Below, one piece after another: positions 1-64,000 of a DNA stretch of 64,000 nt. A program made the position numbers and the translations under genes. The notes beneath the pieces were generated by a model. It made no database searches and was not told the origin of the DNA. It saw only the letters and a list, made by a program, of their open reading frames with translations. Numbering within the stretch: position 1 is the first letter of the stretch; each line of letters begins with the position of its first letter. This DNA comes from Minisyncoccota bacterium (GTDB lineage Bacteria > Patescibacteriota > Minisyncoccia > Phycocordibacterales > UBA9973). Where the stretch lies: positions 607,834 through 671,833 of the forward strand of contig JAQULK010000001.1 in the NCBI GenBank assembly GCA_028718635.1, written 5' to 3'.

Positions 1-217
1 GCCTTCGATAATTGGCAAATTCTGCCCGCTCTTTCTGCCAGCCTGTCAAATATTCCTCTTTTTCGACTTTGCACGCCTTCAAATCAGCCCTGAATTTCTT
101 AAGAGTCTTCTTTAAATCTTCTTCCCCGTCTTCATTGAATTCAAACTCTAAAACTTCAGAATCGTCTTGTTTTATAGGCTCAATATTCTCTTGTTCCTTC
201 TTTTCTTCGTCTGGCAT
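1..217 (-). CDS. grpE: GrpE nucleotide-exchange factor, N-terminal part (gene continues beyond window start)
   Basis: Minus-strand translation from the ATG at 215-217 reads MPDEEKKEQENIEPIKQDDSEVLEFEFNEDGEEDLKKTLKKFRADLKACKVEKEEYLTGWQKERAEFANYRR. The coiled-coil plus AEFxNYRKR motif is typical of GrpE. Confidence 0.5.
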   Translation of the reverse strand, partial: MPDEEKKEQENIEPIKQDDSEVLEFEFNEDGEEDLKKTLKKFRADLKACKVEKEEYLTGWQKERAEFANYRR

Positions 218-358
218 GAACTCATATTATCATAAAAATAAAAAAATAAAAAATAATGTTTTTAAGGGGTTTTGAGCGCGACGGCGCGAAAACTTCAGGA
301 TTTTTTAAGCTTCAAAAAATCCGTACCGACAAAAACATTATTTTTTATTTTTAGATAA

Positions 359-790
359 TTATCGTTTAGACCACTGCGGAGCTTTGCGAGCTTTTTTGAG
401 GCCGAATTTTCTGCGTTCTTTTGCTCTAGGGTCGCGTTTTAGGAAACCTAATTTTTTCAAACTTTCGCGCAAAGTAGAGTCTGATTCAATAAGAGCTCGA
501 GCAAGTCCATGACAGACTGCCTCGGCTTGGGAATGAATTCCCCCGCCGCAAACATGCGCTTCTACGCTCCATTTTATGTCTGGCTTGGTTCCGCCGGTTG
601 ATGTTCCTTTCATTATTGGATCCAAGATTAAACGACGCTGATCTTCCGTTTTAAAATATTCTCTAGCATCTTTGTCATTAACCACAAAACTGGCTTTGGA
701 TGCTTCGGTAATGCGTACTCTGGCAGTGGAAGTCTTTCTCCTCCCTACGGCTTCGATATATTTTTCTTTTTTTACTGTATCTTTATCCAT
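359..790 (-). CDS. rpsI: 30S ribosomal protein S9
   Basis: AVGRRKTSTARVRI ... C-terminal RKFGLKKARKAPQWSKR signature. Confidence 0.9.
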   Translation of the reverse strand: MDKDTVKKEKYIEAVGRRKTSTARVRITEASKASFVVNDKDAREYFKTEDQRRLILDPIMKGTSTGGTKPDIKWSVEAHVCGGGIHSQAEAVCHGLARALIESDSTLRESLKKLGFLKRDPRAKERRKFGLKKARKAPQWSKR

Positions 791-796
791 AAATTA

Positions 797-1195
797 TTAG
801 TCTTCAATTGTTAAATTTTTCATCATCATTCTTCTTAATTTATTTCCTGGAAGCATTTGAAATGTTGCAAGCTTGATCAGCTCTTTTAATCCTTTTTTCT
901 CTGCGGTTTCTGTGCCTTTTAAAATACGAAGCCCGCCGGGGATACCCGAATATCTGGTGTGATAAATTTCAGCTAATTTTTTTGGGGTGATGCGAAGCTT
1001 GCTCGCATTGATTATTTTTACAGGAAGACCGCAGTACTTATTGCGTTCAAAAGTCGCTTTGGTCTTGCCCATCAAAGACATAGCAACTTCGCTCGCCACT
1101 CTGCCTAGGGTTCTACCACCAGCATCTATTGTTTTTACCTCTCTCATTTCTTTTGCATCCTTGGCTTTTTTTGTTTTATTTTTTTCTGTTTTCAT
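797..1195 (-). CDS. rplM: 50S ribosomal protein L13
   Basis: IDAGGRTLGRVASEVA...YHTRYSGIPGGL motifs; sits immediately upstream of rpsI as in the usual operon. Confidence 0.85.
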   Translation of the reverse strand: MKTEKNKTKKAKDAKEMREVKTIDAGGRTLGRVASEVAMSLMGKTKATFERNKYCGLPVKIINASKLRITPKKLAEIYHTRYSGIPGGLRILKGTETAEKKGLKELIKLATFQMLPGNKLRRMMMKNLTIED

Positions 1196-1220
1196 TTTTC
1201 AAAATTATATCAAAATAACT

Positions 1221-1574
1221 CTAGACAAATTCTATTATTGCCATCTTGGTGCCATCCGACTTTCTAGCCCCTAATTTTAAAATTCTCGTATAACCGCCTT
1301 TTTTATCAGCATATCTCGGAGCAATAACACCAAAAAGTTTTTTAACTTCAACACTACGATTCGAAAGCCTTGCAATTATTAATCTGCGCGTAGCCAAACT
1401 GCCTCCCTTTGCTCGAGTCACAAGCTTCTCCATAAATGGTCGCAATTCGCGAGCTTTAGGTTCGGTCGTTTTTATTTTTTCGCGCACAATCAAATTGAGC
1501 GCTAAAGAATTCAAAAGCGCTTTCTTTTGGTTTTTGTTTCTGCCGAATTTTCTTGTATTGTTGTGGTGTCGCAT
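1221..1574 (-). CDS. rplQ: 50S ribosomal protein L17
   Basis: MRHHNNTRKFGRNKNQKKALLNSLALNLIVREKIKTT matches the L17 N-terminus. Confidence 0.85.
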   Translation of the reverse strand: MRHHNNTRKFGRNKNQKKALLNSLALNLIVREKIKTTEPKARELRPFMEKLVTRAKGGSLATRRLIIARLSNRSVEVKKLFGVIAPRYADKKGGYTRILKLGARKSDGTKMAIIEFV

Positions 1575-1575
1575 A

Positions 1576-2562
1576 TTATTCTTTTAAATTCAAACCAAAT
1601 TTATTTAAAACTTTTTTAATTTCGGTAATGCCTTTTTCTCCTATTCCCTCAATCTCAAGCAGGTCGTCTCTCTTTTTTCGAGCTAGGCCTCCCAAGGTTC
1701 GAATATTTGCGGAAGTAAGCGCATTTAATGTTCTAGTAGAGAGATCTAGGCTGTCCGTACGAGTTTTTAGGACATCGACAAAATCAGCCCCTTTTTTGTC
1801 TTCATCGTCATCTTTCTTATCTTTCCCGACCTTTGTCGGGATCCCGACTACGGTCGGGACTTCATCTAGAGGTTCCTTGAAATCAATAATGGCTTTCAGT
1901 TGATTTATCATAATTTCGATAGAGCGAGAAAGAGCTTCTCGAGCAGAGAGAGTGCCATCCGTCTCAATTGAAATTCTTAGACGATTGTGGTTTGTTTTAT
2001 CACCGACGCGCATATTTTCAACTTCATAAGAAACTCTGCGAATGGGAGAGAAGATCGCATCAACGGCAATGGTGCCAACGTCCAATTTTTCTTTTTGAAA
2101 GGCTTCTTTGGCGATAAAGCCCAAGCCTTTTTCTATTTTCATCTCTACGTTCAAATTTATTTTACCAGTAACTTCGGCTATGTGAAGTTCAGGATTTAAA
2201 ATTTCTACTTGGCCTCCGGTTTTTATGTCTCCTGCTAAAACATCCTTAGGGCCTTTTATGGAAAGTGTGACTATCTGAGGCTCGTCGGAAATCATTTTGA
2301 AACGGACTTTCTTTAAGTTTAAAATCATTACGATAACGTCTTCCTTGATTCCATCCATTGTTTGAAATTCATGGCTTACTCCATCTATCTTGATGGAAGT
2401 GATGCTGGCGCCTGGAAGAGAAGAAAGAATTATCCTTCTAAGACTGTTCCCTAGCGTATGGCCATATCCGGGAGACAAACCATCTATTTCAAATATTCCT
2501 TTATTGCCTTCCTCTAAAACAACGCGAGGTTTTGAAGGCATAATTATTTTATATTCAGGCAT
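1576..2562 (-). CDS. rpoA: DNA-directed RNA polymerase alpha subunit. The interdomain linker contains an in-frame palindromic insertion.
   Basis: GHTLGNSLRRILLSSLPG N-terminal-domain signature plus C-terminal-domain helix-hairpin-helix. Linker PTVVGIPTKVG is encoded by the palindrome at 1825-1860. Confidence 0.9.
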   Translation of the reverse strand: MPEYKIIMPSKPRVVLEEGNKGIFEIDGLSPGYGHTLGNSLRRIILSSLPGASITSIKIDGVSHEFQTMDGIKEDVIVMILNLKKVRFKMISDEPQIVTLSIKGPKDVLAGDIKTGGQVEILNPELHIAEVTGKINLNVEMKIEKGLGFIAKEAFQKEKLDVGTIAVDAIFSPIRRVSYEVENMRVGDKTNHNRLRISIETDGTLSAREALSRSIEIMINQLKAIIDFKEPLDEVPTVVGIPTKVGKDKKDDDEDKKGADFVDVLKTRTDSLDLSTRTLNALTSANIRTLGGLARKKRDDLLEIEGIGEKGITEIKKVLNKFGLNLKE

Positions 2563-2633
2563 AATACTTTTTATAATTAATTTGTAATAATATTTATTTG
2601 CCTCACTCCTTTCAATAGGAAGGGCATACTAAT

Positions 2634-3236
2634 TTAACGACTGTAAAATTCAAGAACGGCATTAATATTAAGAAACGTTTCAATATTTTTCGGTTTGGCT
2701 AAAATACGCCCTTCCATATTATTTAAATCAAAACTGACCCAAGTCGGCGCCGTATAATCCTTTAATTTTTCTGCGAGATTGCTGAAAATTTTCTTGCCTT
2801 TGCTTCCTTCGCGAATTTTTATCACATCTCCCATCTTTACCTCGAAAGAAGGAACAGTCACCCGGTGATTATTTACAACAAAGTGTCCGTGAGAAACCAT
2901 TTGTCTGGCTGCACGTCGAGAGGCTGCAAGACCCATTCGATAAACCACATTATCTAGACGAGATTCCAGTCTTTCGTAAAGTTTGTCTGCGGTTCCGGCG
3001 CCTTTAACGCTGGAAACTTTTTTAACATAATTGGAAAACTGGCGTTCTGATATGCCATATGAAAATCGTATCTTTTGCTTCTCGATAAGCTGAACACCGT
3101 ACTCAGTAGGAGCTTTCGGACGTTTTCCTCCAGAAAAGGATTTTGAAGATGCAGCTGAAAATTTAGAAGTCTGACATTTATCATAAACGCCTGGACCAAG
3201 TCTTCTACATATTTTAAATTTGGGTTTTGTTATCAT
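2634..3236 (-). CDS. rpsD: 30S ribosomal protein S4. The start is taken at the internal ATG at 3236; the track ORF extends to 3299 and would overlap rpsK.
   Basis: KFKICRRLG ... RLDNVVYRMGLAASRRAARQMVSHGHFVVNNHRVTVPSF S4 motifs. Confidence 0.85.
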   Translation of the reverse strand: MITKPKFKICRRLGPGVYDKCQTSKFSAASSKSFSGGKRPKAPTEYGVQLIEKQKIRFSYGISERQFSNYVKKVSSVKGAGTADKLYERLESRLDNVVYRMGLAASRRAARQMVSHGHFVVNNHRVTVPSFEVKMGDVIKIREGSKGKKIFSNLAEKLKDYTAPTWVSFDLNNMEGRILAKPKNIETFLNINAVLEFYSR

Positions 3237-3243
3237 AAATTTT

Positions 3244-3720
3244 TTATACTCTTCTAGGTTTCTTAGCTTTTGGTCCATTATGAGGAACTGGTGTTGCATC
3301 TAATATAGAAGTAATTTCTATACCATGAGCCATAAAAGCTCGCACAGCAGGTTCCCTCCCGGACCCTACTCCTAAAATAACAGCGTCAGCATCTTTTACG
3401 CCCAAGGCTTCTGCCTTGCCGCCGACAATATCTCCCACCTTGGAAGCCGCAAACGGGGTTCCTTTCTTAGCACCCCTAAAACCTAAACTGCCGGCACTTG
3501 ACCAAAATAATGTATTGCCTAATTTGTCCGAAAAAAGAACTTTGGTATTATTAAATGTGGCTTCAACATGCAGCACACCAGAACTAATTTTCTTTTTGGC
3601 TGTTTTTCCTGCCTGTCCGGTAGGCAGGGATGAAACTTTTTTTGTTTCTTCTGCTGCAGTTTCTTCTTTATTTATTTCTGTTGCTATTTTATCTTTGGCC
3701 ATTTGTTTTTTAATTATCAA
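3244..3720 (-). CDS. rpsK: 30S ribosomal protein S11, with an N-terminal extension that carries an in-frame palindromic insertion
   Basis: FNNTKVLFSD..GN..FWSSAGSLGF.G..K.TPFAA ... VPHNG S11 motifs. The LPTGQAGK segment is encoded by the palindrome at 3608-3628. Confidence 0.85.
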   Translation of the reverse strand: MIIKKQMAKDKIATEINKEETAAEETKKVSSLPTGQAGKTAKKKISSGVLHVEATFNNTKVLFSDKLGNTLFWSSAGSLGFRGAKKGTPFAASKVGDIVGGKAEALGVKDADAVILGVGSGREPAVRAFMAHGIEITSILDATPVPHNGPKAKKPRRV

Positions 3721-3773
3721 TTACGAATTACGAATTTCAAATTATTAATTCGTAATTTTTAATTCCTCATTGA

Positions 3774-4154
3774 TTACGTCTTACTTTCTTTTCTCTTTCC
3801 TGAAGCCATTGTTTTTCTGACGTTCCCTCTAATCGTTCTAGAATTTGTTTTAGTGCGTTGTCCGCGAACTGGCAATCTTTTCATGTGACGTACTCCCCGG
3901 TAACTCTTTATATCTTTCAATCTTTTTATATTTGAAGCTATCTCTCTTTTTAAATTTCCTTCAATTGATATTTTCTCCACAATAGAACGAATGTTATTCT
4001 CTTCATCTAAGGTCAAATCTTTGGCTTTTTTCCCATGGTCAATATTTGCTTGATCTAAAATTTTACGAGCAGAAGAAATACCAATACCATACAGGCAAGT
4101 TAAACCTATCTCTAATCTTTTTTCATTTGGCACTGTAATTCCTAATATTCTCAT
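3774..4154 (-). CDS. rpsM: 30S ribosomal protein S13
   Basis: RILGITVPNEKRLEIGLTCLYGIG ... YRGVRHMKRLPVRGQRTKTNSRT. Confidence 0.85.
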   Translation of the reverse strand: MRILGITVPNEKRLEIGLTCLYGIGISSARKILDQANIDHGKKAKDLTLDEENNIRSIVEKISIEGNLKREIASNIKRLKDIKSYRGVRHMKRLPVRGQRTKTNSRTIRGNVRKTMASGKRKESKT

Positions 4155-4416
4155 ATAAATTATTGTTTTTGTTTATGTTTAGGGTTGGAGCAAATTATCT
4201 TCAAATGCCTGGCTCTTTTAACCATTTTACAATTGGCACAAATTTTTTTTACTGCTGATTTTATTTTCATAAAAATTTCGAAAATTCAAATAATAAACAA
4301 GAAAAACAAGGAGAATACCCTTATTTTTCAATACTATAACTTTTTAAAACCTACAATTAATATAATACACTATTCTTTAAAAAAACACAACCTGTCTGTC
4401 GGCAGGCAGGCTCCTT

Positions 4417-4662
4417 TTACAATCTTTTAATTATTCTACCTTTTCCGCCATAAGGATCCAGCACCATCTCGACGGAATCTCCAATCAAAACTTTAATTCT
4501 GTGCATCCGCATTTTTCCTCCCAAATATGCTAAAATTTCTTTCTCCTCATCATTTACTCTTACTCTAAATAAAGTAGAGGGCAAAGCCTCAGTGACGATT
4601 CCTCGCGCTGTTTGTAATTTTTCCTGCCTGCCGGCAGGCAGGTCTTTTCGGAAGTCACTCAT
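4417..4662 (-). CDS. infA: Translation initiation factor IF-1, with an N-terminal extension that carries an in-frame palindromic insertion
   Basis: GIVTEALPSTLFRVRVNDEEKEILAYLGGKMRMHRIKVLIGDSVEMVLDPYGGKGRII is the IF-1 S1 fold. The LPAGRQ segment is encoded by the palindrome at 4623-4642. Confidence 0.85.
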   Translation of the reverse strand: MSDFRKDLPAGRQEKLQTARGIVTEALPSTLFRVRVNDEEKEILAYLGGKMRMHRIKVLIGDSVEMVLDPYGGKGRIIKRL

Positions 4663-4717
4663 GTATATGCCACAATTATAGTAAAATTAAACATTGGAGT
4701 CAAGATGGCAATCAATT

Positions 4718-5971
4718 TTACTTTGTATAATCCATCACCACTTTAATATTTTTAATTTTACTTGGAAGAGAAGATATCCACGGAGGACTCAATTTTACGA
4801 GCGCTGAATCAATATTCGGATATTTTAATAAAATTTGGTTAAAATCTTTTTTGGGTTTGTTTAATAAATCGGTGGTAAATTTATCCGCATCAAGTTTCCA
4901 AACAATTTTTGCGGGACCAGATAAATTAAAATCTATATTTTTCACGCTATCAAATAAAATATTCTCTTTATTGACAAGAGAAAAAGTCAGATCTTTGATG
5001 TTCGGTATGTACACATCGCTATTGTCATAATTTTCAATATTGTCTTTTGAAATTTTTTGGGTTAATTTCTGTTCATTAAAAATAATACCGTAAAGAGTAC
5101 CTGGAAGAGTTAGAACTACTGAACCATCGGGAGACACCGGACCAGCTATAAGATCATCGGTTTTTATAAAAGTGGCGTCTTTGTATAACAAAAATCCTGG
5201 AATTTGGCTCGAAATTTCATTAAAAAGTTTACTTTCTAAAATTGTCTTTAACTCCCCCTCTGTTTCTATTTTTTGTAAATCACTAACTTGACGAGACTTA
5301 CCGACAATCCCACCAGTTATATCTCCCATAGATCTACCATAGAACTTTTCATACTTAGCTGTTCCCTTAAAACCAAAAATTTTAAAATCAAGCGGAGAAC
5401 TATTGTAATCCGCCCCCTCTTTCTCTGCGTAAATATCGACACTAACCTGCCCCGGAGTGCCATTTTTACTCATTCCTGGAATTACTACCTTAGATATTAT
5501 TTTATAAATTTTTCCATTTGATCCGTCTAGACGGGTATCTACGCTGAGTATCTGAGAAGCTGAGCTGTATTTATTATAAAGAATAACTGTACCTTTTGCT
5601 TTTTCATAAAAATCTCCTTCTTCTAAAAAAATCGTTTTTGACACATCTCTTGAAATGTGGGTAAGCTCGAAAGGTAAAGTATCGGCATTCTCGTCGAGGC
5701 TAGCAGATAAATTTTTATTTAAAACAATATCTTTAGTTTTTAAACTCACCGAAACTTCCGCTTTTGCAAATAAAAACGAAAATGCAAAAAAACAAAATAT
5801 TATGGACGCCAATGCCACGAGCCAAAGCATGTAGCGATATTTATTTCCCGAAGGCTTCGTACCAACATCTGCCAAATAATCTATGCGCTCCGTCTTTGTC
5901 GGTTCTTTTTTAATAAGACGCCTTTTATTATTTTTTACTCGAACCATGTCTTCCAAAAGGTGCTTGGACAT
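4718..5971 (-). CDS. Hypothetical membrane-anchored protein. A PilN/PilO-like partner of the upstream actin-fold ATPase is possible.
   Basis: Single N-terminal transmembrane helix. It is translationally coupled to the upstream gene, with a 4-bp overlap. Confidence 0.3.
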   Translation of the reverse strand: MSKHLLEDMVRVKNNKRRLIKKEPTKTERIDYLADVGTKPSGNKYRYMLWLVALASIIFCFFAFSFLFAKAEVSVSLKTKDIVLNKNLSASLDENADTLPFELTHISRDVSKTIFLEEGDFYEKAKGTVILYNKYSSASQILSVDTRLDGSNGKIYKIISKVVIPGMSKNGTPGQVSVDIYAEKEGADYNSSPLDFKIFGFKGTAKYEKFYGRSMGDITGGIVGKSRQVSDLQKIETEGELKTILESKLFNEISSQIPGFLLYKDATFIKTDDLIAGPVSPDGSVVLTLPGTLYGIIFNEQKLTQKISKDNIENYDNSDVYIPNIKDLTFSLVNKENILFDSVKNIDFNLSGPAKIVWKLDADKFTTDLLNKPKKDFNQILLKYPNIDSALVKLSPPWISSLPSKIKNIKVVMDYTK

Positions 5972-5973
5972 AA

Positions 5974-7155
5974 TTATTTTGAAATTAAGAAACGATTAAT
6001 GTAAACAGAATCAATAATCAGAGAAGCTTCGAGAGGCATATTATTTTTCAATATTGTAATCCCGTTGAGAATTTCTGCATTTAAAAAAATAATTTTGAAT
6101 TTTGATTCTGTTAAAGTATATTGGCTAAACTGTTCTGTTTTAATTGTTTCAGAAAAAAAATCTGTAAAATCTTTATCGACTACTATAAAAATAGTAGAGG
6201 GAATAGAAATATCATTCGACAAATTAGCTAAGGAATTTTGAAATTCCTTTAACCACTCTGTCCTAAGCTTATTTAAAACTGAAGCAAGTTTTTTAGCTAC
6301 AGATTCTTCTGCGTGGCCGTTTTTAAAAAGAGAGATAAAAGACTCAGCTTCATTCATAGAGCAACCCAGCTCCGAAGCGACACCACGTATTAAAAAATTG
6401 CACCCGAGAGGAAAAGACGCAGACTCGCGCAGGGTATTCTTCTTTATCATAGAAATGTCCGTCATCTCACCGCCTATTTTTAATAAAAGGAAATTCTCTT
6501 GTTCTAAATACATATCGCGCACTATTGTAAAAAAAGATAATAAGAACGAAGCAAATTTTATTTGTTTGAAATGAAAATATTTGCTTATCGTATCCTCGAT
6601 TTTCTTTAGCACTTGTTCCCCGCTCATCGAAACAAAAATATTCATCTCTAATTCTTTGGTTTTTTTATTTAGAGATTGAGGCGCTTCGTAGCCGTTTAAT
6701 AGTATTTTGATATTTTTCAATTCAATCATTCGAACTCTGTTGTCGGAATTGCCGTATTTCAACATATGTTCTTCTTCAAAAAGTTTTATTTCTTTTTGTA
6801 TTAATTCATCAGCCAATTTTTCAGTAAACACAAAAGGAGTGTTTTTTTTCAAATTAATTATCCTCGTCTGAGAAATACACCAAGGAGAAGACAACACGCA
6901 AAATATCTCTGAAGGCGCGCCTAGGCCTGCTTTATAAATTTTTTCAACGACAATTTCTAAAGATTTTATTGTGGATGATAAAAAATTATCGATATCAACT
7001 TTTTCTTCTATTTTTATCGGTTCTTTAACGGAGAAAATTATTTTTGGAATTCCAGAGCTTTGCGCCTCAAAAATCGCTCCGTCCACAGAAGAAGAACTGA
7101 CATTGAAAACTAGCATCAATTTATTTTTTTCTTGAAGTTTAGAAAAAATACCCAT
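5974..7155 (-). CDS. Actin-fold ATPase of the FtsA/PilM family
   Basis: The N-terminus (MLVFNVSSSSVDGAIFE) and the C-terminal KIGGEMTDISMI...FPLGCNFLIRGVASELG motif match the FtsA/PilM phosphate-2 and adenosine motifs. Confidence 0.45.
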   Translation of the reverse strand: MGIFSKLQEKNKLMLVFNVSSSSVDGAIFEAQSSGIPKIIFSVKEPIKIEEKVDIDNFLSSTIKSLEIVVEKIYKAGLGAPSEIFCVLSSPWCISQTRIINLKKNTPFVFTEKLADELIQKEIKLFEEEHMLKYGNSDNRVRMIELKNIKILLNGYEAPQSLNKKTKELEMNIFVSMSGEQVLKKIEDTISKYFHFKQIKFASFLLSFFTIVRDMYLEQENFLLLKIGGEMTDISMIKKNTLRESASFPLGCNFLIRGVASELGCSMNEAESFISLFKNGHAEESVAKKLASVLNKLRTEWLKEFQNSLANLSNDISIPSTIFIVVDKDFTDFFSETIKTEQFSQYTLTESKFKIIFLNAEILNGITILKNNMPLEASLIIDSVYINRFLISK

Positions 7156-7313
7156 GTAAGGTAATTATAACAACAAATAGCAAACATAAACAAGTATATT
7201 TTAGTACAATTGACTTTTATTTTGATTAGTAATATACCTTTACTAGATCACCCTTGACAAAAAGTTTTAAATAACTCATAAAAACAAGACAATCAAACAA
7301 AAAGGAGCCAACC

Positions 7314-8567
7314 ATGAAAAGAATAGCGTCAGTAGCAGTATTACCTTTCCCGCTTACAGTTATATCATTGTTCAGTTACGGAATTTTGCATTTTTTGGGA
7401 CATGTAGATGACTGGACTCACGTTCGTTTTGCACAGAACATGGGAAATAAGACTCACAACTTATTTGGATGCCAAGAAAGAATCATCTACCTGTATAGTA
7501 AAGATTTACATTCCAAAATGCTTGAACTCTTGGAAGACAGTTGGCATCTCAAAAGGATCCTCCATTTTGCTCAGTGTGGAGGCAACAAACAAACCAAAAG
7601 TCTGTACGCAAGACTAGTGTCAGTACTAAGGAAACTAGACACTGAAGGCAGCAGGCGAGCAATTACCCAGACCTCTCTTTTAATCTCGGATCTTAGAAAT
7701 AAAAGCAGAGATATCTGGAAAGGTACCGAGGTTATGGAGACTTTTGTTCCTTTGCTCGAATCACTTGAGATAGCGCAACCTTTAGTTGCTTCCTATCCTC
7801 CCGATAAAAGATTCCTCTATCTCCCAGTATTTAAGGATAGAGGCGGAGCAACAAGAACCGAGGACGACGTAAATGATTATTTTGAAGTTGTGTTGTCCGA
7901 GGGTCGCATTTACGAGCTTAAAAACAAACGCGTTTCCATAGTCGTAGGGGGACCCAGCAGAAGTGGCAAAAGCACTTTGGCAGTGTCCCTTGTGGCCGAA
8001 ATGCAAAATTACATCAGGTCACTAAAGTCTAGACAAGGTTTCTCAGATCTAGAACTAAGTGTTGGTCTTGCAAACCTAGACTTAGCAACACCAACAACCC
8101 AAGCTATTGCTGAGAAATGGGCTACTGATCGTGAAAAAGTTGCAAGTTTGAAACGTCCGTGGAATATTGCGCTCGCAGAAGAAGCCCAACGAAATTTGTT
8201 CCAATGTCGAGAAGAAAACAATATTTCCATTGGAGACCTGCCGGGAGGCCGTGTTGACGATATCACTGAGCTTCTCGCAAGTAGCGCAGATGCTGCTATT
8301 ATTATCAGTAACGACTGGAATGTTTTCAAAGAAGAATGGAATCCTCTGTTTTGTCGCGTAGGATTGCCACTCGTTGCAAAGATAAGAAGCAGAAGAGCTG
8401 ATGAAGGCTTTTCCAGCCTAATTACAACAAGAGATCCGGGGAAAGCACTCATGGGAAGAATAAGTTCTCTCAATCGCTACACGAAATCCTGGGATTTATT
8501 TATTCAATGGTTGGCAGCTTTTCTGTTGTTTGAAATTCTACCAACACAGTTTGAGAAAGGTTCGTAG
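7314..8567 (+). CDS. P-loop NTPase of unknown function; GC-anomalous orphan gene
   Basis: Walker A motif VVGGPSRSGKSTL. Strong AAGGAG Shine-Dalgarno 7 nt upstream. GC is visibly higher than in neighbouring genes. It is the only plus-strand gene in this stretch and is followed by a perfect terminator hairpin. Confidence 0.5.
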   Translation: MKRIASVAVLPFPLTVISLFSYGILHFLGHVDDWTHVRFAQNMGNKTHNLFGCQERIIYLYSKDLHSKMLELLEDSWHLKRILHFAQCGGNKQTKSLYARLVSVLRKLDTEGSRRAITQTSLLISDLRNKSRDIWKGTEVMETFVPLLESLEIAQPLVASYPPDKRFLYLPVFKDRGGATRTEDDVNDYFEVVLSEGRIYELKNKRVSIVVGGPSRSGKSTLAVSLVAEMQNYIRSLKSRQGFSDLELSVGLANLDLATPTTQAIAEKWATDREKVASLKRPWNIALAEEAQRNLFQCREENNISIGDLPGGRVDDITELLASSADAAIIISNDWNVFKEEWNPLFCRVGLPLVAKIRSRRADEGFSSLITTRDPGKALMGRISSLNRYTKSWDLFIQWLAAFLLFEILPTQFEKGS

Positions 8568-8591
8568 TTCGTAAGCACAATCAATCGCAGA

Positions 8592-8630
8592 ACAGGGGTC
8601 AACGGTTTCCGTTGACCCCTGTATTTAGTT
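8592..8630 (+). terminator. Rho-independent terminator (perfect 14-bp stem)
   Basis: acaggggtcaacgg ttt ccgttgacccctgt followed by atttagtt. Confidence 0.6.
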
Positions 8631-8644
8631 AAATCCAGTAAAAC

Positions 8645-10462
8645 TTAAAATAAAGTGGCTTTGATACGTCTAACACCTTGCGCAACTGCTTCTTCTTTTT
8701 GAATTTTAAATTTGCCCAATTCACCCGTATTGGAAACGTGCGGACCTCCACAGAATTCTCTGCTGAAATATCCTGTTTTTTCGTCTCCGATGGAGTAAAC
8801 TTTTACCATTTCTCCATATTTTTCATTAAAAGAATGTGTAGCGATTTTTTCTGCATCTGCTTTAGGCATTTCCACAAAACCAACCGGCAACTTTTCCGCA
8901 ATTTTATCATTTACAATTTCTTCCACTTTCTTCTTTTCTTCTTCGGTCATTTTTTGCGAATGAGTAAAATCAAAACGCAATCGCTCGCCGGTAATATTGC
9001 TTCCTTTTTGCATTACATGATTGCCGAGTACTTGCTTCAAAGCAGCATTCAGTAAATGTGTAGCAGTATGCAATTTTTTAGCTTCTTCCCCGCCGTCTGC
9101 CAGCCCGCCTTTAAACATCCCAGCAGAAGCAGAACGGGATTTTTCCTGATGATCCTTCAAGGCTTTATTTATTTCATCTTCGTCTACTTTGAATCCTAAG
9201 TCTTTGGCGGTGTTGACCAACAGCTCGATGGGATTTCCGTGTCTTTCAAAAAGAGTAAAGATAAATAATCCGGAAGCCGTATTTTTGTCTTTTAATATCG
9301 GAATATCTCCTGCTTTTTTTATGTTGCCTAATTTTGCAGCTTCCAGGTCAATACGGTATCTTTCAATTCCGTCAAAAGGCTTTTTAAATAATTTTTCTTC
9401 CTCCCTGATAACTGAAATAATATGATCAAATTTATTTTTTATTTCAGGATAAACTTTGTCATAAATTTCAGATATTAGAGAATTAAGTTCAATCCAGAAA
9501 TTATCTGAAAGTTTGATAATTGAGGCTTTAGAAAAAACTCTCCGAAGAAGACGGCGCAAAATATACCCGCGGCCAGTGTTAAAAGGCGTGACCTCGTCTA
9601 TGATCATAAATACTGCTGTACGAAAATGATCAGCAATAATTCGAGCAGAACGCAAATCATAATTTGCGCTTTTTTCTTTTATTAAATCCATCAACGGCTT
9701 GAACAAATCCGTCTCAAAAATATCATCTTTCCCTTGCACTGCCATTACTACTCGCTCGAGGCCCGCTCCGGTATCTACATTGCTTTGTTTGAGTTTCCCA
9801 ATTACTTTCCCATCAAACTTTTCGTATTCCATGAAAACATCGTTCCAGATTTCAATAACTTTCTGCTCCCCGTCAGCTTTCATGTATTCTTCTTTACTTA
9901 AATCTCCCAATCCTTCTTGCGTGATATCATAAAACATTTCAGTGTCAGGTCCACAGGGGCCATTGTCCCCCACGCTCCACCAATTCGATTTTGCGCTCAT
10001 ATAATAAATGCGATTTTCAGGGATATATTTTTTCCAAATATTAAAAGCTTCCGTGTCTTTGGGTGCGTTTTCATCACCTTCAAATACAGTTACATAAAGA
10101 CGTTTTGGGTCCAACCCTAAACCTTCCTCTTTGGAAGTTAAAAATTCATAGCTCCATTTTATAGCTTCTTCTTTAAAATAATCTCCAAGAGACCAATTGC
10201 CCATCATTTCAAAAAAAGTGTCATGAGTTTTATCCCCCACTTCGTCTATGTCTTGAGTGCGCACACACTTCTGAATGTTTACTAATCTGCTACCCATCGG
10301 ATGCTCCTCTCCTAGAAGATATGGCACAAGAGGTTGCATACCTGCAGTATTAAATAAAACAGAAGGATCATTTTCGGGTACTAGAGAAGCAGAAGGAATT
10401 ATTTTATGTCCTCGACTTTCAAAAAATTTTAGAAACCTTAATCTAATTTCGTCTGATTGCAT
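8645..10462 (-). CDS. alaS: Alanyl-tRNA synthetase, short form (catalytic plus editing domains; no C-Ala domain)
   Basis: N-terminus FESRGH..IPSASLVP.NDPSVLFNTAGMQP ... QKCVRTQDIDEVGDKTHDTFFEMMGNWSLGDYFK. C-terminus HTATHLLNAAL...CGGPHV editing-site motifs. Confidence 0.8.
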   Translation of the reverse strand: MQSDEIRLRFLKFFESRGHKIIPSASLVPENDPSVLFNTAGMQPLVPYLLGEEHPMGSRLVNIQKCVRTQDIDEVGDKTHDTFFEMMGNWSLGDYFKEEAIKWSYEFLTSKEEGLGLDPKRLYVTVFEGDENAPKDTEAFNIWKKYIPENRIYYMSAKSNWWSVGDNGPCGPDTEMFYDITQEGLGDLSKEEYMKADGEQKVIEIWNDVFMEYEKFDGKVIGKLKQSNVDTGAGLERVVMAVQGKDDIFETDLFKPLMDLIKEKSANYDLRSARIIADHFRTAVFMIIDEVTPFNTGRGYILRRLLRRVFSKASIIKLSDNFWIELNSLISEIYDKVYPEIKNKFDHIISVIREEEKLFKKPFDGIERYRIDLEAAKLGNIKKAGDIPILKDKNTASGLFIFTLFERHGNPIELLVNTAKDLGFKVDEDEINKALKDHQEKSRSASAGMFKGGLADGGEEAKKLHTATHLLNAALKQVLGNHVMQKGSNITGERLRFDFTHSQKMTEEEKKKVEEIVNDKIAEKLPVGFVEMPKADAEKIATHSFNEKYGEMVKVYSIGDEKTGYFSREFCGGPHVSNTGELGKFKIQKEEAVAQGVRRIKATLF

Positions 10463-10577
10463 CCCGTTAGAAGCAGGTTGCGGTCACCATACCGCAATTA
10501 TACTTAATTATGCTATTAAATTTTGTATTTCTTTTAAACATTAAATATATTTAACTGCGACCGCGGCTTCTAACGGG
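10463..10577. mobile_element. Start-codon-associated palindromic MITE-like element, copy 1, abutting the alaS ATG
   Basis: Terminal inverted repeats CCCGTTAGAAGCAGGTTGCGGTCA / TGCGACCGCGGCTTCTAACGGG. They are flanked by direct repeats ATGCAAT (10456-10462 and 10578-10584, minus sense). Confidence 0.6.
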
Positions 10578-10590
10578 ATTGCATACAACT

Positions 10591-11076
10591 TTATTTCACC
10601 GGTTGATCTATTTCTTCAACAATTTTTCTAATAGGTTTTTCAAGAATATTTATTAAAACTAGTATTAAAAGTACTAAGACAGTAACAAGTATGGCTAGAC
10701 TATAAAGTCCGAAACCAGCCGCCATACCGATACCTGCAGTAACCCAAAGCCCACCAGCGGTAGTAAGGCCTCTAAGCTGTGAACCATAAAGCATTATAGA
10801 ACCAGCACCCAAAAAACCGATACCAACGACAATTTGTGATGGAATCATTACTGGGTTCAAGCCTGGAAGGTTTATATATTTTTGCACCAACGCTTCTGAA
10901 ACCAATACAAAAACCGCTGAACCCAAAGAGACAAGAGCATGTGTTTTCATGCCAGCATCCTTGTGAACAAAGAATCTTTCTGCACCCACTAAAAGCCCTA
11001 AACCTACCGCTACTACTAATTTCAAAATAACATCTCCGTTTTGTATAAAAAATTGTTCCATCGGATAATTATACAA
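10591..11076 (-). CDS. MgtC/SapB family membrane protein
   Basis: LKLVVAVGLGLLVGAERFFVHKDAGMKTHALVSLGSAVFVLVSE is the MgtC signature. Confidence 0.7.
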   Translation of the reverse strand: MYNYPMEQFFIQNGDVILKLVVAVGLGLLVGAERFFVHKDAGMKTHALVSLGSAVFVLVSEALVQKYINLPGLNPVMIPSQIVVGIGFLGAGSIMLYGSQLRGLTTAGGLWVTAGIGMAAGFGLYSLAILVTVLVLLILVLINILEKPIRKIVEEIDQPVK

Positions 11077-12292
11077 CTACTCCACCACCCAAGCAAACAT
11101 TACCATCATAAATGACACAAGATTGACCAGACGCAACTAAAACAGGCTTCTCAAAAATCACTTGTGCAGAAGCCTTACTTCCGCAAATTATTTTGCAAGA
11201 TAAAAATTCCCCATGATAACGAATTTGCGCAGTATAGGTTTTATTTTGTTCTGGAATCTTAGAAATCCAATTGATACTACTCAAAACAAGAGAAAAACTA
11301 TTTGAAAAAGAGGCTACGGAGCGCGACGGCGCGAGTCTTGAGGAATTTTTCAGCAGAAAAATATCCGGACTCTTTTTTAGATAGTTTTTGTCTTGTGATA
11401 CATATAAAATATTTTTCTTTATATCTTTGTCCACCACATAATAGGCTCCATCTGTCGGTGTCTTTTTTGTGATAGTAAAACCATGCCTCTCTCCTAAGGT
11501 ATAAAAAACTTCACCGTCGTGAAAGCCGATCTCTTTTCCATTTTCATTCCCCGCTTCCTGCGGGGCAAGCAACACTTTCCCCTTTTTTTCTTTTATATAA
11601 TGTTTTAAGAATTCTTTTAAATCCACTGCTCCCAGAAAACAAATGCCTTGACTATCTTTTTTTTCTGCAATAGAAAGCTTGAATTTTTTAGCAAGTTTTC
11701 TAACTTCAGTTTTTTTGAGATCTCCAATGGGAAATAAAATCTTCTTTAACTGCTCTTGCCTGAGTGTCCACAAAAAATAACTTTGATCTTTTGCAGGATC
11801 ATTACCTTTCGCAAGCTGAAAAGATGTTCTTTCTTCGGCATTCGCAACCAAAGCTCGGTCAGCCATGTTCAAGATAGAGTGCGAGCCGTGAGAAAGAAGC
11901 ATCTTTTCAGCTTTTGCGTAATGACCAGTAGCCACAAAATCTGCCCCCATTGAAAGAGCCTTTTTAAGGAAAGCTCCAAATTTTACTTCTTTATTACACA
12001 TCACATCCGGATTCGGTGTCCGTCCGAGCTTATATTCTCGAATCATATAATCAGCCACTTCTTTTTTATAAACATCTTCAAAATCAAAAGTAAGAAAAGG
12101 AATATCCAAAGCTGCTGCCACACGCATTGCATCCATACGTTCTTGCTCTTCATTGCAAGCCAAAAAATCCGGATGCCATGTTTTAATAAATACTCCCACA
12201 ACTTCAAAGCCTTGCTTTTTTAGCAAAGCTGCCGAAACAGCGCTATCTACGCCACCCGAAAGTCCCACAAAAACTATTTTTTTCTTTTTCAT
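11069..12292 (-). CDS. mnmA: tRNA 2-thiouridine synthase MnmA, with a repeat-derived in-frame insertion in its C-terminal domain
   Basis: SGGVDSAVSAALL PP-loop motif with the MnmA layout. The segment SSRLAPSRSVAS is encoded by a copy of the 75-bp repeat core at 11300-11350. Confidence 0.8.
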   Translation of the reverse strand: MKKKKIVFVGLSGGVDSAVSAALLKKQGFEVVGVFIKTWHPDFLACNEEQERMDAMRVAAALDIPFLTFDFEDVYKKEVADYMIREYKLGRTPNPDVMCNKEVKFGAFLKKALSMGADFVATGHYAKAEKMLLSHGSHSILNMADRALVANAEERTSFQLAKGNDPAKDQSYFLWTLRQEQLKKILFPIGDLKKTEVRKLAKKFKLSIAEKKDSQGICFLGAVDLKEFLKHYIKEKKGKVLLAPQEAGNENGKEIGFHDGEVFYTLGERHGFTITKKTPTDGAYYVVDKDIKKNILYVSQDKNYLKKSPDIFLLKNSSRLAPSRSVASFSNSFSLVLSSINWISKIPEQNKTYTAQIRYHGEFLSCKIICGSKASAQVIFEKPVLVASGQSCVIYDGNVCLGGGVVV

Positions 12293-12410
12293 GTTTTATT
12301 CGTAAACTCAAATATAATATTTTTGCCGGTACGGATTTTTTGAAGCTTAAAAAATCCTGAAATTCTCGCGCCGTCGCGCTCGAAACCCCTTAAAAACATT
12401 ATATTTGAGT

Positions 12411-12938
12411 TTACGATTCCATCAGCTTTTTGTAAAGCTCAAAGGTCGCACGGGCATCAGAGAGAGCAGAGTGTGGACGCTCGTTTTTAATACCAAAATG
12501 CAAGCACAATTCACGCAAAGAAAAATGCTCAAAATTTTTATTATTATGCAACTTCGCCCAAGCGATAGAGATCGTATCTAATTTATGATAATGCATGGTA
12601 TTTATGGTCTCGATTTTATTAAAGACATATTCTAAAAATCCTGCATCAAAGGCAACATTGTGTCCAACCATAATGCAGTCTTTAACTTTTTTAGAAAAAA
12701 TTTTTATCGCTTCTTTTAGATCAAGCGCATCCTTCCAATCCTCTTGATTAAAATGATTCACTTTAATAGCAGCTGGGTCAGCGTTTTTAATGTATTCCGG
12801 TTTAATTTTTAATTCAAATTCCTCAATCACATCAAGAGTTGATGACGTAAACACACAACCAATCTCAATAATCTCATGCTTCAGTAAACTTAAGCCAGTG
12901 GTTTCTATATCAATAAAAGCAAAATTGTGTTTTCTCAT
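12411..12938 (-). CDS. DnaQ-like 3'-5' exonuclease (DEDDh; epsilon-like)
   Basis: Exo I motif FIDIETTGL, Exo II motif GHNVAFD, Exo III motif HSALSDA. Confidence 0.7.
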   Translation of the reverse strand: MRKHNFAFIDIETTGLSLLKHEIIEIGCVFTSSTLDVIEEFELKIKPEYIKNADPAAIKVNHFNQEDWKDALDLKEAIKIFSKKVKDCIMVGHNVAFDAGFLEYVFNKIETINTMHYHKLDTISIAWAKLHNNKNFEHFSLRELCLHFGIKNERPHSALSDARATFELYKKLMES

Positions 12939-12945
12939 GATTTTT

Positions 12946-13653
12946 TTATTTCAAGTATTTTTTTATATTTTGATTATGTTCTGTAAAAGTCTTTGCATAA
13001 TGTATATTACCATCTTTATCATGAAGATAATAAAGATATTGTGAATTTTGCGGATGGATAGAGGCAATTATGGCCGCGAGCCCTGGATTGCTGATCGGAT
13101 TCTCCGGCAATCCCTTTGTTTTATAAGTCTCTGGCGCGGAATCTACTTGAAGCGGCATGCCGATTTTGATTCTTTTCCATAAAATTCCAGAAATTACTCC
13201 CCTGTCTACGTCTCCTTTTGACTCCCCCTCAATGATTGAAGCCATTGTGATGATATCTTTTTCAGACTTTCCTGTTGAAGAAATTTCAGGCAAAAGAGAA
13301 GTGATTTTTTTATTGAAATTTTCACTCATGGATTTTATCACATCCGCCTCATTTGCATTATTAAGAAAGAAATAAGTATCCGGAAAAAGATACCCCTCTT
13401 GATCCCTTGCTTCTAGAAAAAATTTATCTTTATTGAAATTTTTTAATTTTAAAGCAGATACATTCGCTATTTGATTCAAGTTGAAACCTTCCGGAATAGT
13501 AATTGAAATCGGCACAATATTTCCATAATGCTGATTTCTTTCAATTCGCAAAATTTCCCTTCGACCAAGAACCAAAAAAGCAATAAGGCAAAGTAAGCCT
13601 AAAACTATTTTCCCGACACGTACGAGTTCTTTCAGTAAAAAAGAATTTTCCAT
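12946..13653 (-). CDS. mltG: Endolytic murein transglycosylase MltG/YceG-like
   Basis: N-terminal transmembrane helix; YLFPDTYFF, ASIIEGES and LQVDS..ETY..GLPENPISNPG motifs. Confidence 0.65.
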   Translation of the reverse strand: MENSFLLKELVRVGKIVLGLLCLIAFLVLGRREILRIERNQHYGNIVPISITIPEGFNLNQIANVSALKLKNFNKDKFFLEARDQEGYLFPDTYFFLNNANEADVIKSMSENFNKKITSLLPEISSTGKSEKDIITMASIIEGESKGDVDRGVISGILWKRIKIGMPLQVDSAPETYKTKGLPENPISNPGLAAIIASIHPQNSQYLYYLHDKDGNIHYAKTFTEHNQNIKKYLK

Positions 13654-13656
13654 AAT

Positions 13657-15015
13657 TTATATTGGCAAATTCGTAGGCGGAGAAGCTTCTTTGGATTCGA
13701 TACGTTCAAGTGTAGGAACTTTCAAGATCTGACCTGGGAAGTGCCAGATTGTCGCAAGCTCTTCAACATTCAAAACATAAGTTTCGTGATGAGCATAGGC
13801 ATTTATTACAGAATCAAAAGGCCATTTCCAATGATGCTTTGAGAAAAGATGATGCCGAAGCGGAAGATGAAAAAAGGCACGCTCGCGATATTCATGAAGC
13901 ATTCTATTTGCCAGCATCATCACCGTTTCATTAGAGGCAAGAAAAGTACCGCTATAAAAATCCGCCTGAGCTGAATTTATACGATAAAATTCATTACAAT
14001 CAGGTCTGGCATATTGACGAAAGAGGAGACGCATGTTTCTTCTATTGCTCAAATTAAATACTTCTTTTTTTCCTATATACATTATGCGAACACCAGTTTC
14101 AAAACCTATCTTGGAAGTTTTGGCAGACATTGCCGCTACGGCATTTTTCAAAAAATCAGCAACACGAACCTCTATTCTTTTTGGTCCCTCACCCTTAAAA
14201 TCATCTTTAACAGCAGTATATGGTTTCAAAAATCTGAGCATTTCTTTTTTTGCCTCTTCTACCCAGCTATGTGGAACGTTATCAGAACCTGGTTTTGGTG
14301 TAATGACGATCTGGATCCATCCTTGCTCCCCTTTCTTGAGCGAACCGAAAAATTCTATCACTGGAGAAATAGGGTCAACTTTAAATTCTTCTTTTGGGTC
14401 TTTGTCTAATCCGAAATCAACATATGTTTTAATAGGATAAGCAAAATGTTTTGTCAATTTAAACTCGCATCCCCAGCCATTCCAAGCGCTCTCGGGACTA
14501 ATCTCATCCACAGCCAAAGTGTAATCCTCAACTACTTTTACCTGCGCTTGCGGATATTGCGCATACATCTGAGTCTCGATAAGATCTTTGATGCGTGAAG
14601 GCGTTCGTATATAAAAATGTACTTGTCCGTCGATAGACGCTATCTCCAATGAAAACCAAAACCAGACAGCGCCTTGCCAAAATTCTTCCTTGCCTCCTTT
14701 TATACTCCAATGATAAAGGGCATTAGTAAAAAAAAGTTCCATTGCTTTCGGGCTTCGCAATACCTCGCGCGGTGGGACTATTTCAAGCAACACAAACTCT
14801 ATGCCAGAAATAAAATCCTGCTGAACATAATGTACCCAAAGCTTCCAAGCGAGCCAGCCTAAAAATATCGTTCCGGCCAAGGCCAAAACCCCTATTTCGA
14901 GGTTGTATCTCCAAATCAAAAAACCCAGGATCACAACCACAATCCCAATCCAATAATTTTTTATAAAATCAAAAATCTTTTGCTCAATAGTTGGCCCCGT
15001 TTTTGCTTCCGCCAT
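13657..15015 (-). CDS. Hypothetical membrane protein (two N-terminal transmembrane helices)
   Basis: ORF only; no family recognised. It contains a half-copy of the REP hairpin at 14659-14672. Confidence 0.3.
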   Translation of the reverse strand: MAEAKTGPTIEQKIFDFIKNYWIGIVVVILGFLIWRYNLEIGVLALAGTIFLGWLAWKLWVHYVQQDFISGIEFVLLEIVPPREVLRSPKAMELFFTNALYHWSIKGGKEEFWQGAVWFWFSLEIASIDGQVHFYIRTPSRIKDLIETQMYAQYPQAQVKVVEDYTLAVDEISPESAWNGWGCEFKLTKHFAYPIKTYVDFGLDKDPKEEFKVDPISPVIEFFGSLKKGEQGWIQIVITPKPGSDNVPHSWVEEAKKEMLRFLKPYTAVKDDFKGEGPKRIEVRVADFLKNAVAAMSAKTSKIGFETGVRIMYIGKKEVFNLSNRRNMRLLFRQYARPDCNEFYRINSAQADFYSGTFLASNETVMMLANRMLHEYRERAFFHLPLRHHLFSKHHWKWPFDSVINAYAHHETYVLNVEELATIWHFPGQILKVPTLERIESKEASPPTNLPI

Positions 15016-15051
15016 TCATCTATTTTAATGTATGTACCCAAAAATAACAAA

Positions 15052-15079
15052 CCCAGACAGCGCCTTAGGCGCTGTCTGG
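15052..15079. repeat. REP-like palindromic hairpin, copy 1
   Basis: CCCAGACAGCGCC TTAG GCGCTGTCTGG. The stop codon of the Y1 transposase gene lies in the loop. Confidence 0.6.
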
Positions 15080-15745
15080 TAAATCTTCTTCTTCAAGTAG
15101 AGAAGTTTTTCCTCTCTCCTTTCTAACTATTGAAACAATTTCGTCACAATGTTTTTTAAAATTTCTACTCCCATTAAAAATTTCTAATATCCTTTTTCCT
15201 TCCTCTTTTGAAACAATTTTAAAATTATTATTCTCGTATTCGTAATCACTAGCAATCGAAAGAGTTACTTTATTTTTTGGAATATTGTGAATTTGATAAT
15301 TTTTATTTACATAGCCAATGATTTTGTTAAAATAATTTTCATTACTAATGATTTGCGATTTAAAGGTTCCTTGAAAAAGTGACCCTGTGCGAGAATTTTT
15401 AATATTAAAGTAGGAAGTATATCCCGCTTGCAATTTTTGCATAAATTTAGCTATACCTCCATCCACTAACTGTTTTAAAACAAAATGAAAATGATTCGGA
15501 TTTAAACAATAAGTAGCAAAAGAAACCAATGGCTCTTTGGATACCTTAGACAACGCCTTAGGCACGGTCTTATCTTCATTTTTTCTTGCATTTCTTATGC
15601 TACCGATAATTTCTGTTTGATTAAATTCAGAAATACTTTCAATAAAGCGATCTAAGTCTTTCCTATTAAGAAAAATATCCCTTTTATCTACTCCACGATT
15701 GTAAATATGGTGGTACTCGCCCGTAACGATTGGTTGTTTTCTCAT
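15065..15745 (-). CDS. Y1 HUH transposase-like protein (IS200/RAYT-like TnpA homolog)
   Basis: YHHIYNRGVDKRDIF aligns to the IS200 TnpA start. NPNHFHFVL is the HxH motif. A C-terminal Y-containing helix is present. REP-like hairpins lie at both ends. Confidence 0.55.
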   Translation of the reverse strand: MRKQPIVTGEYHHIYNRGVDKRDIFLNRKDLDRFIESISEFNQTEIIGSIRNARKNEDKTVPKALSKVSKEPLVSFATYCLNPNHFHFVLKQLVDGGIAKFMQKLQAGYTSYFNIKNSRTGSLFQGTFKSQIISNENYFNKIIGYVNKNYQIHNIPKNKVTLSIASDYEYENNNFKIVSKEEGKRILEIFNGSRNFKKHCDEIVSIVRKERGKTSLLEEEDLPDSA

Positions 15746-15760
15746 TCTGTAAGTATAACA

Positions 15761-15785
15761 CAGACAGCGCCTAAGGCGCTGTCTG
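15761..15785. repeat. REP-like palindromic hairpin, copy 2
   Basis: CAGACAGCGCC TAAG GCGCTGTCTG. Confidence 0.6.
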
Positions 15786-15786
15786 A

Positions 15787-16641
15787 TTAACTCATTATTT
15801 TTATTGTTTTAAAGTTTTTAGAATCTAAACCTTTTATTGATATGTTTTCTTTTGTTATTTTACTAGATGCAATTTGAGAAGGAGAAAGCACGTATTCTTG
15901 GTAGCTATCCCCTATCTTTTTTAAAACTCCAATCCCTGGCCAAAATTTAGCCACGGAGGTTTTTGTTGTTCCGACTGGTATACAATTTGCCATTTTCATA
16001 CAAAAAACTATTATTTTTTCTTTTGCGCGATTGTACGCACGTCTTTTAGGGACTGTATAATACGACTGATGTAATAATTCTATTTTTTCTCTCCATAGAG
16101 GATCTTTGTCTTGACCTGGCTTTAAACGTACATTCAACTCAACCATATGTTTATGACGATCATCTAATTTAGGAAGTCCGCCCAATTCTTTTTCCATTAA
16201 TATGATTTTCTCTTTTAAGTCTTTTTCAAATTCTTCAGGTTGATAATATGACCTTACTGGTGTAAGAGTAAATTTTATATTTACTGGCAGATAGTCCTTA
16301 AGAAAATCAACAATTGCAATAAAACTCTTGGCGTAACTATCCGTATAAGCTTTTGGAATATTATTCATTCGTTCCACAATAATTTCATCCGAACTGAAAT
16401 CAAATTCTACCCCAGGTTTATATACTTCTGCTATTGGCTTTAGCCAATTCGTATAATACATCAAGGTAAATAATTCCGACCAATCCGCCTCCGGAGTTTC
16501 TTCCAGACGCCAAAGTTTATAACCACCAAATGGAAAAATTAATTTTATCGGTAAATTATTTTTTATGCTATTTGCTATAGCTTCGTAAATTTTAGGAATA
16601 TATTCAGGAGTTACGGCAAATTTCCTGAATTTTTTAGACAT
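15787..16641 (-). CDS. Hypothetical protein
   Basis: ORF between REP copies 2 and 3; no recognisable motifs. Confidence 0.3.
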   Translation of the reverse strand: MSKKFRKFAVTPEYIPKIYEAIANSIKNNLPIKLIFPFGGYKLWRLEETPEADWSELFTLMYYTNWLKPIAEVYKPGVEFDFSSDEIIVERMNNIPKAYTDSYAKSFIAIVDFLKDYLPVNIKFTLTPVRSYYQPEEFEKDLKEKIILMEKELGGLPKLDDRHKHMVELNVRLKPGQDKDPLWREKIELLHQSYYTVPKRRAYNRAKEKIIVFCMKMANCIPVGTTKTSVAKFWPGIGVLKKIGDSYQEYVLSPSQIASSKITKENISIKGLDSKNFKTIKIMS

Positions 16642-16716
16642 CAGGGTTTTGAATATAAAATCAGCTGATTCCTTATCGGATGAATTTTAACATAATAAAA
16701 TTTTTATACAAAAAAA

Positions 16717-16743
16717 CCAAACAGCGTCTTAGGCGCTGTCTGG
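16717..16743. repeat. REP-like palindromic hairpin, copy 3 (two mismatches)
   Basis: CCAAACAGCGTC TTAG GCGCTGTCTGG. Confidence 0.5.
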
Positions 16744-16762
16744 GAATAAAAAAAAGAAATTT

Positions 16763-17794
16763 TTACGCTACAGTGTAAAGTCCGTTTTTGTTTTTCTTGA
16801 AATATTTTGAATTGGCAAGATTCACTAAAATAGTATTTTTTTTGAAATATCTTTCTTTCATCACTCTTTTGACCACTTCGTCCTTTGATAATGGCTCTCC
16901 TGATTTTTTCAGAATATCTTGAATGACTTCCCGGGCAATACCTGCCTTATAGCCCCATTCAGAAAGAGCATATATTCCCCTGCCAACCAAAATAAAGCGA
17001 GAGTCTTTAATAAGCTCATTGTGACAGGTTGCGTAATGTATTTTTTTGCCGAAAGTTTTAGAAATAGAATCCGCCACCTCCTTGAAGTGCATAGGCGAAC
17101 CATGGCGTCTCATCACCAGAAAAGCATAATCTTTCACTCCACGGGTGCGGATATTGGGCGAAGAAGCCTTGCCCCATTCCCCCAATTTATTTTTCGCAAT
17201 AGTTTTAGAAATAGAAAGCCATCTTTTTGCCATCTCTTCATCTCTACATTCTACAGAACAATCTTTCATTTGATCAAAAAACCTCTTTATCATTTCTGTT
17301 TCTGGAATAAGATCTTCATCATTCAAACTGGCGTAAAGTTTTCGAAGAGCTTCATGCACTTTGTCAGCCATGGCATCATCTATGCTATAACGGGTGTGAA
17401 AATGTTCATCTTCACGATGTTTTTTAAAAACATCAGCTAGCGCTAGGAAAAAGTTTATATGATTTTGAGTATTCTTATCTTTAGATATATAAGGCAAGAA
17501 TTCATGTTCCGCAACGATTGACCCCAGGTTATGAACTATTTGTTTTAACTCGTCAAAAATAGCTTGCTCGTTTTTATAAGCATCGGATTTTTTGATAAGA
17601 TTTATAGCCGCCTCTTCAACCTGGCGAACGCGCTCCCTTGTAATTTTATATTTTTTTCCAATCTCTTCGAGAGTTTTTTTCTTGCCATCAGCGGTCAAAC
17701 CAAAACGGTTCAATATCACATCCAAAGTGCGATCATTAAGGTGTGCAGTTATTTTTTTGGTTATTTTTTGAGGTTTAAAAGTTATTGTTGCCAT
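16763..17794 (-). CDS. DNA-binding protein with a sigma-70 region-4 HTH (N-terminal) and a HARE-HTH-like domain (C-terminal); it has no sigma region 2
   Basis: LTADGKKKTLEEIGKKYKITRERVRQVEEAAINLIKK is a sigma region-4 HTH. The C-terminal MHFKEVADSISKTFG...RFILVGRGIYALSEWGY resembles a HARE-HTH. Confidence 0.45.
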   Translation of the reverse strand: MATITFKPQKITKKITAHLNDRTLDVILNRFGLTADGKKKTLEEIGKKYKITRERVRQVEEAAINLIKKSDAYKNEQAIFDELKQIVHNLGSIVAEHEFLPYISKDKNTQNHINFFLALADVFKKHREDEHFHTRYSIDDAMADKVHEALRKLYASLNDEDLIPETEMIKRFFDQMKDCSVECRDEEMAKRWLSISKTIAKNKLGEWGKASSPNIRTRGVKDYAFLVMRRHGSPMHFKEVADSISKTFGKKIHYATCHNELIKDSRFILVGRGIYALSEWGYKAGIAREVIQDILKKSGEPLSKDEVVKRVMKERYFKKNTILVNLANSKYFKKNKNGLYTVA

Positions 17795-17872
17795 CCCGGT
17801 ACTAAAATTTTAATTAATAAACTTTATCTTATTATCCCGTAATCAAAAATTTAGTACGGGACAAGTATTTTT

Positions 17873-19708
17873 TTATCTTTTTGCCCTAGCTCGATCAATT
17901 TCCGTCAAAAATCTCTTGCGAAGTCTGACGGATTTGGGCGTAATTTCCAAGTATTCATCTCTATTCATCACCTCCAGACCTCGTTCGATACTTAAAATAA
18001 AAGTAGGATTTAAGGTTATCGCTTCATCAGTACCAGAAGCTCGCATATTGGTAAGCTGTTTTCCTTTTGTAGGATTGACAGACATGTCGTCTCCTTTAAG
18101 AACGTTACCAATCACCATCCCTTCATAAACATCCGTACCATGACCTATATACAGTATACCACGTTCTTGTAAGTTTGCAAGAGAAAAGGCTACCGCTTTG
18201 CCAGAAACCATCGAAATCATAGAACCGTATTCCCTCTTTTTTATCTCTCCTGCATATTCTCTAAATCCTGTAACTCTTGAACTCATTATCCCTTCCCCTT
18301 TAGTGTCTATGATAAACTCGCTGCGATATCCCAAAAGTCCGCGTGTCGGTATGTCAAAAATAATTCTAGCAATACCTTCTTTTTCTACCATGTCTTTCAT
18401 GATGCCTCGTCTTTTGCCAATTTTCTCTATAACGCTTCCGGAAAATTCCATCGGAACATCGATCACTAGCTCTTCATAAGGTTCTGTCTTCACGCCATTC
18501 TTTTCTTTTATAATAACTTCTGGTTGAGAAACTTGCATTTCAAAACCTTCTCTTCTCATATTTTCAAGCAGTATTGCGATGTGCAATTCTCCTCTGCCAT
18601 ATACTTTAAAAAATGAGGGGCCTGACTTATTTTCGTTTTGGTTCTGGAGAACCTGCCTGCCGGCAGGCAGGAAATCAACCTTGAGCCCGACGTTGATCTC
18701 TAATTCTTTTTCTAATCTTTCTTTGATTTGTCTTGAAGTGACAAACTTGCCTTCAAGACCTGCAAAAGGAGAATCATTTACTAAAAAATTAAGAGAAAGA
18801 GTCGGCTCATCGATAGCGATGTGCGGCAATATCTCTACGCTCTCGTCCTCGCATATGGTTTCTCCGATATAAATATCCGGAATTCCAGCCAGAAGAACGA
18901 TATCACCCGAAGTTGCAGAATCTATTTCTTTTCTATTTATCCCCTCGAAAACAAAAAGTTTTGTAATTTTCCCCCGGCGGATTTTCTCCTCGCCGTCAAT
19001 ATTGCCTTTTATAAAAACCTGGCTGCCTGATATCATCTTCCCGGAATAAATCCTAGCCACTGCCATTCTTCCTAAAAAATTATCATAACCCAAATTAAAA
19101 ACTTGCGCAGACATTTTGCCATCTTTGTTTACAGAAGCTGGAGGAACTTTTTCTAGTATTAGATCTAATAAAGGAGAAAGATCTGCTGATTCATCGCCTA
19201 AATGCCTGAAAGCTTTCCCTTGCCTGCCAATTGCATATATCGTTTCAAAATTGGCTTGCTCTTCATTTGCACCCAATTCAAAAAACAACTCCAAAATTTC
19301 TTCATGCACTTTATGCGGATCAGCTGCCGGCTTGTCTATTTTATTTATAACCACTATGGGCTTGAGGCCTAATTCCAAAGATTTTTTTAAAACGAATCTA
19401 GTTTGCGGCATCGGTCCTTCTGCTGCGTCTACCAACAGCAACACGGAATCTATGGCACGCAAAACCCGCTCCACTTCTGATCCGAAATCCGCGTGGCCAG
19501 GAGTATCTACGATGTTTATCTTTGTGTCTTTATAATAGATGGAAGTATTTTTTGAATAAATAGTAATACCACGCTCTTTTTCTAGATCGTTTGAATCCAT
19601 TGATACTCCTTCATCTTGAAGACCACCATTTTGCTTCATCAATGCATCAGTCAAGGTCGTCTTGCCATGATCCACGTGAGCTATTATTGCTATATTTCTA
19701 ATTTCCAT
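17873..19708 (-). CDS. typA: Translational GTPase TypA/BipA, with an in-frame palindromic insertion
   Basis: IAIIAHVDHGKTTLTDALM G-domain with the BipA layout. FLPAGRQ is encoded by the palindrome at 18652-18671. Confidence 0.85.
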   Translation of the reverse strand: MEIRNIAIIAHVDHGKTTLTDALMKQNGGLQDEGVSMDSNDLEKERGITIYSKNTSIYYKDTKINIVDTPGHADFGSEVERVLRAIDSVLLLVDAAEGPMPQTRFVLKKSLELGLKPIVVINKIDKPAADPHKVHEEILELFFELGANEEQANFETIYAIGRQGKAFRHLGDESADLSPLLDLILEKVPPASVNKDGKMSAQVFNLGYDNFLGRMAVARIYSGKMISGSQVFIKGNIDGEEKIRRGKITKLFVFEGINRKEIDSATSGDIVLLAGIPDIYIGETICEDESVEILPHIAIDEPTLSLNFLVNDSPFAGLEGKFVTSRQIKERLEKELEINVGLKVDFLPAGRQVLQNQNENKSGPSFFKVYGRGELHIAILLENMRREGFEMQVSQPEVIIKEKNGVKTEPYEELVIDVPMEFSGSVIEKIGKRRGIMKDMVEKEGIARIIFDIPTRGLLGYRSEFIIDTKGEGIMSSRVTGFREYAGEIKKREYGSMISMVSGKAVAFSLANLQERGILYIGHGTDVYEGMVIGNVLKGDDMSVNPTKGKQLTNMRASGTDEAITLNPTFILSIERGLEVMNRDEYLEITPKSVRLRKRFLTEIDRARAKR

Positions 19709-19766
19709 AAAAAAGAGCCCAAAAAAATATTGAGCTTCCTTTTATATTAACATATTTTTCTAAAAA

Positions 19767-20204
19767 CTACAAATTCTTCTTATTGGTGACGATTTTTACT
19801 ATTTTAGCAGTCAGAATATTTGTTGTCTTATCTAAATTCCCGACAATGATCACTTTTTGTCCTGCCAAAATATCGGTGGCAGAAGCCGAGATCCCATCTT
19901 TTTTATATACAGTTGATGCGTTTGTCGCCACATCTACTGAGGATGTTGTTTTAATTTTTAAGTTTTTTACATTTACTGTAAAACCTGAAGCAGTTAAATT
20001 GGAAACAACCCCTACTGCTACATTGTTTTGTTTCCTTAATCCTGTTTTATGCTTATTCTTATTTTGTTTTTGATAAGCCGAATGTACATTTTTTATACCC
20101 AAATCCCGCGGAGTAGAAGCAAAAACGCTTGAACCCGAAACTAATAATGATATGGCTAATGCCCCTGTCGCTATATGTTTTTTATATTTCATATATACCA
20201 TCAT
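19767..20204 (-). CDS. Small secreted protein (signal peptide), downstream of the two-component system
   Basis: N-terminal signal peptide followed by a low-complexity T/N/K-rich mature region. Confidence 0.35.
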   Translation of the reverse strand: MMVYMKYKKHIATGALAISLLVSGSSVFASTPRDLGIKNVHSAYQKQNKNKHKTGLRKQNNVAVGVVSNLTASGFTVNVKNLKIKTTSSVDVATNASTVYKKDGISASATDILAGQKVIIVGNLDKTTNILTAKIVKIVTNKKNL

Positions 20205-20222
20205 ACAAGGAAGATGATGAAG

Positions 20223-21275
20223 TTAAAATGAAGAAATAGGAAAACTCGCTTCGCTGATAGGTAGGGAAATCGTGACGCTTGTGCCTTTGTTTTCCTGACT
20301 TTTTATGGAAATCGTTCCTTTGTGATTCTCAACAATTTTTTTTGATAAAGTAAGTCCCAATCCTGCGCCGTCCGCATTCCTTGCCTTGTCTCCCCTAAAG
20401 AATGGATCGAAGATTCTTTCAATAATACTTTTGGGAATGCCTACCCCGCTATCGCTTATAGTTACAACATATTTATTTGAAATAATTTTGTCCGATACGG
20501 AAATATTTCCTTTGGGAGGAGTATATTTGATGGCGTTATCTAAAATATTATAAAATAACCGGCTGAGTTCGACTTTATTTCCTAGTATAGTTACCGGAGG
20601 TTCCATTATTTTTTTCTCAAAAGCAATCTCTTTACTAGAAGCTAGATTCTCACTTTTTTCTAAAATAAATTTTAATAATTTGCTTATATCAAGGGGTTCG
20701 CATTCCACGCATTTAGGCACATCATATTTTGATATATCGAGCAAAGTATTGCTGAGTTTTGAAAATTCCCTCATCTCGTCCAAAGTATCTTCGAGAGTTT
20801 TTTTTGCCAAAGTGAAATCTAATTTTTTATTATTCAAAGCGACTTCAAGCCCCGAGATGACCACTGCCGTGGGGGTACGAAGTTCATGAGAAGCATCCGC
20901 GATAAATCTCTTTTGTTTTTGCATATTGGATTTGATCGGTTCCAATGTTTTATAAGTAAGCAAAAATCCTAAGACGATAACCAAAATTATTATAATGCCA
21001 TCTATCGTCAAAAAACGATTTAACAATATATTTTGAGTTCTATTGATAATCAAATTAGCGGTATTCACATCTAAAAAGATATTGTCTAAAATCGATTGAG
21101 AAAAATTCGAAAGGATCGTGTTATAAAGCGTAATACTGGCACTGCCTAAAATTACGATTGCCGTAATCGAATAATAAAAAGTAAGCCTGAGCCGCGCTAT
21201 GAAAAATTCATCGTCTTTCAAGCTAGCCTTCCATTTTGTAACCGACTCCTCGAATTGTTTGTATAATTTTTCCAT
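20223..21275 (-). CDS. Sensor histidine kinase
   Basis: Two N-terminal transmembrane helices, H-box ADASHELRTP, HATPase N/G boxes. Confidence 0.8.
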   Translation of the reverse strand: MEKLYKQFEESVTKWKASLKDDEFFIARLRLTFYYSITAIVILGSASITLYNTILSNFSQSILDNIFLDVNTANLIINRTQNILLNRFLTIDGIIIILVIVLGFLLTYKTLEPIKSNMQKQKRFIADASHELRTPTAVVISGLEVALNNKKLDFTLAKKTLEDTLDEMREFSKLSNTLLDISKYDVPKCVECEPLDISKLLKFILEKSENLASSKEIAFEKKIMEPPVTILGNKVELSRLFYNILDNAIKYTPPKGNISVSDKIISNKYVVTISDSGVGIPKSIIERIFDPFFRGDKARNADGAGLGLTLSKKIVENHKGTISIKSQENKGTSVTISLPISEASFPISSF

Positions 21276-21891
21276 TGTCCTTAATTTTTTTTCTTAGATT
21301 TTTTATATGCACATCCACTGTGTTGCTAAACGATGAATCTGCAAAATCCCATGCATGCGAATAAAGCTCATCACGGGTGACTACTTTATTTTTATTGCGC
21401 ATCAGATATTCAAGCACCATAAATTCCTTGAGCGTAAGAGAAATAATTTTGTTTTTATAAGTTACCGTTCTGCTGGCTGTGTTGATGCGGATCTCTCCCA
21501 AGGTAAGTATATCAGAGAAAGATTGTTTGGGACGCCGCAAAAGCGCGTGAACTCGAGCGAGAAGTTCTTTGAAAGCAAACGGCTTTGCCAAATAATCATC
21601 CGCTCCTGCATTGAGGCCGACGACCTTATCATCAATAGTATCTAGTGCTGTAAGCATCAGCACAGGAACCACGACACCATTCTCCCGCCAATTATTAGAA
21701 ATAATAACTCCATCCTTGCCAGGGAGCATCCTGTCTAGAATTACAAGATCATACTCATCGCGATTGAATAATATTCGACGTTCCGCGATCAAACCATCTC
21801 CTATGACGTCAACAGCGTACCCTTCTTGGATTAAACCCTGTTTCAAATTTTCAGCTAATTTTTTATTATCCTCAACAACTAATATTTTCAT
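21223..21891 (-). CDS. OmpR-family response regulator
   Basis: Receiver domain MKILVVEDN...DLVILDRMLPGKDG plus a winged-helix C-terminus. Confidence 0.8.
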   Translation of the reverse strand: MKILVVEDNKKLAENLKQGLIQEGYAVDVIGDGLIAERRILFNRDEYDLVILDRMLPGKDGVIISNNWRENGVVVPVLMLTALDTIDDKVVGLNAGADDYLAKPFAFKELLARVHALLRRPKQSFSDILTLGEIRINTASRTVTYKNKIISLTLKEFMVLEYLMRNKNKVVTRDELYSHAWDFADSSFSNTVDVHIKNLRKKIKDNGKIIQTIRGVGYKMEG

Positions 21892-21912
21892 ATTATATAT
21901 ATTAACATTTCG

Positions 21913-21932
21913 AAGATTAAATCTTCATGAAG
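21913..21932. promoter_or_regulatory. Overlapping palindromes GAAGATTAAATCTTC / CTTCATGAAG upstream of the response-regulator operon; candidate operator
   Basis: Perfect 15-bp and 10-bp palindromes 20-40 bp upstream of the response-regulator start codon. Confidence 0.3.
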
Positions 21933-21978
21933 ACCAAAGAATGCAAAAAATATAATTTTATGTTATTTTATATGCAAC

Positions 21979-22061
21979 GCGTCGGTGGTAGAGCGGTCAA
22001 ATACAAGGGACTGTAAATCCCTCGCCTTCGGGCTACGAAGGTTCGAATCCTTCCCGGCGCA
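21979..22061 (+). tRNA. tRNA-Tyr (GTA)
   Basis: Hand-folded cloverleaf: acceptor GCGTCGG/CCGGCGC, anticodon loop CTGTAAA, long variable arm, T-loop TTCGAAT. CCA is not encoded. Confidence 0.8.
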
Positions 22062-22068
22062 CAAAGAA

Positions 22069-24780
22069 TTATACTGAGGATCTGGTTCGTACTCGGATCG
22101 GGCTTTTGATTTTTGTTTTTTTAGTTTCGACGACGATCTCGTTATTTTTCTCAGAAACAAACACTGTATCCCCTTTGGAAACTTTGTTTGAAATAATATA
22201 AGACGCGACTGCGTTCAAAATTTTATTTTGAATCAAACGGTTCAGCGGTCTAGCCCCATAATGCGGGTTATAGCCTTCTTTCGACAAGTAAGAAAGCGCT
22301 CCGTCGGAAATTTCAAAATTTATTCCTTTAGCTTTTAGTCGATCCACTACGACTTTGATTCGCAAATTAACTATTTGTTTTAGAGCGGTTTCCGACAAAA
22401 CATCAAAAACAATAATTTCATCCAAGCGATTCAAAAATTCTGGACGGAAATTATCCTTTAAAGCCTCTGTAACTTTTTCTTTCATGTTGCCATAATCTTG
22501 TTTTTGAGAGTTATTAGAGAATCCAATTGATTCCATTTTTTCAACAAATTGCGAACCAATATTAGAAGTCAAAATTATAATAGTATTTTTAAAGTTTACT
22601 ACCCTTCCTTTGCCGTCAGTCAATCTTCCTTCATCAATCACTTGTAAAAGCATATTGAAAACTTCTGGATGAGCTTTTTCAATTTCATCGAAAAGGATCA
22701 CCGCATACGGGCGATGCCGAACAGCTTCGGTCAACTGACCAGCCTCATCATAACCCACGTAGCCTGGCGGAGATCCGATAAGCTTGGACATAGAATGTCT
22801 CTCGGTGTATTCAGACATATCTACACGAATAACGGCACTTTCGTCATTGAACATAAATTGCCCGAGCGCTTTTGTGAGCTCTGTCTTACCCACACCTGAT
22901 GGACCTAAAAAAATAAAAGAACCTATCGGACGATTCGGGTCTCCGATACCGGCGCGAGAACGGCGAATAACATCAGCTACGCGCGAGATAGCATTATCCT
23001 GTCCCACGACTCTTTTCTTTAATTCAGCCTCCATTTTTTCAAGTTTTTCACGTTCTTCTTCAAGCATCTTTGTAAGTGGTATCCCTGTCCAACGAGCTAC
23101 CACCTCGGCTATATCTTCAGCCGTAATTTCTTCTTTCAAAATTCTGCGGGATTTTTGCAATTTCTTTAATCGGGCAAGTTTTACATCCAGCTCTTTTTGA
23201 AGCATAGGTATTTTCCCATAGCGCAATTCAGCCGCTAAAGTAAGATCCGCTTTCATTTCTGCGCCTTCAGCTTCTAAGCGGATGCTCTCAAGCTCTTTCT
23301 TTATATCTCTGATTTCAGACACGATTGTTTTTTCATTCTGCCATTTTAATTCGAGCTCTTTTGTCTTCTCGGACAGATTGCCTATTTCTTTATCAATTTC
23401 TTTAATTCTATTTTTTATTTCATTATTTTTTTCTTGTCCTTTTCCTTTTTGCTTTTCTTCTCCATTAAAAGAGCTGATCTCTTTCTTCAAAGCTTCTTTT
23501 TCAATTTCCAAACGCATTGTCTTTTTATTGGCATCTTCTAAAATCGGCGGTTTGTTTTCTAGCATTATCTTTAATGAGGAAGAAGCCTCGTCAATCAAAT
23601 CCACAGCTTTGTCAGGTAAAAATCTATTTGTAATGTAACGAGAAGAAAGATTGACGGCAGCCACGATGGCATCATCAGTAATTCGTATTCCATGAAAAAG
23701 TTCGTATCTTTCTTTTAACCCACGAAGAATTGCAGTCGCATCTTCTACGCTGGGTTCATCGATATAGACAGGCTGGAAACGGCGAGCTAAAGCGGGATCT
23801 TTTTCTATGTGTTTTTGATATTCACGCAAAGTTGTTGCGCCGATAGCCCGCAATTCTCCGCGCGCTAGCGCCGGCTTCAACATATTCGAAGCATCCATGG
23901 TGCCTTCTGCTCCGCCTGCACCGACGATAGTGTGAATCTCATCAATAAAAAGAATTATTTTTCCAGCCGATCTCTCGATCTCTTTCATTAAACCTTTCAA
24001 TCTCTCCTCAAACTCTCCGCGATACTTTGTACCGGCCACGAGCATTCCCAAGTCAAGAGAAACGACTTCTTTGTCCTTCAAGGATTCAGGCGTATTATTT
24101 TTTGCGATTAATTGCGCCAACCCTTCCGCTATAGCGGTTTTTCCTGTCCCCGCTTCTCCAATCAAGATAGGGTTATTTTTTGTTCGGCGCGAAAGAATCT
24201 GCATTATGCGAGTGATTTCATTGTCTCGGCCAATAACCGGGTCCAGCTTGTCTTCCCTTGCCAGCTTGGTCAAATTGCGGGTATATTTCATCAATAATTT
24301 GAATTTTTTTGGCTCAGTTACATCCGTAATGTTTTGACTGCGAAGCTCCTCTAAGACCTTCATTACTTGATCTTTGTGAATTCTAAATCGCGCCAAAGTC
24401 TCGCGAGCTTCACTCATGACTTCGAGAATTGCGATAAAAAGATGTTCGGTTGAAACGAAATCATCTTTCATAAATTCTGCCAGTTTCGCTGATTGTTCTA
24501 TGACTTGCGCTAAATCAGGATTGAGATAAATCTGATACGAAGGTGAAATGGTGTTTCGCGATTCCGGCGACTCAATCAATTCTAAAACCGAGTCGGTCAA
24601 AAGTATCGTATCAATTTCCAATTTATCTAAAATAGAATTCACCATGGACTCTTCTTGGAGCAAGAGCGCGCCAAGCAAATGCAAGGAAGACACATGGTTT
24701 ACCCCGCGTTCAATAGCTAGCTCGTGGGCTTTTTTAATGGCATCTTTGGCTTTAGTTGTAAATTTATTTAATGGTGGCAT
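22069..24780 (-). CDS. clpB: ATP-dependent chaperone ClpB
   Basis: Clp N domain, two AAA+ modules ([15 protein letters not shown]; [15 protein letters not shown]) and a long middle coiled coil. Confidence 0.9.
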
Positions 24781-24856
24781 ATATTTTTATATAATTTAAT
24801 TTTTTTTACTTAACTCTATACTTGCATTATACACTACGTGTCAAGTGTATGAAGTC

Positions 24857-25648
24857 TTACTGAAGGTTAGATGAAGAAGAACCTGTTTTTACAGACGCGG
24901 TTACCGATGCCAAAGCATCAGTAATAGTTTTTATTGAGGCAAAATTTGTCATATCATTAAAGAGAGCGATGCCGAGAGCTTCTCCGTCTAAATTTAACAC
25001 TAAGCCTCCGGCATTTGATTTAGTAACATTGATGTCAACATTCTTATTCCCTTCAAAAATAGAAGAAGATATGCTATTGCCAAAAAGTAAAACTCTCTGT
25101 CCCGCTTTCATTTTATCCAAATCCCCAAAAACTGGTACTGAAAAAGATAATTTATTTTTCACGTCAACTGTAGAGCCTATCTTCAGAAAAGAAAATCCGG
25201 ACTTGTCAGCTAAAATGAAATCTGCCTTGAATTTTCCGCTATCATTTTTTACATAATAAACTTCTTTGTCGGGAACGAGAGTCGCATCGGCTGCAATAAT
25301 TCCATCAGCAGAAACTACAAACCCTCTTCCTGCTCCCACTTCGACAGTTTTCAGATCTGCGTCTTGGGTTTCCTTAGTTATGGAAAACACAGCGGATTTA
25401 TTTTTGGCAATAGCATCTACTACCAGGTCTTCTTCTTTGATGACCACTGTTTGAACTGTTTTTTTCCCCTCCACTTGTTGAATTTTCTCAATTGTCTGCT
25501 GGACCACGTGATTAATCGGAGTAGTGATCGACGGCGGAGCCTGTTGCATTAAGGTCACAGTCGTTATACCTGTCGCAATGGAAGTAACAAAACTAAGCAA
25601 GATAGCGAGCAAAATAAGTTGAGTTTTATTTAATTCCTTGATATCCAT
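24857..25648 (-). CDS. Trypsin-like (HtrA/S1C-like) domain protein, probably catalytically inactive, membrane-anchored
   Basis: GAGRGFVVSADGIIAADATLV has no His where HtrA has TNNHVV. NAGGLVLNLDGEALGIAL has Ala in place of the GNSGG serine. Confidence 0.4.
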   Translation of the reverse strand: MDIKELNKTQLILLAILLSFVTSIATGITTVTLMQQAPPSITTPINHVVQQTIEKIQQVEGKKTVQTVVIKEEDLVVDAIAKNKSAVFSITKETQDADLKTVEVGAGRGFVVSADGIIAADATLVPDKEVYYVKNDSGKFKADFILADKSGFSFLKIGSTVDVKNKLSFSVPVFGDLDKMKAGQRVLLFGNSISSSIFEGNKNVDINVTKSNAGGLVLNLDGEALGIALFNDMTNFASIKTITDALASVTASVKTGSSSSNLQ

Positions 25649-25726
25649 CCCGTTAGAAGCAGGTCGCGGTCAATAATAATTTCATTTACTTTCCCGTCAA
25701 AAACTGCGACCGCGGCTTCTAACGGG
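25649..25726. mobile_element. Start-codon-associated palindromic MITE-like element, copy 2
   Basis: Terminal repeats CCCGTTAGAAGCAGGTCGCGGTCA / TGCGACCGCGGCTTCTAACGGG. ATGGAT direct repeats at 25643-25648 and 25727-25732 (minus sense). Confidence 0.6.
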
Positions 25727-25735
25727 ATCCATACC

Positions 25736-27022
25736 CTAATGATACCATTTTTTTAGTTTAGTCAAAATTTTTACTAAAACTTTTATAGTATAATCAATAT
25801 CCTCTTTTGTTGTATCTCTGCCTAAAGAAAAACGCACTCCACCAGTATCATCATACCAAGGGTTCCCCTTGGCAAGTTTTACCAAGGGGAACCCTTGGTA
25901 TTGTGCTTGACGAATTGCTTTGATTACATAAGATCCTCCGCTTTCCCCGCTCTTGCACGCGCTCTTGGCCGACGTCATTATCCCCTTTGCAGAAAGTTCA
26001 ATCACTAATAGATCGCTCGGAATTTTTGGAAATGTTACATTTACATTATTCGGCAATCTATTTTTCAAATCTCCATTAATTATATAACCTTGCGGACGTT
26101 GGACGTCCGATTTTCGGACGTCCAACGTCCGCAACCTCTCCATAAAATAATTACGAAGTTTTTCCAAGCGTTTGCTTTCTTGTTCTTTAATATTTTGCGC
26201 TGATTTTAATGCACAGGAAAATTTTAAAATCTCCGGCAAATTTTCCGTGCCTGGACGAATTCCTCCTTCTTGATCTCCCCCGCCGAACACCTTCGCAAGC
26301 TTAATCGTTTTCTTTTTATAAAGAACTCCGACTCTGCCAGATTCCTGTATCTTTGAGCCGGAAAGTGAAAGCAAATCTATACCCAATCTCTCCACGTTTA
26401 GATCTAGATAATTTACCGCTTGTACTGCATCCGTATGGAAGAGCGGGAAAATACACCTCTCCCCAACCCTCTCCTTATTAAGGAGAGGGTGCTGAAAGCG
26501 GGTGAGGTTCTTCCAATGCTTAATTGCCTTTGCAATTTCTTTTATTGGCTGTATTGTCCCTATTTCATTATTCGCATACATTACCGAAACAAGTACAGTA
26601 TTTTTTTTTATTTCTTTTTTTATTTTTTTTGGATCTACTATTCCATTTGCTTCGACTGGTACGATCGTTATTTCTGCCAGCTTTCTTTCTGCTAACAACT
26701 TGCAAGTCTCAAGAACCGATGGATGCTCTATGTTAGTTGTTACAATATGCGGCATACGGAGGCAATTCCTCCGTACGGAGAAATTGCCTCCGTATGCTTT
26801 TTCAAACCAAGCCCACACTACTCCCTGTATTGCAAGATTGTTGCTTTCTGTACCACCACTTGTAAAAATTATTTCTTCTGGTCTAGCGCCCAAAATATCA
26901 GAAACTTCTTTCCGTGAATTTTGAAGTTTAATTTTTGCTTCTACCCCAGCCCTATGTACAGAACTAGAGTTTGCCGACGCGCTGGCGGCATAATCTAGAT
27001 ATATTTCATTTGATTTAGGCAT
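25736..27022 (-). CDS. Cysteine desulfurase (class V aminotransferase, NifS/IscS-like) carrying four in-frame palindromic insertions
   Basis: IYLDYAASA...FTSGGTESNNLAI and the PLP-lysine region SGSKI match cysteine desulfurases. The protein is about 40 aa longer than usual; the extra segments YQGFPLVKLAKGNPW, LRTLDVRKSDVQRPQ, RFQHPLLNKERVGER and AYGGNFSVRRNCLRMPH each sit on a palindrome. Confidence 0.75.
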   Translation of the reverse strand: MPKSNEIYLDYAASASANSSSVHRAGVEAKIKLQNSRKEVSDILGARPEEIIFTSGGTESNNLAIQGVVWAWFEKAYGGNFSVRRNCLRMPHIVTTNIEHPSVLETCKLLAERKLAEITIVPVEANGIVDPKKIKKEIKKNTVLVSVMYANNEIGTIQPIKEIAKAIKHWKNLTRFQHPLLNKERVGERCIFPLFHTDAVQAVNYLDLNVERLGIDLLSLSGSKIQESGRVGVLYKKKTIKLAKVFGGGDQEGGIRPGTENLPEILKFSCALKSAQNIKEQESKRLEKLRNYFMERLRTLDVRKSDVQRPQGYIINGDLKNRLPNNVNVTFPKIPSDLLVIELSAKGIMTSAKSACKSGESGGSYVIKAIRQAQYQGFPLVKLAKGNPWYDDTGGVRFSLGRDTTKEDIDYTIKVLVKILTKLKKWYH

Positions 27023-27052
27023 AAAAATAGTATATATTGAAATTACATGAAT

Positions 27053-27129
27053 CCCGTACGAAATTACGGGATTTGATTATCACATTAACACTTCTACCGT
27101 GAAAAATAAATGGTAGGATTTCGTACGGG
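27053..27129. mobile_element. Start-codon-associated palindromic MITE-like element, copy 6, plus-strand orientation, variant interior
   Basis: ATGAAT-CCCGTACGAAAT ... ATTTCGTACGGG-ATGAAC. Direct repeats ATGAA at 27047-27051 and 27130-27134. Confidence 0.5.
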
Positions 27130-27585
27130 ATGAACACAAAGCTTCAAATTGTTTTTTTTATTTTGATTGGCATTATTATTCTACTCGGAATCGTTTGGGT
27201 TATCGTTACAGAAAAGCGCTTAAAAAGATTTTTCCTTGGCAAGAAAGCAAAAGATTTGGAAGACAACATCATTTCATTAGAAAATAATATAGCCGAATTA
27301 AATAAAACGAAGGACGCGATGCATAAAGATATCGCCGGAATAAACACTAAACTTAAAAAAAGCATTCGCGGACTGGAGACAATACGTTTCAATCCTTTTC
27401 CTGATCAAGGCAGTAATCAAAGTTTTGCTATTGGAATGCTTAATGAAGAAAATGACGGTTTGGTGATTTCAAGTTTATATTCTCGCGAACGAATGAGCGT
27501 ATTTGCCAAGCCCATCAAAAATGGAAAATCCGAGTACGAACTCACAGCTGAGGAAAAAGAAGTTTTGAAAAAAGCCCAAATATAA
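27130..27585 (+). CDS. DUF4446-like membrane-anchored coiled-coil protein
   Basis: N-terminal transmembrane helix, a coiled coil, then RFNPFPDQGSNQSFAIGMLNEENDGLVISSLYSRERMSVFAKPI, which resembles the DUF4446 core. Confidence 0.45.
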   Translation: MNTKLQIVFFILIGIIILLGIVWVIVTEKRLKRFFLGKKAKDLEDNIISLENNIAELNKTKDAMHKDIAGINTKLKKSIRGLETIRFNPFPDQGSNQSFAIGMLNEENDGLVISSLYSRERMSVFAKPIKNGKSEYELTAEEKEVLKKAQI

Positions 27586-27587
27586 TA

Positions 27588-29105
27588 ATGGAAAAAGATA
27601 AACAAAAAGAAAATATAGTTAATCGTCCGCCTGTCGTGGTAGTCATGGGTCATATCGATCATGGCAAATCTACTCTGCTTGATTATATAAGGAAAACAAC
27701 TGTTACTGAAAAAGAAGCTGGGGGAATAACTCAGAGAATTTCCGCCTATGAAGTCACGCACCAAAACAGCAAGATAACTTTCATAGACACTCCAGGACAT
27801 GAAGCTTTTTCAAAAATGCGCGAACGTGGCGCAAAGATTGCCGACATTGCCATTTTGGTCGTTTCGGCGGAGGACGGCGTAAAACCGCAGACTATCGAAG
27901 CATGGAAAACTATTGTCGAGTCCGACACTCCATGCATTGTCGCTATAAACAAGATAGACAAAGTGGGCGCTGATATAGAAAAAACAAAAAAAGAATTAGC
28001 CGAACATGAAATCTATTTGGAGAGTTATGGAGGAAAAATTCCTTCCGTAGATATTTCTGCCAAAGTCGGTACTGGAGTGGACGAACTACTTTCACTTATT
28101 TTAATTTTAGCAGAAATGGAAAACTTTACTGGAGACAGCTCTCTGGATGCATCTGGATATGTAATTGAAGTGAACTTAGATTCCAAACGCGGAATAATGG
28201 CAACCTTGATAATAAAAAATGGAACTATCAAAAATGGAATGACTGTGGTAATCAGAGACGCTATGTGTTCCACGCGCATAATAGAGAATTTTCTTGGAAA
28301 GGCAATAAGCAAAGCTACTTTTTCCTCCCCTATTCGTATTGTAGGTTTTGATAAAATGCCGAGAGTGGGCGCGCAATTTAAAACTTTCCAAAAAAAGGGA
28401 GACGCCGTGGCGTATATAGAAAAGAGACCCCCTCGCCCTTCGGGCACTCCCCCTTCTCAAGGGGGAGAAAACGTGGTTAATAAAAAAATAATTCCAATAA
28501 TATTAAAAGCTGACGGCTCTGGATCTATTGAGGCGATTGAAAAAGAAATTTCTAAAATAAACTCTGATACCAGCACCACAATAAATAAAAATGCAGAATT
28601 CAGGATTGTCGGAAAAGGGATCGGGCCCATTTCTGAATCCGATATAAAAAATGCGTCATCTGGCGACACGATCGTCATAGGATTCAATGTAAAAGCAGAC
28701 AAAAGCGCAATTGATACAGCCCAAAAAAGAGACATAACGATTTCCTTCTTTAATATTATCTACCAAATGACAAAGTGGTTGGAGATCCAAATGGAAGAAA
28801 GAAGACCAAAAATTGAAACCATAGAAACAACTGGCCGAGCAAAGATTATTCGAGCCTTCAGTCGCACTAAGGAACGCCAAATTTTAGGAGGAAAAGTTAC
28901 GGAAGGGCAAATAGGACTAAACAGTGCTATTAGAATAATGCGACGAGGGTTTGAGATTGGCCGGGCAAAGATTGTTAATCTTGAAAAAAATAAAGTAAAA
29001 ACGAGTGAAATTTCCGAAGGTTCTGAGTTTGGAATGATGATTGAGTCAAAAATAGAAGTTGTCGCCGGAGATATATTAGAATCTTTTTCAATAACTCAAA
29101 AATAA
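27588..29105 (+). CDS. infB: Translation initiation factor IF-2 (short form)
   Basis: RPPVVVVMGHIDHGKSTLLDYIRKT...GGITQRISAYEV G-domain with the IF-2 C-terminal domains. A small GC-hairpin insertion lies at 28432-28467 (PRPSGTPPSQGGE). Confidence 0.85.
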   Translation: MEKDKQKENIVNRPPVVVVMGHIDHGKSTLLDYIRKTTVTEKEAGGITQRISAYEVTHQNSKITFIDTPGHEAFSKMRERGAKIADIAILVVSAEDGVKPQTIEAWKTIVESDTPCIVAINKIDKVGADIEKTKKELAEHEIYLESYGGKIPSVDISAKVGTGVDELLSLILILAEMENFTGDSSLDASGYVIEVNLDSKRGIMATLIIKNGTIKNGMTVVIRDAMCSTRIIENFLGKAISKATFSSPIRIVGFDKMPRVGAQFKTFQKKGDAVAYIEKRPPRPSGTPPSQGGENVVNKKIIPIILKADGSGSIEAIEKEISKINSDTSTTINKNAEFRIVGKGIGPISESDIKNASSGDTIVIGFNVKADKSAIDTAQKRDITISFFNIIYQMTKWLEIQMEERRPKIETIETTGRAKIIRAFSRTKERQILGGKVTEGQIGLNSAIRIMRRGFEIGRAKIVNLEKNKVKTSEISEGSEFGMMIESKIEVVAGDILESFSITQK

Positions 29106-29156
29106 TACACCTCACCCTAGCCCTCTCCTTATCAAGGAGAGGAAAAAATAAAAATT

Positions 29157-29480
29157 ATGAACCAAAGGAATGAAAAAGTAGCGAATCAGATTAAAGAATT
29201 ATCAGCGCAATTTTTAGGACGCGAGGATAATAAAACTTCGCTCATCACCGTCACTTCCGCCACCACCTCTCCTGATTTAAAACGAGCGACTATCTTTATC
29301 ACCGTGCTTCCCGATTCCAAAGAAAAATCTGCGTTGGATTTTGTAAAGCGAAAGCTTAAAGATTTGCGGGAATATTTGAAGAAAAATATGCCGATTAAAA
29401 TTATTCCCTTTCTGGATGTGTCGATAGATCTTGGAGAAAAAAATAGGCAAAAAATTGACGAACTGCTTCGAAATGGTTAA
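29157..29480 (+). CDS. rbfA: Ribosome-binding factor A
   Basis: KH-like RbfA pattern: VANQIKELSAQFL...LITVTSATTSPDLKRATIFITVL...IPFLDVSID. Confidence 0.75.
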   Translation: MNQRNEKVANQIKELSAQFLGREDNKTSLITVTSATTSPDLKRATIFITVLPDSKEKSALDFVKRKLKDLREYLKKNMPIKIIPFLDVSIDLGEKNRQKIDELLRNG

Positions 29481-29505
29481 ACTTCTTGAATAGTCTTTAA
29501 AAAAA

Positions 29506-29577
29506 GGCCTGGTAGCCAAGTGGTAAGGCATTCCTCTGCAAAAGGAATATACGGCGGTTCAATTCCGCCCCAGGCCT
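29506..29577 (+). tRNA. tRNA-Cys (GCA)
   Basis: Cloverleaf: acceptor GGCCTGG/CCAGGCC, anticodon loop CTGCAAA, T-loop TTCAATT. Confidence 0.8.
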
Positions 29578-29579
29578 CA

Positions 29580-31229
29580 TTAAAATATGTTAAAATATTT
29601 TAAGATAAATAATTGCCCAAGTGGCGTAATTGGTAGCCGCGCAAGACTTAAAATTTTGTGACCGCAAGGTCGTGTGGGTTCGATTCCCACCTTGGGCACC
29701 AGAATAGAACTAGACGGTTTTTCAGAAACCAAAATGCGGGACGCGCGAAGCGCGTCCCAAGGATTCCCGCCGAATTCCCCCAACGAATTCAGAATTTTTG
29801 GCGCGCTTGCGCGCACTAATTTTTCGCCAAGAAGCAGGTTCGAGCCAAAGATTTCTTTGGCTTTGACCTTTTTTGCAAAAAGGTCATCATCAGAAGCAAT
29901 TTTGTCCAAGGATTGAGCGTCTTTTATCCATTCTTTCATCGGTTCGAGCCAATCATTCTGCTTGTGTGAAAGAGAGGTTATTTCTTCTTGGAGAGACTTC
30001 TTTTCAGATAACAACTTTGCTTTTTGATTTCGATAATCTTGTTCATCAATTACTTGGTCTAAATATCCTGTAAGAAGTCGCTCTAACTTTTGTGAAATGA
30101 CCGATAGTCTTGTTTCGTTCTCTTTCACACAAGCAGTCAAAGACGGGGCGGAATTGTTAAAATCTTTTTCTGCCATTTTTAACAATTCTTCCGCCCAGTC
30201 TTTGGGCAAAGAAACTTTTTGTATTTCGGATGATAACTGGCGATCCAATTCTTTTTCTCGAACGGCAGACTCGGAGCATTTTATAGTTTTAGATTTTTTT
30301 GTACAACGATAATATGTGTATTCATGGACATTACCATTTTTCTGCCGTTTGAATTTGTGTTCGCCAGTTATCATCATCCCACAAGAAGCACAGGAAATGA
30401 GTCCGCAAAATGGTTGAGGTTCGTTTTGTGGTTTTCGTTCGGGTTGTCCACGGAGTTTCAACATTTCCTGTGCTTCATCAAAAAGTTTCATTGAAATAAT
30501 TGGCTCATGAATACCTTCATGAATTTCTCCGCCATATTTAAACAAACCGATATAGAACGGATTAGAGAGGATAAAAGACGCTTTGGTTTTGGAGATTCTC
30601 TTTCCGGTTCGAGTGGTAACGCCGGACTTTGCCAAAAATGATGACACATCTTCCAGTCGCATATTTCCTTTTGTGTATTTCTCAAAAGCCAAGCGCACGA
30701 TGCGAGATTTTTTCTTTTCCACCACGATTGTTTTTGTTCGTGAATCGTTGAGATAACCCACTGGCGCTTGGCTTGGGAATATACCCATTCTGACTTTTTG
30801 GCGAAGTCCGCGTTTCGTATTTTCGGAAAGAGAATCGACATAGTATTTGCTTTGTACAAAGGCCATAGAGAGCGTAAATTTGCCCTGTGGCGTACTTTCA
30901 AACCAAAACTGTGGGAACTTAAGGCTCACAAGCAATCCGATGTCTAAAAAGTAGACAATCTTTCCACCGTCCACCGAATTGCGGGCCAAACGATCTGGAT
31001 GCCAAGAGAGAATACAATCTGCATCGCCCTTTTCAATACGCTTCATCATTTCATTAAAAATTGGACGACCTGGAATTTTAGCAGATTGTTTTTCGATAAA
31101 CTCTTGGGCGATGTTCAGATTTTCTCTCTTGGCGAACTCCCGCAATTCGGTGAGTTGTGCGTCAATTGATAAAACCTGCTTGTCTTCGACATCGGTTGAC
31201 TTGCGAGCATACAAAAAGAATTTTTGCAT
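29580..31229 (-). CDS. Large serine recombinase (integrase/invertase). The ORF reads through tRNA-Leu(TAA) on the opposite strand before reaching a stop.
   Basis: Resolvase catalytic N-terminus (YARKSTDVEDKQVLSIDAQ), recombinase domain, zinc ribbon (CGLISCASCG...YYRC), coiled-coil C-terminus. The last ~45 codons lie inside the 149-bp inverted repeat. Confidence 0.8.
   Translation of the reverse strand: MQKFFLYARKSTDVEDKQVLSIDAQLTELREFAKRENLNIAQEFIEKQSAKIPGRPIFNEMMKRIEKGDADCILSWHPDRLARNSVDGGKIVYFLDIGLLVSLKFPQFWFESTPQGKFTLSMAFVQSKYYVDSLSENTKRGLRQKVRMGIFPSQAPVGYLNDSRTKTIVVEKKKSRIVRLAFEKYTKGNMRLEDVSSFLAKSGVTTRTGKRISKTKASFILSNPFYIGLFKYGGEIHEGIHEPIISMKLFDEAQEMLKLRGQPERKPQNEPQPFCGLISCASCGMMITGEHKFKRQKNGNVHEYTYYRCTKKSKTIKCSESAVREKELDRQLSSEIQKVSLPKDWAEELLKMAEKDFNNSAPSLTACVKENETRLSVISQKLERLLTGYLDQVIDEQDYRNQKAKLLSEKKSLQEEITSLSHKQNDWLEPMKEWIKDAQSLDKIASDDDLFAKKVKAKEIFGSNLLLGEKLVRASAPKILNSLGEFGGNPWDALRASRILVSEKPSSSILVPKVGIEPTRPCGHKILSLARLPITPLGQLFILKYFNIF
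29625..29701 (+). tRNA. tRNA-Leu (TAA), CCA encoded. Its last nucleotides form the end of the 149-bp inverted repeat.
   Basis: Acceptor GCCCAAG/CTTGGGC, anticodon loop CTTAAAA, long variable arm, T-loop TTCGATT, ACCA tail. Confidence 0.8.
29695..29843. repeat. IR1-left: 149-bp inverted repeat overlapping the recombinase 3' end and the tRNA-Leu(TAA) 3' end
   Basis: Reverse-complement match to 31426-31574 with one mismatch. Confidence 0.85.
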
Positions 31230-31243
31230 AATATTTTTCTAAA

Positions 31244-31306
31244 AGCAGAAATGGTTGTACTAGGCGCACAATCCCAACAATAAAGTTAAAATTGTTCTAG
31301 CACAAC
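31244..31306. promoter_or_regulatory. 20-bp imperfect inverted repeat pair in the recombinase upstream region; candidate operator or recombination site
   Basis: AGCAGAAATGGTTGTACTAG, 23-bp spacer, CTAGCACAACCATTTCTGCT. The arms match 19 of 20. Confidence 0.35.
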
Positions 31307-31425
31307 CATTTCTGCTAACTTTACTTAATAATAATTGTGCGCAAAGTCATTATACTACTTTTAGAAAAAAGACAAAAATTCTTTTTGTATTTAAAGCAAA
31401 TACTATGTCAAAATTGCTTCTGATT

Positions 31426-31574
31426 TCGAACCTGCTTCTTGGCGAAAAATTAGTGCGCGCAAGCGCGCCAAAAATTCTGAATTCGTTGGGGGAATTCGGC
31501 GGGAATCCTTGGGACGCGCTTCGCGCGTCCCGCATTTTGGCTTCTGAAAAACCGTCTAGTTCTATTCTGGTGCC
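31426..31574. repeat. IR1-right: inverted copy of the 149-bp repeat, including a copy of the tRNA-Leu 3'-terminal GGCACC
   Basis: Reverse complement of 29695-29843. It encodes the same recombinase C-terminal peptide on the plus strand. Confidence 0.85.
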
Positions 31575-31986
31575 TCTATTATACCAAGTTAGGACCTATT
31601 TTCAAAACAAAGTGAGGTAATCGCACGCGCGGAGCGCGTGGTGATGTGAAAGTTTTTCGTACGCTCGACGCAAAGCCCCGCCACTGCCTCGCTTCACTCG
31701 GCAACCCCAAAAAGAAAAAATGTTCCTTGCTCTTTTGATTTTCGCGGGGGGATTTTTTTCTAAAATGGAAAGGACATTTTTCTTTTTGGTGTTCTGCCTT
31801 CCAAGTATTCAGGCAGTGTGGCGGGGCTTCAATTCGGACTTCGGCAAAGCGGAAAATCTATTTTTCTGGGGGAAAGGATTTTTCCGCTTTGCCTCAGACT
31901 GTTTTTATTTTTGGCCCGCGCGCAGAAAGGGGTCTGGGGAATGAATGCGCGCGGGCTTTTGAGGCGGGGCTATTTTTTCCAATCTT
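31571..31986. repeat. IR2-left: ~415-bp GC-rich, highly structured inverted repeat; candidate structured RNA or recombination arm
   Basis: Reverse-complement identical to 36244-36657. It contains several perfect hairpins, including GGCAAAGCGGAAAATC...GATTTTCCGCTTTGCC, GCCCGCGCGC...GCGCGCGGGC and CACGCGC GGA GCGCGTG. Confidence 0.85.
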
Positions 31987-32149
31987 TAATAATCAAATGT
32001 CTTGCTTTGAGTTCAACAACCAATTTTTGTTTTTCTTTCCACTTTAGCTTGCGAACATATTCAATCGGCAAGGTTATAGAAAAGCTGTTGCCTCCGGCAA
32101 CTTTGGAAAGTTTTCTGATGTTATGATTTTGTGATTTTTGTGTTGGCAT
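31970..32149 (-). CDS. AbrB/MazE (SpoVT/AbrB swapped-hairpin) family small DNA-binding protein, 59 aa. It is not in the ORF track.
   Basis: Minus-strand translation MPTQKSQNHNIRKLSKVAGGNSFSITLPIEYVRKLKWKEKQKLVVELKARHLIIKDWKK matches the AbrB/MazE pattern K.G.S..VTIP.E....L....D.V.L...G..I.L. Confidence 0.45.
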   Translation of the reverse strand: MPTQKSQNHNIRKLSKVAGGNSFSITLPIEYVRKLKWKEKQKLVVELKARHLIIKDWKK

Positions 32150-32176
32150 AGTGGTTCATGAATACTTTCATGAGAA

Positions 32177-35100
32177 TCATTTATTTCCCATTAACTCATT
32201 TATTTTAGCTAAAGTGGTTTTGCCGACATAGCCAGTTCCTTTGATAAAACCCCATGGCACAAGAACATCCTTTACATATTTTTCTTGGAATTTGATTACT
32301 GCTTTTTTAGTGAGCAGACCGAAAAAATTGGTTTCTTTGCCAGGAGAACCAGCGCCTGAATCGGCCACTTTTGTATCTGGATCGGAATTGAGGAAAATTT
32401 GCAAGCGTTTAATATCGGCGTTTGTTTGTCTGTATTGCAAGTATTTAGTAAATGGATTGGTAAGCGACAAATTATTTGTCTGTTGCAAATTTTCCGTCGG
32501 GGTACTACTGGATTTTAGAATAATTGTACTTGAGGCAATACCTGACGATTGGCCATAGTATGTGAAGAATTTAACATAAATTTTGTATGTTCCGGCGGGA
32601 CAAGTTGGATTTTTTATCACATCAAATTTTGAGCAAAGATCAATTTGTTTGGTTGCTGAATAATTTTCTTGGCTGGCGTCATTGAAATCACCGGTCAAGG
32701 AAATTGCCATTTTTTTAACATCTGAACCAGCGTTGAAGTTGAGATTAACAATTCTGCTTGTAGTTGTACCTGCTCCAGAATTTACTAAAACTTTGAATCC
32801 GCCTGTCGGCGTTATTGGTAAATTACTCCAACCTGCTGGCATACCACCGCCTCCACACCCGCTCGTTGATTTTGTAATTGAAATTGAACTAGTTTCTGTT
32901 CCGTCACCGTTTCTATATATTACGGAGTAATCGTATGAATGACCGCAAGATAATCCGGTATCTGTCCAGGAGTTAGTTTGTATCCAGCCAGAATTGGCAC
33001 CGGAACGAGAAAAATAATATCCTGATGTTCCGCTTGTATCATTTGGAAAACTATCAACGCTCAAAGTTACACTGTTTGAATTTGATGAGGCGGAAAGATT
33101 AGTTGGAATCGGAGCTAAAGTATATCTAGACAATGAATCAGAAAAAGCGGATTCGTTTAAATTGTTATCCCGTGCTTTGACTTGATAAGTATATTGAGTA
33201 TTAGCGGAAAGTCCGGAGTCAATTAAAGAAGTTGATGATTGCCAGTCAGAAGAAGATGATCCGCCAGAGTGTCCTGTTGTTTCGTTGAACCAATATGGAG
33301 CTGAGTGTAATCCCGGGTCTGCATCAGTAGCCGTCTGAGATGTAATAGTTAATTGAGTTGTTGAATCAATAGATATAGACGAAATGCCTACATTAGTTGG
33401 CGCGCCTGTATTTTGTTCCAAAGCAAAAATGTGTGTGGAATATCCCCCAGTATAGGTAAATGTTAAATTACCCGAAGAATCTGAAAGGCATAACCCGTTG
33501 GTGCAGGTATCACCGGTAATTGCAGTTGTGGAGGCTACCCCGTCTAATTTAAATTGGTAATACTTACTCGATGCTAAATTACCAATTGTATAAATGGTAT
33601 TTGTTGCGATAGACGAGGTGGCTGTCCATTGCTTGTTCTTTGTTCCTGATGTTAGCCAAGAATCAAGAGTAACATTTATATACTCACTGTAATCAGATGA
33701 AGGCCAGCCGCCAACAGGAGAAACTGAAAAATTAGCAGATTGTGTGCTTGATGTGGCTGTAGTGTATCTATATTTTCCGTCAGAATAAATTCTGATTGAA
33801 CCAGTCGGGTCAACTAAATCTGTGCCAATAGTATATGGTGGTTGATATTCGTATGCACCAATATCGGGAGTGCCGTAAATATGGTTGCCAGAAATATCAG
33901 TGGTCAAGGAAAGGTTGGTACCGGTATCTATGCCAGGCGACAAATTTTGAAGAGAATAAATATTGCTCGAAGAATCTAGAAACAAAGGATTTGCATTAAT
34001 GCTATTAGCATCTTTTCCTGTAATAGCATTATCACTAATTAACGCCGTTTTCCACAAGCTAAAATCAGTATAATTTGTACCATTCAACGCAGATAAATGC
34101 GCACCATTAGGAGCATAATACAAGTTATTATCAATACCGACAGAAGTATAAGGTCCTGAAATTGAAACATTTTGTAAATTATTTCCGAGAGAAGCCTCCG
34201 TATAGACAAGATTATTTTTAAAGATTACTTTTTTTCCACTTGTTTGTGTATCCATGCCATGTCCATATCCTCCAGGGGCAGATGGATTATGAATAACCGT
34301 ATTGTTATAAAATGTGGATGTATTTATCGTAGATTGACCGGTAAAGTTAAGACCGTTAACATGGGCGTTTCTAACTAGGTTATAGTAATAATTATTACCT
34401 CCATTACCAGAAGTTACCCCATCGCTTATCTGACCTTCCAATAAATTGTTTCTGTAGATATTATTGGTAGCACTTGATCCAGCAATAAATATTCCGGAAC
34501 CACTCATGGTGGGGTATTCTAATAAATTCCAAGTATATGATATATTGTTACCAAAAATAGAATTGGAGTTCGCATTATTTAAAAAAACACCATATTGAAA
34601 ACTATTTGTGGTACTTGTACCGATAATATTTGTTGAGACATTGGAATTACTACTACCATTCAAATATATCCCAATAAGAGCGGCACTTGTTTTATCAGAA
34701 TTTGTGTTTGTAATAGTATTTCCCGTTATAGTGTGCGAGTTGGTGGTCACGGAGATTCCCTGACTTACTGTTCCGTTTGTCACTATTGAATTGCTGGTTA
34801 TATTAAGCGTTGTCGCTGTATCGACAGTGATACCATAATTGAAACCATTGCTCGCAGTGCTACCAATTATGTTTTGATCTATTGTACTATTGCTGGAAAC
34901 TCCAGTAATAAAAATGCCCACTAATCCAGCATTTGTTTTTGTGACATTAGAGTTGGTCATTGTATTACCACGAACAACTGTTGATGCTCCAGTGTTCACA
35001 TAAACTCCTTTTGCCCCAACCGCACTCGTAACAATTGTATTGTTTAATATCTGAGTGCCAGTCACACCACCAGTGGTGATATAAATGCCCGTGCCTAAAT

Positions 35101-35590
35101 CGTTAGTAATATCGCATCTTTGTACGATTCCGCCACTCATTGAACCCATGAAAACTAAAGCACCATTGGTATCACCTCCTCTTAAATCTAAATCCTGGAA
35201 CGTTACATTACTTTTACCGTTTGATAAAACAGCGTGGATATTCGTATCAGTTATAGCATTCAAAATTGGTTTATTTCCTGTACCATATGCTCCTGTAACT
35301 ATTGGAGTTGTTACGCCACCCTCATCGGCTGTTATATAAACATTTGAGAATGAATCTCCTCGATTGAATAATATTTCATCACCACTTACCAATACAGTAG
35401 AGGCAGACAATCCAGTCGCAGAACCGTCCCAAGGATGATGAGCCCAGGTCGTCGATATTGAAGTTCCATTGTTTGAATCTGACCCAGTAGCACTTATATA
35501 ATACGTTGTCGCACTTGCCGACTTAACAAATAAAAAGCAAGTTCCGAATATAACGAAAACAAAAAAGATTTTATAATATTTATTCAACAT
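32177..35590 (-). CDS. Giant secreted surface protein: right-handed parallel beta-helix repeats, Ig/FN3-like middle region, C-terminal peptidoglycan-binding domain
   Basis: Signal peptide. Dozens of NxTI/GxxxN beta-helix rungs with a DIGAYEY cap. C-terminal IKRLQIFLNSDPD...GLLTKKAVIKFQEKY resembles a PG_binding_1 domain. Confidence 0.7.
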   Translation of the reverse strand: MLNKYYKIFFVFVIFGTCFLFVKSASATTYYISATGSDSNNGTSISTTWAHHPWDGSATGLSASTVLVSGDEILFNRGDSFSNVYITADEGGVTTPIVTGAYGTGNKPILNAITDTNIHAVLSNGKSNVTFQDLDLRGGDTNGALVFMGSMSGGIVQRCDITNDLGTGIYITTGGVTGTQILNNTIVTSAVGAKGVYVNTGASTVVRGNTMTNSNVTKTNAGLVGIFITGVSSNSTIDQNIIGSTASNGFNYGITVDTATTLNITSNSIVTNGTVSQGISVTTNSHTITGNTITNTNSDKTSAALIGIYLNGSSNSNVSTNIIGTSTTNSFQYGVFLNNANSNSIFGNNISYTWNLLEYPTMSGSGIFIAGSSATNNIYRNNLLEGQISDGVTSGNGGNNYYYNLVRNAHVNGLNFTGQSTINTSTFYNNTVIHNPSAPGGYGHGMDTQTSGKKVIFKNNLVYTEASLGNNLQNVSISGPYTSVGIDNNLYYAPNGAHLSALNGTNYTDFSLWKTALISDNAITGKDANSINANPLFLDSSSNIYSLQNLSPGIDTGTNLSLTTDISGNHIYGTPDIGAYEYQPPYTIGTDLVDPTGSIRIYSDGKYRYTTATSSTQSANFSVSPVGGWPSSDYSEYINVTLDSWLTSGTKNKQWTATSSIATNTIYTIGNLASSKYYQFKLDGVASTTAITGDTCTNGLCLSDSSGNLTFTYTGGYSTHIFALEQNTGAPTNVGISSISIDSTTQLTITSQTATDADPGLHSAPYWFNETTGHSGGSSSSDWQSSTSLIDSGLSANTQYTYQVKARDNNLNESAFSDSLSRYTLAPIPTNLSASSNSNSVTLSVDSFPNDTSGTSGYYFSRSGANSGWIQTNSWTDTGLSCGHSYDYSVIYRNGDGTETSSISITKSTSGCGGGGMPAGWSNLPITPTGGFKVLVNSGAGTTTSRIVNLNFNAGSDVKKMAISLTGDFNDASQENYSATKQIDLCSKFDVIKNPTCPAGTYKIYVKFFTYYGQSSGIASSTIILKSSSTPTENLQQTNNLSLTNPFTKYLQYRQTNADIKRLQIFLNSDPDTKVADSGAGSPGKETNFFGLLTKKAVIKFQEKYVKDVLVPWGFIKGTGYVGKTTLAKINELMGNK

Positions 35591-35596
35591 AATTTA

Positions 35597-35932
35597 TTAT
35601 TTCTTTTGCAATACCGTCGAAACTTCAAAAATTGAGGTTTTCTTCAGTACAATTTTGTAAACACTTTCCAAAAAATCGCCACCAGCGTAACCGACAACAA
35701 ACGCTAATGCCGGAGTAAATTCACCAAGACCAAAAAAGTTTAATCCAAGTTCTTTTGTTGCAACTGCGGTCAAAAGACCAATAATGCCGGAGATAAAAAC
35801 CATAACGAAAAAATACAAAGTTTCAAATTTAGGCGTTTTGTAAGAAAACTGTTTGAAAAATCCAAACAAAGCTCTTACCATTCCTCCGCCGAATCCGGCG
35901 ATCAATATTGAGAAGTAAAATGATTCCCACAT
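35597..35932 (-). CDS. Small three-transmembrane membrane protein. It is the first gene of the surface-protein operon; a holin-like role is possible.
   Basis: Three hydrophobic helices; translationally adjacent to the giant gene. Confidence 0.3.
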   Translation of the reverse strand: MWESFYFSILIAGFGGGMVRALFGFFKQFSYKTPKFETLYFFVMVFISGIIGLLTAVATKELGLNFFGLGEFTPALAFVVGYAGGDFLESVYKIVLKKTSIFEVSTVLQKK

Positions 35933-36042
35933 AGTTTTGATAAGTTAATTGTTAATAATTAAATACAAAAAACACCGCAAAAACGGTGTTATAATTTAAG
36001 TGGAAAAGTTAAACAAACAAAAACACGGAGAGCGCGTGTTAC

Positions 36043-36062
36043 TCTCTCTCTCTCTCTCTCTC
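36043..36062. repeat. (CT)10 dinucleotide repeat in the operon upstream region
   Basis: ctctctctctctctctctct, about 110 bp upstream of the first ATG of the operon. Confidence 0.9.
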
Positions 36063-36243
36063 GATTCGTGCCGAAATTTTGTTCATAATTTTTTTGATAA
36101 TAACGTCTCCAACCATATTTGTATTATAGCAAATTTTGGTGTAAAGTGTAAATACAAAGTCAAGCTGTGAATTTCGTTTTCCCCCACCCAAAAACTAGCG
36201 GAGTAAGCGGAGGATTATCCAATATCATGAATGTATTCATGAG

Positions 36244-36657
36244 GATTGGAAAAAATAGCCCCGCCTCAAAAGCCCGCGCGCATTCATTCCCCAGACCCCT
36301 TTCTGCGCGCGGGCCAAAAATAAAAACAGTCTGAGGCAAAGCGGAAAAATCCTTTCCCCCAGAAAAATAGATTTTCCGCTTTGCCGAAGTCCGAATTGAA
36401 GCCCCGCCACACTGCCTGAATACTTGGAAGGCAGAACACCAAAAAGAAAAATGTCCTTTCCATTTTAGAAAAAAATCCCCCCGCGAAAATCAAAAGAGCA
36501 AGGAACATTTTTTCTTTTTGGGGTTGCCGAGTGAAGCGAGGCAGTGGCGGGGCTTTGCGTCGAGCGTACGAAAAACTTTCACATCACCACGCGCTCCGCG
36601 CGTGCGATTACCTCACTTTGTTTTGAAAATAGGTCCTAACTTGGTATAATAGAGGCA
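36244..36657. repeat. IR2-right: inverted copy of the ~415-bp structured repeat
   Basis: Reverse complement of 31571-31986. Confidence 0.85.
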
Positions 36658-36691
36658 CATTACGTTAGGTAAGACCCAACGTAAAAGTTTT

Positions 36692-36764
36692 GCGCCCTTA
36701 GCTCAGCTGGTAGAGCAGATCCCTCTTAAGGATAAGGTCGTTGGTTCGATCCCAACAGGGCGCA
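36692..36764 (+). tRNA. tRNA-Lys (CTT)
   Basis: Acceptor GCGCCCT/AGGGCGC, D-arm TAGCTCAGCTGGTAGAGC, anticodon loop CTCTTAA, T-loop TTCGATC. Confidence 0.8.
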
Positions 36765-36767
36765 CAT

Positions 36768-36849
36768 GCCGGGATGGCGGAATTGGTATACGCGCTAGTC
36801 TTAGGAACTAGTGGGGCAACCCTTGGGAGTTCGAGTCTCCCTCCCGGCA
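36768..36849 (+). tRNA. tRNA-Leu (TAG)
   Basis: Acceptor GCCGGGA/TCCCGGC, anticodon loop CTTAGGA, long variable arm, T-loop TTCGAGT. Confidence 0.8.
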
Positions 36850-36945
36850 CAAATATATGGGATATATTTTTGCCAGACTCGAAAGCCGGAAGCCGACGGG
36901 CTGAGGCGGGGTCGCAGGATTTTTCAGTAGAAAAATACCTGTGAC

Positions 36946-36965
36946 CGAGTCTCCCTCCCGGCACA
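36946..36965 (+). repeat. 20-bp direct repeat of the tRNA-Leu(TAG) 3' end; att-like scar
   Basis: CGAGTCTCCCTCCCGGCACA repeats 36832-36851, 95 bp downstream of the tRNA. Confidence 0.6.
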
Positions 36966-37003
36966 CTTGACATTTGTATTCATAAGTGCTATACTAAACC
37001 CGT

Positions 37004-37687
37004 ATGAATAAAATAGACACAAAATCAATAGTTATTGGGTTAGAAATACTATCAGTGTTGATGTTTAGTTTGTTGATCACACCCGCAAAAGCATTTGCAA
37101 CGCCCGGGTATGTTGACAACCCTACGCCTTTTATTTCATCCATTAGCCCAAATTCTAGCAATCCTAATCAGGGGTCAATTGTTATTGCGATTACAGGAAA
37201 TGGATTCATTCCAAGTTCAATTGCTAGAGTCAACGGTTCTGACCGCATGACTACTTTTATAGATTACTCTCATATTTTGATTAGATTAAATTCAAATGAT
37301 ACTCGCAACACTGATGGAATATACATTAATGTCTTTAATGGATTTCCAGGTGGAGGATATTCGAATGCGGAATTATTCACCATAAATAATAACAATAATA
37401 ATTCGACAACAATAACCAGAACTACCACAAACACAGTAAATAATAATACAGACAATACTTATTCAAATACGAATCAAAACACAAGTCAAACAAAAAATAC
37501 AACTACTACCGACTCAAATTCCAGCAACCTAGCAGCTACCGCTATTTTCGGATCAAACGGCTTCCTTCCTTCTGGTTTAATTCAGTGGATATTGTTTGCT
37601 ATAGTTATCTTGCTCATCATTATCTTGGTCAGAAAAATCTTCGGAGCTAGGGCAAAATACAACGAATCACCGTTAAAAAGCCCGTAA
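37004..37687 (+). CDS. Cell-surface protein with an IPT/TIG-like domain, an N/T-rich linker and a C-terminal transmembrane anchor
   Basis: Signal peptide; ISSISPNSSNPNQGSIVIAITGNGF is IPT-like; a poly-N/T tract; a C-terminal hydrophobic helix followed by basic residues. Confidence 0.5.
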   Translation: MNKIDTKSIVIGLEILSVLMFSLLITPAKAFATPGYVDNPTPFISSISPNSSNPNQGSIVIAITGNGFIPSSIARVNGSDRMTTFIDYSHILIRLNSNDTRNTDGIYINVFNGFPGGGYSNAELFTINNNNNNSTTITRTTTNTVNNNTDNTYSNTNQNTSQTKNTTTTDSNSSNLAATAIFGSNGFLPSGLIQWILFAIVILLIIILVRKIFGARAKYNESPLKSP

Positions 37688-37711
37688 GAATCCTGCCACC
37701 ATACTAAAAAA

Positions 37712-37735
37712 AGGAAGCCTTGCTTCCTTTTTTTA
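37712..37735 (+). terminator. Rho-independent terminator (bidirectional)
   Basis: A-run, AGGAAGC CTTG CTTCCT, then a T-run. Confidence 0.6.
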
Positions 37736-38008
37736 TATTTTAGTATGTATTATTTTCTCGATTGCCTTTATTCGCTTCAGGCTTGCTAAAATTTCTTCAG
37801 CTTTTACTCCGCCTTTCTTAAACTTAGTGAAATCAATTAAAGTTTTCCAAGTTCCCTCATCCCCCCACTCATCAACAGGCATAATGTTGAAAATGGGTTT
37901 TGAACGACGAACAACAGTAAAAGACTTGCCCTCTGCAATGGCATTTATATATTTTTCTGCATTTAAGCGCAGATCTTTTAAACCAATAATGCTTGTTTTC
38001 GTAGACAT
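37733..38008 (-). CDS. Phd/YefM-like antitoxin-domain protein; orphan, no adjacent toxin
   Basis: IIGLKDLRLNAEKYINAIAEGKSFTVVRRSKPIFNIMPVDEW resembles the Phd/YefM N-terminal fold. Confidence 0.35.
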   Translation of the reverse strand: MSTKTSIIGLKDLRLNAEKYINAIAEGKSFTVVRRSKPIFNIMPVDEWGDEGTWKTLIDFTKFKKGGVKAEEILASLKRIKAIEKIIHTKI

Positions 38009-38027
38009 ACGTATAAGTTTATCTTAA

Positions 38028-39045
38028 GATAACCCTGTGTCTGTCTTAGGCACAGACATTTGGCGGTTTAATTAATTGATAATCTTCCAGAAATTCATTT
38101 GGCGTTTTTCCATTTAAACCGCAATGTTCTAGATTGTTGTAATATATATTCCATCTTTTTAATTTCTTTTGCAAATCTTTGAAACTTTTAAATTTGTTTT
38201 GCTCGTAGAATTTCTCTTGGTCTTCCCGATGGCTGCGTTCCACAGTGCCATTTTGAGCTGGCTTACCGGGATCAATCAAGTAATGGATGATATTGTTCTC
38301 ACGGCAAAAAATATCCAAAGGGTGTAGGGTTTTCACCCTAACATCACTTCTTTTGTTGGTTCCTAGGTAGTAATTGGTAAAAACAACCCCATTGTCTGTT
38401 TTAATCGCTTGGATTTTGTATTTAAATATTTGCATCACTTCTTTTAAAAACAGAATCGAATGAAAATTAGTTTGTTCATCGTAAACAGCTAGATGTCTCC
38501 ATCTTGAAGCTGTATCGATGGCTGTATATTGAAAATATCTTTTGTTTGCAATACGTCCAGGAACATATTTCACGTCAATTTCTAGTAGTTCTCCTGGTTG
38601 TCTTTCGGCTTTAATATATTTGTATTTGATTTTCTTTACCCGATATTTTCGCACCAAGTTTTCCTTTTTTAGAATCTTACCGACTGTTCGTTCGTGAATT
38701 TCAATACCTTCCTTCTTTAACTGCCAGTGTATTTTGAGTGCGCACTTTTTTGTTTTCTTTCTAACCTCAACCACTCTTTCTTTCATCCAAATTGGAGTTT
38801 CGTTTTCCTGTGTTTTCGGTTCAGTTGATTTAGGTTCCAGTCCTGCTTCTCCTTTCGCTTTATAGGTTGCTACCCAGCGTTCTAGGCTTCGTTTACTGTA
38901 TGGACAAACCCCAACTGTATCAACTATTTTAACTTTCTTCTTTACAATTGGCAGCACCCACCTCAACCTCTCTTCTTTGATTGTTTTAGCCATAGATATG
39001 CTCATTCCTCCATTTTAGGAGAAACCGCCATATGTGTGTGCACAT
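38028..39045. mobile_element. IS481-family insertion sequence (single DDE transposase, imperfect terminal inverted repeats)
   Basis: Ends GCACAGACATTTGGCGGTTT (left) and AAACCGCCATATGTGTGTGC (right) match about 18 of 20 as inverted repeats around the transposase ORF. Confidence 0.55.
38046..39005 (-). CDS. IS481-family DDE transposase (rve integrase core)
   Basis: N-terminal HTH; catalytic D (ELLEIDVKYV), D (AIKTDNGVVF), E (NGTVERSH) with IS481-like spacing. Confidence 0.75.
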   Translation of the reverse strand: MSISMAKTIKEERLRWVLPIVKKKVKIVDTVGVCPYSKRSLERWVATYKAKGEAGLEPKSTEPKTQENETPIWMKERVVEVRKKTKKCALKIHWQLKKEGIEIHERTVGKILKKENLVRKYRVKKIKYKYIKAERQPGELLEIDVKYVPGRIANKRYFQYTAIDTASRWRHLAVYDEQTNFHSILFLKEVMQIFKYKIQAIKTDNGVVFTNYYLGTNKRSDVRVKTLHPLDIFCRENNIIHYLIDPGKPAQNGTVERSHREDQEKFYEQNKFKSFKDLQKKLKRWNIYYNNLEHCGLNGKTPNEFLEDYQLIKPPNVCA

Positions 39046-39254
39046 TACCTGTCAATATTGACTTTTTGGCTTTAGTATGATACAATATGAGCTGACAAAA
39101 GTTCGTCGAAAACAAAATAAAAAATAAAAAACAGAGGGTTTCTCTCTGTTGAAAAATAAAAAAGGAAATGGAAAAGAGGGCTTTTTCTCCCCTCTTCTAA
39201 AGAAAAACAAAAACTGCGCCCTAATGGCGCTCACAACAAAGAAAAGGAGACGCC

Positions 39255-40220
39255 ATGAAAGACAATCAAGAAAATGAAGAAGAAGTTGTAGTAGAAGAAG
39301 AGACAAAAGAAGGAAGAAGAAAAGAGAAAAGAAAAATAAAAGAGCAGAAAAACAGTACTCTCGACATAATACTGGCAGTTCTGTTTGTATCCATCACTAT
39401 TGCCGGATGCATTTGGGGCATTAGAATTGAGTTCCCAGGTGCTTGGGTGGCAACAACTATTCTCCTCCTTCTAGAGGGAATAGTCTTGTCGTTAAGTCTC
39501 AAAAAAATCAAAGTTGGTCACAGAGCACAATACCTGTATTTGGGCCGAAGGATAGAATACTTTGTGAAAGAAGGTTTGCATGTTGTACCGTGGCCTTTTT
39601 TTACAAAAAAAGAAATCGATTGCAGGGCGAAAACTACAACCCTAGATGAACAACACATCTTCACTAAAGATAATGTCGAAGTAAAATTGGGAAAACCATC
39701 CATAGTATCACAGGTTATAGATTTAGATCTATATCAAAATTTAGATACAGAAAACCTACCTGGGTTAATGGACGACGTAGTGGACGAAAATGTTCGCTAT
39801 AAAATAAGAAACACCCCATATGAAAAAGTTCTGGAAATGAAATTCAGTGTTGAAGAACATGACATCGAACATACTCTAGGAAATTGGGGGATAAACATCG
39901 TAAGAATAATTGTACCAAACGTCATTCCCGTAAATGAAGATTTCATTAAAGCTCAAGAGCTCAAAGTAAAAGAGGACCTTGAGCGCAAAGGACAGAGAGT
40001 GCAGGCACGACATCATGCTGATCTTATCAAATTCTTTTCTGGAACTGAAAAGTTGGGAGAAAAAGGTCCTGAAGGTCCTGGGCTTCCTGTTGAGCTAGCC
40101 TATGAGGCTGCTTTGATCCATATGGACAAGGCAGAAAAGAAAAAACTGGCGTCCAGCACTTTTGGTCTAGACGCTAACACAGTAGACACCATTACTAAAG
40201 CGGTAATGACAAGGAGGTAA
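39255..40220 (+). CDS. SPFH/band-7 (stomatin/prohibitin/flotillin-like) domain membrane protein
   Basis: N-terminal transmembrane helix. The SPFH core VPWPFFTKKEIDCRAKTTTLDEQHIFTKDNVEVKL is followed by a coiled coil. AAGGAG Shine-Dalgarno present. Confidence 0.65.
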   Translation: MKDNQENEEEVVVEEETKEGRRKEKRKIKEQKNSTLDIILAVLFVSITIAGCIWGIRIEFPGAWVATTILLLLEGIVLSLSLKKIKVGHRAQYLYLGRRIEYFVKEGLHVVPWPFFTKKEIDCRAKTTTLDEQHIFTKDNVEVKLGKPSIVSQVIDLDLYQNLDTENLPGLMDDVVDENVRYKIRNTPYEKVLEMKFSVEEHDIEHTLGNWGINIVRIIVPNVIPVNEDFIKAQELKVKEDLERKGQRVQARHHADLIKFFSGTEKLGEKGPEGPGLPVELAYEAALIHMDKAEKKKLASSTFGLDANTVDTITKAVMTRR

Positions 40221-40223
40221 GGA

Positions 40224-40670
40224 ATGATTAAAAGAACGATTTTTTTAATCGCCCTCGCTACTGCCATAATCTTTGCGGTGGTGTGGGGTTCAAATTGGAT
40301 CGCGACAAAATGGTCCAAAAAAGAAGCAAAAAAAGCGGCTGAGGAAAAGGCGAAGGAAATCGCCAAGACTCAGCCACCGACACAAACAGCTTCACGACAG
40401 AAGGTCGAGGCACTCGTTCTGGACAATGAGTGCCTCACACCCTGTAGTGGGAATATTCCTGCAGGGAGATTCAAAATCCGGACGGACGGACATCCGCTCC
40501 GGATAAAGTTCAAGGGGGTGCACGACTGGGTCGAGCACCCAGCAGAGGGAGAAGCCAAGTCTCCCTCGGGAGTAGAGCCTGGCGAGGCACAATTCGTCTC
40601 GTCAGATAAAGAAAACCCGCACGTAAAAGTGTGGGTATACAAAAAAATTACCGTTCCAGGAGGGCGGTAA
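40224..40670 (+). CDS. Membrane-anchored protein with a markedly GC-rich C-terminal part; possibly an NfeD-like partner of the SPFH protein
   Basis: N-terminal transmembrane helix, a K/E-rich linker, a C-terminal beta-rich domain. GGAGG Shine-Dalgarno. Local GC is near 55% against a ~33% background. Confidence 0.35.
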   Translation: MIKRTIFLIALATAIIFAVVWGSNWIATKWSKKEAKKAAEEKAKEIAKTQPPTQTASRQKVEALVLDNECLTPCSGNIPAGRFKIRTDGHPLRIKFKGVHDWVEHPAEGEAKSPSGVEPGEAQFVSSDKENPHVKVWVYKKITVPGGR

Positions 40671-40707
40671 ATGGCCAAAATCGCGCTGGCCACGCAAATA
40701 AAATCGA

Positions 40708-40750
40708 AAGGGCATTAACGACCTAAGTCGGAATGCCCTTTCTTACTTTC
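40708..40750 (+). terminator. Rho-independent terminator
   Basis: AAGGGCATT...AATGCCCTT stem followed by TCTTACTTTC. Confidence 0.5.
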
Positions 40751-40806
40751 TAGTGGAATATCCACCCCGTCTCGCGAGCGAGCCACCCCTGCCGAGGGGA
40801 ATTTTT

Positions 40807-41793
40807 TTACTTTTTATTTACCCTCAGTAATTCTACAACAAGAGCGACCATCTTGTCTTTGTGCCTTGGATCGCTTTCAGCTATTAAAAGAGTAATTGCA
40901 GTTAACCCTGTAGGATTGATATTGCGCGCTCCTCTTACCCTATTTTTTCTTAAAAACCAGATAAACGCAAAAGCTCCAGATCTTTTGTTGCCATCTATAA
41001 ACGGATGATTCTTCACCATAAAGTAAAGCAAATGCGCGGCTTTTTCCTCAAGTGTCTCGTAAACATCCTTCCCGCCAAAAGCCTGCATGACGTTGCCGAC
41101 AATGCCTTCGATACTTCCCCTTTCTCTTTCCGTGGCAAAAATATCCATGGCTTCAGACTTTTTTATTAATTCATTTTTAAGTTCAGAAATAGCTTTCAAA
41201 AGTTCTACGCCAGCAAGTTTTATCCTCTTTTTCGTCACACCAGCTTTTGTAAGTAAATCTTTATCATATGCATCAAGCTTCGCCCAAGTAATAGAATATT
41301 CTTTTACAAGATCTAAAATAGTTTTTGGGTCAAGAATTACATGTGTTGGCAATAATGCTTGAATATCAGAAACATTTTTCAAAAACTGATCGTAATTTTT
41401 AAGAACTACTTTTTTGTTTATGGTGTAGCCTTTTACAAGATGGTCATGTAAAGTCTTAGTCGCCCACTGACGAAATAATGTAGCTGTTTTGCTGTTAACT
41501 CTGTAGCCAACGGAAATAATCGCATCTAAATTGTAAAGTTGAGTACTATAAATTTTTCCATCGCTAGCAGTTATTCGGAATTTCCGAATAACTGATTTTT
41601 TATTCAATTCCTGATTTTTAAAAATATTTGCTAAGTGTTCGTTTATAGTTGGAACCGTAACTCCAAAAACCTCGGCTATCTGCGCTTGGGTAGCCCAGAT
41701 AGTCTCTCGAGAAAAATCTCCACGCAATTCTATCGCTCCATTTTTGGCTTGATAAATTATAAGTTTATTTTTTATTTGTTGTTTATCTTTCAT
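40807..41793 (-). CDS. RhuM-family N-terminal domain fused to a Fic/Doc (death-on-curing-like) domain
   Basis: N-terminus IIYQAKNGAIELRGDFSRETIWATQAQIAEVFGV...IRKFRITASDGKIYSTQLYNLDAIISVGYRVNS matches RhuM. The C-terminal HPFIDGNKRSGAFAFIWFL is the Fic motif HPFx[DE]GN[GK]R. Confidence 0.65.
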   Translation of the reverse strand: MKDKQQIKNKLIIYQAKNGAIELRGDFSRETIWATQAQIAEVFGVTVPTINEHLANIFKNQELNKKSVIRKFRITASDGKIYSTQLYNLDAIISVGYRVNSKTATLFRQWATKTLHDHLVKGYTINKKVVLKNYDQFLKNVSDIQALLPTHVILDPKTILDLVKEYSITWAKLDAYDKDLLTKAGVTKKRIKLAGVELLKAISELKNELIKKSEAMDIFATERERGSIEGIVGNVMQAFGGKDVYETLEEKAAHLLYFMVKNHPFIDGNKRSGAFAFIWFLRKNRVRGARNINPTGLTAITLLIAESDPRHKDKMVALVVELLRVNKK

Positions 41794-41928
41794 TCTCTTA
41801 TTTTACACTATTAACTTCTACCCAGCCAACGCACAAAGGGCGAATTTCGTTTACGAAATTCGCCCTTTATTAATTTCTATTGTATTTTCCCCTCTCCTTA
41901 ATTAAGGAGAGGGCTAGGATGAGGTGAA

Positions 41929-42258
41929 TTACTCACTCAAATGCACCGTTCCTGCTTCTGGATCTATCTCACCTTTAGATATCCCCAATGTATTCAGCAC
42001 AATTCCGAGGATAGTCCAAACTCCCATCATGATTGTTATCCCGACAACTCCCCAGATCATATGGTTTTTGCCAGTGGTTTTTTTTTCTTCGTTGGCTTGA
42101 TTTGAAAGAAATTCAAACACGCCATAAAGAAAATACACAATAGCTAAAGCAAACAAAAGTCCTATGAGTGGATTTATGATCATGGTATCAACGTTCCAAA
42201 TAAAACCATCAAAGGAAGATGAAGCCGCAAAAGCTATTTTTGTAGACAAAAAATCCAT
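41929..42258 (-). CDS. TrbC/VirB2-like pilin-fold small membrane protein, paralog 1
   Basis: Helix-loop-helix: a hydrophobic helix, a charged loop NQANEEKKTTGKNHMIWGVVG, then a second hydrophobic helix. This is the same layout as VirB2/TrbC pilins. Confidence 0.4.
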   Translation of the reverse strand: MDFLSTKIAFAASSSFDGFIWNVDTMIINPLIGLLFALAIVYFLYGVFEFLSNQANEEKKTTGKNHMIWGVVGITIMMGVWTILGIVLNTLGISKGEIDPEAGTVHLSE

Positions 42259-42376
42259 CCCGTTAGAGATAGGAAATGCAAAGCATTTCCGTAGTTATAT
42301 TACTTTTAATAAAAACTTTTAACATAAAATTATTTTCTCTATTATTTCAGATAATAAACTATATGATCTCTAACGG
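42259..42376. mobile_element. Start-codon-associated palindromic MITE-like element, copy 3 (variant interior)
   Basis: CCCGTTAGAGAT...ATCTCTAACGGG. ATGGAT direct repeats at 42253-42258 and 42377-42382 (minus sense). Confidence 0.55.
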
Positions 42377-42395
42377 GATCCATACTTTATTTAAT

Positions 42396-42779
42396 TTATT
42401 GATTTAGTGTGGGTAAAATAACATTAACATCATTGCTGCCAGTAAGACCAAAAGTATTGGTTAAAATATTTACAAGACCCCACAAAGCTACGATAACCGC
42501 AAAACCGATAATGCCGTAAATCACTCTATCTCTACCTTTTTTCTTTGCTTCTTCGTCACTTCCGATCATATAAGAAACAACTCCCCATACAAACCAAACT
42601 ACAGCTAAGGCGATCAAAACTGGAACAACAGCGTTAAGAAGTTGTCCTATTTTACACAACACTGAACCTATGTCTGTAATTGTTCCTGCATTACAATTAC
42701 CACCAAAAGTCGCCGCAAATGCAGCAACAGGCGCTAAACTTGAAACAAAACCTGTCAATACGATTAATTTCTTTTTCAT
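42396..42779 (-). CDS. TrbC/VirB2-like pilin-fold small membrane protein, paralog 2
   Basis: Signal peptide, a cysteine pair, then LNAVVPVLIALAVVWFVWGVVSYMIGSDEEAKKKGRDRVIYGIIGFAVIVALWGLVNIL. Confidence 0.45.
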   Translation of the reverse strand: MKKKLIVLTGFVSSLAPVAAFAATFGGNCNAGTITDIGSVLCKIGQLLNAVVPVLIALAVVWFVWGVVSYMIGSDEEAKKKGRDRVIYGIIGFAVIVALWGLVNILTNTFGLTGSNDVNVILPTLNQ

Positions 42780-42895
42780 CCCGTTAGAAGCAGGTCGCGA
42801 TCTTAATTAATTTTAAAATCTATAAAATCAGACCCACTAAATTTATACTTATAATAATTTCCCGACTATAAACCGTGACCGCGGCTTCTAACGGG
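42780..42895. mobile_element. Start-codon-associated palindromic MITE-like element, copy 4
   Basis: CCCGTTAGAAGCAGGTCGCGATC...GTGACCGCGGCTTCTAACGGG. ATGAA direct repeats. Confidence 0.6.
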
Positions 42896-42943
42896 ATTCA
42901 TAACCCCAATAATTATACCTTCTCTAAAAAATCAAAGCAAATT

Positions 42944-43744
42944 CTAATGTGGAGGAGTGACCTGTGGAAGAACTGAAGTGCCAACACCAAAGGTAGTGCC
43001 AAGTATCCCCACCAACCCCCAAACAGACAACATCACTGCTAAAGCAATAATACCCCAGATCATGAATTGCTTGCCTTGCGCTCTTTTTGCTTCTTCGTCA
43101 GCATTAAGTATAAAAAACTGCACTACCCCCCAGACAAACATAACGGTAGCCACGGCAAAAATCAAAGGAATTACGGCGCTATTGATAATGCCAGTAATAT
43201 AGGTTAATACATCTTGAAATTTTGGATTACTAGTAAGAGTGGAAGTAGAGCCAGTACCACCACCTACTGAAGACAAAGATGGCGGAGTAGTACCACCAAG
43301 ACCAAAAGTCGTAGTAATAATATTCACCAACCCCCACAAACCAATGATGACCGCAAAACCAATGACTCCATAAATTATTCTATCTTTTCCTTTTTTCTTC
43401 GCTTCTTCCCCATCAGCGATTACATACTGCACTACTCCCCAGACAAAATAGACCACCCCAAGAGCCACTAAAACCGGAACAATAGAATTGAGAATTTCCT
43501 TAAATTGACATATTATTTTCCCTATACCATTCAAAGAATCACACGTACTAGAAATTGGAATACCACTACAAGTTCCATCTGGAAGCATTCCCGAACCATC
43601 ACTGCATGTACCTACAAATCTGCTATCAAGAGCAAAAGTCATCATTGGAAACAAAACTAATAAAGAAAATATAAGACTAAACTTTTTTATTTTTTGCATA
43701 ATTCGTAATTCGTAATTGATAATTCGTAATTGCTTATAAAGCAA
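42944..43744 (-). CDS. Tandem-duplicated TrbC/VirB2-like protein (two helix-loop-helix modules), paralog 3
   Basis: Two repeats of the ADGEEAKKKGKDRIIYGVIG / NADEEAKRAQGKQFMIWGIIA loop, each flanked by hydrophobic helices. The N-terminal part is cysteine-rich. Confidence 0.45.
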   Translation of the reverse strand: MLYKQLRIINYELRIMQKIKKFSLIFSLLVLFPMMTFALDSRFVGTCSDGSGMLPDGTCSGIPISSTCDSLNGIGKIICQFKEILNSIVPVLVALGVVYFVWGVVQYVIADGEEAKKKGKDRIIYGVIGFAVIIGLWGLVNIITTTFGLGGTTPPSLSSVGGGTGSTSTLTSNPKFQDVLTYITGIINSAVIPLIFAVATVMFVWGVVQFFILNADEEAKRAQGKQFMIWGIIALAVMLSVWGLVGILGTTFGVGTSVLPQVTPPH

Positions 43745-44171
43745 GTACTGTCGCTGATATCATTTTAGCGATAGCCCAAGCTCCTAATAATATCGCTGCA
43801 CCAATCAAAGTGTAAAGAAGCGCATCTTTGGCTTTGGTCAATTCAGTTGGCTTGCCTTGAGCTTTTACAAAAAGAAAGCCACAGTAAATGATAGCAAGCG
43901 CGACGATAGGCATACCGATTTTAATCACACCCTGCAATATGGCTTGAATTAAATCTGATATTAAGGGAAATTTACCACCTAAGGGATCAACAATTTTACC
44001 GCCACCCCCAGAAGCGGTACCATCAGTATCTCCAGCAAAAGAAATAATTGGAATAATTAACACATAAACTGCTAAAATTATCTTATACCAACCTCTCTTA
44101 ATAAAATTCTTTTTCATCTTGTTTTCATTATAACTCATATTAGAGAGGATTGAAACCAATCCAACTGCCAC
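43734..44171 (-). CDS. TrbC/VirB2-like small membrane protein, paralog 4. The real start is probably the internal ATG near 44117.
   Basis: Signal peptide followed by a two-helix hydrophobic core with a KAQGKPTELTKAKD loop. Confidence 0.35.
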   Translation of the reverse strand: MAVGLVSILSNMSYNENKMKKNFIKRGWYKIILAVYVLIIPIISFAGDTDGTASGGGGKIVDPLGGKFPLISDLIQAILQGVIKIGMPIVALAIIYCGFLFVKAQGKPTELTKAKDALLYTLIGAAILLGAWAIAKMISATVLAL

Positions 44172-44520
44172 TGTAGCCTAGAATATATAGTACTGTTTTA
44201 ATAATCAAAAAAGCTGCCACCGCGATAATCAGCCCGAGAACTGTATTAGTAAAAACAGAATTTGCTCTAGTCCTCGCTCCCGATGACCCACCCGAAGTGA
44301 CAAAGAGAAACCCCGCATAAACAAACATAATAGCCGAAATAGGTATAACCATATCAAAAAGAATAAAATGAATTACTCTATTTATAAGATCCATAAATTC
44401 TTTAAAACCACAATTCGTATCGCATTGTACCAAAGGCGTACTTCCTGCTAAAGAGACAACGGGAATAATCAGAATCAAAAAAACAAGAAGGTCTATGGTA
44501 AATTTTGTTTTGCTTTGCAT
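44140..44520 (-). CDS. TrbC/VirB2-like small membrane protein, paralog 5
   Basis: Signal peptide, CDTNC cysteines, two hydrophobic helices separated by a GGSSGARTRA loop. Confidence 0.35.
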   Translation of the reverse strand: MQSKTKFTIDLLVFLILIIPVVSLAGSTPLVQCDTNCGFKEFMDLINRVIHFILFDMVIPISAIMFVYAGFLFVTSGGSSGARTRANSVFTNTVLGLIIAVAAFLIIKTVLYILGYSGSWIGFNPL

Positions 44521-44543
44521 ACCTGTCCGCCTGTGGCGGAAAT

Positions 44544-45833
44544 TTATTTTAATAATAATAATTGCAATTTAGTATTCGCGTCCTTGACCGCATCTGCTAC
44601 TGATAAATTGTTAGAAATCACCGCATTGGTCATCACGCCGAAAATATTGTCAGTGTCTTTCGGCGAAGGATCGAGCCAGCTTTTCCCATACAATGCTGAG
44701 CTATAGAAAATAGGAGAAAAGGCATCTTGAGGTTTGACGGCGAGCAAGTCCCGGCGCGCTGGAGGCACGCCCGTTGCCACGGCAAACTTTGAAGCAAAAT
44801 CCGAAGTCGCCATCTGGCTCGCTGCCAGGAAGGCTGTGCTGATATTTTTTGAAAAAGAAGAAATAGCAATTCCGGTCACCCTTGCTCTAGTGGTTTTAAA
44901 AGTGGCATCTCTGATCTGAGGCATCCCCGCGACAAAGAAATTTTGATTAGGATTTCTTTTTACTAGGGACTGCAGCTCGGAGGCATAGCCGAAATAAAAA
45001 GCTAAATCCTCCCGAGAAAAAGCGTCGTCAGAATTAGGAAATGATTTATTCCAAGAATATGCAGGATTGTTCGGATCTGCAAAATCCGTATAGAATTTTA
45101 ACATTGAAGGCAAATTGAAATTTCCAATTGAAGAATCTAAGGTCGAACCCAAAACTCCGTCCGTCTCTTTCACGATGGGGTTGCCAGCTTGCATAAAAAG
45201 AGTAGCCAGGATGTCTTTGAAATGAATGATGTTTGAAGAATATCCAAAGGCTATAGCGCTTTTTATTATTTTATTTGAATCATCTTTTTTTGTAAGGAGA
45301 GGCGCGACTTTCGCCACATCATCCCAGTAAGCCGGAGGATAGACGACTCCATTCGCATCAAGCATGCTCCTGTTGTAATACATCATAAGCGGATCAATAG
45401 AGATTGGAAAAGCTAAAATTCCGTTCTTTGTTAAAAAGACTTCTCCTGCGCCGGCAAAATTATTTTTAAATAAAGACAGAGAATAGCTCTGATACGGAAT
45501 GGTGAAAATTTTATCTGTGTAATGAAAAACCAAATTGTCAGGCAAAAAAAACATATCCGGTCCTGTTCCAGAAGCGGCTGCCTCGAGTAAATCTTGATCA
45601 AAAGTATCAGCAGATTTTTGCACATAAGTGACAGAAAAAGTAGTATTAGCATTATTAAAATCCTTCATTACGGATGACATCGTCGCCTCAGGCACTGTTC
45701 CCCATAAAACTACATCGCCCAGACTGCCCGCGCCGCCTTTGCCTATTGGAATAGCGCCAGAAAAAACCAAAATACCCAAAATACCTGCAGCAATAAATAT
45801 GATTAAAATGATTAGTTTAAAATTTCCTTTCAT
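44544..45833 (-). CDS. Extracellular solute-binding-protein-like (SBP family 1 type) membrane-anchored protein
   Basis: N-terminal transmembrane anchor followed by a periplasmic-binding-protein-like domain (GTGPDMFFLPDN, multiple W/Y-rich sugar-binding-type segments). Confidence 0.4.
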   Translation of the reverse strand: MKGNFKLIILIIFIAAGILGILVFSGAIPIGKGGAGSLGDVVLWGTVPEATMSSVMKDFNNANTTFSVTYVQKSADTFDQDLLEAAASGTGPDMFFLPDNLVFHYTDKIFTIPYQSYSLSLFKNNFAGAGEVFLTKNGILAFPISIDPLMMYYNRSMLDANGVVYPPAYWDDVAKVAPLLTKKDDSNKIIKSAIAFGYSSNIIHFKDILATLFMQAGNPIVKETDGVLGSTLDSSIGNFNLPSMLKFYTDFADPNNPAYSWNKSFPNSDDAFSREDLAFYFGYASELQSLVKRNPNQNFFVAGMPQIRDATFKTTRARVTGIAISSFSKNISTAFLAASQMATSDFASKFAVATGVPPARRDLLAVKPQDAFSPIFYSSALYGKSWLDPSPKDTDNIFGVMTNAVISNNLSVADAVKDANTKLQLLLLK

Positions 45834-45949
45834 CCCGTTAGAGACAGGTCGCGATCTTCGCTACCTGTGAATTATTGTTAATATAGTTGATCGTCATAAA
45901 ATTATTGATTTATTTATTATATTACTTCGTGACCGCGGTCTCTAACGGG
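45834..45949. mobile_element. Start-codon-associated palindromic MITE-like element, copy 5
   Basis: CCCGTTAGAGACAGGTCGCGATC...GTGACCGCGGTCTCTAACGGG. ATGAA direct repeats. Confidence 0.6.
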
Positions 45950-45951
45950 AT

Positions 45952-46467
45952 TCATTGTTTAGTTAATATCATACCATAATGGTGGTCTCCTGCATCAATT
46001 TCTCTATCCAAAGTAAAGCCTTTTTTCTCAAACTTTTCTTCCGCCTTAGCTTTGGGAACAATAGAGGTTCCGCTCATGATCGAAGACTCTGACCAGTCGA
46101 TCAACAAAACTCTCCCCTTTGGCTTTAATATTCTTTTTATTTCTTCAATAAACTTTTCTTTATCTTCTATTTGAAAAAGTATATTTGAAACGATAACAGC
46201 ATCCGCTATTTCATCGCCGATCTTTGTTCCACCGGGCTTTTCCGCATCTCCTAAAATAATCTCGACATTGTCTAAATGAGCTTCGAGTATTTTTCTTTTA
46301 ATAGTATCCAAAAAATCTTTTTGCAATTCGACAGCGTACACTTTTCCTTTCGGCACGATGGCTCCCAGTGCGATAGAATAAAATCCAGTTCCCGCACCTA
46401 AATCCGCTACAATATTATCTTCCCTTAATCCAAAAGCTTTTAAATTTTTTACCGGATCGGTGAACAT
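45952..46467 (-). CDS. Class I SAM-dependent methyltransferase
   Basis: Motif I VADLGAGTGFYSIALG, motif II AVIVSNIL, post-II ...LKPKGRVLLIDW. Confidence 0.65.
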   Translation of the reverse strand: MFTDPVKNLKAFGLREDNIVADLGAGTGFYSIALGAIVPKGKVYAVELQKDFLDTIKRKILEAHLDNVEIILGDAEKPGGTKIGDEIADAVIVSNILFQIEDKEKFIEEIKRILKPKGRVLLIDWSESSIMSGTSIVPKAKAEEKFEKKGFTLDREIDAGDHHYGMILTKQ

Positions 46468-46474
46468 AGGTTAA

Positions 46475-48958
46475 TTATATACAAGCAAGTGATGCAATAC
46501 CATCACCGGCACGAAGGCGCATTATTGTCACTCCTTGAGTTTGACGGCCCAGAGAAGAAATATCTTTTAAAGCTGTCCTGATGACTTGTCCTTTCTTAGA
46601 CATGGCAATTAATTCCAGTTCTTCTCCTGATAAAACCTTTGCCACGATGAGTTTGCCGGTTTTGGAAGTTACTTTGGCTGTTTTCACGCCTGAACCCCCG
46701 CGCTTTTGAACTTTGTATTCTTTTAGAGAAGTCTTTTTACCAAAACCATTTGCGCTCATCGTGAGGAATGCTCCCTGCCTGCCGGCAGGCAGGCCTTTTT
46801 CCATTTCCTTCTTCACGACATCCACACCGATAACCTCATCGCTCTTCCTTAGTCTGATACCACTCACTCCTCCGGCCGTCCTGCCCATCTCGCGCACGTC
46901 GGACTCTTTAAATCTGATCGATTGGCCATTCGCTGTGGCGATCATCACTTCATCCCCTTTTTCTACAGAAAGAGCAGAGACAAGCTGATCATCCTTATCA
47001 AGGCGAATAGCAATAATCCCGCTTCTGCGCACGTCTTTGAAGCTCTCCGAGGACATTTTTTTGGCTGTGCCATCTTTTGTTACCAACATAAGCGAGGAAG
47101 AAGCCTTGGCTAAATCTTTCGGCATTGCCAAGATGGAAGTCACTTTTTCATCAGAAGAAAGAGAAAGAAAATTCATAATGGATTTTCCTTTTGTCGCTCT
47201 CCTGCCCTCGGGAATATCATACATTTTCATTTGATAAACTTTGCCGAGGTTCGTAAAGAAAAGCAGATTGCTGTGGGTAGAGCCGGAAACAAGCTTCGTA
47301 ACAAAATCTTCTTCTTTGGTTTCAAGATCAATTACGCCCACACCTCCCCTTTTTTGGGCATGATATTCAGACGGATCTGTGCATTTTACATAACCGCCGG
47401 CTGTGAGTACGAGCATCGTTTCTTTTTCTGGCACTAGATCTTCGTCAGAAATTTCTTTCACTCCGCCTTTCACTATTCTCGTCCTTCTTTCGTCCGCGTA
47501 TTTTTCGCGGATTTCTTTCAATTCACTGGCAATCACTTTTAATATTTTCTTTGAACTAGCAAGCAAATCTTTCATCGCCTCGATAAACTTTTGTTTTTCT
47601 GCAAGCTCATCTTCTACGGCTTTTCTCTCCAGTCCGGCCAATTTAGCCAATTTCATTTCCAAAATAGCAGTCGCTTGCAAATCTGAAAACTTAAATTCTT
47701 TCATTAAATTCAATTTTGCAAGTTGAGAATTCTTGGATCCGCGGATAATAGTAATCACGCGATCTATCTTGTCTAATGCTTTTTTCAATCCAAGTAAAAT
47801 GTGTTCGCGCTCTTGAGCTTTTTTCAAATCATATGCGGTTCTCCTTTTAACAATCTCTTTTCTATGCTCTATAAATAAGGCTAAAATGGATTTGAGAGAT
47901 AAAGTTTGCGGCACGCCATCCACCAACGCAACCATATTAAAATTAAAATTTGATTCAAGCTGGGTATTTTTATAAATATAATTTAAAACTTTTTCCGGAT
48001 GAGCGCTCGATTTTAAATCGATCACCACTCGGATATCTTTGGTAGATTCATCTCGAAGTCCTTTTATACCTTCAAGTTTTTTCTCTTGAACTAATTCGGC
48101 AATGCTGATTATTAAATTAGCTTTATTTACTCTGAAAGGTAGAGAGGTGATAATAATAGAAAAATTCCCATCTTTTTGTTCTACAATCTCTGCTTCACCT
48201 CTACACACTACTCCGCCTCGCCCTGATCCATATGCATGAAGCATGTCTTTGTATCCATAAGCGATACCGCCAGTAGGAAAATCCGGTCCTTTGACAAATT
48301 GCATCAGATCTTCGGTAGTTGCCTCACTATTTTCAATTAAATAATTTGTAGCATCAAGAATTTCCGCCAAGTTGTGCGAAGGAATATTTGTCGCCATGCC
48401 GACAGCGATACCGAGCGTGCCGTTTAGAAGCAAGGCTGGAACAGCAGAAGGCAAGACTATCGGTTCTTTACGGGTCTGGTCATAGTTTGGACGAAAATCA
48501 ACTGTTTCTTTTTCCAAATCTCTCAATAACTCATTGGAGATCTTCATCATTTTTGCTTCCGTATAACGCATAGCTGCAGCATTATCTCCGTCGATTGAAC
48601 CAAAGTTCCCTTGTCCCCAAATCAAAGGATAGCGATAGGAAAACTCTTGAGCCATTCCAACCATGGTGTCATAAACAGCCGTATCACCATGTGGATGATA
48701 TTTTCCGAGCACATCTCCGACTATCGCCGCGGACTTTCGAAAACGCGCCGAAGAAGTAAGACCCATTTCATTCATGCCAAATAATATTCTGCGATGCACT
48801 GGTTTCAATCCGTCTCGAACATCCGGCAAAGCGCGCGAAGTGATGACTGTCATCGCGTAGGCGATATACGACTCTTTCATCTCTGCCACGATATCAACCG
48901 GCAAAATGCTATCTGCTCTTATTTCTTCGTTTAATTCTGGTGTAGACTTTTTTGCCAT
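46475..48958 (-). CDS. gyrA: DNA gyrase subunit A, with an in-frame palindromic insertion
   Basis: [26 protein letters not shown], the AMRYTEAKM active-site tyrosine region, C-terminal beta-pinwheel repeats. GLPAGRQ is encoded by the palindrome at 46774-46793. Confidence 0.85.
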
Positions 48959-49182
48959 TTGATTATTGGATTGGTTGGGTAATATCGTCTTTTAAAATTG
49001 AAAACGGTTTTAAATCTTGAAGCATTTTTGTTTGAGTGTCTGTGTCCGTCAAATTTGTTCCTAAAGAATAAATCCAAAATAAAAATAAAACAATTGCACA
49101 GATAATTATCGTAATGTGCAAAATATGTCTCTTAATGTGTTCAGGCTGTTTCCTTATGTGATGAATTACTCTTTTCATAACT

Positions 49183-49830
49183 TTATATTGGTTGCAAGAT
49201 TATCACTTCCCCTTCTTTGTTATCTAAATCTTTTCTCTTTAAGGTCAACTTGTCCACCACTTGCGCTTTTTCTTCGCCTATCTCTTTTAAAAATACTTTC
49301 AAGGTATTCTCGTCATAGTCCATCGGAATTATTAATCTCGGCTCAAGGGACGATGCAAGTTTGGCTGCCATCTTTGCATCCAATAAGCCTCCCTCTTTCC
49401 CTTTTCCCCCCACGGGGATGAAAAGAATATCTGGACTGCTCAATGACTCGCGGGACTCTTTGGAAAGTTCTCCTTCTGACAAAGCTCCTAAAAAGGTAAT
49501 ATTAATATTGTCTACAGAAAGAGAATAAATAGTATTAATATATTTCTTTCCGGCAATCAATGAATGCGACAAGAGACCTTTGATAAAAATCTCTTTTATT
49601 TCATAATCTCCCGGTCCGTTGATAACAAAAGGCGTTCGCTCGCCATGGCTTAATTGTTCTATACCGTTATAGTCAGGATGATTGGTAGTTACCAAAGCGA
49701 CATCTGCGCCAAAATGCGCCGGTGCGTTGATTTTTGAATTCTTACTTATGGGATTAAAAGCGAGCACCATCTCCCCTTGCTGTATTTTAAAAAATTGGCG
49801 TCCGTTGTATGTGATTATCATTATTTGCAT
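49183..49830 (-). CDS. MBL-fold metal-dependent hydrolase (UlaG-like)
   Basis: VTTNHPDYNG ... IPMDY pattern typical of the small MBL hydrolases. Confidence 0.55.
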   Translation of the reverse strand: MQIMIITYNGRQFFKIQQGEMVLAFNPISKNSKINAPAHFGADVALVTTNHPDYNGIEQLSHGERTPFVINGPGDYEIKEIFIKGLLSHSLIAGKKYINTIYSLSVDNINITFLGALSEGELSKESRESLSSPDILFIPVGGKGKEGGLLDAKMAAKLASSLEPRLIIPMDYDENTLKVFLKEIGEEKAQVVDKLTLKRKDLDNKEGEVIILQPI

Positions 49831-49877
49831 TCTAACATAATTTTTGCTATATTGGAAATATTATCAGCCAGTTGGCT

Positions 49878-49973
49878 GATCCGCCTACTGGCGGAAAAGC
49901 ATGGATTTAGGGTAACCTTTTGACAAGTTGTCAAAAAACCTAGACCTTATATCCGCTTAAAGGCGGATTTTTT
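49878..49973 (+). promoter_or_regulatory. rpsA leader: 15-bp perfect palindrome TTGACAAGTTGTCAA flanked by two similar hairpins, the second followed by a T-run
   Basis: ATCCGCC TACTG GCGGA (49878-49895), TTGACAAGTTGTCAA (49919-49933), ATCCGC TTAAAG GCGGAT plus TTTTTT (49951-49973), immediately upstream of the S1 start. Confidence 0.4.
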
Positions 49974-49979
49974 AATTAT

Positions 49980-51056
49980 ATGGAAAACGAAGAAATAAAA
50001 GAAAATTTAGTGTTGAATTCGGTCGTAGATCGCAGTGCCAACAAACCGGAAATTGATTCTCTTGTAGAGGGTCCGGTAATTTTAATAGCAAAATCTTCAG
50101 TATATGTGGATTTGGCGCCCTTTGGTATAGGTATTATTTATGGCCGAGAATTTATTAATGCAAAGGATGTCATAAACAAGATCAACCTTGGCGACATTAT
50201 CAAGGCAAAAATTGTCGAAACAGAAAATGAAAACGGCTATACCGAACTTTCCTTAAAAGAAGCAAGACAAGCTCTGGCTTGGAGTGAAGCTGAGAAAGCT
50301 ATCAAATCAAAAACAATTTTAAATTTAGAAGTAAAAGATGCGAACAAAGGAGGCCTCATTTTGGAATGGCAAGGCATCCAAGGGTTCCTGCCTGCTTCCC
50401 AGCTTAAAGCAGATCATTATCCTAGAGTGTTAGATTCAGATAAAGACAAAATATTAAAAGAATTGAAGAAACTTGTCGGAGAACATATTTCTGTAATGAT
50501 TATTTCCACGCTTCCAAAAGAAGGAAAATTAATCTTTTCTGAAAAAGACAATAATCCTGAAGAGAAAAAAGAGATTTTGAGCAAATACAATGTCGGAGAC
50601 AATTTAGACTGCACCGTTGCGGGTATTGTCGATTTCGGCGTCTTCCTGAAATTAGAAGACGGGTTAGAGGGGCTTGTTCATATTTCCGAACTTGATTGGG
50701 GATTAGTTGAGGATCCAAGAAATATTTTCAAAGTTGGAGATAAAGTGAAAGCTAAAGTAATTGAAATCAAGGACGGCAAAATCTCTCTTTCAATTAAGGC
50801 TCTAAAAGAAAATCCATGGAAAGAGTTTGAAGGAAAATTGAAAAAAGGAGACATTATCAAAGGAGTAGTTATCAAATACAACAAACACGGCGCACTCGTA
50901 TCTATAAAAGAAGGCGTCGCAGGGCTTGTACACAACTCAACCTTTGCTTCCGAGGCCAAACTTCGCGAGAAATTAGAGCTTGGAAAAACTTACAATTTCC
51001 AAATTACCCTCTTTGAACCAAAAGATCAAAAAATGACGTTGATATATTTGGAATAA
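49980..51056 (+). CDS. rpsA: 30S ribosomal protein S1 (four S1 domains)
   Basis: Repeated S1 OB-fold motifs (G..V.G.V......G.FV....G..GL.H.SE). Confidence 0.75.
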   Translation: MENEEIKENLVLNSVVDRSANKPEIDSLVEGPVILIAKSSVYVDLAPFGIGIIYGREFINAKDVINKINLGDIIKAKIVETENENGYTELSLKEARQALAWSEAEKAIKSKTILNLEVKDANKGGLILEWQGIQGFLPASQLKADHYPRVLDSDKDKILKELKKLVGEHISVMIISTLPKEGKLIFSEKDNNPEEKKEILSKYNVGDNLDCTVAGIVDFGVFLKLEDGLEGLVHISELDWGLVEDPRNIFKVGDKVKAKVIEIKDGKISLSIKALKENPWKEFEGKLKKGDIIKGVVIKYNKHGALVSIKEGVAGLVHNSTFASEAKLREKLELGKTYNFQITLFEPKDQKMTLIYLE

Positions 51057-51066
51057 AAAAGGATAA

Positions 51067-51100
51067 AAAACTGCCCCGACTTAAGTCGGGGCAGTTTTTT
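51067..51100. terminator. Bidirectional rho-independent terminator
   Basis: AAAACTGCCCCGAC TTAA GTCGGGGCAGTTTT followed by TTT. Confidence 0.7.
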
Positions 51101-51740
51101 ATGTAGTTGAATTTTGGGTGACCATCGCTAGATCTTCATCTCCGATATCTTTCATTATAGATATAACCTGATCAGCGTATTTAGGAATTATAGAAGGTGG
51201 ATTATAAGCATGAAGGATTCCTTTAGTAGTTTTATCGTCATAGTGTTTGGCAGTCTTTGGGTTATTTCCACCTAAATTTTTAGCAACGGTTTCAATAGCT
51301 CCATCAACTGATTTGAAACCAATCTTGCATGACCCCCAGCCAAAAGGATTATTTTCTACTTTTTTACACTTGAATTTTCCTCCAGTAGATTCTCGCACCG
51401 CGATAGACGGCAACAAACGCCAGTCGAGGTCGTTCTTTTCCGCCTCTTCTACCATTTTCATACCAGTTCCTTCAAGTGGCATATCGTGCTCGGCAAAATA
51501 TGCATCAATAGCATCAGCCTTTTGCTGTCGTGCTAAGATCTTATCATCCACTTTTGGGTCTTCCTTAAGATCAATAACCTGATTAAAAGCTAGAGTTCCT
51601 TTGGATTCAATATTAACTTTTTTGACCAACACGTTTTGAGAAGTCTCAATATTATGAATGCCAGATATAGAGATTGGCATAATCACAACAGGCAAAAGCA
51701 CTAAAGACTGTGCAAAACGTATTAGATTGTTTTTTTTCAT
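51099..51740 (-). CDS. Secreted peptidoglycan hydrolase-like protein (GH73 glucosaminidase-like)
   Basis: Signal peptide; IAVRESTGGKF...NNPFGWG resembles the glucosaminidase AALESGWG...NNLFG motifs. Confidence 0.35.
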   Translation of the reverse strand: MKKNNLIRFAQSLVLLPVVIMPISISGIHNIETSQNVLVKKVNIESKGTLAFNQVIDLKEDPKVDDKILARQQKADAIDAYFAEHDMPLEGTGMKMVEEAEKNDLDWRLLPSIAVRESTGGKFKCKKVENNPFGWGSCKIGFKSVDGAIETVAKNLGGNNPKTAKHYDDKTTKGILHAYNPPSIIPKYADQVISIMKDIGDEDLAMVTQNSTT

Positions 51741-51973
51741 ATTATAGCGGTATTTGCTCCGCCAACACCTCTACTGTCTACTTCAGCCAAACTTTGACTT
51801 ACGCGTTTATAATATCATTAGTCTTAGTAAAAGTCAATAGTTATGCAACATTTTTGTCATATGTCAAATCAAAAATACCTTGTAAAATAAGGATATAATG
51901 GAATATACCTATTGACAAAAAGGACTAAAAATAGGATAATTAAGGACTTGTGGACAACTTTTTTGCCCCGACC

Positions 51974-53263
51974 TTAAAGTCGGGGTCCCGATACAAGGTC
52001 GGGAAATACTTTCTCAGCAACTTTATACGCTTCTCCTGCTCCCATTGTCACAAATACGTCATTTTCACCTAATTTCATCCTACTTACCCTCTCTTCTGCT
52101 TCAGTAAAACTGCTAAAAGCGGTTACTTCTCCGCGGTGCGTACGCATTGCTATGGCTAATTTCTCACTAGAAACCTCTTGATCAGGATTTTCACGGGCAA
52201 AATAGATTGGTAAAAGCAAAACGTTGTCAGCATCATCAAAACAAGTCACAAATTCATCAAAAAGGGCTTTGGTTCGGCTATAAAGATGCGGTTGAAAGAG
52301 AACTGTGATTCTTTTCCCTGCCTGTCCGGTAGGCAGGTGCCCTTTTGGATACAGCTCTCGCAAAGCTTCTAGACTTGCCTTTACTTCCGTAGGATGATGG
52401 GCGTAATCGTCATAAATGATTGTTCCTTCTTTTGTTACACCCTTTTTCTCTAACCGTCGCCACGTGCCTGTAAATTCTGAAAGAGACTTTTGTGCTATTT
52501 CTTCTTTGATGCCCAAAAGGTCGGCTACCGCCAGGGCTGCTGCCGCATCCATTCTGTTGTGCTGTCCTGGAACTAAAAGCTTCGGAACTTTGTCTAAATA
52601 TTTACTATAATCTGAAATCACTTTCTCACTCTGTTTTTCAAGTTGTTTAAAGGCGCTTTTAATGTCTTCTAGATCTTTATAATAATCCAAATGATCTGCT
52701 TCAATATTCGTAATCACTAAAATTTTTGGTTTAATGTTTAAAAAAGCTCTTTTATATTCACAAGCTTCCACCACAAAATACTTACTTCTTCCAATGATTA
52801 AATTTGATTTACTTTCTTTTAGTAAAGACCCGACAATTACCGAAGGGTCCAATTTTGCGTCCAGTAATATTTTGCCAATCATTGCTGTAGTGGTGGTCTT
52901 GCCATGAGTACCAGAAACTGCAATGGTGTACTTATTAGAAGTCACGATACCTAATGCCTCTGGATAACTTAATTTTTTAACTCCAGAATTATTTAATTCA
53001 GTAAAAAACTTCGGGTCATATTGAGCAACTGAAAGCGAAAATATAACCAATTCAACATCTTTTGGAATCAATTCCATCGCTTGACCCAAAGTTATTTTAG
53101 CTCCGAGCCTTTGGAGCTCGTCAGTTATTCCACTCATTGAGATGTCTGACCCAAAGACATCTTTCCCTTCCAAAAGCATCATTCGTGCAATAGCCGATAT
53201 GCCGATCCCCCCGATTCCCACAAAAAATACTTTTTTAATTTTTGATAAATCAAATTTTTCCAT
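51974..53263 (-). CDS. murC: UDP-N-acetylmuramate--L-alanine ligase, with an in-frame palindromic insertion
   Basis: VFFVGIGGIGISAIARMM, the Mur ligase ATP site GTHGKTTTTAMI, C-terminal domain. HLPTGQAGK is encoded by the palindrome at 52317-52337. Confidence 0.85.
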   Translation of the reverse strand: MEKFDLSKIKKVFFVGIGGIGISAIARMMLLEGKDVFGSDISMSGITDELQRLGAKITLGQAMELIPKDVELVIFSLSVAQYDPKFFTELNNSGVKKLSYPEALGIVTSNKYTIAVSGTHGKTTTTAMIGKILLDAKLDPSVIVGSLLKESKSNLIIGRSKYFVVEACEYKRAFLNIKPKILVITNIEADHLDYYKDLEDIKSAFKQLEKQSEKVISDYSKYLDKVPKLLVPGQHNRMDAAAALAVADLLGIKEEIAQKSLSEFTGTWRRLEKKGVTKEGTIIYDDYAHHPTEVKASLEALRELYPKGHLPTGQAGKRITVLFQPHLYSRTKALFDEFVTCFDDADNVLLLPIYFARENPDQEVSSEKLAIAMRTHRGEVTAFSSFTEAEERVSRMKLGENDVFVTMGAGEAYKVAEKVFPDLVSGPRL

Positions 53264-55697
53264 ATTTTTTCACTAAATTTTTAAACAAATCCCCTTTTTC
53301 TTCAAAATTTTTCCAAAGAGAATAAGAGGGTGACGCGGTAGATAAAAGACAAACCTTTCCTTTGGGTGTATTTTTAAAAGCAAACTTAACTGCTTCCTCC
53401 ATACTTCGTGTTTCTAAAATTTTGAAACCTTTTTTTGACCTCAAAATTCTTTTACCAGTATCAGGAAATAATACTATGTTTTTTATATAACTCTTTCTCA
53501 AAACTTTTTCCAATTCATTAAAATGATAGCCGCGGTCCTCTCCTCCGAGAAAAATCGTAGTAGTATTTGGAAGAGCTTGAATAGCTGCAATGGTGGACTC
53601 CGGAGTAGTAGAGATAGCATCATCGTAAAATTTTATCCCCTTAAATTCTCCTACGTATTCAAGACGATGCGATAAACCCTTAAAATTAGCAACTGTTTTT
53701 TTTATTACACTATCAGAAATATTAAACAACTTAGCGACTTTTACCGATACTTTTATATTTTCTAAATTATGTTTTCCGAGAAGAGATATTTCAGACTTTT
53801 TGAATATAATTTTAGAAGTAAAAGGCGGACAGAGAGCAATGTCTCCAGGCTTTTGGAATTTAAAAATATTATTTTTAGCTTGATAGTAATTTTCCACTCC
53901 TCTGTGGTAATTCATATGTTCTGGAAATAAATTTAAGAGCACGGCTACATTCGGTGAATATTCTATGTCTTCCAGCATATAACTTGAAAGCTCTATCACA
54001 AAAATTTCATCAGGCTTTGGAGAGTCAAGTAATGCTCCAAGCATTGGGTTGCCTATATTGCCCAATAGGCGAACTTTTTTACCAGATTTTTTAAAAATTT
54101 CATATATCAAACTCGTTGTTGTGCTTTTCCCTTTGCTCCCAGTAATTCCAATAGTAAAATTTTTATTTTTAGAAAAGAAAATATTTGTAGCAGTAGTATA
54201 AGTAATTTTTACTTTATCTTTTGGAATACCTGGAGTTTTAATTGCAAAATCATATTCACTTTGTTTTTCAAGATAATTCTTATCAATGCTCTGATCTAGA
54301 ATTCCGATTTTTAATTCAGGGTAATTTTTCTTTAGATATTTTTCTGTTACTTTACCTTCTTTGCCATAACCGAGAATACACACATTCTTTAAGCCAAGCA
54401 ATTTAAATTGCGTAGGTAATGTAGGAGCGCTATAAGTTTTGAATACTTTTGGAATAATTTTCTCAACATCTTTTACCAAAGGAAGTAAATTTTTCACAAC
54501 AATATCTTCCCCAAAACCTTTTTTCGAAGCTAAATGTAGAGCAACTTGAGATTCATCAAATGTTCCAACACAATCAAAAGGTTTCATTTTTCCAAAACCA
54601 AGAATATCTCTATATAAAGATAAAAGTTTCTCATCAGCGAGTAAATTCTTACCAAAAATTTTAATCAATTTTTTTTTTTCAACAAAAGGCGTAAACATTA
54701 AAAAAACAAATAAACATTTAGGGCACTCCCCACACCAAAGAGAGATTGGGCGAGATTTAAAAATTCTAAAGTTTCTATTACAACTAGAAAATAGAGGGAA
54801 ATATTTTTTATGTTGAGCAAACATTTTTGCAATTCTAATTTCATGAAACTGACGAAGCAGAGAAAAATAAACAATATCTGGAGTAATGAATGTCCTAACA
54901 TATTCCTGAAATAATGATTCAAATTCAGCGGACTTACTCCATTGATGATTAATCACTTCACCTTTGTATTTTATATTGCCAAAATTACTGCTGAATTCAT
55001 TACCTACGACAACATATTCATATTCATACAAGAAAGCCGATAAAATTCCTAAAAATGCAAAAACTGCTGAAACTGGAATATGTCCATTATAAGATCCTTC
55101 ATATTCCTTAAAAATTTTTGGGTCGAGAATTCTTTTTATGATAAACGAAGACTTATTGGATTCTTCAATAATTCTATTAGAAATCAAATCGGGACGCCCT
55201 GCTTCAACTAAGAATAAAGAAGTCTTAAAATTCTTTAAAAGTTCCATGGCAACAATAGAATCTTTGCCACCACCTATTCCAAGTAAAATAGAATTATTTG
55301 TTTCTATACGTACAGTTTTAGTCTTTTTATTTTTATATGGAAACTTTGCTAGTTTTTGAGAATCTAGTTTATTTCTATATAAAAATTCTCCAAGGCCTTT
55401 CTGATAAACAGTATTCCAAAACTCAGCTTCTTCTTTCGAAAGTTCAAAAAGGGTTGAAATTTTTGGTGGACAATATAATTTATAATAACTGATCCCTAAA
55501 ATTAAACTCAAAGGCTCAAGAAACTTATGAATCTCTTTTTTTTTTAGATTCTTTGAAATCTTAGGTAAAATTATGATTTCAGAGAAATTTATAGGTTCAC
55601 AATTATAAAATTCTATGCTGTATTTAAAGATTATTTCTGCCCTTTCTGAATAAATCTGATAACCAATAAACTTAAAAGTTTTAGCTTTTGGAGCCAT
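53250..55697 (-). CDS. murD: Fusion protein: N-terminal ~400-aa PP-loop (adenine-nucleotide alpha-hydrolase-like) domain plus C-terminal MurD (UDP-MurNAc-L-Ala--Glu ligase)
   Basis: N-terminus ILLGIGGGKDSIVAMELL (PP-loop SGGxDS-like) and CGECPKC. C-terminal half: GITGSKGKSTTTSLI, NLENI, GGEDRG Mur-ligase motifs. A single uninterrupted ORF. Confidence 0.6.
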   Translation of the reverse strand: MAPKAKTFKFIGYQIYSERAEIIFKYSIEFYNCEPINFSEIIILPKISKNLKKKEIHKFLEPLSLILGISYYKLYCPPKISTLFELSKEEAEFWNTVYQKGLGEFLYRNKLDSQKLAKFPYKNKKTKTVRIETNNSILLGIGGGKDSIVAMELLKNFKTSLFLVEAGRPDLISNRIIEESNKSSFIIKRILDPKIFKEYEGSYNGHIPVSAVFAFLGILSAFLYEYEYVVVGNEFSSNFGNIKYKGEVINHQWSKSAEFESLFQEYVRTFITPDIVYFSLLRQFHEIRIAKMFAQHKKYFPLFSSCNRNFRIFKSRPISLWCGECPKCLFVFLMFTPFVEKKKLIKIFGKNLLADEKLLSLYRDILGFGKMKPFDCVGTFDESQVALHLASKKGFGEDIVVKNLLPLVKDVEKIIPKVFKTYSAPTLPTQFKLLGLKNVCILGYGKEGKVTEKYLKKNYPELKIGILDQSIDKNYLEKQSEYDFAIKTPGIPKDKVKITYTTATNIFFSKNKNFTIGITGSKGKSTTTSLIYEIFKKSGKKVRLLGNIGNPMLGALLDSPKPDEIFVIELSSYMLEDIEYSPNVAVLLNLFPEHMNYHRGVENYYQAKNNIFKFQKPGDIALCPPFTSKIIFKKSEISLLGKHNLENIKVSVKVAKLFNISDSVIKKTVANFKGLSHRLEYVGEFKGIKFYDDAISTTPESTIAAIQALPNTTTIFLGGEDRGYHFNELEKVLRKSYIKNIVLFPDTGKRILRSKKGFKILETRSMEEAVKFAFKNTPKGKVCLLSTASPSYSLWKNFEEKGDLFKNLVKKYGKI

Positions 55698-55718
55698 AAA
55701 ACCATATTAGCATAAGAT

Positions 55719-57005
55719 TTATTGAAATGCTTTCTTAAGCTCTTCCATATCATCAAAATGATGTTTTATTCCTTTTATTTCTTGATAGTCCTCGTGTCCT
55801 TTGCCGGCGGAAAGTATAATGTCACCCACTTTCGCAATTCTAACTGCTTCCTTTATTGCTTCATGTCGATTAGTTATAGTTTTTACTTTTTCTAAAAGTT
55901 CGGGAGATAAGCATTCTTTCATTTGTTCAATGATTTTGTCTGGATCTTCGCTTCTAGGATTGTCAGAAGTAAAAATTGCAATATCAGAAAGCGTTGCCCC
56001 GATATGACCCATGATTCTTCTTTTTGTCGAATCTCTGTCGCCTCCACATCCAAATATAGAAATTACCTTGCCCTCTTTTGGTTTTATCTCTTTTATAGCC
56101 ATCAAAATTTTCTCTAAAGCATCGGGCGTATGCGCATAATCCACAATTACTGAAACTCCATTCGGAGACACAAAATGCTCAAAACGTCCACGGGGAGGCT
56201 CAATATTTTCTAAAATCTTTTTTACTTTATCCATATCAAAACCCAAGAGTTCACTCGCACTCCACACTGAGAGTAAGTTGTAAGCATTAAACTTACCAAG
56301 AAGTTTTGAACTAACTTCTATTCCATTAAAATTCAAAACCGAACCGGAAAAATCTATTTTAGAAATTTCTCCGTGAAAATCTTCTCCGCCTTTGAATCCA
56401 TAAGATACTTTCCCAGTTTTTATTTCTTCAAGCATCCTCTCTCCGTATTCATCGTCAGTATTAGAAAGGGCAAAAGCGTGAAGTGGAAGCATCTTAAAGA
56501 ATTTCTTTTTTGCTCCAAAATAATTCTCAAAATTTTTATGATAATCTAAATGATCGTGAGTCAGATTGGTAAAAATTCCTCCGGCAAAATTTATTCCTGC
56601 TACTCTTTTTTGATCAAGCGCATGCGAACTCACTTCCATAAATACATATTCGCACCCTTTCTCTGACATTTTATTTAATAATTTATATAAATTTATCGGG
56701 TCAGGGGTCGTTCCCGGTACTGGTCTGCCTTCTTCGGAAAGAACCACGTCTCCATTTATTATATTTTCTACAGTACTAATAAGACCTGCTTTATAGCCAA
56801 GACCTATCGCTATTTTATAAAGAAGGGTAGCTGTGGTCGTTTTGCCATTTGTCCCCGTTACCCCAGCAATCTTCATTTTTTTAGAAGGATTGCCATAAAA
56901 ATGCATCCCTGCCAATAATGCAATTCCCCGCCTCTTTAATTTTAGATTTTTAACTATGTTTTGCATTAGTGGATACGTTCTCTTTTTTCTTCTCCAGTGG
57001 GACAA
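55719..57005 (-). CDS. murE: UDP-MurNAc-tripeptide synthetase MurE
   Basis: IAGVTGTNGKTTTATLL, DYAHTPDAL, GCGGDRD motifs. Confidence 0.8.
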   Translation of the reverse strand: MSHWRRKKRTYPLMQNIVKNLKLKRRGIALLAGMHFYGNPSKKMKIAGVTGTNGKTTTATLLYKIAIGLGYKAGLISTVENIINGDVVLSEEGRPVPGTTPDPINLYKLLNKMSEKGCEYVFMEVSSHALDQKRVAGINFAGGIFTNLTHDHLDYHKNFENYFGAKKKFFKMLPLHAFALSNTDDEYGERMLEEIKTGKVSYGFKGGEDFHGEISKIDFSGSVLNFNGIEVSSKLLGKFNAYNLLSVWSASELLGFDMDKVKKILENIEPPRGRFEHFVSPNGVSVIVDYAHTPDALEKILMAIKEIKPKEGKVISIFGCGGDRDSTKRRIMGHIGATLSDIAIFTSDNPRSEDPDKIIEQMKECLSPELLEKVKTITNRHEAIKEAVRIAKVGDIILSAGKGHEDYQEIKGIKHHFDDMEELKKAFQ

Positions 57006-57338
57006 TTTTGTAGTATTTATTTATATATAAAAGATCGCTCATGACTTTGCGGATAGAATCAAGCTGTAACGCTCGCATTTCAGGAGTAACATTTTCGTTT
57101 TTTATAGTCTCTTCAAAAAAACGCAGAATGCTTGTGAGCGTTGTCGTATAATCTCCAGCCTTTAAATGAAAAACCAAGCTCTTGTGATCAGAAGCTTGCT
57201 CTAATTCAAGTGAATATGTATTATTTGACCCATCTTTTGTAATTAAATATTTAGAAACCTGAATATTATATGATTGATTCGCCATATTTCTATTGTAACA
57301 TAATACTTTTTGATAAGAATTGTGGATAAATAAATTTT

Positions 57339-57599
57339 TTATTTTGGTTTTATTAAAATTTCTTGTTCAATTTTTTTAAATCTTTCAATCTCCTTCCCGT
57401 CCAATACAATATTTTCTAAAAACATATGCTTTGGCCGAGCCCAAATACCTCCATCTTCTAAATGCATATAAATAACTAAATGTTCTTGATTCTCACTGTG
57501 CACTGCCTCAAAGAGAACCCTAACTTTTGTTCCCTTATAATGTTCATAAATTCCTCCGATTTCTAAATTTTTCATAGATATATAATACCCCAAAATCAA
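57339..57599 (-). CDS. DUF1653-like small protein
   Basis: GGIYEHYKGTKVRVL...HSENQEHLVIYMHLEDGGIWARP matches the DUF1653 pattern. Confidence 0.5.
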   Translation of the reverse strand: MILGYYISMKNLEIGGIYEHYKGTKVRVLFEAVHSENQEHLVIYMHLEDGGIWARPKHMFLENIVLDGKEIERFKKIEQEILIKPK

Positions 57600-57643
57600 C
57601 TTATTACAAAAATAGACGACCGCATTATTTTATAGTATTACCA

Positions 57644-58189
57644 TTATTTTAGACCAAAGTGTTTTCGTAGATTTTCGTCATAATCGAGCTTTTCTACCAC
57701 CATATATCTTATATTTTTACCAAAAGACAAATCGGTTTTTAAGAGCTCAATAAATTCTGCACAGTTATATGGATAAATCCAAACGCTACGTTGAAGTTGA
57801 ATAAAACCAAAATCTTTTATTTCTAAGCGTAAAAGATTTCTTTTAGATCTGGCATTTTCCCAAACATCAAAAATGACTACTCTCCACTTGCCATCCCATT
57901 TAGTATTTTTCTTTTTCTCTTTAATTTGATAATAAAGGAGTTTTCGTTTTCCTTTTTCAGTCAAACGTAAAAACTGTTTCCCGTTTTCTGTTTCTATTTT
58001 AAGCAATCCATCTTTCACAAGTTTTTGTGCTTTTTGATTTAAATAATATTTAAGATTATATTTTTTCTTTTGTTTTAAAAATGGTTTTAAAATTTGTAAA
58101 GCATTGGGCGCCAACACCACAATTGATAAAACCCCTACGGTAGCAACCGTCATTAAAATAATTTTTTTAAAATCAATCTTTTTATCCAT
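57644..58189 (-). CDS. PaaX-like C-terminal (Cas2-like fold) domain protein with an N-terminal transmembrane helix
   Basis: WDGKWRVVIFDVWENARSKRNLLRLEIKDFGFIQLQRSVWIYP closely matches the PaaX_C signature WDG.W.LV....PE..R..R..LR..L...GFG.L..GVWV.P. Confidence 0.45.
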   Translation of the reverse strand: MDKKIDFKKIILMTVATVGVLSIVVLAPNALQILKPFLKQKKKYNLKYYLNQKAQKLVKDGLLKIETENGKQFLRLTEKGKRKLLYYQIKEKKKNTKWDGKWRVVIFDVWENARSKRNLLRLEIKDFGFIQLQRSVWIYPYNCAEFIELLKTDLSFGKNIRYMVVEKLDYDENLRKHFGLK

Positions 58190-58227
58190 AATTTCATTAT
58201 ACTACAAAAGTAGACGACCGCATATTT

Positions 58228-58638
58228 TTATAACAAAGTTTTTAATACAATTTTTCTATGAGCTTCTTCGGCTTTTTCTAAATTAACACCAAATTTTTGC
58301 AAATGACTTACTACTTTTTGAACCCTTTTATAATTTCCACAAAAATTAGAAACGCCCTTGGGTAAACCAACAAATAAATAAATCTCACGCCAAACTAATT
58401 TCCTATCCATAAATTTTTTTACAGAATTTCTTGTAATTTTCCAAATTTCTCCATTTATTCCAAAACGCCAATATAACCAAAGCTGTAAAAAATGTAACAC
58501 GTCTTCAAATTCTTCGTGAATTCCTTTTTTATTAAATTTTATAATTTCCGTAATTAACTCTCGAACTTCCAAAAGAAGTTCTAAAAAAGTAATCTTTTCT
58601 CCATTAGAATATTCTTTAATATATTCACCAATATTCAT
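58228..58638 (-). CDS. Hypothetical protein
   Basis: ORF only. Confidence 0.3.
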   Translation of the reverse strand: MNIGEYIKEYSNGEKITFLELLLEVRELITEIIKFNKKGIHEEFEDVLHFLQLWLYWRFGINGEIWKITRNSVKKFMDRKLVWREIYLFVGLPKGVSNFCGNYKRVQKVVSHLQKFGVNLEKAEEAHRKIVLKTLL

Positions 58639-58648
58639 TTAGATTTTT

Positions 58649-61189
58649 TTAATTAACTAACGATTTTCTGTGCTGAGGTGCATTGATCATTCCGCACTTT
58701 TTCCATTTATATACTTCACCTGTAGCCGGGTTGATAGCTCCGCAAGGACACGGATCGTTCCGACCAATGTTGTTCACTGGATCAGTTTGGGCGCTTTTGG
58801 CATCTTCGCTCGGCTCTTCATGACTCGTGATTAAAGTTTGTTTCGGGGTACTTTCTTCAGCTTTTATATTTATAATATTATCGGTTTTTATATTATTTAT
58901 AAGCGAGGAAACTTGATCCTTAAAAGCTATTTCCATTTCCTTAAACATAGCAAGACCGTCTTTTTTATATTCCACGATAGGCTCTCGCTGCCCGTAAGCC
59001 CGCAAATTTACCGACGAACGCAAATAATCCATCGCTTCCAAATGCTCCATCCAAAGCGTGTCATTTACATAAAAAGCAATCCTTCTGACAGTTTCAAAAA
59101 ACGCCTCCTCACCAAGTTTTTTTCTTTTCTCCTCTAAAACTTTAGCAAAGCTTTCCCTGGTCATCGCAATATCATAAAGCAAAGCTTCAATTTCTGTCCT
59201 ATCCGCTCGCAACATTTTTTGCCTTCTTTCGTAAATTATTTTGCGTTGATGATTCATCACATCATCATATTCAAGGGTGTTTTTTCTGGCATCAAAATGA
59301 AAACCTTCAATTTTTGCCTGAGCTCCTTCCAAGGTTTTACTGATAAAACGATTTTCTATAGGCTGATCTTCGGAGATGCCAAAACGTCCCATCATTGTTT
59401 TTATTTTTTCCGAACCAAACACTCGCATCAAGTCGTCATCCAATGAAACGTAAAACTGCGTTTCTCCCGGATCGCCCTGCCTTCCAGCTCGTCCTCGTAG
59501 CTGGTTATCGATTCTCCTTGCTTCATGCCTCTCTGTGCCTAAAACGAAAAGTCCTCCAACACTTTTAACAAATTCATATTCTCCGGGAACCAAAGGATTG
59601 CCTCCGAGTTTTATGTCTATTCCGCGTCCAGCCATATTTGTAGCGATGGTTACTGCCCCCCGACGTCCCGCTTGCGCAATTATTTCACCTTCTTTTTCAT
59701 GATTTTTGGCATTTAATATCGTATGTTGCACGCCTTCTTGTTTGAGATACACGGAAAGAAGTTCATTTTTTTCAATAGAGATGGTGCCGATCAAAACCGG
59801 AGTTCCTTTTGAATTCAATTCTTTTACTTTCCTGGCGATAGCTTGAAATTTTCCTTTTTCTGTTTGAAAAATTAAATCACTATGATCGATACGAATGACG
59901 GGCATATTGGTCGGGATTACAATAACATCAAGCCCATAAACTTTTAAAAATTCTTCTGCGGAAGTGGCTGCTGTTCCGGTCATACCGGAAAGTTTTTTAT
60001 AAAATCTAAAATAATTTTGAAAAGTAATAGAACCGGATGATCGAGTCTCTTTTTCAATTTTTACTCCCTCTTTCGCTTCTATCGCTTGATGAATACCTTC
60101 ACTCCAACGCCTGCCCGGCTGAAGACGCCCGGTAAAAGGATCCACGATGATAACTTCCCCTTCCTTCACGACGTAATCTTTGTCGCGTTCAAAAATAGCT
60201 TGCGCTTTTACGGCAGTTTCCAAATGATGCACATATTTTATACCCTTTTCTGTGTAAATATTTTCAATACCTAAAAGTTGTTCAGCTTTTGTTATACCAG
60301 CATCAGAGAGAGATATCGCTTTTAGCTTCTCATCTACCTCATAATCCAGATCGCGCTTGAGTTGTTTTGCAATGTTAAAAAATTTTATATAAAAATCTTC
60401 AGAATCTCCAGAAGCAGAAGAAATAATAAGAGGGGTGCGAGCTTCATCAATTAAAATAGAATCCACCTCGTCCACAATGGCAAAATTGTGTCCTCTTTGC
60501 ACGAGATCATTTACACTCGTAGCTAAATTATCTCGTAAATAGTCAAAACCATATTCATGATTTGTGCCATAAGTTACATCTGCCTCATAGGCCTCTCTGC
60601 GGGAACAAGGTTTCAAAAAATCATAAACAATTTTAAATTCTCCGACTGAGTCTCTCTCTAAATCCTCTTCTTTGTGCGTGGCGTCATAAAGAAAAGAAAC
60701 ATTTTGTGAATTAATAACTCCGACGCTTAATCCTAAAAAATTATAAACTTGACCCATCAATACCGCGCCTATCCTAGAAAGATAATCATTGACTGTGACA
60801 ATGTGCACCCCCTCGGATGTAAGCGCATTTAAATATGCAGGAAGAACCGCAACAAAAGTTTTTCCTTCTCCCGTTTTCATTTCAGCAATTTTACCTTCAT
60901 GTAATGCCAAACCTCCGACAAGCTGAACATCAAAAAGACGTTTATTATCTACTCTTCTCAACGCTTCCCTCACGAGAGCAAAAGCTTCTGGTAATATTTC
61001 GTTTAAAGTTTCTGCTTTATTACTAGAATTGTTTAATTTATCCTTGAATTCCAGAGTTTTTTTAGGAAAAGCGTCATCTGTTAAGACCGAAATATCCGCC
61101 TCTAAAACATTGATTTTGGACACTATTTTTTCCGTATCTTTTATGAATTTAGAGCTTTCGTCTCCAAATATTTTACTATATAAACTCAT
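58649..61189 (-). CDS. secA: Preprotein translocase ATPase SecA (with a C-terminal zinc-binding motif)
   Basis: DEAD-like NBD1 (MKTGEGKTFVAVLPAYLNAL), NBD2, helical scaffold domain, C-terminal CPCG...C zinc finger. Confidence 0.9.
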   Translation of the reverse strand: MSLYSKIFGDESSKFIKDTEKIVSKINVLEADISVLTDDAFPKKTLEFKDKLNNSSNKAETLNEILPEAFALVREALRRVDNKRLFDVQLVGGLALHEGKIAEMKTGEGKTFVAVLPAYLNALTSEGVHIVTVNDYLSRIGAVLMGQVYNFLGLSVGVINSQNVSFLYDATHKEEDLERDSVGEFKIVYDFLKPCSRREAYEADVTYGTNHEYGFDYLRDNLATSVNDLVQRGHNFAIVDEVDSILIDEARTPLIISSASGDSEDFYIKFFNIAKQLKRDLDYEVDEKLKAISLSDAGITKAEQLLGIENIYTEKGIKYVHHLETAVKAQAIFERDKDYVVKEGEVIIVDPFTGRLQPGRRWSEGIHQAIEAKEGVKIEKETRSSGSITFQNYFRFYKKLSGMTGTAATSAEEFLKVYGLDVIVIPTNMPVIRIDHSDLIFQTEKGKFQAIARKVKELNSKGTPVLIGTISIEKNELLSVYLKQEGVQHTILNAKNHEKEGEIIAQAGRRGAVTIATNMAGRGIDIKLGGNPLVPGEYEFVKSVGGLFVLGTERHEARRIDNQLRGRAGRQGDPGETQFYVSLDDDLMRVFGSEKIKTMMGRFGISEDQPIENRFISKTLEGAQAKIEGFHFDARKNTLEYDDVMNHQRKIIYERRQKMLRADRTEIEALLYDIAMTRESFAKVLEEKRKKLGEEAFFETVRRIAFYVNDTLWMEHLEAMDYLRSSVNLRAYGQREPIVEYKKDGLAMFKEMEIAFKDQVSSLINNIKTDNIINIKAEESTPKQTLITSHEEPSEDAKSAQTDPVNNIGRNDPCPCGAINPATGEVYKWKKCGMINAPQHRKSLVN

Positions 61190-61474
61190 ATATATATACT
61201 AGCATAAAATGAAAAATCCTCCGAACGGAGGATTTTTCTAAGAAATCCCGACCTATGTCGGGATCCCGACTTTGGTCGGGACTATGCTCGCTTCTTTGTA
61301 GTCTTTTTTGCTGCCTTCTTTGCTTTCTTTTTTGCTGCCATATTATTTGTCGCTTACGCGAAATTATTTTTTTAATTTTAGTTTGCAATAAACCGACCGA
61401 AAATATTTATTGCTTCGAACTACATTAATTATCTCGCATAATAAAAAATTAAACAATACTTTTTTCACAAAACT

Positions 61475-61483
61475 GTGGATAAC
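61475..61483 (-). promoter_or_regulatory. Consensus DnaA box (TTATCCACA)
   Basis: The plus strand reads tgtggataa, the reverse complement of TTATCCACA. It lies in an AT-rich intergenic region between secA and tRNA-Pro. Confidence 0.3.
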
Positions 61484-61725
61484 TTTTTTAAAAAGAAAAA
61501 TGAAAAAGTTTTTAGAATGCATTGCGCAGGCGGACGCGCCGAGCATAGCAAATTTTTAGCAAAAAATTATGTGCGCATTATAAAAATTGTTTTCATTTTT
61601 CTTTTTTACAAAAAAAAATTATTTTCATTTGAAGCGGGTGATGGCTAACCTCCAACATATGTGCCTATGTGAGTGCGATCACCCGCTACAGATAAAAATA
61701 ATTTAAATATATTGTATCACAAAGT

Positions 61726-61796
61726 TCGGGCCGCTGGGAATCGAACCCAGTCTACATCCTCCCGAAGGATGCGTACGACCGGTATACTACGGCCCG
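61726..61796 (-). tRNA. tRNA-Pro (CGG)
   Basis: Minus-strand cloverleaf: acceptor CGGGCCG/CGGCCCG, anticodon loop TTCGGGA, T-loop TTCGATT. Confidence 0.75.
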
Positions 61797-61798
61797 AT

Positions 61799-62632
61799 TT
61801 ATGCCTTTCTTTCTAAGGCTCTTTCTAAAATATGCTCTATGACAGTGTGCGGTTCGGCGCCGACATATCCACAAACTTGAGAGAAATGCGAATCTGGTTT
61901 TAAATCAGGTATTCCGGTAATTTGCAAAAGATAAATCTTGCTCTTGGAATTCAAAACAAAATCCATTTTTAGATAGTGGCCTCCGCCAATATTTTTATGC
62001 AAATCTTTCACTAAAGCATTCAATCTTTCTTTTTCAGCATCGGAAAAGGAACCAAAAGAGTTTCCAAGTGGAAAAATATAAATTTCCTGTCCGCGGAATC
62101 CTGGAACAGAATGCAGAGACGCAATTTTCCCGAGAATAAATTCTTCCACTATTACGTCATCACTGTCGTTTATAATTTTTGAAAGTTCATCAAAAGTTTT
62201 TACTATTCTAATTTCGTTAGAACTTTTTACAATCCACGGCGCTCCAAATTTTCCAAAAACTTCTCGCGCAGACTTAGGAGAAATTACAGATCGAGGCATT
62301 TGCACACCGAATTGCTTTAGTTTTTCTAACAAATAATCTTTATTGCCCGCATTGGGAATGGCTAAGCTGTCGAGAATGTTTGAAAAGCTTGGGTGTGTTG
62401 TGTTCCACACTACATCAATTTTATTTATTAAATCACTAGTATTGATCGGCAAGCCGCCTAAATGCCAAACATAATCCTTGTCAACTAAAATATCCATCAC
62501 TTTATACTTCTTTCCCAATCTTTCATAAATATGCGAAATAATTTCCCCGCCTTTCTGCAAGGAAGACTTATAGTGTTTTCCCGAACCGCCTCGCAACACT
62601 CCAACTCTTTTTTTACTTTTAGTCTCTACCAT
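61799..62632 (-). CDS. ddl: D-alanine--D-alanine ligase-like ATP-grasp enzyme (short form)
   Basis: N-terminus VGVLRGGSGKHYKSSLQKG resembles the Ddl N-terminal domain; ATP-grasp C-terminal part. Confidence 0.5.
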   Translation of the reverse strand: MVETKSKKRVGVLRGGSGKHYKSSLQKGGEIISHIYERLGKKYKVMDILVDKDYVWHLGGLPINTSDLINKIDVVWNTTHPSFSNILDSLAIPNAGNKDYLLEKLKQFGVQMPRSVISPKSAREVFGKFGAPWIVKSSNEIRIVKTFDELSKIINDSDDVIVEEFILGKIASLHSVPGFRGQEIYIFPLGNSFGSFSDAEKERLNALVKDLHKNIGGGHYLKMDFVLNSKSKIYLLQITGIPDLKPDSHFSQVCGYVGAEPHTVIEHILERALERKA

Positions 62633-62659
62633 AAATAAATTATATCACAAACAAAAAAA

Positions 62660-62690
62660 TACCAAGGGTTCCCCTTGGTATTTTTTTGTT
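62660..62690. terminator. Bidirectional terminator hairpin. It shares its sequence with the palindrome inserted in iscS at 25854-25900.
   Basis: A-run, TACCAAGGG TTC CCCTTGGTA, then a T-run. Confidence 0.55.
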
Positions 62691-63040
62691 GCTGTTGTTT
62701 GTTTTGTTTCGTTCTTATAACTTAAGAGTCTTTCCTCTCTGTCAATATATCTTTTTAAGTCCACAACATATTTAGACTATTGTGTCGTCAATTGAGCGAC
62801 ACAATACCGACTCAATATATCCAACCTCTCCGAGGTCAGTTTTCGTTTTGAGACGAGAAACTCAATTCTATAAAATTTCTTTCATAAAACTGGGACGTTT
62901 TTCAAATTGAATTATTCCACGACCAGCTTCCGCTAGCCGTGCCTTGTTACGACTTAGTCCCTGTCACCGAGCTTACCTTAGGACCCACTTATGCGGATAC
63001 TTCGGGTACTCCCGGCTCCCTTGACTTGACGGGCGAATAC

Positions 63041-63905
63041 TTTCGTTAAACTACGAATTTGTGTTCCCACCGAACGGACGGATTTCCCGTATTCGGCGAG
63101 CTCTAATGCATGTGTTGTTTTAAGGAATACAACTTCTTTAATCCAGATTCTTTTAAATGTATACCATTATCAATCATCGAAAACATTTTGCAAAATATAT
63201 CGAAATCTTTCTTTTTTGAAGGAAATTTCAATATGTGTTTCTTGAAAAATGGAATTATGACTGATTTTAGGTCGTTTCTATTGTAAACTTCATATCTATA
63301 ACAATTTTGATGATTGGGACGCGTATCTTTTTGAAAATACACACTGCCACAACCAAAGAAATTTTTTAATTGATATAAAATCTTTTTATCTTTCTCAACA
63401 AGTTTCAAATAAAATTTTGGTTCTATTTTAACTCTCCGAGAATGAGAAACTTTAGAAGGATTTCGAACGTAAACAGTAAAACTGCCTTCGCCATCCACTA
63501 AACCTATAATGTAATCTGGGTTAATGTTTTGCATAGAGTGAATACCTTCCCTTGACATAAGGTCGAGGTACTATGATTCAGCTGACTTCTGACGCTGCGT
63601 AAGTTTAATTATATCATATCTTTCGAAATGACAACAACATCAGATCTCCACAGGTCACTTAAAATTCTTTTCCAAACATCCCAAACGAGCTTTTCTACGA
63701 GTTTTCCCTACCCTCACCACCCACTAGTAGGTCAACTGACTCTTTTTTATGTCGGGCTGCTCTTTGTTTCCAGATCCTCCACCATTTACCTCGCGGTAAA
63801 AGGCTATCTTTCTACTACGCTTCGATTACGAATCGAAGGAATGGATTTAAACCATTTAGAAAATTAAGCTGCTGCGCGCTTTTATTGTGAGTACAAGACT
63901 TGAGA
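63041..63905 (-). mobile_element. Intron (group I type presumed) inside the 16S rRNA gene, carrying a LAGLIDADG homing-endonuclease ORF
   Basis: The exon sequence CTTGTAC / CGCCCGTC is split by ~860 bp of non-rRNA sequence that contains the endonuclease ORF on the same strand. Confidence 0.65.
63103..63558 (-). CDS. LAGLIDADG homing endonuclease (intron-encoded)
   Basis: IIGLVDGEGSF motif; ~150-aa single-motif LAGLIDADG layout. Confidence 0.75.
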   Translation of the reverse strand: MSREGIHSMQNINPDYIIGLVDGEGSFTVYVRNPSKVSHSRRVKIEPKFYLKLVEKDKKILYQLKNFFGCGSVYFQKDTRPNHQNCYRYEVYNRNDLKSVIIPFFKKHILKFPSKKKDFDIFCKMFSMIDNGIHLKESGLKKLYSLKQHMH

Positions 63906-63952
63906 ACGTATTCACCGCAGTTTAGCTGACCTGCGATTACTAGCAATTCCAG

Positions 63953-63988
<36 letters not shown>

Positions 63989-64000
63989 AGGGCCACTTTT

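Follow-up and report, generated by a model that had tools for sequence, protein, structure and literature searches.

Serine recombinases exchange strands conservatively, and recombination between inverted sites leads to inversion of the intervening segment, not to its excision. Serine invertase systems of the Hin/Gin/Cin type consist of a small invertase, an enhancer with Fis and two identical sites; they switch alternative gene ends or a promoter, are not self-mobile and do not target tRNA genes. In the C segment of phage P1, the cix sites lie at the outer ends of 0.6-kb repeats. Long inverted repeats also occur in the yeast 2-micron plasmid, which replicates autonomously without integration and harbors FRT, the target of the tyrosine recombinase FLP, in 599-bp inverted repeats. 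Large serine integrases normally require an excision factor for recombination of attL with attR, and Rutherford et al. reportedly described, in 2013, a shift of ~5 bp between the attP and attB of A118. The ssrA genomic islands of Dehalococcoides have the serine integrase DsiB (PMC3146451).

The DNA analysed here, called the window, is a stretch of 64,000 nt of a Minisyncoccota bacterium (GCA_028718635.1, contig JAQULK010000001.1, 607,834-671,833, forward strand). An insert of ~6.96 kb (29,700-36,658) is placed between its tRNA-Leu(TAA) and tRNA-Lys genes (Table 1). Sequence comparison indicates that this insert is probably the integrated copy of a small integrative element which uses a large serine recombinase, inserts at tRNA 3' ends, carries swappable cargo and retains an inverted internal attP. 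The conserved backbone is composed of the recombinase gene and a ~570-bp attachment region (B'.A) that is present twice, in inverted orientation; the exchangeable cargo, here the operon of a wall-associated beta-helix protein, sits between both B arms. No transfer, replication or virion genes were found in the 6.96-kb insert. The family of these small mobile elements is very common in Patescibacteria (CPR bacteria) and apparently undescribed; no earlier description was found in the literature. All sequence features listed in the initial annotation were recovered, with positions that agree exactly or to within a few bases, including the flanking tRNA genes for Cys, Leu(TAA), Lys and Leu(TAG). 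Its proposal of a recombinase-driven mobile cassette at a tRNA gene is supported, and the locus is indeed no prophage, integron, shufflon or Hin/Gin switch. A surface-antigen cassette is not its main identity, however: the surface protein is the cargo of this copy only, and 12 complete elements carry 12 unrelated cargoes.

Table 1. Features of the tRNA-bounded locus (positions in the window; a slash in a sequence marks the junction)
Feature	Position	Strand	Remarks
tRNA-Cys	29506-29578		
Large serine recombinase ORF, 549 aa	29580-31229	-	Pfam PF00239, PF07508, PF13408
tRNA-Leu(TAA), integration target	29615-29701	+	T-arm box and 3' end form left half of attB
attL (junction s1, tRNA half + arm A)	29670-29725	.	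..CCTTGGGCAC/CAGAATAGAAC..; three-junction comparison
Crossover in attL	29696-29699		inside GCAC
Arm A, tRNA-adjacent copy	29695-29843	.	attP P' half, conserved hairpin array, recombinase codons ~462-511
Recombinase upstream region	31244-31354	-	putative -10 (TATAAT, 31354-31349); 20-bp inverted repeat (31244-31263 / 31297-31316) just before ATG
Arm A', inverted copy of A, upstream of recombinase gene	31426-31574	.	
Internal intact attP (junction s2, inverted)	31545-31610	-	B' end, GGCACCA, arm A
Arm B, left copy	31570-31993	.	attP P half, T-arm-box mimic, outward promoter (31605->31578, -), mosaic hairpin modules
MazE/AbrB-fold protein, 59 aa	31970-32149	-	PF04014, E 4e-6
Beta_helix/NosD protein, 1137 aa	32177-35590	-	secreted, right-handed beta-helix
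Membrane protein, 111 aa	35597-35932	-	
Cargo operon leader	35971-36152	-	promoter-like site (36152->36123), (CT)10C tract (36042-36062), terminator-like hairpin (35990-35971)
Arm B', right copy	36235-36658	.	outward promoter toward tRNA-Lys (36623-36650, +)
attR (junction s3, B' end + native spacer before tRNA-Lys)	36630-36691	.	..TATAATAGAGGCAC/ATTACGTT..
tRNA-Lys	36692-36765		
tRNA-Leu(TAG)	36768-36850		
20-bp direct repeat, exact	36832-36851 / 36946-36965		

The repeat ends most plausibly represent the attL and attR of an integrative element plus an internal, inverted attP, and not the two sites of an invertase. They form a fixed trio: the tRNA joined to A is attL, B' joined to A is the intact, internal and inverted attP, and B' joined to the flank is attR. 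In the window and in 11 complete loci these junctions read tRNA..CACCA/A, B'..CACCA/A and B'..CAC(CA)/flank, and their comparison places the crossover in attL inside GCAC. Arm A begins with GGCACCA, the last 7 nt of tRNA-Leu(TAA), and the reverse complement is found in the other A arm; the tRNA end noticed earlier in both repeats is thus real, with 7 nt instead of six. The final bases (..CCA) of tRNA-Leu(TAA) now come from the element. The other tRNAs in the window have no encoded CCA, and the reconstructed attB (..GGGCA/CATTACG) agrees with their CCA-less 3' ends. The core changes in step with the tRNA discriminator base: where arm B has CTCC, the element is found at a CTCC tRNA. Across ~38 junctions of each kind, a TCGAA box lies 17 nt from the core (GGTG) on every tRNA side and a mimic of this box 21 nt from the core on every B side, an offset that resembles the half-site shift between attB and attP of large serine integrases. 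The arm-B box also falls in the spacer of a promoter-like site, and its conservation could stem from promoter function instead of recombinase binding. The target range of the family covers 25 tRNA species for 13 amino acids in 118 loci, and targets vary even among recombinases that are >80% identical to one another. The duplication of the tRNA-Leu(TAG) 3' end, counted previously as part of the layout, is present and exact over 20 bp. It is a separate feature and no boundary of the element, which ends at 36658.

The annotated 149-bp repeats were confirmed as inverted repeat A (149 nt, 148/149 identical). The perfect 415-bp repeats abutting them are part of inverted repeat B, which in full comprises 424 nt at 99% identity and overlaps the A arm by 5 nt. 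The arms are GC-rich and filled with hairpins, as stated before: their GC content is 45-50% against 33-42% in the surroundings, both strands fold far better than shuffled sequences (z -4.7 and -6.7), and perfect hairpins occur at 3.15 per 185 nt compared to 0.23 in shuffles. Pairing at fixed columns is found in 89% of cells, as compared to 32-58% with partner columns slid, and the compensatory pair types include AT/CG, CG/GC and GC/TA exchanges. The comparison with Rfam that had been suggested for the 415-bp repeat gave no matching family for the arms. Arm A bears terminator-like hairpins against transcription coming in from the tRNA. The promoter-like site of arm B (TTGAAA-16-TGgTATAAT) reads over the core into A'; in the window it matches 11/12 consensus positions plus TG, and every arm-B end (~38) in the subfamily of the window retains it. 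Some subfamilies have neither the promoter match nor a T-run after the hairpin. The outward site in B' points toward tRNA-Lys, which starts 34 nt past the element end, and among the loci checked no more than about half have genes downstream of attR that run in the direction of this promoter, the gene calls there being crude.

The recombinase gene was correctly recognized in the initial annotation: the protein combines Resolvase, Recombinase and Zn_ribbon_recom domains with the YARKST serine motif, and among its relatives of solved structure, A118 integrase and SPbeta SprA are the closest. Identity to phage or plasmid records does not exceed 29%. Arm A was thought to encode the last ~45 codons; it indeed covers codons ~462-511, but the ORF runs further, antisense through the tRNA to its stop, and residues past ~511 are not conserved. 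The upstream A copy, when read into B, would encode the tail ...VPLLYQVRTYFQNKVR followed by a stop. Inversion would give the enzyme a different C-terminal tail, as predicted earlier, and relatives display both tails, ~75% being tRNA-antisense and ~20% B-encoded. The putative -10 of the recombinase gene was read by eye and not picked up by a promoter scan; it is kept, together with the 20-bp inverted repeat, in the syntenic relative L084. No conserved gene for an excision factor or recombination directionality factor is evident in the element, which counts against the reading proposed here.

The cargo previously described, i.e. the 1137-aa beta-helix protein, the membrane protein, the 59-aa AbrB/MazE-like protein and the (CT)10 tract, was found in full. 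The beta-helix protein has a weak PG_binding_1 match at its C terminus, and the 111-aa membrane protein shows only a faint holin-like match (E 0.007, under the Pfam cutoff). The cargo differs in every element, with no cargo proteins common to the 12 complete elements, in which Pfam classes include restriction-modification systems, zeta toxin, ArsR/ArsP (arsenic permease) and metabolic enzymes.

Homologues of the recombinase number 7,792 at E<=1e-20, the top 120 being 70-91% identical, and loci were confirmed in 225 cases in the genome collection and in >563 in the metagenome collection. Wherever upstream sequence exists, an A inverted repeat of 114-172 bp flanks the recombinase gene; this A/A' arrangement is seen in ~60/80 genome loci, most others being without upstream sequence. 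The second repeat pair adjoins the A repeat in every fully assembled locus.

In L084, tRNA-Leu(TAA) is followed directly by tRNA-Lys, so that the site occupied in the window is empty; this is the junction that the initial annotation had proposed to look for in sister genomes. L084 itself has an element end at the tRNA-Tyr/ClpB site, where the window has no insertion, and its recombinase segment is opposite in orientation relative to its tRNA. In four further loci (L013, L036, L045, L126), two convergent tRNAs flank the recombinase module, and in L036 a B-cargo-B' module is found 6 kb from it. Such split derivatives flanked by two tRNAs show that the internal attP recombines. In L009/L099, the recombinase module has a B terminus at either end, a circular-type configuration, and since the arms are only 90.6% identical the assembly is unambiguous. 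L084 and L009/L099 are the only unambiguous cases of an alternative arrangement; most other such contigs begin within an arm and show no difference between their arms, and could result from the assembler taking a wrong path where the repeat had collapsed. Recombinase genes 100% identical to one another are seen with either junction. No complete circular contig of the element was found. In ~90% or more of the chromosomal loci, the recombinase 3' end adjoins the tRNA. Equivalent attP copies would predict equal integration orientations, and this bias counts against the proposed integration model.

We infer a circular form in which the junction B'.A constitutes attP. The recombinase would bring this attP together with an attB formed by the 3' end of a tRNA gene, probably recognizing the T-arm box (GGTTCGA) by its constant spacing to the crossover, and exchange at tRNA positions 72-74 (C-A-C) would yield attL (tRNA/A) and attR (B'/flank). 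Because most tRNAs share the only features strictly required of a target, almost any tRNA gene would be open to the family. Arm A would rebuild the tRNA 3' end and its hairpins should stop transcription from the tRNA side, and the outward promoter of B' would, after integration, face whatever was downstream of the tRNA, here tRNA-Lys and tRNA-Leu(TAG). The second copy, A'.B, remains as an intact attP between recombinase gene and cargo; owing to it, the recombinase gene has the same inward-facing hairpin arm at both ends, with the arm-B promoter and a predicted recombinase-binding site upstream of it. This internal attP would stay recombination-competent and could pair with a second tRNA gene, thereby inverting the intervening chromosome and splitting the element.

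An invertible phase-variation switch, in which the recombinase flips its own and/or the cargo segment to turn the surface protein on or off or to change its own tail as a regulatory switch, would fit the two segments that are each enclosed by long inverted repeats whose outer ends hold the crossover core, and is in line with the two tails among homologues, the identical recombinase genes with either junction and the reversed segment of L084. We nevertheless consider it unlikely. Most alternative-junction contigs may be repeat-resolution artefacts, the three sites are attL/attP/attR hybrids with different outer halves, and the enzyme is a 549-aa integrase-type recombinase, not a ~190-aa invertase. 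The cargo is unrelated between elements, and the best promoter match for the cargo operon (11/12 with TG) lies within the B-bounded segment, so that a flip would not switch the cargo on or off. Inversion may well occur, yet it leaves empty sites, target range and cargo turnover unaccounted for. Two adjacent elements with terminal inverted repeats, an autonomous IS-like A-recombinase-A' and a non-autonomous B-cargo-B' served by the same enzyme, are a distinctly improbable alternative: each module has its own repeats ending at the same core, the modules are apart in L036 and many contigs of 1.7-2.6 kb contain the recombinase module only, but such short contigs are the expected assembler output at a repeat. 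In every completely assembled locus the cargo unit borders the recombinase unit in an unchanged arrangement, the outer junction halves behave like a single attB that one insertion has divided, and inverted sites should give inversion of each segment instead of its excision.

A degraded prophage or phage satellite is hardly credible, despite the serine integrase, the integration at a tRNA gene and the faintly holin-like protein, as capsid, terminase, replication and packaging genes are absent from all 12 complete elements (3.5-7.5 kb), IMG/VR contains no relatives of the recombinase and phage integrases are <=27% identical to it. That the repeats are an assembly duplication or chimera, a concern raised with the initial annotation, can practically be dismissed. 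Palindromic contigs that are clearly artefactual do occur around such repeats (L090, L082), but dozens of independent assemblies from many studies, among them contigs of 200-600 kb, show the same double inverted-repeat layout, and some relatives have arms with differences of 1-10%, which would not arise from a duplication artefact.

Viewed as a small integrative element, the insert shares with the phage large serine integrases (A118/LI, phiC31, Bxb1, SPbeta SprA) the three-domain enzyme, a short common core without long target duplication and an arm-side box located farther from the crossover than the target-side box, the shift being 4 bp in the element. Unlike these systems, it combines a distant recombinase (<=27% identity) with the absence of phage genes, targets a feature common to most tRNA genes rather than one locus, has no evident recombination directionality factor and possesses, as a constant component, an additional attP in inverted orientation, its arms measuring 150 + 140-480 bp. 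Similar to the element, the Dehalococcoides ssrA islands are cargo-bearing and integrative without transfer genes, and have a ~540-aa serine recombinase beside attL whose ORF enters the tRNA-like target gene, so that its C-terminal tail is variable; they differ by using a single site in the T loop of ssrA, leaving a 20-bp direct repeat, and having a six-gene integration module with a second, small serine recombinase, and no inverted repeats are described for them (PMC3146451). The Prochlorococcus tycheposons are likewise small cargo shuttles at tRNA genes that remodel flexible gene content, but they have mostly tyrosine recombinases with each integrase specific to one tRNA, measure 10-20 kb with replication genes in many, and are without an internal inverted attachment site (bioRxiv 10.1101/2020.12.28.424599). 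The serine invertases resemble the element in having a serine recombinase gene beside a segment with long inverted repeats and outermost crossover sites, and differ in their small enzyme, identical sites and lack of own mobility and tRNA target. Finally, the proposed circle would be similar to the yeast 2-micron plasmid, with two long inverted repeats that each contain the target of its own recombinase and separate two unique segments, with the recombinase gene in one of them, whereas no replication function is seen in the element.

The insert behind tRNA-Leu(TAA) (29,700-36,658) lies between housekeeping genes, with IF-2 and RbfA upstream. The four tRNA genes and both pairs of inverted repeats that the initial annotation described were recovered by ARAGORN, Rfam and a repeat finder (see table), and the same agreement holds for its cargo genes, for the (CT)10 tract and for the elevated GC content and strong folding of the arms on both strands. 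The pairs A/A' and B/B' overlap by 5 nt, so that A' and B form a single contiguous block of ~570 bp. The two halves of this block, reverse-complemented, are found at both ends of the insert. A search of the arms against Rfam with gathering and permissive thresholds returned tRNAs and nothing else.

Features of the tRNA-bounded locus (window positions)
Feature	Position	Strand	Remarks
tRNA-Cys	29506-29578		ARAGORN and Rfam
tRNA-Leu(TAA)	29615-29701		ARAGORN and Rfam
Large serine recombinase	29580-31229	minus	549 aa; Resolvase, Recombinase and Zn_ribbon_recom domains
Inverted pair A/A'	29695-29843 / 31426-31574		149 nt, 1 mismatch (repeat finder)
Inverted pair B/B'	31570-31993 / 36235-36658		424 nt, perfect over 415 (repeat finder)
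tRNA-Lys	36692-36765		ARAGORN and Rfam
tRNA-Leu(TAG)	36768-36850		ARAGORN and Rfam

The three junctions of the insert were compared after writing them in one orientation. Junction s1 (CCTTGGGCAC followed by CAGAATAGAAC) joins tRNA-Leu to A, the internal and inverted s2 (TATAATAGAGGCAC followed by CAGAATAGAAC) joins B' to A, and s3 (TATAATAGAGGCAC followed by ATTACGTTAGG) joins B' to the spacer preceding tRNA-Lys. To judge from the sequences, this is the pattern expected from conservative recombination, in which an element site B'.A (attP) would recombine with a chromosomal tRNA/spacer site (attB) to give attL (s1) and attR (s3). The unusual feature is that an intact attP (s2) stays inside the integrated element. 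The reconstructed attB, GGGCA continuing into CATTACG, has no encoded CCA, and neither have the three other tRNAs nearby, which indicates that the present CCA of tRNA-Leu(TAA) was supplied by the element. The same trio of junctions is found, exactly as in the window, in 11 complete genome loci, several of them on contigs of 200-600 kb. We consider, with fairly high confidence, that the assignment as an integrative element, together with its att sites, is correct.

The 20-bp repeat of the tRNA-Leu(TAG) end, which had been taken as the right-hand boundary, was found again by the repeat finder, but its copy at 36946 lies outside the element; attR carries only the core of 3-5 nt, with no long direct repeat at the far boundary. 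The region 36852-36965 consists of a 94-bp stretch after tRNA-Leu(TAG) followed by the exact copy of the 20 nt, which starts in the T loop, and the 94 bp are similar to the spacer between tRNA-Lys and tRNA-Leu(TAG) in the syntenic relative L084 (L084 7945-8053). The arrangement suggests either that a tRNA gene was relocated and left only the last 20 nt of its old copy, or that an integrase of another type left a scar. Elsewhere in the window, a ~100-bp intergenic element is present in two inverted copies that are 91% identical (249-351 and 12304-12406); with its own terminal inverted repeat (AATAATGTTTTT..AAAAACATTATT) and internal GC hairpin it looks MITE-like, and it has no similarity to arm A or arm B. 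At 63840-64000 the window edge cuts through a 16S rRNA gene (minus strand), of which the 3' end is included.

The recombinase shows Pfam matches to PF00239 (E 9e-22), PF07508 (1e-14) and PF13408 (1e-8) and possesses the YARKST motif with the serine nucleophile. Structure matches include 4KIS and 9DXH, and the best solved relatives are A118 integrase and SPbeta SprA. Phage and plasmid records reach at most 29% identity, and no relatives were found in IMG/VR; the protein is a divergent representative of the large serine integrases. An inversion would alter only its non-conserved tail. Directly upstream of the start codon lies a 20-bp inverted repeat with a 33-nt spacer (31244-31316), conserved in four related loci (L084, L086, L102 and L108), which could be an operator or a 5'-UTR hairpin controlling the recombinase. 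A 71-aa ORF at 31405-31620 was considered as a regulator and dropped, as its start codon is not conserved in L084, and an ORF within arm B is conserved at the DNA level only. No conserved second gene that might encode a recombination directionality factor is common to the complete elements.

Comparison with L084 argues that the element has moved. This contig has ~75% nucleotide identity to the window and carries ClpB, IF-2, RbfA and the same four tRNAs, with tRNA-Lys only 17 nt after tRNA-Leu(TAA), which represents the empty site of the window's element and thus provides the vacant tRNA-Leu(TAA)/tRNA-Lys junction that the initial annotation proposed to look for in sister genomes. Conversely, L084 has a junction between B' and flanking DNA downstream of the tRNA-Tyr position, beside ClpB, where the tRNA-Tyr flank of the window is uninterrupted. 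A rearranged recombinase module is located at tRNA-Leu(TAG) in L084, with the 5' side of the recombinase towards the tRNA. Since 6 of 148 positions differ between the arms of this module, the arrangement is no assembly ambiguity. The L084 genome harbors at least two elements (10029-10465 and 83-353), one being a truncated second recombinase copy fused 34 bp past an arm-B end and the other the separate B'/flank junction beside ClpB.

Among the candidates scored, 7,792 homologues of the recombinase were found at E ≤ 1e-20, the top 120 of which are 70-91% identical and come from sources named Parcubacteria, Paceibacterota, Yanofskybacteria and similar groups. Confirmed loci number 225 in species-representative genomes and more than 563 on metagenome contigs, and the best 80 of each set were analysed. 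Self-comparison of the loci revealed an inverted repeat of type A, 114-172 bp long, spanning the 3' end of the recombinase gene with a copy ~200 bp upstream of the start codon, in ~60 of the 80 genome loci; most others have no upstream sequence. Wherever a locus was assembled on both sides, the first pair is adjoined by a second one of 136-480 bp, which encloses 1.1-5.4 kb. The majority of contigs stop 25-500 bp upstream of the recombinase gene, within the repeat block, so the element breaks assemblies and is a practical cause of contig breaks beside tRNA genes in CPR (Patescibacteria) metagenome assemblies. Two contigs, L082 and L090, are perfect palindromes (tRNA/A-rec-A'B-cargo-B'A-rec-A'/tRNA); these are certainly assembly artefacts that arose from walking back through the inverted repeats, and they are a warning for mining such elements out of short-read assemblies. 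CPR bacteria have tiny genomes and, to our knowledge, few mobile elements have been described for them. The family is spread over many CPR lineages at 85-95% recombinase identity. A full-text literature search gave no description of it; the coverage was incomplete, so an earlier description is possible.

The cargo varies completely: the 12 complete elements have no cargo protein in common. Pfam matches identified a TdeIII-type restriction enzyme with two methylases, an Eco57I-like enzyme with an HTH regulator, a zeta toxin with an HD protein, ArsR with an ArsP permease, an aminotransferase with a Glu/Leu dehydrogenase and tRNA synthetase fragments, and a SAM methyltransferase, whereas SAVED-domain and membrane proteins are carried by further relatives. 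The beta-helix wall protein of the window is consequently one cargo of many. Of the invertible or mobile surface-antigen cassette originally proposed, mobility driven by the recombinase is retained, while its special role as a surface-antigen switch is not borne out and the right-hand boundary differs. An on/off inversion switch is also argued against by the best promoter match of the window's cargo, 36152->36123, which lies inside the segment bounded by B. The leader of the cargo operon (35971-36152) contains a (CT)10C tract at 36042-36062, (AG)10 on the coding strand, with this strong promoter match on one side and a terminator-like hairpin (35990-35971) on the other; the tract may be prone to slippage or serve as an attenuator. 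Taken as a whole, the data indicate one abundant, simple family by which defence systems, toxins, transporters, metabolic genes and wall proteins are carried from one CPR bacterium to another.

In 118 loci the A arm on the recombinase 3' side overlaps a tRNA 3' end with its outer end, and the tRNAs represent 25 different species for 13 amino acids, most commonly Leu, Val and Tyr. Recombinases that are more than 80% identical to one another occupy different tRNAs. The enzyme appears to recognize a feature common to nearly all tRNA genes and not one locus. The common core is C72-A73-C74, and a sub-lineage in which arm B ends in CTCC targets U-discriminator tRNAs (CTCC). Since the core covaries with the discriminator, position 73 most likely lies within the crossover dinucleotide. 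In ~38 junctions of each kind, the T-arm box TCGAA starts at nt 17 from the core in every tRNA junction, and a similar box (TCGAA, TAGAA or CCGAA) starts at nt 21 in every arm-B end, where it also falls in the spacer of the arm-B promoter. The attP half-sites of A118 integrase have been described with an outward shift of like size relative to attB, and the constant offset of 21 versus 17 nt would fit this half-site shift of the large serine integrases, whose attP half-sites have the zinc-domain motif further from the centre than their attB half-sites. The enzyme presumably reads the T-arm box, which would explain the generic targeting of tRNAs. About half of the targets (53 of 110 identified, L002-L164) are Leu and Tyr tRNAs, in which the variable arm is long, and this excess suggests a preference beyond the T-arm box. 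Near-universal tRNA targeting is unusual for a large serine integrase, and because T-arms are conserved across life the enzyme could matter for genome engineering.

Arm B is a mosaic of conserved modules. Its first ~270 nt are 87-89% identical among the window, L014, L082 and L084 despite different cargoes, which assigns the arm to the backbone of the element. The last 40 nt contain a near-consensus promoter (TTGAAA-16-TGgTATAAT, 11 of 12 positions), directed outward over the crossover site; within the window's subfamily, every one of the ~38 arm-B ends has kept it. At attR the promoter is aimed at tRNA-Lys and tRNA-Leu(TAG), 34 nt away on the same strand, and may allow the interrupted tRNA cluster to be transcribed again. 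From the internal attP the promoter is aimed through A' at the recombinase gene. About half of the genes downstream of attR are co-oriented with the outward promoter, as counted with crude ORF calls. Arm A, read from the core inward, contains terminator-like hairpins, so that each A arm may shield the recombinase gene against transcription from outside. A role of arm A as intrinsic terminator of the recombinase mRNA was considered and dropped, as the T-run is not conserved across subfamilies.

The 3' region of the recombinase gene harbors 3-5 perfect hairpins at conserved positions, a density of 3.15 per 185 nt versus 0.23 in shuffled sequences. RNAalifold gave almost nothing with an alignment of arms from mixed subfamilies, in which MAFFT had misaligned the hairpins; hairpins were instead called per sequence, and columns were counted relative to the core. 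At the fixed columns of the hairpin located 38-58 nt from the core, 89% of the cells pair in 110 distinct arms, compared to 32-58% with the partner slid. Stem positions exchange AT/CG (54/44), CG/GC (53/39), GC/TA (73/18) and CG/GC (74/17), and the encoded peptide varies with these substitutions (WDALRAS, WACLRHA, WAALCAA), which argues that selection acts on nucleic-acid structure within formally coding sequence.

The internal attP is reactive. In four split loci (L013, L045, L126 and L036) the recombinase module is situated between two convergent tRNA genes, in L036 with the B-cargo-B' module 6 kb away, and all four resulting sites are hybrid. Such a product is expected if the internal attP recombines with a second tRNA gene and the DNA between is inverted. 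The arms have decayed to 83-89% identity in three of the four, as compared to a median of ~99% in ordinary loci. Because a live attP is retained, tRNA genes can readily serve as end points of inversions, and the split derivatives show that such inversions have occurred. In L009/L099, whose arms are only 90.6% identical, the recombinase module is flanked by an arm-B end on either side, a configuration that would be expected in a circle; closed circular contigs, sought by terminal overlaps, were not found. Circles or flipping had also been considered for contigs in which the recombinase reads into B (tail LLYQVRTYFQNKVR) instead of a tRNA, and which account for ~20% of the top homologues and ~13% of the metagenome loci. 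Three of them have tRNA-joined twins of 100% or 99.6% identity, and because such contigs start inside an arm and the arms are identical, the assembler may have followed a wrong path through a collapsed repeat (147 bp). After this comparison their use as evidence for circles or flipping was withdrawn, and as evidence for an alternative junction they are suggestive only.

With two equivalent attP sites both orientations of integration are expected, but in nearly all chromosomal copies it is the recombinase 3' end that lies at the tRNA. A possible reason is that in the opposite orientation the recombinase gene would come to lie immediately behind a strong tRNA promoter. Any purpose proposed for the second attP deserves far less confidence than the assignment of the element itself. 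Patescibacteria are naturally competent, and transformed DNA therefore enters as a single strand; a rather improbable but specific proposal is that the internal inverted attP acts as a built-in splint for such DNA. If a single strand of the integrated element entered a cell, A would pair with A' and B with B', and the continuous A'.B strand would align the 3' end of B' and the 5' end of A over the shared 5-nt core, after which trimming of the flaps and ligation would yield an exact single-stranded circle with a ready double-stranded attP. Such an element could leave donor DNA and enter a new genome without an excision factor. The proposal would account for arms far longer than the recombinase site needs, for the inverted full attP that is always kept, for the absence of a directionality factor and for the spread of closely related recombinases over many CPR lineages.

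In comparison with known systems, the element shares with the large serine integrases the three-domain architecture of the recombinase and the reaction of attP with attB at a short core to give hybrid attL and attR, whereas the directionality factor that these enzymes use for excision has no conserved counterpart in the complete elements. The initial view that the locus is not a prophage, integron or Hin/Gin switch was upheld, as the defining features of each failed when checked. Prophages and satellites carry virion, packaging and replication genes, none of which occur in the complete elements. Integrons combine the tyrosine recombinase IntI with attI and arrays of attC cassettes; the element has a serine recombinase, and each locus has one cargo module, with no tandem integron-like arrays found among the loci. 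Hin and Gin are small serine invertases (~190 aa) with a C-terminal helix-turn-helix that move a promoter or swap gene ends, unlike the 549-aa enzyme with integrase-type domains and the internally placed cargo promoter. IS607-type elements encode a small serine recombinase whose DNA-binding domain is N-terminal, lack terminal inverted repeats and are hardly selective in their target, in contrast to the large enzyme with a C-terminal DNA-binding region, the long inverted repeats and the tRNA 3'-end target found here.

The element matches integrative mobilisable elements and tRNA islets in having an integrase by the att site, insertion at a tRNA 3' end, cargo and no transfer genes; it lacks, however, the copy of the tRNA 3' end that islets carry as a direct repeat at their far side. 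Tycheposons likewise shuttle cargo at tRNAs, but most of their integrases are tyrosine recombinases, and each recognizes a single tRNA. The two-repeat circle predicted for the element resembles the yeast 2-micron plasmid, an autonomously replicating circle that its own recombinase flips at sites inside two long inverted repeats; no replication gene was found in the element. Its crossover sites at the outer ends of long repeats resemble those of the P1 C segment. Neither of these two systems integrates at tRNA genes. Among described elements the Dehalococcoides ssrA islands come closest, with a serine integrase of ~540 aa that overlaps attL and runs into the target gene, as it does here. Unlike the element, these islands use one site with a 20-bp repeat and a six-gene integration module, and no inverted repeats have been described for them. 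The family is set apart by its generic tRNA targeting, the fixed internal inverted attP in long structured arms and the freely exchangeable cargo.

Follow-up and report, generated by a model that had tools for sequence, protein, structure and literature searches.

A variable GA repeat in an operon leader as a candidate frame-dependent switch for a giant surface protein of Patescibacteria

The operon for a giant surface protein in the 64-kb window (the whole stretch of DNA that was analysed) carries a perfect GA dinucleotide tract in its leader. The tract lies downstream of the predicted operon promoter and upstream of a terminator-like hairpin; it forms the end of a conserved short leader open reading frame (ORF) that has three possible stop positions, one for each frame; and its length is polymorphic among related contigs. 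The favoured reading, which is given a probability of roughly 55%, is that the tract serves as a stochastic on/off switch for the giant protein, acting through the frame of the leader ORF and the second of two hairpins, T2. It is likely that any effect of tract length runs through the reading frame of the leader ORF before the terminator, and not through promoter spacing.

How might such a switch work? The (GA)n tract would be transcribed from the operon's own promoter as part of the short leader ORF, upstream of T2 as an attenuator. Slippage would add or remove GA units of 2 nt each, and the frame of the leader ORF would shift. At lengths divisible by three, such as the 21 nt of the window, the ribosome would reach a stop after the tract and leave, T2 would form, and most transcripts would end there, giving a low state. 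At lengths of 1 or 2 mod 3, translation would pass the weak first hairpin, T1, and end either at the T2 stem, on its first base, or 6 nt short of the stem; a ribosome at T2 would mask its 5' arm and permit read-through into the operon, giving a high state. The window allele would therefore encode the short peptide of the low state, and the gain or loss of one GA unit would lead to read-through. We infer the translation of the leader ORF, the termination at T2 and the polarity of the on and off states from the pil1 and pil3 leaders of S. gallolyticus. The effect of tract length on operon expression is predicted from the geometry of the leader, and the promoter, the transcription start, leader-ORF translation and T2 function are likewise predictions.

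The leader comprises the following features, listed in the direction of transcription:
36123-36152, minus strand: predicted promoter, with -35 TTTACA at 36152-36147, an 18-nt spacer and an extended -10 TGcTATAAT at 36131-36123.
36039-36086, minus strand: leader ORF (uORF), with ATG at 36086-36084, seven codons, the tract and TAA at 36041-36039; product MNKISARIERERERE, then stop.
36042-36062, minus strand (operon sense): simple sequence repeat (SSR) tract (GA)10G, on the plus strand (CT)10C; sequence CTCTCTCTCTCTCTCTCTCTC.
36010-36046, minus strand: T1, a weak hairpin (36046-36028) and the U-rich stretch after it; the tract contributes its final GAGAG as the 5' arm, which pairs with CUCUC.
35989-35998, minus strand: alternative-frame stops, TAA at 35998-35996 (2 mod 3) and TAA at 35991-35989 (1 mod 3).
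35961-35990, minus strand: T2, a terminator-like hairpin with a U run; stem AACACCGuuuuuGCGGUGUU at 35990-35971, 29 nt upstream of the gene ATG.

The tract, the promoter and variation among relatives

The alternation at 36042-36062 is perfect over 21 nt (10.5 copies and 100% match by TRF) and can be read as (CT)10 at 36042-36061 or as (TC)10 at 36043-36062. Even a 12-nt CT pattern has an expectation of 0.00 in 100 dinucleotide-preserving shuffles of the window, where no other simple repeat comes anywhere near the tract in length. With 10.5 perfect tandem units it is long enough to slip, as is expected of an SSR contingency locus. It lies outside both operon ORFs, 109 nt from the ATG (35932) of the first minus-strand operon gene. 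The preliminary description of this DNA had placed a perfect CT tract about 110 bp upstream of that gene, within a segment flanked by inverted repeats, and it was accurate on each of these points; the inverted repeat is 424 nt long and 99% identical (31570-31993 and 36235-36658).

Does the tract tune the promoter? The same description had proposed a slipped-strand phase-variation switch, in which a tract within the promoter spacer changes promoter strength. The predicted promoter scores 11/12 matches, with the TG, and is the sole strong conserved sigma70-type match on the operon strand; 20 kb of the window contain just one further match of 11/12. Transcription is predicted to start near 36116. 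L013, L018 and L007 have the same promoter in the corresponding position, and in all relatives a conserved extended -10 promoter precedes the tract by 36-60 nt. In the window, 60 nt separate the end of the -10 (36123) from the start of the tract (36062), which puts the tract in the transcribed leader, as (GA)n, and not in a promoter spacer. Mapping of -35 and -10 elements found no pair that brackets the tract in the window or in the relatives, and no promoter-like site was found on the sense strand between the tract and the ATG in the window, L013, L018 or L007. The only point in favour of a tract that alters -35/-10 spacing is its position upstream of the gene. Against it, besides the distant promoter and the missing bracketing pair, tract lengths of 7-27 nt among relatives would push bracketing elements far outside a workable spacer, and this mechanism is scarcely credible. 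The slippage-prone part of the earlier proposal is supported and its promoter-strength part is not. Rfam 15 has no family that matches the leader at the gathering threshold, and the region 35900-36700 gave only noise (E 0.05 or worse).

Relatives of the locus were gathered through the closest proteins, together with one DNA-pattern scan with the T2 sequence of each of the metagenome and genome collections. All relatives whose 111-aa protein (the product of the first operon gene) is at least about 70% identical share the promoter, the short ORF, the GA tract, the T1 region, T2 and the gene. The leader is also kept in the lineage of L005, L008 and L009, which lacks the gene for the 111-aa protein. 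A homologous tract at the same position, with conserved flanks, is found in 26 related Patescibacteria contigs and spans 7-27 nt, the lengths being 7 (L027 and L036), 13, 15, 17, 19, 21, 25 and 27 nt. The tract and the giant-protein partner are absent from the distant relatives L028-L035 of the 111-aa family (~65% identity), and the module is therefore confined to a subclade.

The clearest view of this variation comes from the P0011 group, whose ten contigs come from different samples and agree completely in the encoded 111-aa protein. The nine complete tracts in this group measure 13, 15, 15, 15, 17, 21, 27, 27 and 27 nt, and their flanks differ at 0-3 of 1100 nt. The between-strain check of tract length that the preliminary description had asked for thus gives tracts of 13-27 nt, up to seven repeat units apart, where the flanks are at least 99.7% identical; this variation among close relatives with constant flanks is a property of the homologous locus, not of the window's own strain. 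Exact-sequence look-ups found neither the 111-aa nor the 1137-aa protein of the window on record, and no near-identical contig was found. The first base of three contigs (L015, L016 and L026) falls within the tract, and L021 starts 9 nt short of it, which is expected if assemblies break on length heterogeneity within a sample. A tract that mutates far faster than its surroundings, with its presence and position conserved, has the signature of a slippage-prone repeat of the contingency type. It is very probably a genuine hypermutable repeat in a transcribed leader. The majority allele can also be stable: three samples yielded L005, L008 and L009, which do not differ in their flanks and all carry a tract of 21 nt. 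The lineages of L027 and L036, with 3.5 units, are not expected to switch.

Is the tract a neutral, hypervariable microsatellite that slips in the 5' leader without effect on the operon? This would agree with the presence of all three frame classes among relatives: the 22 complete tracts comprise 13 of class 0, 5 of class 1 and 4 of class 2, with clusters at 15, 21 and 27 nt. It would also agree with the weakness of the frame bias once relatedness is corrected. The excess of lengths divisible by three (13/21, binomial p=0.007, uncorrected for relatedness and with L036 left out of the test) becomes 6/12 over 12 distinct lineages, which is not significant (p=0.18), and a real length bias is suggestive, not proven. 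However, neutrality does not account for a repeat that keeps one exact position and invariant flanks, though the T1 region and the promoter have diverged and the proteins are 72-92% identical, nor for its place in an ORF-terminator geometry that matches the proven pil1/pil3 switch. A neutral tract is quite unlikely.

Leader reading frame, hairpins and terminator

The whole tract is contained in a small ORF downstream of the operon promoter, as in the pil1/pil3 type of leader, and codes for (Glu-Arg)3-Glu at the C-terminal end of its product. In all 22 homologs with upstream sequence, the tract is preceded at a distance of 24 or 27 nt by an ATG that shares the GAG-AGA frame (..ATC GAG AGA..). 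When 16 distinct leaders are aligned, the stretch from this ATG to T2 shows, apart from the tract, a single indel of 3 nt, or one codon; the ATG, T2 and the TAA that follows the tract do not vary in this alignment. The tract is flanked invariantly by ATC (or TAC) upstream and TAAA downstream, and the distance from its end to T2 is constant in every homolog that has T2. The sequence of the leader peptide is poorly conserved among relatives.

Where would translation of the leader end? The length of the tract modulo 3 sets this position. At 0 mod 3, a UAA directly follows the tract, 49 nt before the T2 stem; at 1 mod 3, a UGA or UAA overlaps the first base of the stem (a gap of -1 nt); and at 2 mod 3, a UAA lies 6 nt before the stem. 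Thus, the in-frame stop is far from the terminator and the out-of-frame stops are at or in it (49 vs 6 and -1 nt). These stops, at offsets of 0, 43 and 50 nt past the tract, recur in 15 of 17 distinct downstream sequences despite a diverged T1 region, the exceptions being L002, where the last G of the tract is A, and L016, which has no T2. Against this, in any single sequence the alternative frames would be open by chance with a probability of 0.2-0.4. By computation, the window leader with one GA unit fewer encodes a 31-aa peptide that ends at 35991-35989, and with one unit more a 30-aa peptide that ends at 35998-35996.

The 3' end of the 16S rRNA is GGAATAATTCAAT instead of GGATCACCTCCTT and lacks the CCUCC anti-Shine-Dalgarno sequence, and the operon genes have no Shine-Dalgarno sequences. 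The missing Shine-Dalgarno sequence before the leader ORF is therefore uninformative about its translation. A Shine-Dalgarno-like role for (GA)n itself was rejected because of the same 16S end.

Two other arrangements of small ORFs were considered and rejected. A leaderless start at ATG 36116, 7 nt past the -10 and in frame, is replaced by GTG in L002 and AAG in L011 and is out of frame in L005; since it is not conserved, the ATG 24-27 nt before the tract is taken as the conserved start. The other was a second small ORF whose ATG overlaps the class-1 stop (AUGA) and which would relay ribosomes through T2 by termination and reinitiation. Its start is ATA in the window, and its frame is not conserved because the length of the U run varies.

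Wherever it occurs among the homologs, the putative attenuator T2 folds at -9 to -13 kcal/mol and is followed by 5-7 U. In L014 and L017 one-sided changes preserve the pairing, L027 has a hairpin of other sequence at the same place, and L016 combines a long tract with no T2-like hairpin. A predicted intrinsic terminator thus separates the leader ORF from the structural genes, with the exception of L016. Elsewhere in the window, 28 hairpin-plus-U sites of terminator-like form were found, vs 13.8 +/- 4.0 expected from shuffles; this roughly twofold enrichment makes it plausible that the organism uses terminators of this kind. A scan of viral contigs with the T2 pattern found no match.

The first hairpin, T1, is more variable in strength, with energies of -0.6 to -10.5 kcal/mol among homologs, and its CUCNCC motif and U run are invariant. 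It comes immediately after the class-0 stop. One may speculate that T1 is a pause hairpin that synchronises RNA polymerase and ribosome, or a first or fail-safe terminator. A further hairpin just 5' of the tract, UUUYG-NNN-CRAAA, is possible, with C-G, U-G and U-A variants; it is broken in L011 and does not appear in the RNAalifold prediction. An H-type pseudoknot joining GAGAG:CUCUC and ACACG:CGUGU was rejected, as its loop of 0 nt is not feasible and the ensemble probability of ACACG:CGUGU is 0.

Could tract length act independently of translation? An effect graded by length on pausing or termination at T1, on mRNA stability, or through a purine-repeat-binding protein might come from the (GA)n RNA or from the GA.TC duplex, in a form such as H-DNA/triplex. 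SSRs in 5' UTRs are known to tune expression in Moraxella uspA1/uspA2. In the RNAalifold prediction for the GA leader, the 3' end of the tract is base-paired to T1 sequence, namely its invariant CUCNCC motif and U-rich run, and the probability of the tract-CUCUC pairing varies somewhat with length (0.14-0.65). By contrast, the T2 stem keeps a probability of 0.94 whether the tract has 2 units, 15 or any number between, so that the length information needs another carrier, for example the reading frame. A translation-independent effect also leaves unexplained the in-frame ATG, the codon-sized indel, the fixed spacing between tract and T2, the location of both alternative stops at T2 and the clustering of lengths at 15, 21 and 27 nt. 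Such an effect appears unlikely.

It has also to be considered whether the leader is an independent small gene that ends at T2, encoding either an sRNA or a micropeptide whose (Glu-Arg)n tail varies, with the operon promoter located after T2. Two terminator-like hairpins follow the small ORF, and the excess of lengths divisible by three would fit selection for an in-frame peptide. However, the scan found no promoter-like site on the sense strand in the 29 nt that follow the T2 U run up to the ATG, the leader always accompanies the operon (L005 and L009 included), and the peptide sequence is poorly conserved. A separate gene is decidedly improbable.

The operon and its surroundings

The operon and a palindrome upstream of its promoter are located as follows:
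35597-35932, minus strand: first operon gene, encoding a 111-aa small membrane protein, weakly holin-like.
32177-35590, minus strand: second operon gene, encoding a 1137-aa secreted protein with a signal-peptide-like N-terminus.
36225-36242, no strand: perfect palindrome TCATGAATACATTCATGA upstream of the promoter, a candidate operator; it is context and not part of the repeat switch.

The resemblance of the 111-aa protein to holins comes from a Pfam Phage_holin_3_3 match below the cut-off (E=0.007) and a PHROG holin match (E=5.6e-4). Its family has 362 homologs, largely from metagenome bins of Patescibacteria/CPR. The 1137-aa protein contains a right-handed beta-helix and has a weakly PG_binding_1-like C-terminus. 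In homologous operons the gene for the 111-aa protein is paired with differing giant proteins; the C-terminal 610 aa of the window protein are 83% identical to the L009 protein, the N-terminal half only 32%. In L005 and L009, the leader directly precedes the giant-protein gene.

Most relatives with upstream sequence have the palindrome upstream of the promoter (the window, L002, L004-L006, L008-L010, L012, L013 and L036). It is absent in L007, L011 and the L014/L017-L025 group. An imperfect copy at 32156-32173 lies before an ORF for a 59-aa MazE/AbrB-like protein, downstream of the large gene. The palindromes bracket the operon cassette, and outside them are inverted copies of a GC-rich element of ~400 nt with conserved, covarying hairpins, for which Rfam has no family at either the gathering or the E-value threshold. 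L009 and L005 have the same layout of palindromes and GC-rich elements. A large serine recombinase adjoins the cassette, at tRNA genes, with att-like hybrid junctions that have the core GGCAC. Together, the palindromes, the GC-rich copies and the recombinase suggest a larger variation cassette; the conclusion on the tract is unaffected.

Is the real switch an inversion of the segment between the 424-nt repeats by the neighbouring recombinase, with the tract incidental? The repeat is 99% identical and the recombinase adjoins it; L009 and L005 share the flanking inverted repeat with another serine recombinase, and there the operon points away from the recombinase and not towards it. Yet the promoter, the leader, the terminators and both genes all lie between the arms (31993 and 36235), so that inversion would not uncouple them, in contrast to an invertible promoter of the fim/hin type, where the regulated gene is located outside the segment. 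The arms are identical and the outer junctions unchanged, and the recombinase junctions resemble the att sites of an integrative element at tRNA genes. Inversion would also leave the conservation and polymorphism of the tract unexplained. As the switch of this operon, it is very improbable.

The Patescibacteria (CPR) are mostly uncultivated, and those in culture live as episymbionts attached to host cells. Surface proteins of CPR bacteria presumably matter for this attachment. A literature search found no paper that links Patescibacteria with phase variation. The locus is a concrete, clade-wide candidate for a contingency switch, and metagenomic and metatranscriptomic reads that already exist can be used to test it. 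In annotation work, assembly breaks and strain-level 'indel' calls with biological meaning are likely at the tract.

A broader and more tentative proposal, doubtful as a whole, is that a clade of Patescibacteria employs a dedicated GA leader for the stochastic but heritable attenuation of giant, mosaic surface proteins that have a holin-like partner, within a larger variation cassette. This cassette would include the palindromic operator with the MazE/AbrB-like regulator, the ~400-nt GC-rich inverted copies and the serine recombinase, and slippage, inversion or exchange, and regulation would jointly diversify the surface of the episymbiont.

Comparison with known repeat switches and leader attenuators

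Which known systems does the GA leader resemble? Repeats of the same CT/GA unit shift the frame of the H. pylori outer-membrane protein genes hopZ, oipA and sabA by slipped-strand mispairing. The repeat unit, frameshift by slippage and a surface-protein target are shared with the GA leader. The H. pylori tract, however, lies in the 5' coding region of the regulated gene, whereas the GA tract belongs to a separate ORF 109 nt upstream. Promoter-spacer SSR switches, such as the (TA)n of Haemophilus influenzae hif, those of Neisseria porA/opc and that of Mycoplasma vlp, also have a simple repeat upstream of a surface-protein gene, and there repeat length alters transcription. The GA tract differs in its location, 60 nt downstream of the -10 and not between -35 and -10.

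In classical leader-peptide attenuation (E. coli trp, pyrBI), the position of the ribosome on the leader ORF decides the fate of a downstream terminator (PMC3894217). The first hairpin of the GA leader could similarly synchronise RNA polymerase and ribosome. In trp and pyrBI, the supply of tRNA or nucleotides sets the position of the ribosome, while in the GA leader this would be set by a heritable and reversible change of frame. Another difference is that RNA folding detected no alternative antiterminator hairpin in the GA leader.

The closest parallel is provided by the pil1 and pil3 leaders of S. gallolyticus, where GCAGA repeats in a leader peptide act together with a premature terminator (Danne et al. 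2014, PMC3894217). In-frame short peptides, which stop 28-39 nt or more before the terminator, give low expression, the state of the majority of cells. Out-of-frame peptides stop beside, in or beyond the hairpin, where the ribosome blocks the terminator, and expression is high. The stop-to-terminator thresholds used in the present comparison were taken from the same study (PMC3894217). Among the papers found, a leader-peptide repeat combined with an attenuator has been demonstrated for the S. gallolyticus pili only; if the reading proposed here is correct, this mechanism would extend to a dinucleotide repeat and to a distant phylum without Shine-Dalgarno-led initiation.

The two systems differ in several respects. 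The repeat of the GA leader is a dinucleotide, (GA)3.5-13.5, and that of pil1/pil3 a pentanucleotide, (GCAGA)13-22; there is no sequence homology, as repeat and flanks differ, and the GA leader is an analogue, not a homologue. Only the GA leader has T1, an additional weak hairpin in which the tract itself supplies the 5' arm. Unlike pil1/pil3, it has no Shine-Dalgarno sequence and belongs to an organism without an anti-Shine-Dalgarno. The cargo is a holin-like protein and a giant beta-helix protein of uncultivated Patescibacteria in place of sortase pili. The architecture, by contrast, is held in common: a promoter, a small ORF that contains the whole tract, a premature terminator and an operon for a surface structure, with a repeat unit that is not a multiple of three and a repeat number that varies among strains. 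The stop of the short peptide precedes the terminator by 39 nt in pil1 and 49 nt in the GA leader, and the out-of-frame stops fall at or in the terminator in both. The short-peptide allele is the commonest among the assembled contigs with the GA leader, as it is in most pil1 isolates.

The mosaic giant protein and the promoter region

The giant protein encoded by the operon is a mosaic. Between its gene in the window (at 32177-35590) and the counterpart in L009 (8399-12184), a related contig carrying a homologous locus, the signal peptide is conserved, as are the 610 aa at the C-terminus (83% identity); the N-terminal beta-helix half has just 32% identity. Elsewhere among the relatives, very unlike giant proteins (GDSL lipase, DUF2341/LamG) accompany the 111-aa gene. 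Together, the mosaic structure and the differing partners suggest that cassettes are exchanged 3' of a module, the leader plus the holin-like gene, that stays constant.

The promoter region is also structurally variable among strains. Within the P0011 group (contigs from different samples with an identical 111-aa protein), some strains have a putative transposase-like ORF whose 3' end borders the leader promoter and supplants most of the -35 hexamer; in other strains the promoter is duplicated in tandem. The related loci listed for promoter variation are L019, L023, and L024 (upstream of the leader), and L017, L019, L020, and L024.

The inverted GC-rich element and the MazE/AbrB-like ORF

The operon is flanked by inverted copies of a GC-rich element, and the 1137-aa gene is directly followed by a small ORF with a MazE/AbrB-like product:

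31570-31993 and 36235-36658, GC-rich element of ~400 nt, inverted copies 99% alike, either side of the operon
L009 8025-8150 and 12381-12506, copies of the element
L005 (another related contig) 1-97 and 4328-4424, copies of the element
31970-32149, minus strand, MazE/AbrB-like ORF of 59 aa (Pfam MazE_antitoxin, E=4e-6)
32156-32173, imperfect copy of the palindrome TCATGAATACATTCATGA, ahead of the 59-aa ORF
36225-36242, perfect copy of the palindrome, 5' of the operon promoter

No toxin gene is found in the neighbourhood of the ORF. The perfect palindrome, a candidate operator, is joined to the final 16 nt of the ORF; thus, the right repeat unit corresponds to the left one without the body of the ORF. 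L009 has an identical arrangement (12190-12390), and the contig breaks in L004 and L013 fall exactly at the palindrome.

L002, L009, L010, and L012 also keep the GC-rich element 5' of this operon, and its outer end contains the tRNA-Lys/tRNA-Leu(tag) promoter. Compensatory changes in its long hairpins are seen in L014 and L025; from an alignment of only 5 sequences, RNAalifold predicts 53 pairs, and in 11 of these both sides have changed. The element matched no family in Rfam.

Neighbouring mobile genes and the 16S rRNA gene

Genes of mobile elements are abundant around the operon locus:

37733-38008, minus strand, small ORF, Phd/YefM-type antitoxin-like as judged by eye alone
38046-39005, minus strand, rve-family transposase with HTH domains
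40807-41793, minus strand, 328-aa ORF, Fic/RhuM-like by impression alone

The 16S rRNA gene (62900-64000, minus strand) is interrupted. Its 5' part diverges past ..GTCTTGTACTCAC (~63887) and its 3' part sets in again at ~63035 (..CGCCCGTCAAGTC..), so that some 850 nt would have been inserted. At its 3' end the gene has GGAATAATTCAAT, without the CCUCC anti-Shine-Dalgarno.

The serine recombinase and its junctions

Beside the left arm of the repeat lies a recombinase locus:

29580-31229, minus strand, large serine recombinase gene
29695-29843 and 31426-31574, 3' end of this gene and its inverted copy (149 nt, 99%)

The 3' end of the gene extends into tRNA-Leu(taa). The left arm adjoins the inverted copy and remnants of a second copy of the recombinase, now degraded (31373-31574). 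In L009, a distinct serine recombinase (23% identity) adjoins the repeat-flanked operon. Three junctions in the window, near 29697, 31570, and 36657, have a GGCAC core in common. The middle one combines the site upstream of tRNA-Lys with the site at the recombinase end, a hybrid that looks like the products of att-site recombination.

Follow-up and report, generated by a model that had tools for sequence, protein, structure and literature searches.

The window, as we call the whole stretch of 64,000 nucleotides analysed here, likely contains a vertically inherited operon of an ultra-small Paceibacterota (Nomurabacteria-like) CPR bacterium, which encodes pilins of the VirB2/TrbC type and on which a mobile start-codon element has been superimposed. 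The operon would run from a methyltransferase gene through a gene for a membrane-anchored solute-binding protein (SBP) homolog to five divergent 'T4SS_pilin' genes, including a fusion of two modules.

Five VirB2/TrbC-type pilin genes in tandem

The minus strand carries five consecutive ORFs between positions 41929 and 44520, downstream of the SBP gene, as a preliminary description of this DNA had stated. Of the size range given there, 109 to 266 aa, the lower value holds for pil1 (41929-42258, 109 aa), whereas the upper one rests on a TTG start in the ORF list; we take pil3 (42944-43699) as 251 aa from the ATG at 43699, a sequence identical to the NCBI entry MDD5721481. The same description ascribed a signal peptide and a Cys-containing segment to each protein, which fits pil2 (42396-42779, 127 aa; Cys 29 and 42), pil3 (four Cys) and pil5 (44140-44520, 126 aa; Cys 33 and 37), all three with a signal-like N-terminus and the only ones with Cys pairs. 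According to hydropathy, pil1 has two hydrophobic helices but neither an N-terminal signal segment nor Cys, and pil4 (43734-44117, about 127 aa) lacks the Cys-containing extracellular segment. The start of pil4 is uncertain (ATG at 44117, ATG at 44138 or GTG at 44171); the earlier starts give 134-145 aa, and the 127-aa version differs from the database sequence. The core of the earlier reading stands: two hydrophobic segments are present per module, all six modules of the five genes can be aligned, each with a charged loop (DEEAKKKGRDR in pil2, for instance) between two helices, and one gene, pil3, does carry the module twice behind a single signal-like N-terminus, an arrangement found in its ortholog in every relative. 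For pil2, the AF2 model (pLDDT 71) places helices at residues 3-24, 37-72 and 76-109, which corresponds to a predicted signal helix followed by a two-helix hairpin.

The five genes belong to the VirB2/TrbC superfamily, a likeness that had been proposed from their layout and was now checked by HMM search. Four of them exceed the Pfam cut-off of 26.6 bits for PF18895 (T4SS_pilin), namely pil1 (32.6), pil2 (41.9), pil3 (72.8, in two stretches) and pil4 (30.8), and pil4 also passes that of TrbC (PF04956; 30.7 bits, cut-off 27.9). The divergent pil5 remains under the PF18895 cut-off with 19.9 bits and is connected through the profile of its orthologs, which matches the pil2 family in a profile-profile comparison (hhalign, 92.8% probability, E 4e-7). 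Two of the five genes, pil2 and pil3, are named 'pilin' by NCBI. The PF18895-type family is very large, with 44,591 representatives at E<=1e-3 and proteins of up to 17 modules. Like the TrbC/VirB2/TraA pilins of diderm T4SS, the proteins combine a signal peptide with two hydrophobic helices and a short charged loop; here, however, five paralogs including a two-module fusion are found in a monoderm host and no mating-pair-formation genes are adjacent.

The SBP gene and the age of the operon

The SBP gene (44544-45833, minus strand) codes for a 429-aa, membrane-anchored member of the SBP_bac_1 family (PF01547, E 1.3e-17) with an N-terminal hydrophobic segment at residues 1-31. Directly 5' of it lies, in conserved synteny, a gene for a class I SAM-methyltransferase (45952-46467, minus strand, 171 aa). 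In all relatives the SBP gene, whose orthologs are 62-90% identical, immediately precedes the pilin genes, of which there are always five, except in L124 with six. The order gyrA, methyltransferase, SBP and five pilins with one-to-one orthologs, those of pil1 included, is found at seven loci (L001, L002, L123, L124, L125, L127 and L128), and L039 is an eighth locus with the same core order.

One-to-one pilin orthologs persist down to 62-68% SBP identity. As the pilin paralogs are only 19-59% identical to each other, their duplications are old. Compared with L127, the pilin orthologs are 54-60% identical, SBP 68% and gyrA 86%, so that the pilins diverge only somewhat faster than the neighbouring genes. 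Judged by these sequence comparisons, the operon appears to be vertically inherited; it is not a recent, fast-evolving expansion. A perfect 16-bp palindrome at 41835-41868, with T and A runs on its flanks, resembles a bidirectional terminator; the operon probably ends there.

Known arrays and T4SS partners

Reports from 2023 and 2025 already describe tandem VirB2-like arrays of Patescibacteria (PMC12102498; PMC12857230). Quinonero-Coronel et al. (2025, PMC12102498) list, for 383 assemblies, 441 arrays that comprise 2-11 genes each, with a mean identity of 25% and a maximum of 54%, most abundantly in Microgenomatia and Saccharimonadia, and describe pilins away from virB4 in many assemblies. The present array is therefore of a known kind: it consists of the same tandem, divergent PF18895/PF04956-type genes on a CPR chromosome, outside a relaxase context, and the identity between its paralogs is similarly low. 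It differs in belonging to a Paceibacteria lineage, in lying away from any VirB4 ATPase and in its strictly conserved position downstream of an SBP_bac_1 gene in one operon, a linkage that PMC12102498 does not mention ('solute-binding' has 0 occurrences). In Ca. Southlakia epibionticum ML1, six VirB2-like pilins are located in a T4SS locus, and the T4SS cluster is essential according to Tn-seq (PMC12857230); the pilin array itself has also been called essential (PMC12102498).

In agreement with the preliminary description, no VirB4, VirB6 or VirD4 family match was found among the approximately 50 window ORFs scanned, and neither the window nor, in any relative, the 8-10 kb around the array yielded a VirB4 ATPase, VirB6, VirB3 or VirD4. 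The sole T4SS-related gene seen in the window besides the array lies 27 kb away from it (13657-15015, minus strand) and codes for a protein of 452 aa that has two TM helices at its N-terminus, lacks a Walker A/P-loop and has homologs that match DUF8128 (PF26449). In a Foldseek search of the PDB with its AF2 model (pLDDT 70.9, pTM 0.68), the top 14 matches were all TrwK/VirB4 chains (E 5e-5 to 4e-3), with low TM-scores of 0.26-0.32. Since this predicted fold matches only VirB4 (TrwK) structures, the protein looks TrsD-like, with a fold like the N-terminal region of VirB4. TrsD, which among T4SS-related proteins is the most abundant one in Patescibacteria, is likewise described as having no ATPase motif (PMC12102498). 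The DUF8128 gene is not adjacent to virB4 in the window or in L129, and its likeness to TrsD is one of predicted fold.

Following the published work on Patescibacteria, the pilins would be inserted into the membrane by the Sec system, then extracted and polymerised by a monoderm-type T4SS whose genes would lie in another part of the genome. The resulting pilus or conduit may be used on a host cell, with the paralogs serving as major and minor or as alternative subunits. The SBP homolog, presumably co-transcribed and exposed at the same surface, probably captures a ligand or acts as an adhesin, which is the weakest link in this chain.

As the SBP gene always adjoins the array and even overlaps the first pilin gene in L124 and L125, one might speculate that the five proteins are integral membrane partners of the SBP in an anchoring or uptake complex without a T4SS, and that the pilin label only reflects a shared topology. 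The absence of an ABC permease or ATPase partner from the window and of a nearby VirB4 ATPase is in keeping with this, and a fold comparison with the pilin model, which returned no match at E<=0.001, cannot separate the pilin hairpin from other helical hairpins. We nevertheless regard such a complex as unlikely because curated cut-offs are passed for two independent pilin models, TrbC/VirB2 included, related arrays adjoin virB4 in many Patescibacteria, the T4SS cluster that is essential in Southlakia includes the pilins, and the window also codes for a VirB4-N-like protein. A further reading, which extends the fast-evolving surface-filament or secretion-related locus suggested in the preliminary description, is that of a recently expanded surface-filament family whose variation is marked or driven by the inserted elements. 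The lower identity of the pilins relative to SBP and gyrA, the sixth pilin gene of L124 and the variable presence of the elements among close relatives would fit, but the fixed order of one-to-one orthologs over seven loci largely refutes this view; the low paralog identity speaks for old duplications and the elements are also found at unrelated genes (see below), and we consider it quite improbable. Finally, CPR bacteria use type IV pili (PMC12857230) and an FtsA/PilM-like gene is located elsewhere in the window, yet it is extremely improbable that the array encodes type IV pilus or competence pseudopilins: Pfam and NCBIfam output contains no T4P pilin family, a class III prepilin motif (G/FTLIE-type N-terminus) occurs in 0/5 sequences, and the N-termini are instead of the ordinary signal-like type, with two hydrophobic helices in each module.

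A probable mobile element at start codons

The window contains five copies of a palindromic element, all in minus orientation and every one abutting an ATG; its 13-mer terminus occurs 10 times against 1.1 expected, a count reached in 0/100 shuffles. Three copies lie in the operon, where the preliminary description had placed MITEs at three pilin starts; the elements are real, but only two of them are at pilin genes and the third is at the SBP start. The copy at pil1 (42257-42379, 123 nt, ATCCCGTTAGAG...CTCTAACGGGAT; ATGG duplicate at 42380-42383; RNA fold -40.3 kcal/mol, z -5.7) provides with its final AT, together with the next G, the pil1 start codon, and L001 and L002 have an empty site. 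At pil2 (42778-42897, 120 nt; -41.5 kcal/mol, z -4.1), an ATGA duplicate lies upstream of the element, and relatives have unrelated sequence at the same position. The methyltransferase gene now takes its TGA stop from the left ATGA duplicate of the copy at the SBP start (45832-45951, 120 nt; -35.9 kcal/mol, z -5.5), and the site is an ATGA stop/start overlap in L124 and L128. The remaining copies are found at the starts of alaS (10461-10579; duplicate ATGCA(AT), clean empty site in L129) and of a trypsin-like peptidase gene (25647-25728; shorter with 82 nt, duplicate ATGGAT, clean empty site in L001 and L124). Altogether, relatives show four clean empty sites. Hairpin energies range from -36 to -46 kcal/mol, with the AU of the start codon paired. 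At the SBP start, the copies in the window and in L039 have differing interiors, which suggests independent insertion.

An exact-termini scan recovered the element from at least 120 contigs of more than 100 assemblies, mostly of Patescibacteria, with a few labelled Planctomycetota, Omnitrophota or WOR-3. An ATG is formed by the element end in 138/141 copies, and an ORF of at least 60 codons is opened by 126/144 (about 87%), compared with 22% for random ATGs. The flank consensus reads ATGR, element, GRA, the duplications match in 110/144 copies and the target looks to be ATGRA, duplicated on insertion. In 117/132 cases the orientation follows that of the gene. The genes themselves are diverse, the 123 downstream genes falling into 104 clusters. 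Together with the copies at alaS, the peptidase gene and the SBP gene, this shows that the element does not tag pilins in particular. From purifying selection and the target motif alone, about 38% of the insertions that survive would be expected at starts, so that part of the start association could reflect retention rather than targeting.

The element behaves like non-autonomous mobile DNA, as had been proposed. Three copies of about 120 nt would have inserted at the pil1, pil2 and SBP start codons, each duplicating the ATG and the 1-3 following bases, and because of this duplication the start codon of the gene would stay intact. At ATGA overlaps, the upstream gene would likewise retain its stop. 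The original ATG would then open a short upstream ORF, and the real ATG would be placed at the base of a highly stable hairpin.

The stability of these hairpins, their fixed orientation relative to the gene and termini that are conserved across phyla might instead point to cis-acting regulatory structures, i.e. RNA hairpins or protein-binding palindromes that are not mobile but part of the 5' ends of certain genes. Moreover, the upstream ATG opens a frame across the whole element in 38/104 copies, compared with 0-18 times for other frames, and this frame ends at the terminal-repeat TAA or in an ATGA overlap, or enters the gene in frame. Presence and absence at orthologous sites in close relatives, exact target duplication, tandem and nested copies, unrelated downstream genes and the differing interiors at the SBP start make a purely regulatory nature improbable, and Rfam holds no family matching the element. 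Mobility and a secondary regulatory role can coexist.

Correia/NEMIS elements of Neisseria and other bacterial MITEs are non-coding, measure 80-130 nt, have terminal inverted repeats, duplicate their target, reach many copies per genome and form long hairpins in transcripts shared with neighbouring genes. The start-codon element resembles them in these features; it differs in its ATGRA target, a start codon regenerated by the duplication, in its gene-fixed orientation and in its occurrence across many classes of Patescibacteria and in some other phyla. Rickettsia palindromic elements enter a gene in frame and become a translated segment of the host protein. Both are palindromic mobile elements that reduced genomes tolerate in their coding landscape with no gene destroyed, but the start-codon element stays outside the protein, with the old ATG turned into a short upstream ORF and a new ATG given to the gene. 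Hairpin-forming repeats are also shared with REP/REPIN systems (RAYT, Y1), and Y1_Tnp-like genes occur both in relatives and in the window (15065-15745); the hairpins on the flanks of these genes are unrelated ones of their own (CAGACAGCGCC...GGCGCTGTCTG for the window, TGTCAAGGGGCATCCTTGACA for L001), and Y1 transposition makes no target duplication, in contrast to the start-codon element. No transposase-bearing parent was found, we know of no parent IS, and no description of the element was met in the literature searched.

Two further features lie within the operon. Directly 5' of the pil3 start (43700-43745, minus strand) there is only a short ACGAATT-type tandem repeat, which is no copy of the palindromic element. 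Directly 5' of pil5, a small GC hairpin (CCGCCACAGGCGG, 44523-44540) is followed by ACAGGT-ATG, and in L001 a similar hairpin is found 5' of the starts of gyrA and of the pil5 ortholog.

The pilin array

Five consecutive ORFs on the minus strand (41929-44520, by ORF reading) encode, with plausible starts, products of 109 aa (pil1, the last gene of the operon), 127 aa (pil2), 251 aa (pil3), approximately 127 aa (pil4) and 126 aa (pil5, nearest to the gene for a solute-binding protein, SBP). By exact-sequence look-up, the region's proteins correspond to NCBI entries MDD5721479-86 (locus tags such as PHT16_03495), with pil2 and pil3 named 'pilin' and the gene upstream of the array 'extracellular solute-binding protein'. 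In profile HMM searches with the T4SS_pilin family PF18895 (curated cut-off 26.6 bits), pil1, pil2, pil3 and pil4 scored 32.6, 41.9, 72.8 and 30.8 bits, respectively, and pil4 also passed the curated cut-off of the TrbC/VirB2 family PF04956 (30.7 vs 27.9 bits). The PF18895 score of pil5, 19.9 bits, lies below the cut-off; a profile of its orthologs aligned with the pil2 family at 92.8% probability (hhalign; E 4e-7, 110 columns including the Cys pair). Two PF18895 stretches are found within pil3, and the five adjacent genes comprise six modules with a mutual identity of 19-59%, all of which align as a hydrophobic helix, a short charged loop and a second hydrophobic helix. An AlphaFold (AF2) model of pil2 (pLDDT 71) consists of a signal helix and a two-helix hairpin; PDB fold and sequence searches with the pilins were uninformative, the fold being so simple. 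The five genes are thus members of the VirB2/TrbC superfamily, as the preliminary description had proposed, and its helix-loop-helix core with a charged loop and its single gene carrying the module twice are likewise borne out. It had also assigned a signal peptide and a Cys-containing segment to every product. This holds for pil2, pil3 and pil5, but the Cys-containing segment is limited to these three and, according to hydropathy, a signal-like N-terminus is present in pil2-5 and an N-terminal hydrophobic signal segment is missing from pil1. A type IV pilus pilin or pseudopilin identity was ruled out because the class III prepilin signal (a G/F-x-x-x-E N-terminus) is absent from all five sequences, and no type IV pilus family was found among their Pfam/NCBIfam matches.

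When 1.84 billion proteins were searched with a family profile, 44,591 representatives were retrieved (E<=1e-3), some of them with as many as 17 modules, and the two-module gene is therefore not unusual. Giant 'poly-pilin' relatives (library hits P0250, P0276, P0287 and others) contain 10-17 tandem modules and reach 1775 aa. Arrays of this sort have been described previously: when PF04956 and PF18895 were searched against 3,035 Patescibacteria genomes, 441 arrays of 2-11 pilin genes were obtained, with a mean identity of 25% and a maximum of 54% (Quinonero-Coronel et al., 2025; PMC12102498), an array being defined there as two or more pilin genes, in tandem or one gene apart, with low mutual identity. 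The pilins studied here, five adjacent genes that are 19-59% identical, fall under this definition, and this MAG is not listed in the supplement of that study. In Southlakia epibionticum, the T4SS locus contains six divergent VirB2-like pilins and the T4SS gene cluster is essential by Tn-seq (2025 review, PMC12857230); the pilin array itself has also been called essential (PMC12102498). The pilin assignment is hence right but not new, and this result is mostly housekeeping, adding one Paceibacteria example to a published class.

Conservation of the operon and the solute-binding protein

The window is otherwise ordinary chromosome, with genes for ribosomal proteins, rpoA, alaS, clpB, infB, gyrA, mur ligases and secA. 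Seven related loci, all of them from other samples (L001, L002, L123, L124, L125, L127 and L128, with six pilins in L124), share the order gyrA, methyltransferase gene, SBP gene and five pilin genes, and in every one of these the middle pilin gene is a double module. An additional locus, L039, keeps the core order: a gyrA-sized ORF, one further gene and an SBP ortholog, after which three pilin-like ORFs extend to the end of the locus. Each pilin has a one-to-one ortholog, and identities to L127 are 86% for gyrA, 68% for the methyltransferase, 68% for the SBP and 54-60% for the pilins. The preliminary description had suggested a fast-evolving paralog expansion; the conserved order, the one-to-one orthologs and the paralog identity of 19-59% argue instead for an ancient array without recent expansion, which, judged from these sequence comparisons, is stably inherited and diverges only slightly faster than its neighbours. 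A strong palindromic terminator-like hairpin follows pil1 (41835-41868). Directly downstream of the operon lies a RhuM/Fic-domain gene (40807-41793, minus strand), which is found at the same place in L124 and absent from it in L001, L123, L125, L127 and L128, so that this is a variable insertion point.

The SBP gene (44544-45833) encodes an SBP_bac_1 homolog (PF01547, E 1.3e-17, 65 bits vs a cut-off of 26). No ABC permease or ATPase partner was found, with zero BPD_transp or ABC_tran matches in the window or in the loci of the relatives. The SBP homolog is an orphan, membrane-anchored protein encoded in a conserved operon with the pilins, a link that goes unmentioned in PMC12102498 ('solute-binding', 0 occurrences). 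Based on the literature, we propose that the pilins are probably subunits which the monoderm-type T4SS of Patescibacteria assembles into a pilus or conduit for use on the host, and that the SBP homolog probably has its role on the same surface. The strict linkage between SBP and pilins could then hint at the binding partner or imported substrate of the putative T4SS pilus in these episymbionts.

Type IV secretion components

No match to the VirB4 ATPase, VirB6 or VirD4 families was obtained among approximately 50 ORFs of the window, in agreement with the preliminary description. Likewise, no genes of a T4SS assembly machine (VirB4, VirB6, VirB3/8) were found in the window or within 8-10 kb of the array in the seven relatives, and tblastn searches of the window and of approximately 1 Mb of CPR loci with the pCF10 proteins PrgJ and PcfC gave no match. 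Large genes beside pilin-like ORFs in two other loci (L004 and L026) were considered as T4SS candidates and turned out to be housekeeping genes. Among the 3,035 Patescibacteria genomes of the published search, 1,948 assemblies hold VirB2-like pilins together with VirB4, with a pilin gene near virB4 in only 1,135 (PMC12102498).

A previously unannotated gene on the minus strand (13657-15015) encodes a protein of 452 aa with two N-terminal transmembrane helices and without a Walker A motif or P-loop, whose homologs carry PF26449 (DUF8128). It is strongly conserved (65-87% identity among the best 120 matches) and adjoins no VirB4 gene, either in the window or in the syntenic relative L129. In a Foldseek search of the PDB with an AlphaFold model built with 37 homologs (pLDDT 70.9, pTM 0.68), the top 14 matches were all TrwK/VirB4 of the R388 T4SS (E 5.4e-5 to 4.3e-3, probability 0.89-1.00), with low TM-scores of 0.26-0.32. 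TrsD, a protein resembling the VirB4 N-terminus, is the most abundant T4SS-related component in Patescibacteria (PMC12102498). As a VirB4-N fold without an ATPase motif fits the description of TrsD, the 13657-15015 protein, going by its predicted structure, looks like a TrsD-like T4SS component.

A palindromic element inserted at start codons

The part of this region most worth following up is a palindromic element, which is real and widespread. The preliminary description had placed MITEs at the starts of three of the pilin genes; the insertions exist and lie at start codons, but they mark two pilin genes, pil1 (42257-42379) and pil2 (42778-42897), and the SBP gene (45832-45951). Two further copies are located at alaS (10461-10579) and at a peptidase gene (25647-25728). 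On the strand of the gene, all five copies read ATG-R-[ATCCCGTTAGA...TCTAACGGGAT]-G-R; the element ends in AT and a G follows, and AT plus G therefore constitutes the start codon of the gene. The termini of 11 nt are invariant, the element length is 78-133 nt, and the two arms form a stem of 14-25 bp in which the gene-proximal arm has an ACCT-like bulge of 4 nt, giving predicted RNA hairpins of -36 to -46 kcal/mol (z scores -4.1 to -6.1). There is no transposase gene, and the sole coding potential is a short upstream ORF.

Orthologous sites in L001, L002, L124 and L129 are free of the element, and four pairs of empty and filled sites confirm a target duplication of ATG plus 1-3 further bases. 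At pil1, a relative reads ...AAAT/ATGGATTTT, vs ATGG[element]GGATTTT in the window, and compared with an empty relative, ATGGAT is duplicated at the peptidase gene and ATGCAAT at alaS. At the SBP site of L124 and L128, the stop of the methyltransferase gene and the start of the SBP gene overlap as ATGA; in the window, the former gene has its TGA stop from the left duplicate and the latter its ATG from the right duplicate. At three starts of the operon, the element is thus inserted, non-autonomous DNA with a duplicated ATG, and it combines the properties of a MITE, namely inverted repeats, small size, target duplication, insertion polymorphism and five copies in 64 kb.

A different repeat, a 42-nt hairpin (CCGTAGTAGAACTTTGCATAAAGTTTCACYACNGGRTATAAT) ending in a TATAAT box, is present in L001 (11715-11756, 12778-12819 and 12821-12862) and at the same sites in L002. 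It lies upstream of two pilin genes in these loci, in one case at the position of the pil2 element of the window, and it begins with bases (CCCGTAG...) that are similar to the ends of the start-codon element.

Distribution and proposed target choice of the element

We scanned the GTDB representative genomes for exact matches to the two 11-nt termini at a distance of 80-110 nt, leaving the flanks unspecified, and found them in at least 120 contigs from more than 100 assemblies. The contigs listed are mostly from Patescibacteria of many classes, with a few labelled Sedimentisphaerales/Planctomycetes, Omnitrophota or WOR-3, and two short contigs labelled Gammaproteobacteria. All counts that follow refer to the matches listed. 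An ATG is formed at one end in 138 of 141 copies. In 126 of 144 oriented cases, this ATG opens an ORF of 60 codons or more (median 234), compared with 22% for random ATGs of the same loci (median 20). The left flank is an ATG in 109 of 144 cases and the duplicated dinucleotide matches in 110 of 144. The flank consensus, in percent, is A84 T85 G83 R96 before the element and G100 R93 A92 after it, which gives ATGRA as the target. The interior is asymmetric, and its orientation agrees with that of the gene in 117 of 132 copies (58 of 60 well-matched pairs). Downstream of element copies, the N-termini of TopA, BipA, MurG and GlyRS are recognisable; the element is not specific to particular genes, since clustering of the 123 downstream proteins gives 104 clusters.

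Of the ATGRA sites in the window, 25 coincide with gene starts, 40 are intergenic sites of other kinds and 334 lie in coding sequence; given these counts and the loss of gene-disrupting insertions, approximately 38% of copies are predicted to lie at starts, vs 5/5 in the window and approximately 87% overall. The SBP start in L039 also bears a copy, whose interior differs from that of the window, suggesting independent hits. In 15 of 132 copies, an upstream gene has its stop codon in the left duplicate. A short ORF of 6-49 codons, M(N/D)PVR..., begins at the old ATG. In 38 of 104 copies (other frames, 0-18), it spans the whole element and then either terminates, at the TAA of the terminal repeat or at an ATGA overlap, or continues in frame into the gene; it stops early in all five window copies.

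Tandem copies sharing one ATGA junction, in which one element is inserted at the ATG made by another, occur in the element-bearing contigs L014 (5897-6280), L064 (5471-5712), L111 (6502-6722) and L017 (near 7791). L014 also contains a variant terminus, ATCCCGTAGT. Bins with a non-CPR label in which the termini have ATG flanks are L065, L081, L082 and L092 (Sedimentisphaerales/Planctomycetes), L018 and L086 (Omnitrophota) and L062 (WOR-3); they have an interior subfamily of their own (ATCCCGTTAGACCTC...), and the occurrence of the element in these bins may reflect horizontal spread or mis-binning.

Nature and origin of the element

An element located at start codons might be a cis-regulatory RNA, such as a riboswitch or leader, belonging to particular genes. 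Against this stand the 104 clusters among the 123 downstream genes listed and the lack of an Rfam family, as neither the gathering threshold nor E<=5 gave a match. One copy has a 10-of-12 promoter-like match; TATAAT-like hexamers are equally frequent on both strands (109 vs 114 of the 132 copies listed) and thus give no support for an internal promoter. A Shine-Dalgarno sequence supplied by the element was rejected, the core being present in the last 22 nt of only 7 of the 132 copies listed. An integron attC site was also rejected, since on reading the sequence the GTT...AAC cores are arranged the other way round. Candidates for a parent within the loci fared no better: the inverted repeats of the IS481-like element (38046-39005) differ from the ends of the start-codon element, and the hairpins flanking the Y1_Tnp-like genes of the window and L001 are their own and unrelated to it. 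No autonomous parent, that is, a long copy with an ORF and the same ends, was found in approximately 1 Mb of fetched loci, and no copies were found on IMG/VR viral contigs. Full-text literature searches, with incomplete coverage, yielded no account of the element under its terminal sequences or related terms, and an earlier account is possible.

We put the chances at about even that the palindrome represents an undescribed, phylum-spanning mobile family that homes to start codons, combining an ATGRA target, one orientation, a duplicated ATG and an upstream ORF. If the element does home to starts in this way, duplication of the ATG would preserve the start of the gene and, in ATGA overlaps, the stop of the upstream gene as well, while the former initiation site would become a short upstream ORF often ending exactly at the new start. 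Persistence at starts probably reflects both the choice of target (ATGRA, fixed orientation) and the duplication, which leaves both flanking genes intact. Compared with the element-free relatives, the hairpin and upstream ORF probably change translation or transcript processing of pil1, pil2 and SBP. Such a transposon would be built for the translation-initiation sites of tiny, tightly packed genomes and may rewire the expression of approximately 8% of the genes (5/59 in the window), the pilin operon included. Selection and repair of a start codon by a transposon would be an unusual target choice. In hard-to-annotate genomes, the element would also serve as a natural tag for true translation starts, and where Shine-Dalgarno usage is weak it is a possible source of upstream-ORF and hairpin control. 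Its effect on expression is directly testable because Southlakia is now genetically tractable.

Other features of the window and its relatives

A small GC hairpin, CCGCC(A/T)NNGGCGG, followed by ACAGGT or ACAAGC and then ATG, is located directly upstream of start codons at 44523-44540 in the window (pil5) and at 5913-5946 and 11296-11329 in L001 (gyrA and the ortholog of pil5), and possibly represents a short leader or terminator motif. A 226-aa Y1_Tnp gene (IS200-like, PF01797; 15065-15745, minus strand) is flanked on both sides by direct hairpin copies, CAGACAGCGCC(T)TAGGCGCTGTCTG, at approximately 15750-15785 and 15055-15080, and is absent from L129. In L001, L002 and L124, gyrA and the methyltransferase gene are separated by a different Y1_Tnp gene, which in L001 is flanked by TGTCAAGGGGCATCCTTGACA hairpins. 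The IS481-type transposase gene (rve and HTH; minus strand) is accompanied by mutually similar inverted sequences, GTGCACACACATATGGCGGTTT... and ...AAACCGCCAAATGTCTGTGC. The 7314-8567 gene, on the plus strand opposite to its neighbours and absent from L129, encodes a protein of 417 aa that contains a Walker A motif (GPSRSGKS at 213) but shows only weak similarity to AAA_18.

On the minus strand, a gene encoding a large serine recombinase of 549 aa (29580-31229) overlaps the plus-strand tRNA-Leu (29615-29701) beside tRNA-Cys; a 1137-aa beta-helix protein is encoded after it, and the GC skew changes sign at approximately 28-34 kb. The 29506-31229 segment may be an element integrated at a tRNA gene. 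Finally, a LAGLIDADG homing-endonuclease gene (63103-63558, minus strand) lies beside a truncated 16S rRNA match (63840-64000), which covers model positions 1278-1533 within only 161 nt, an arrangement resembling the known rRNA genes of CPR bacteria that contain introns.
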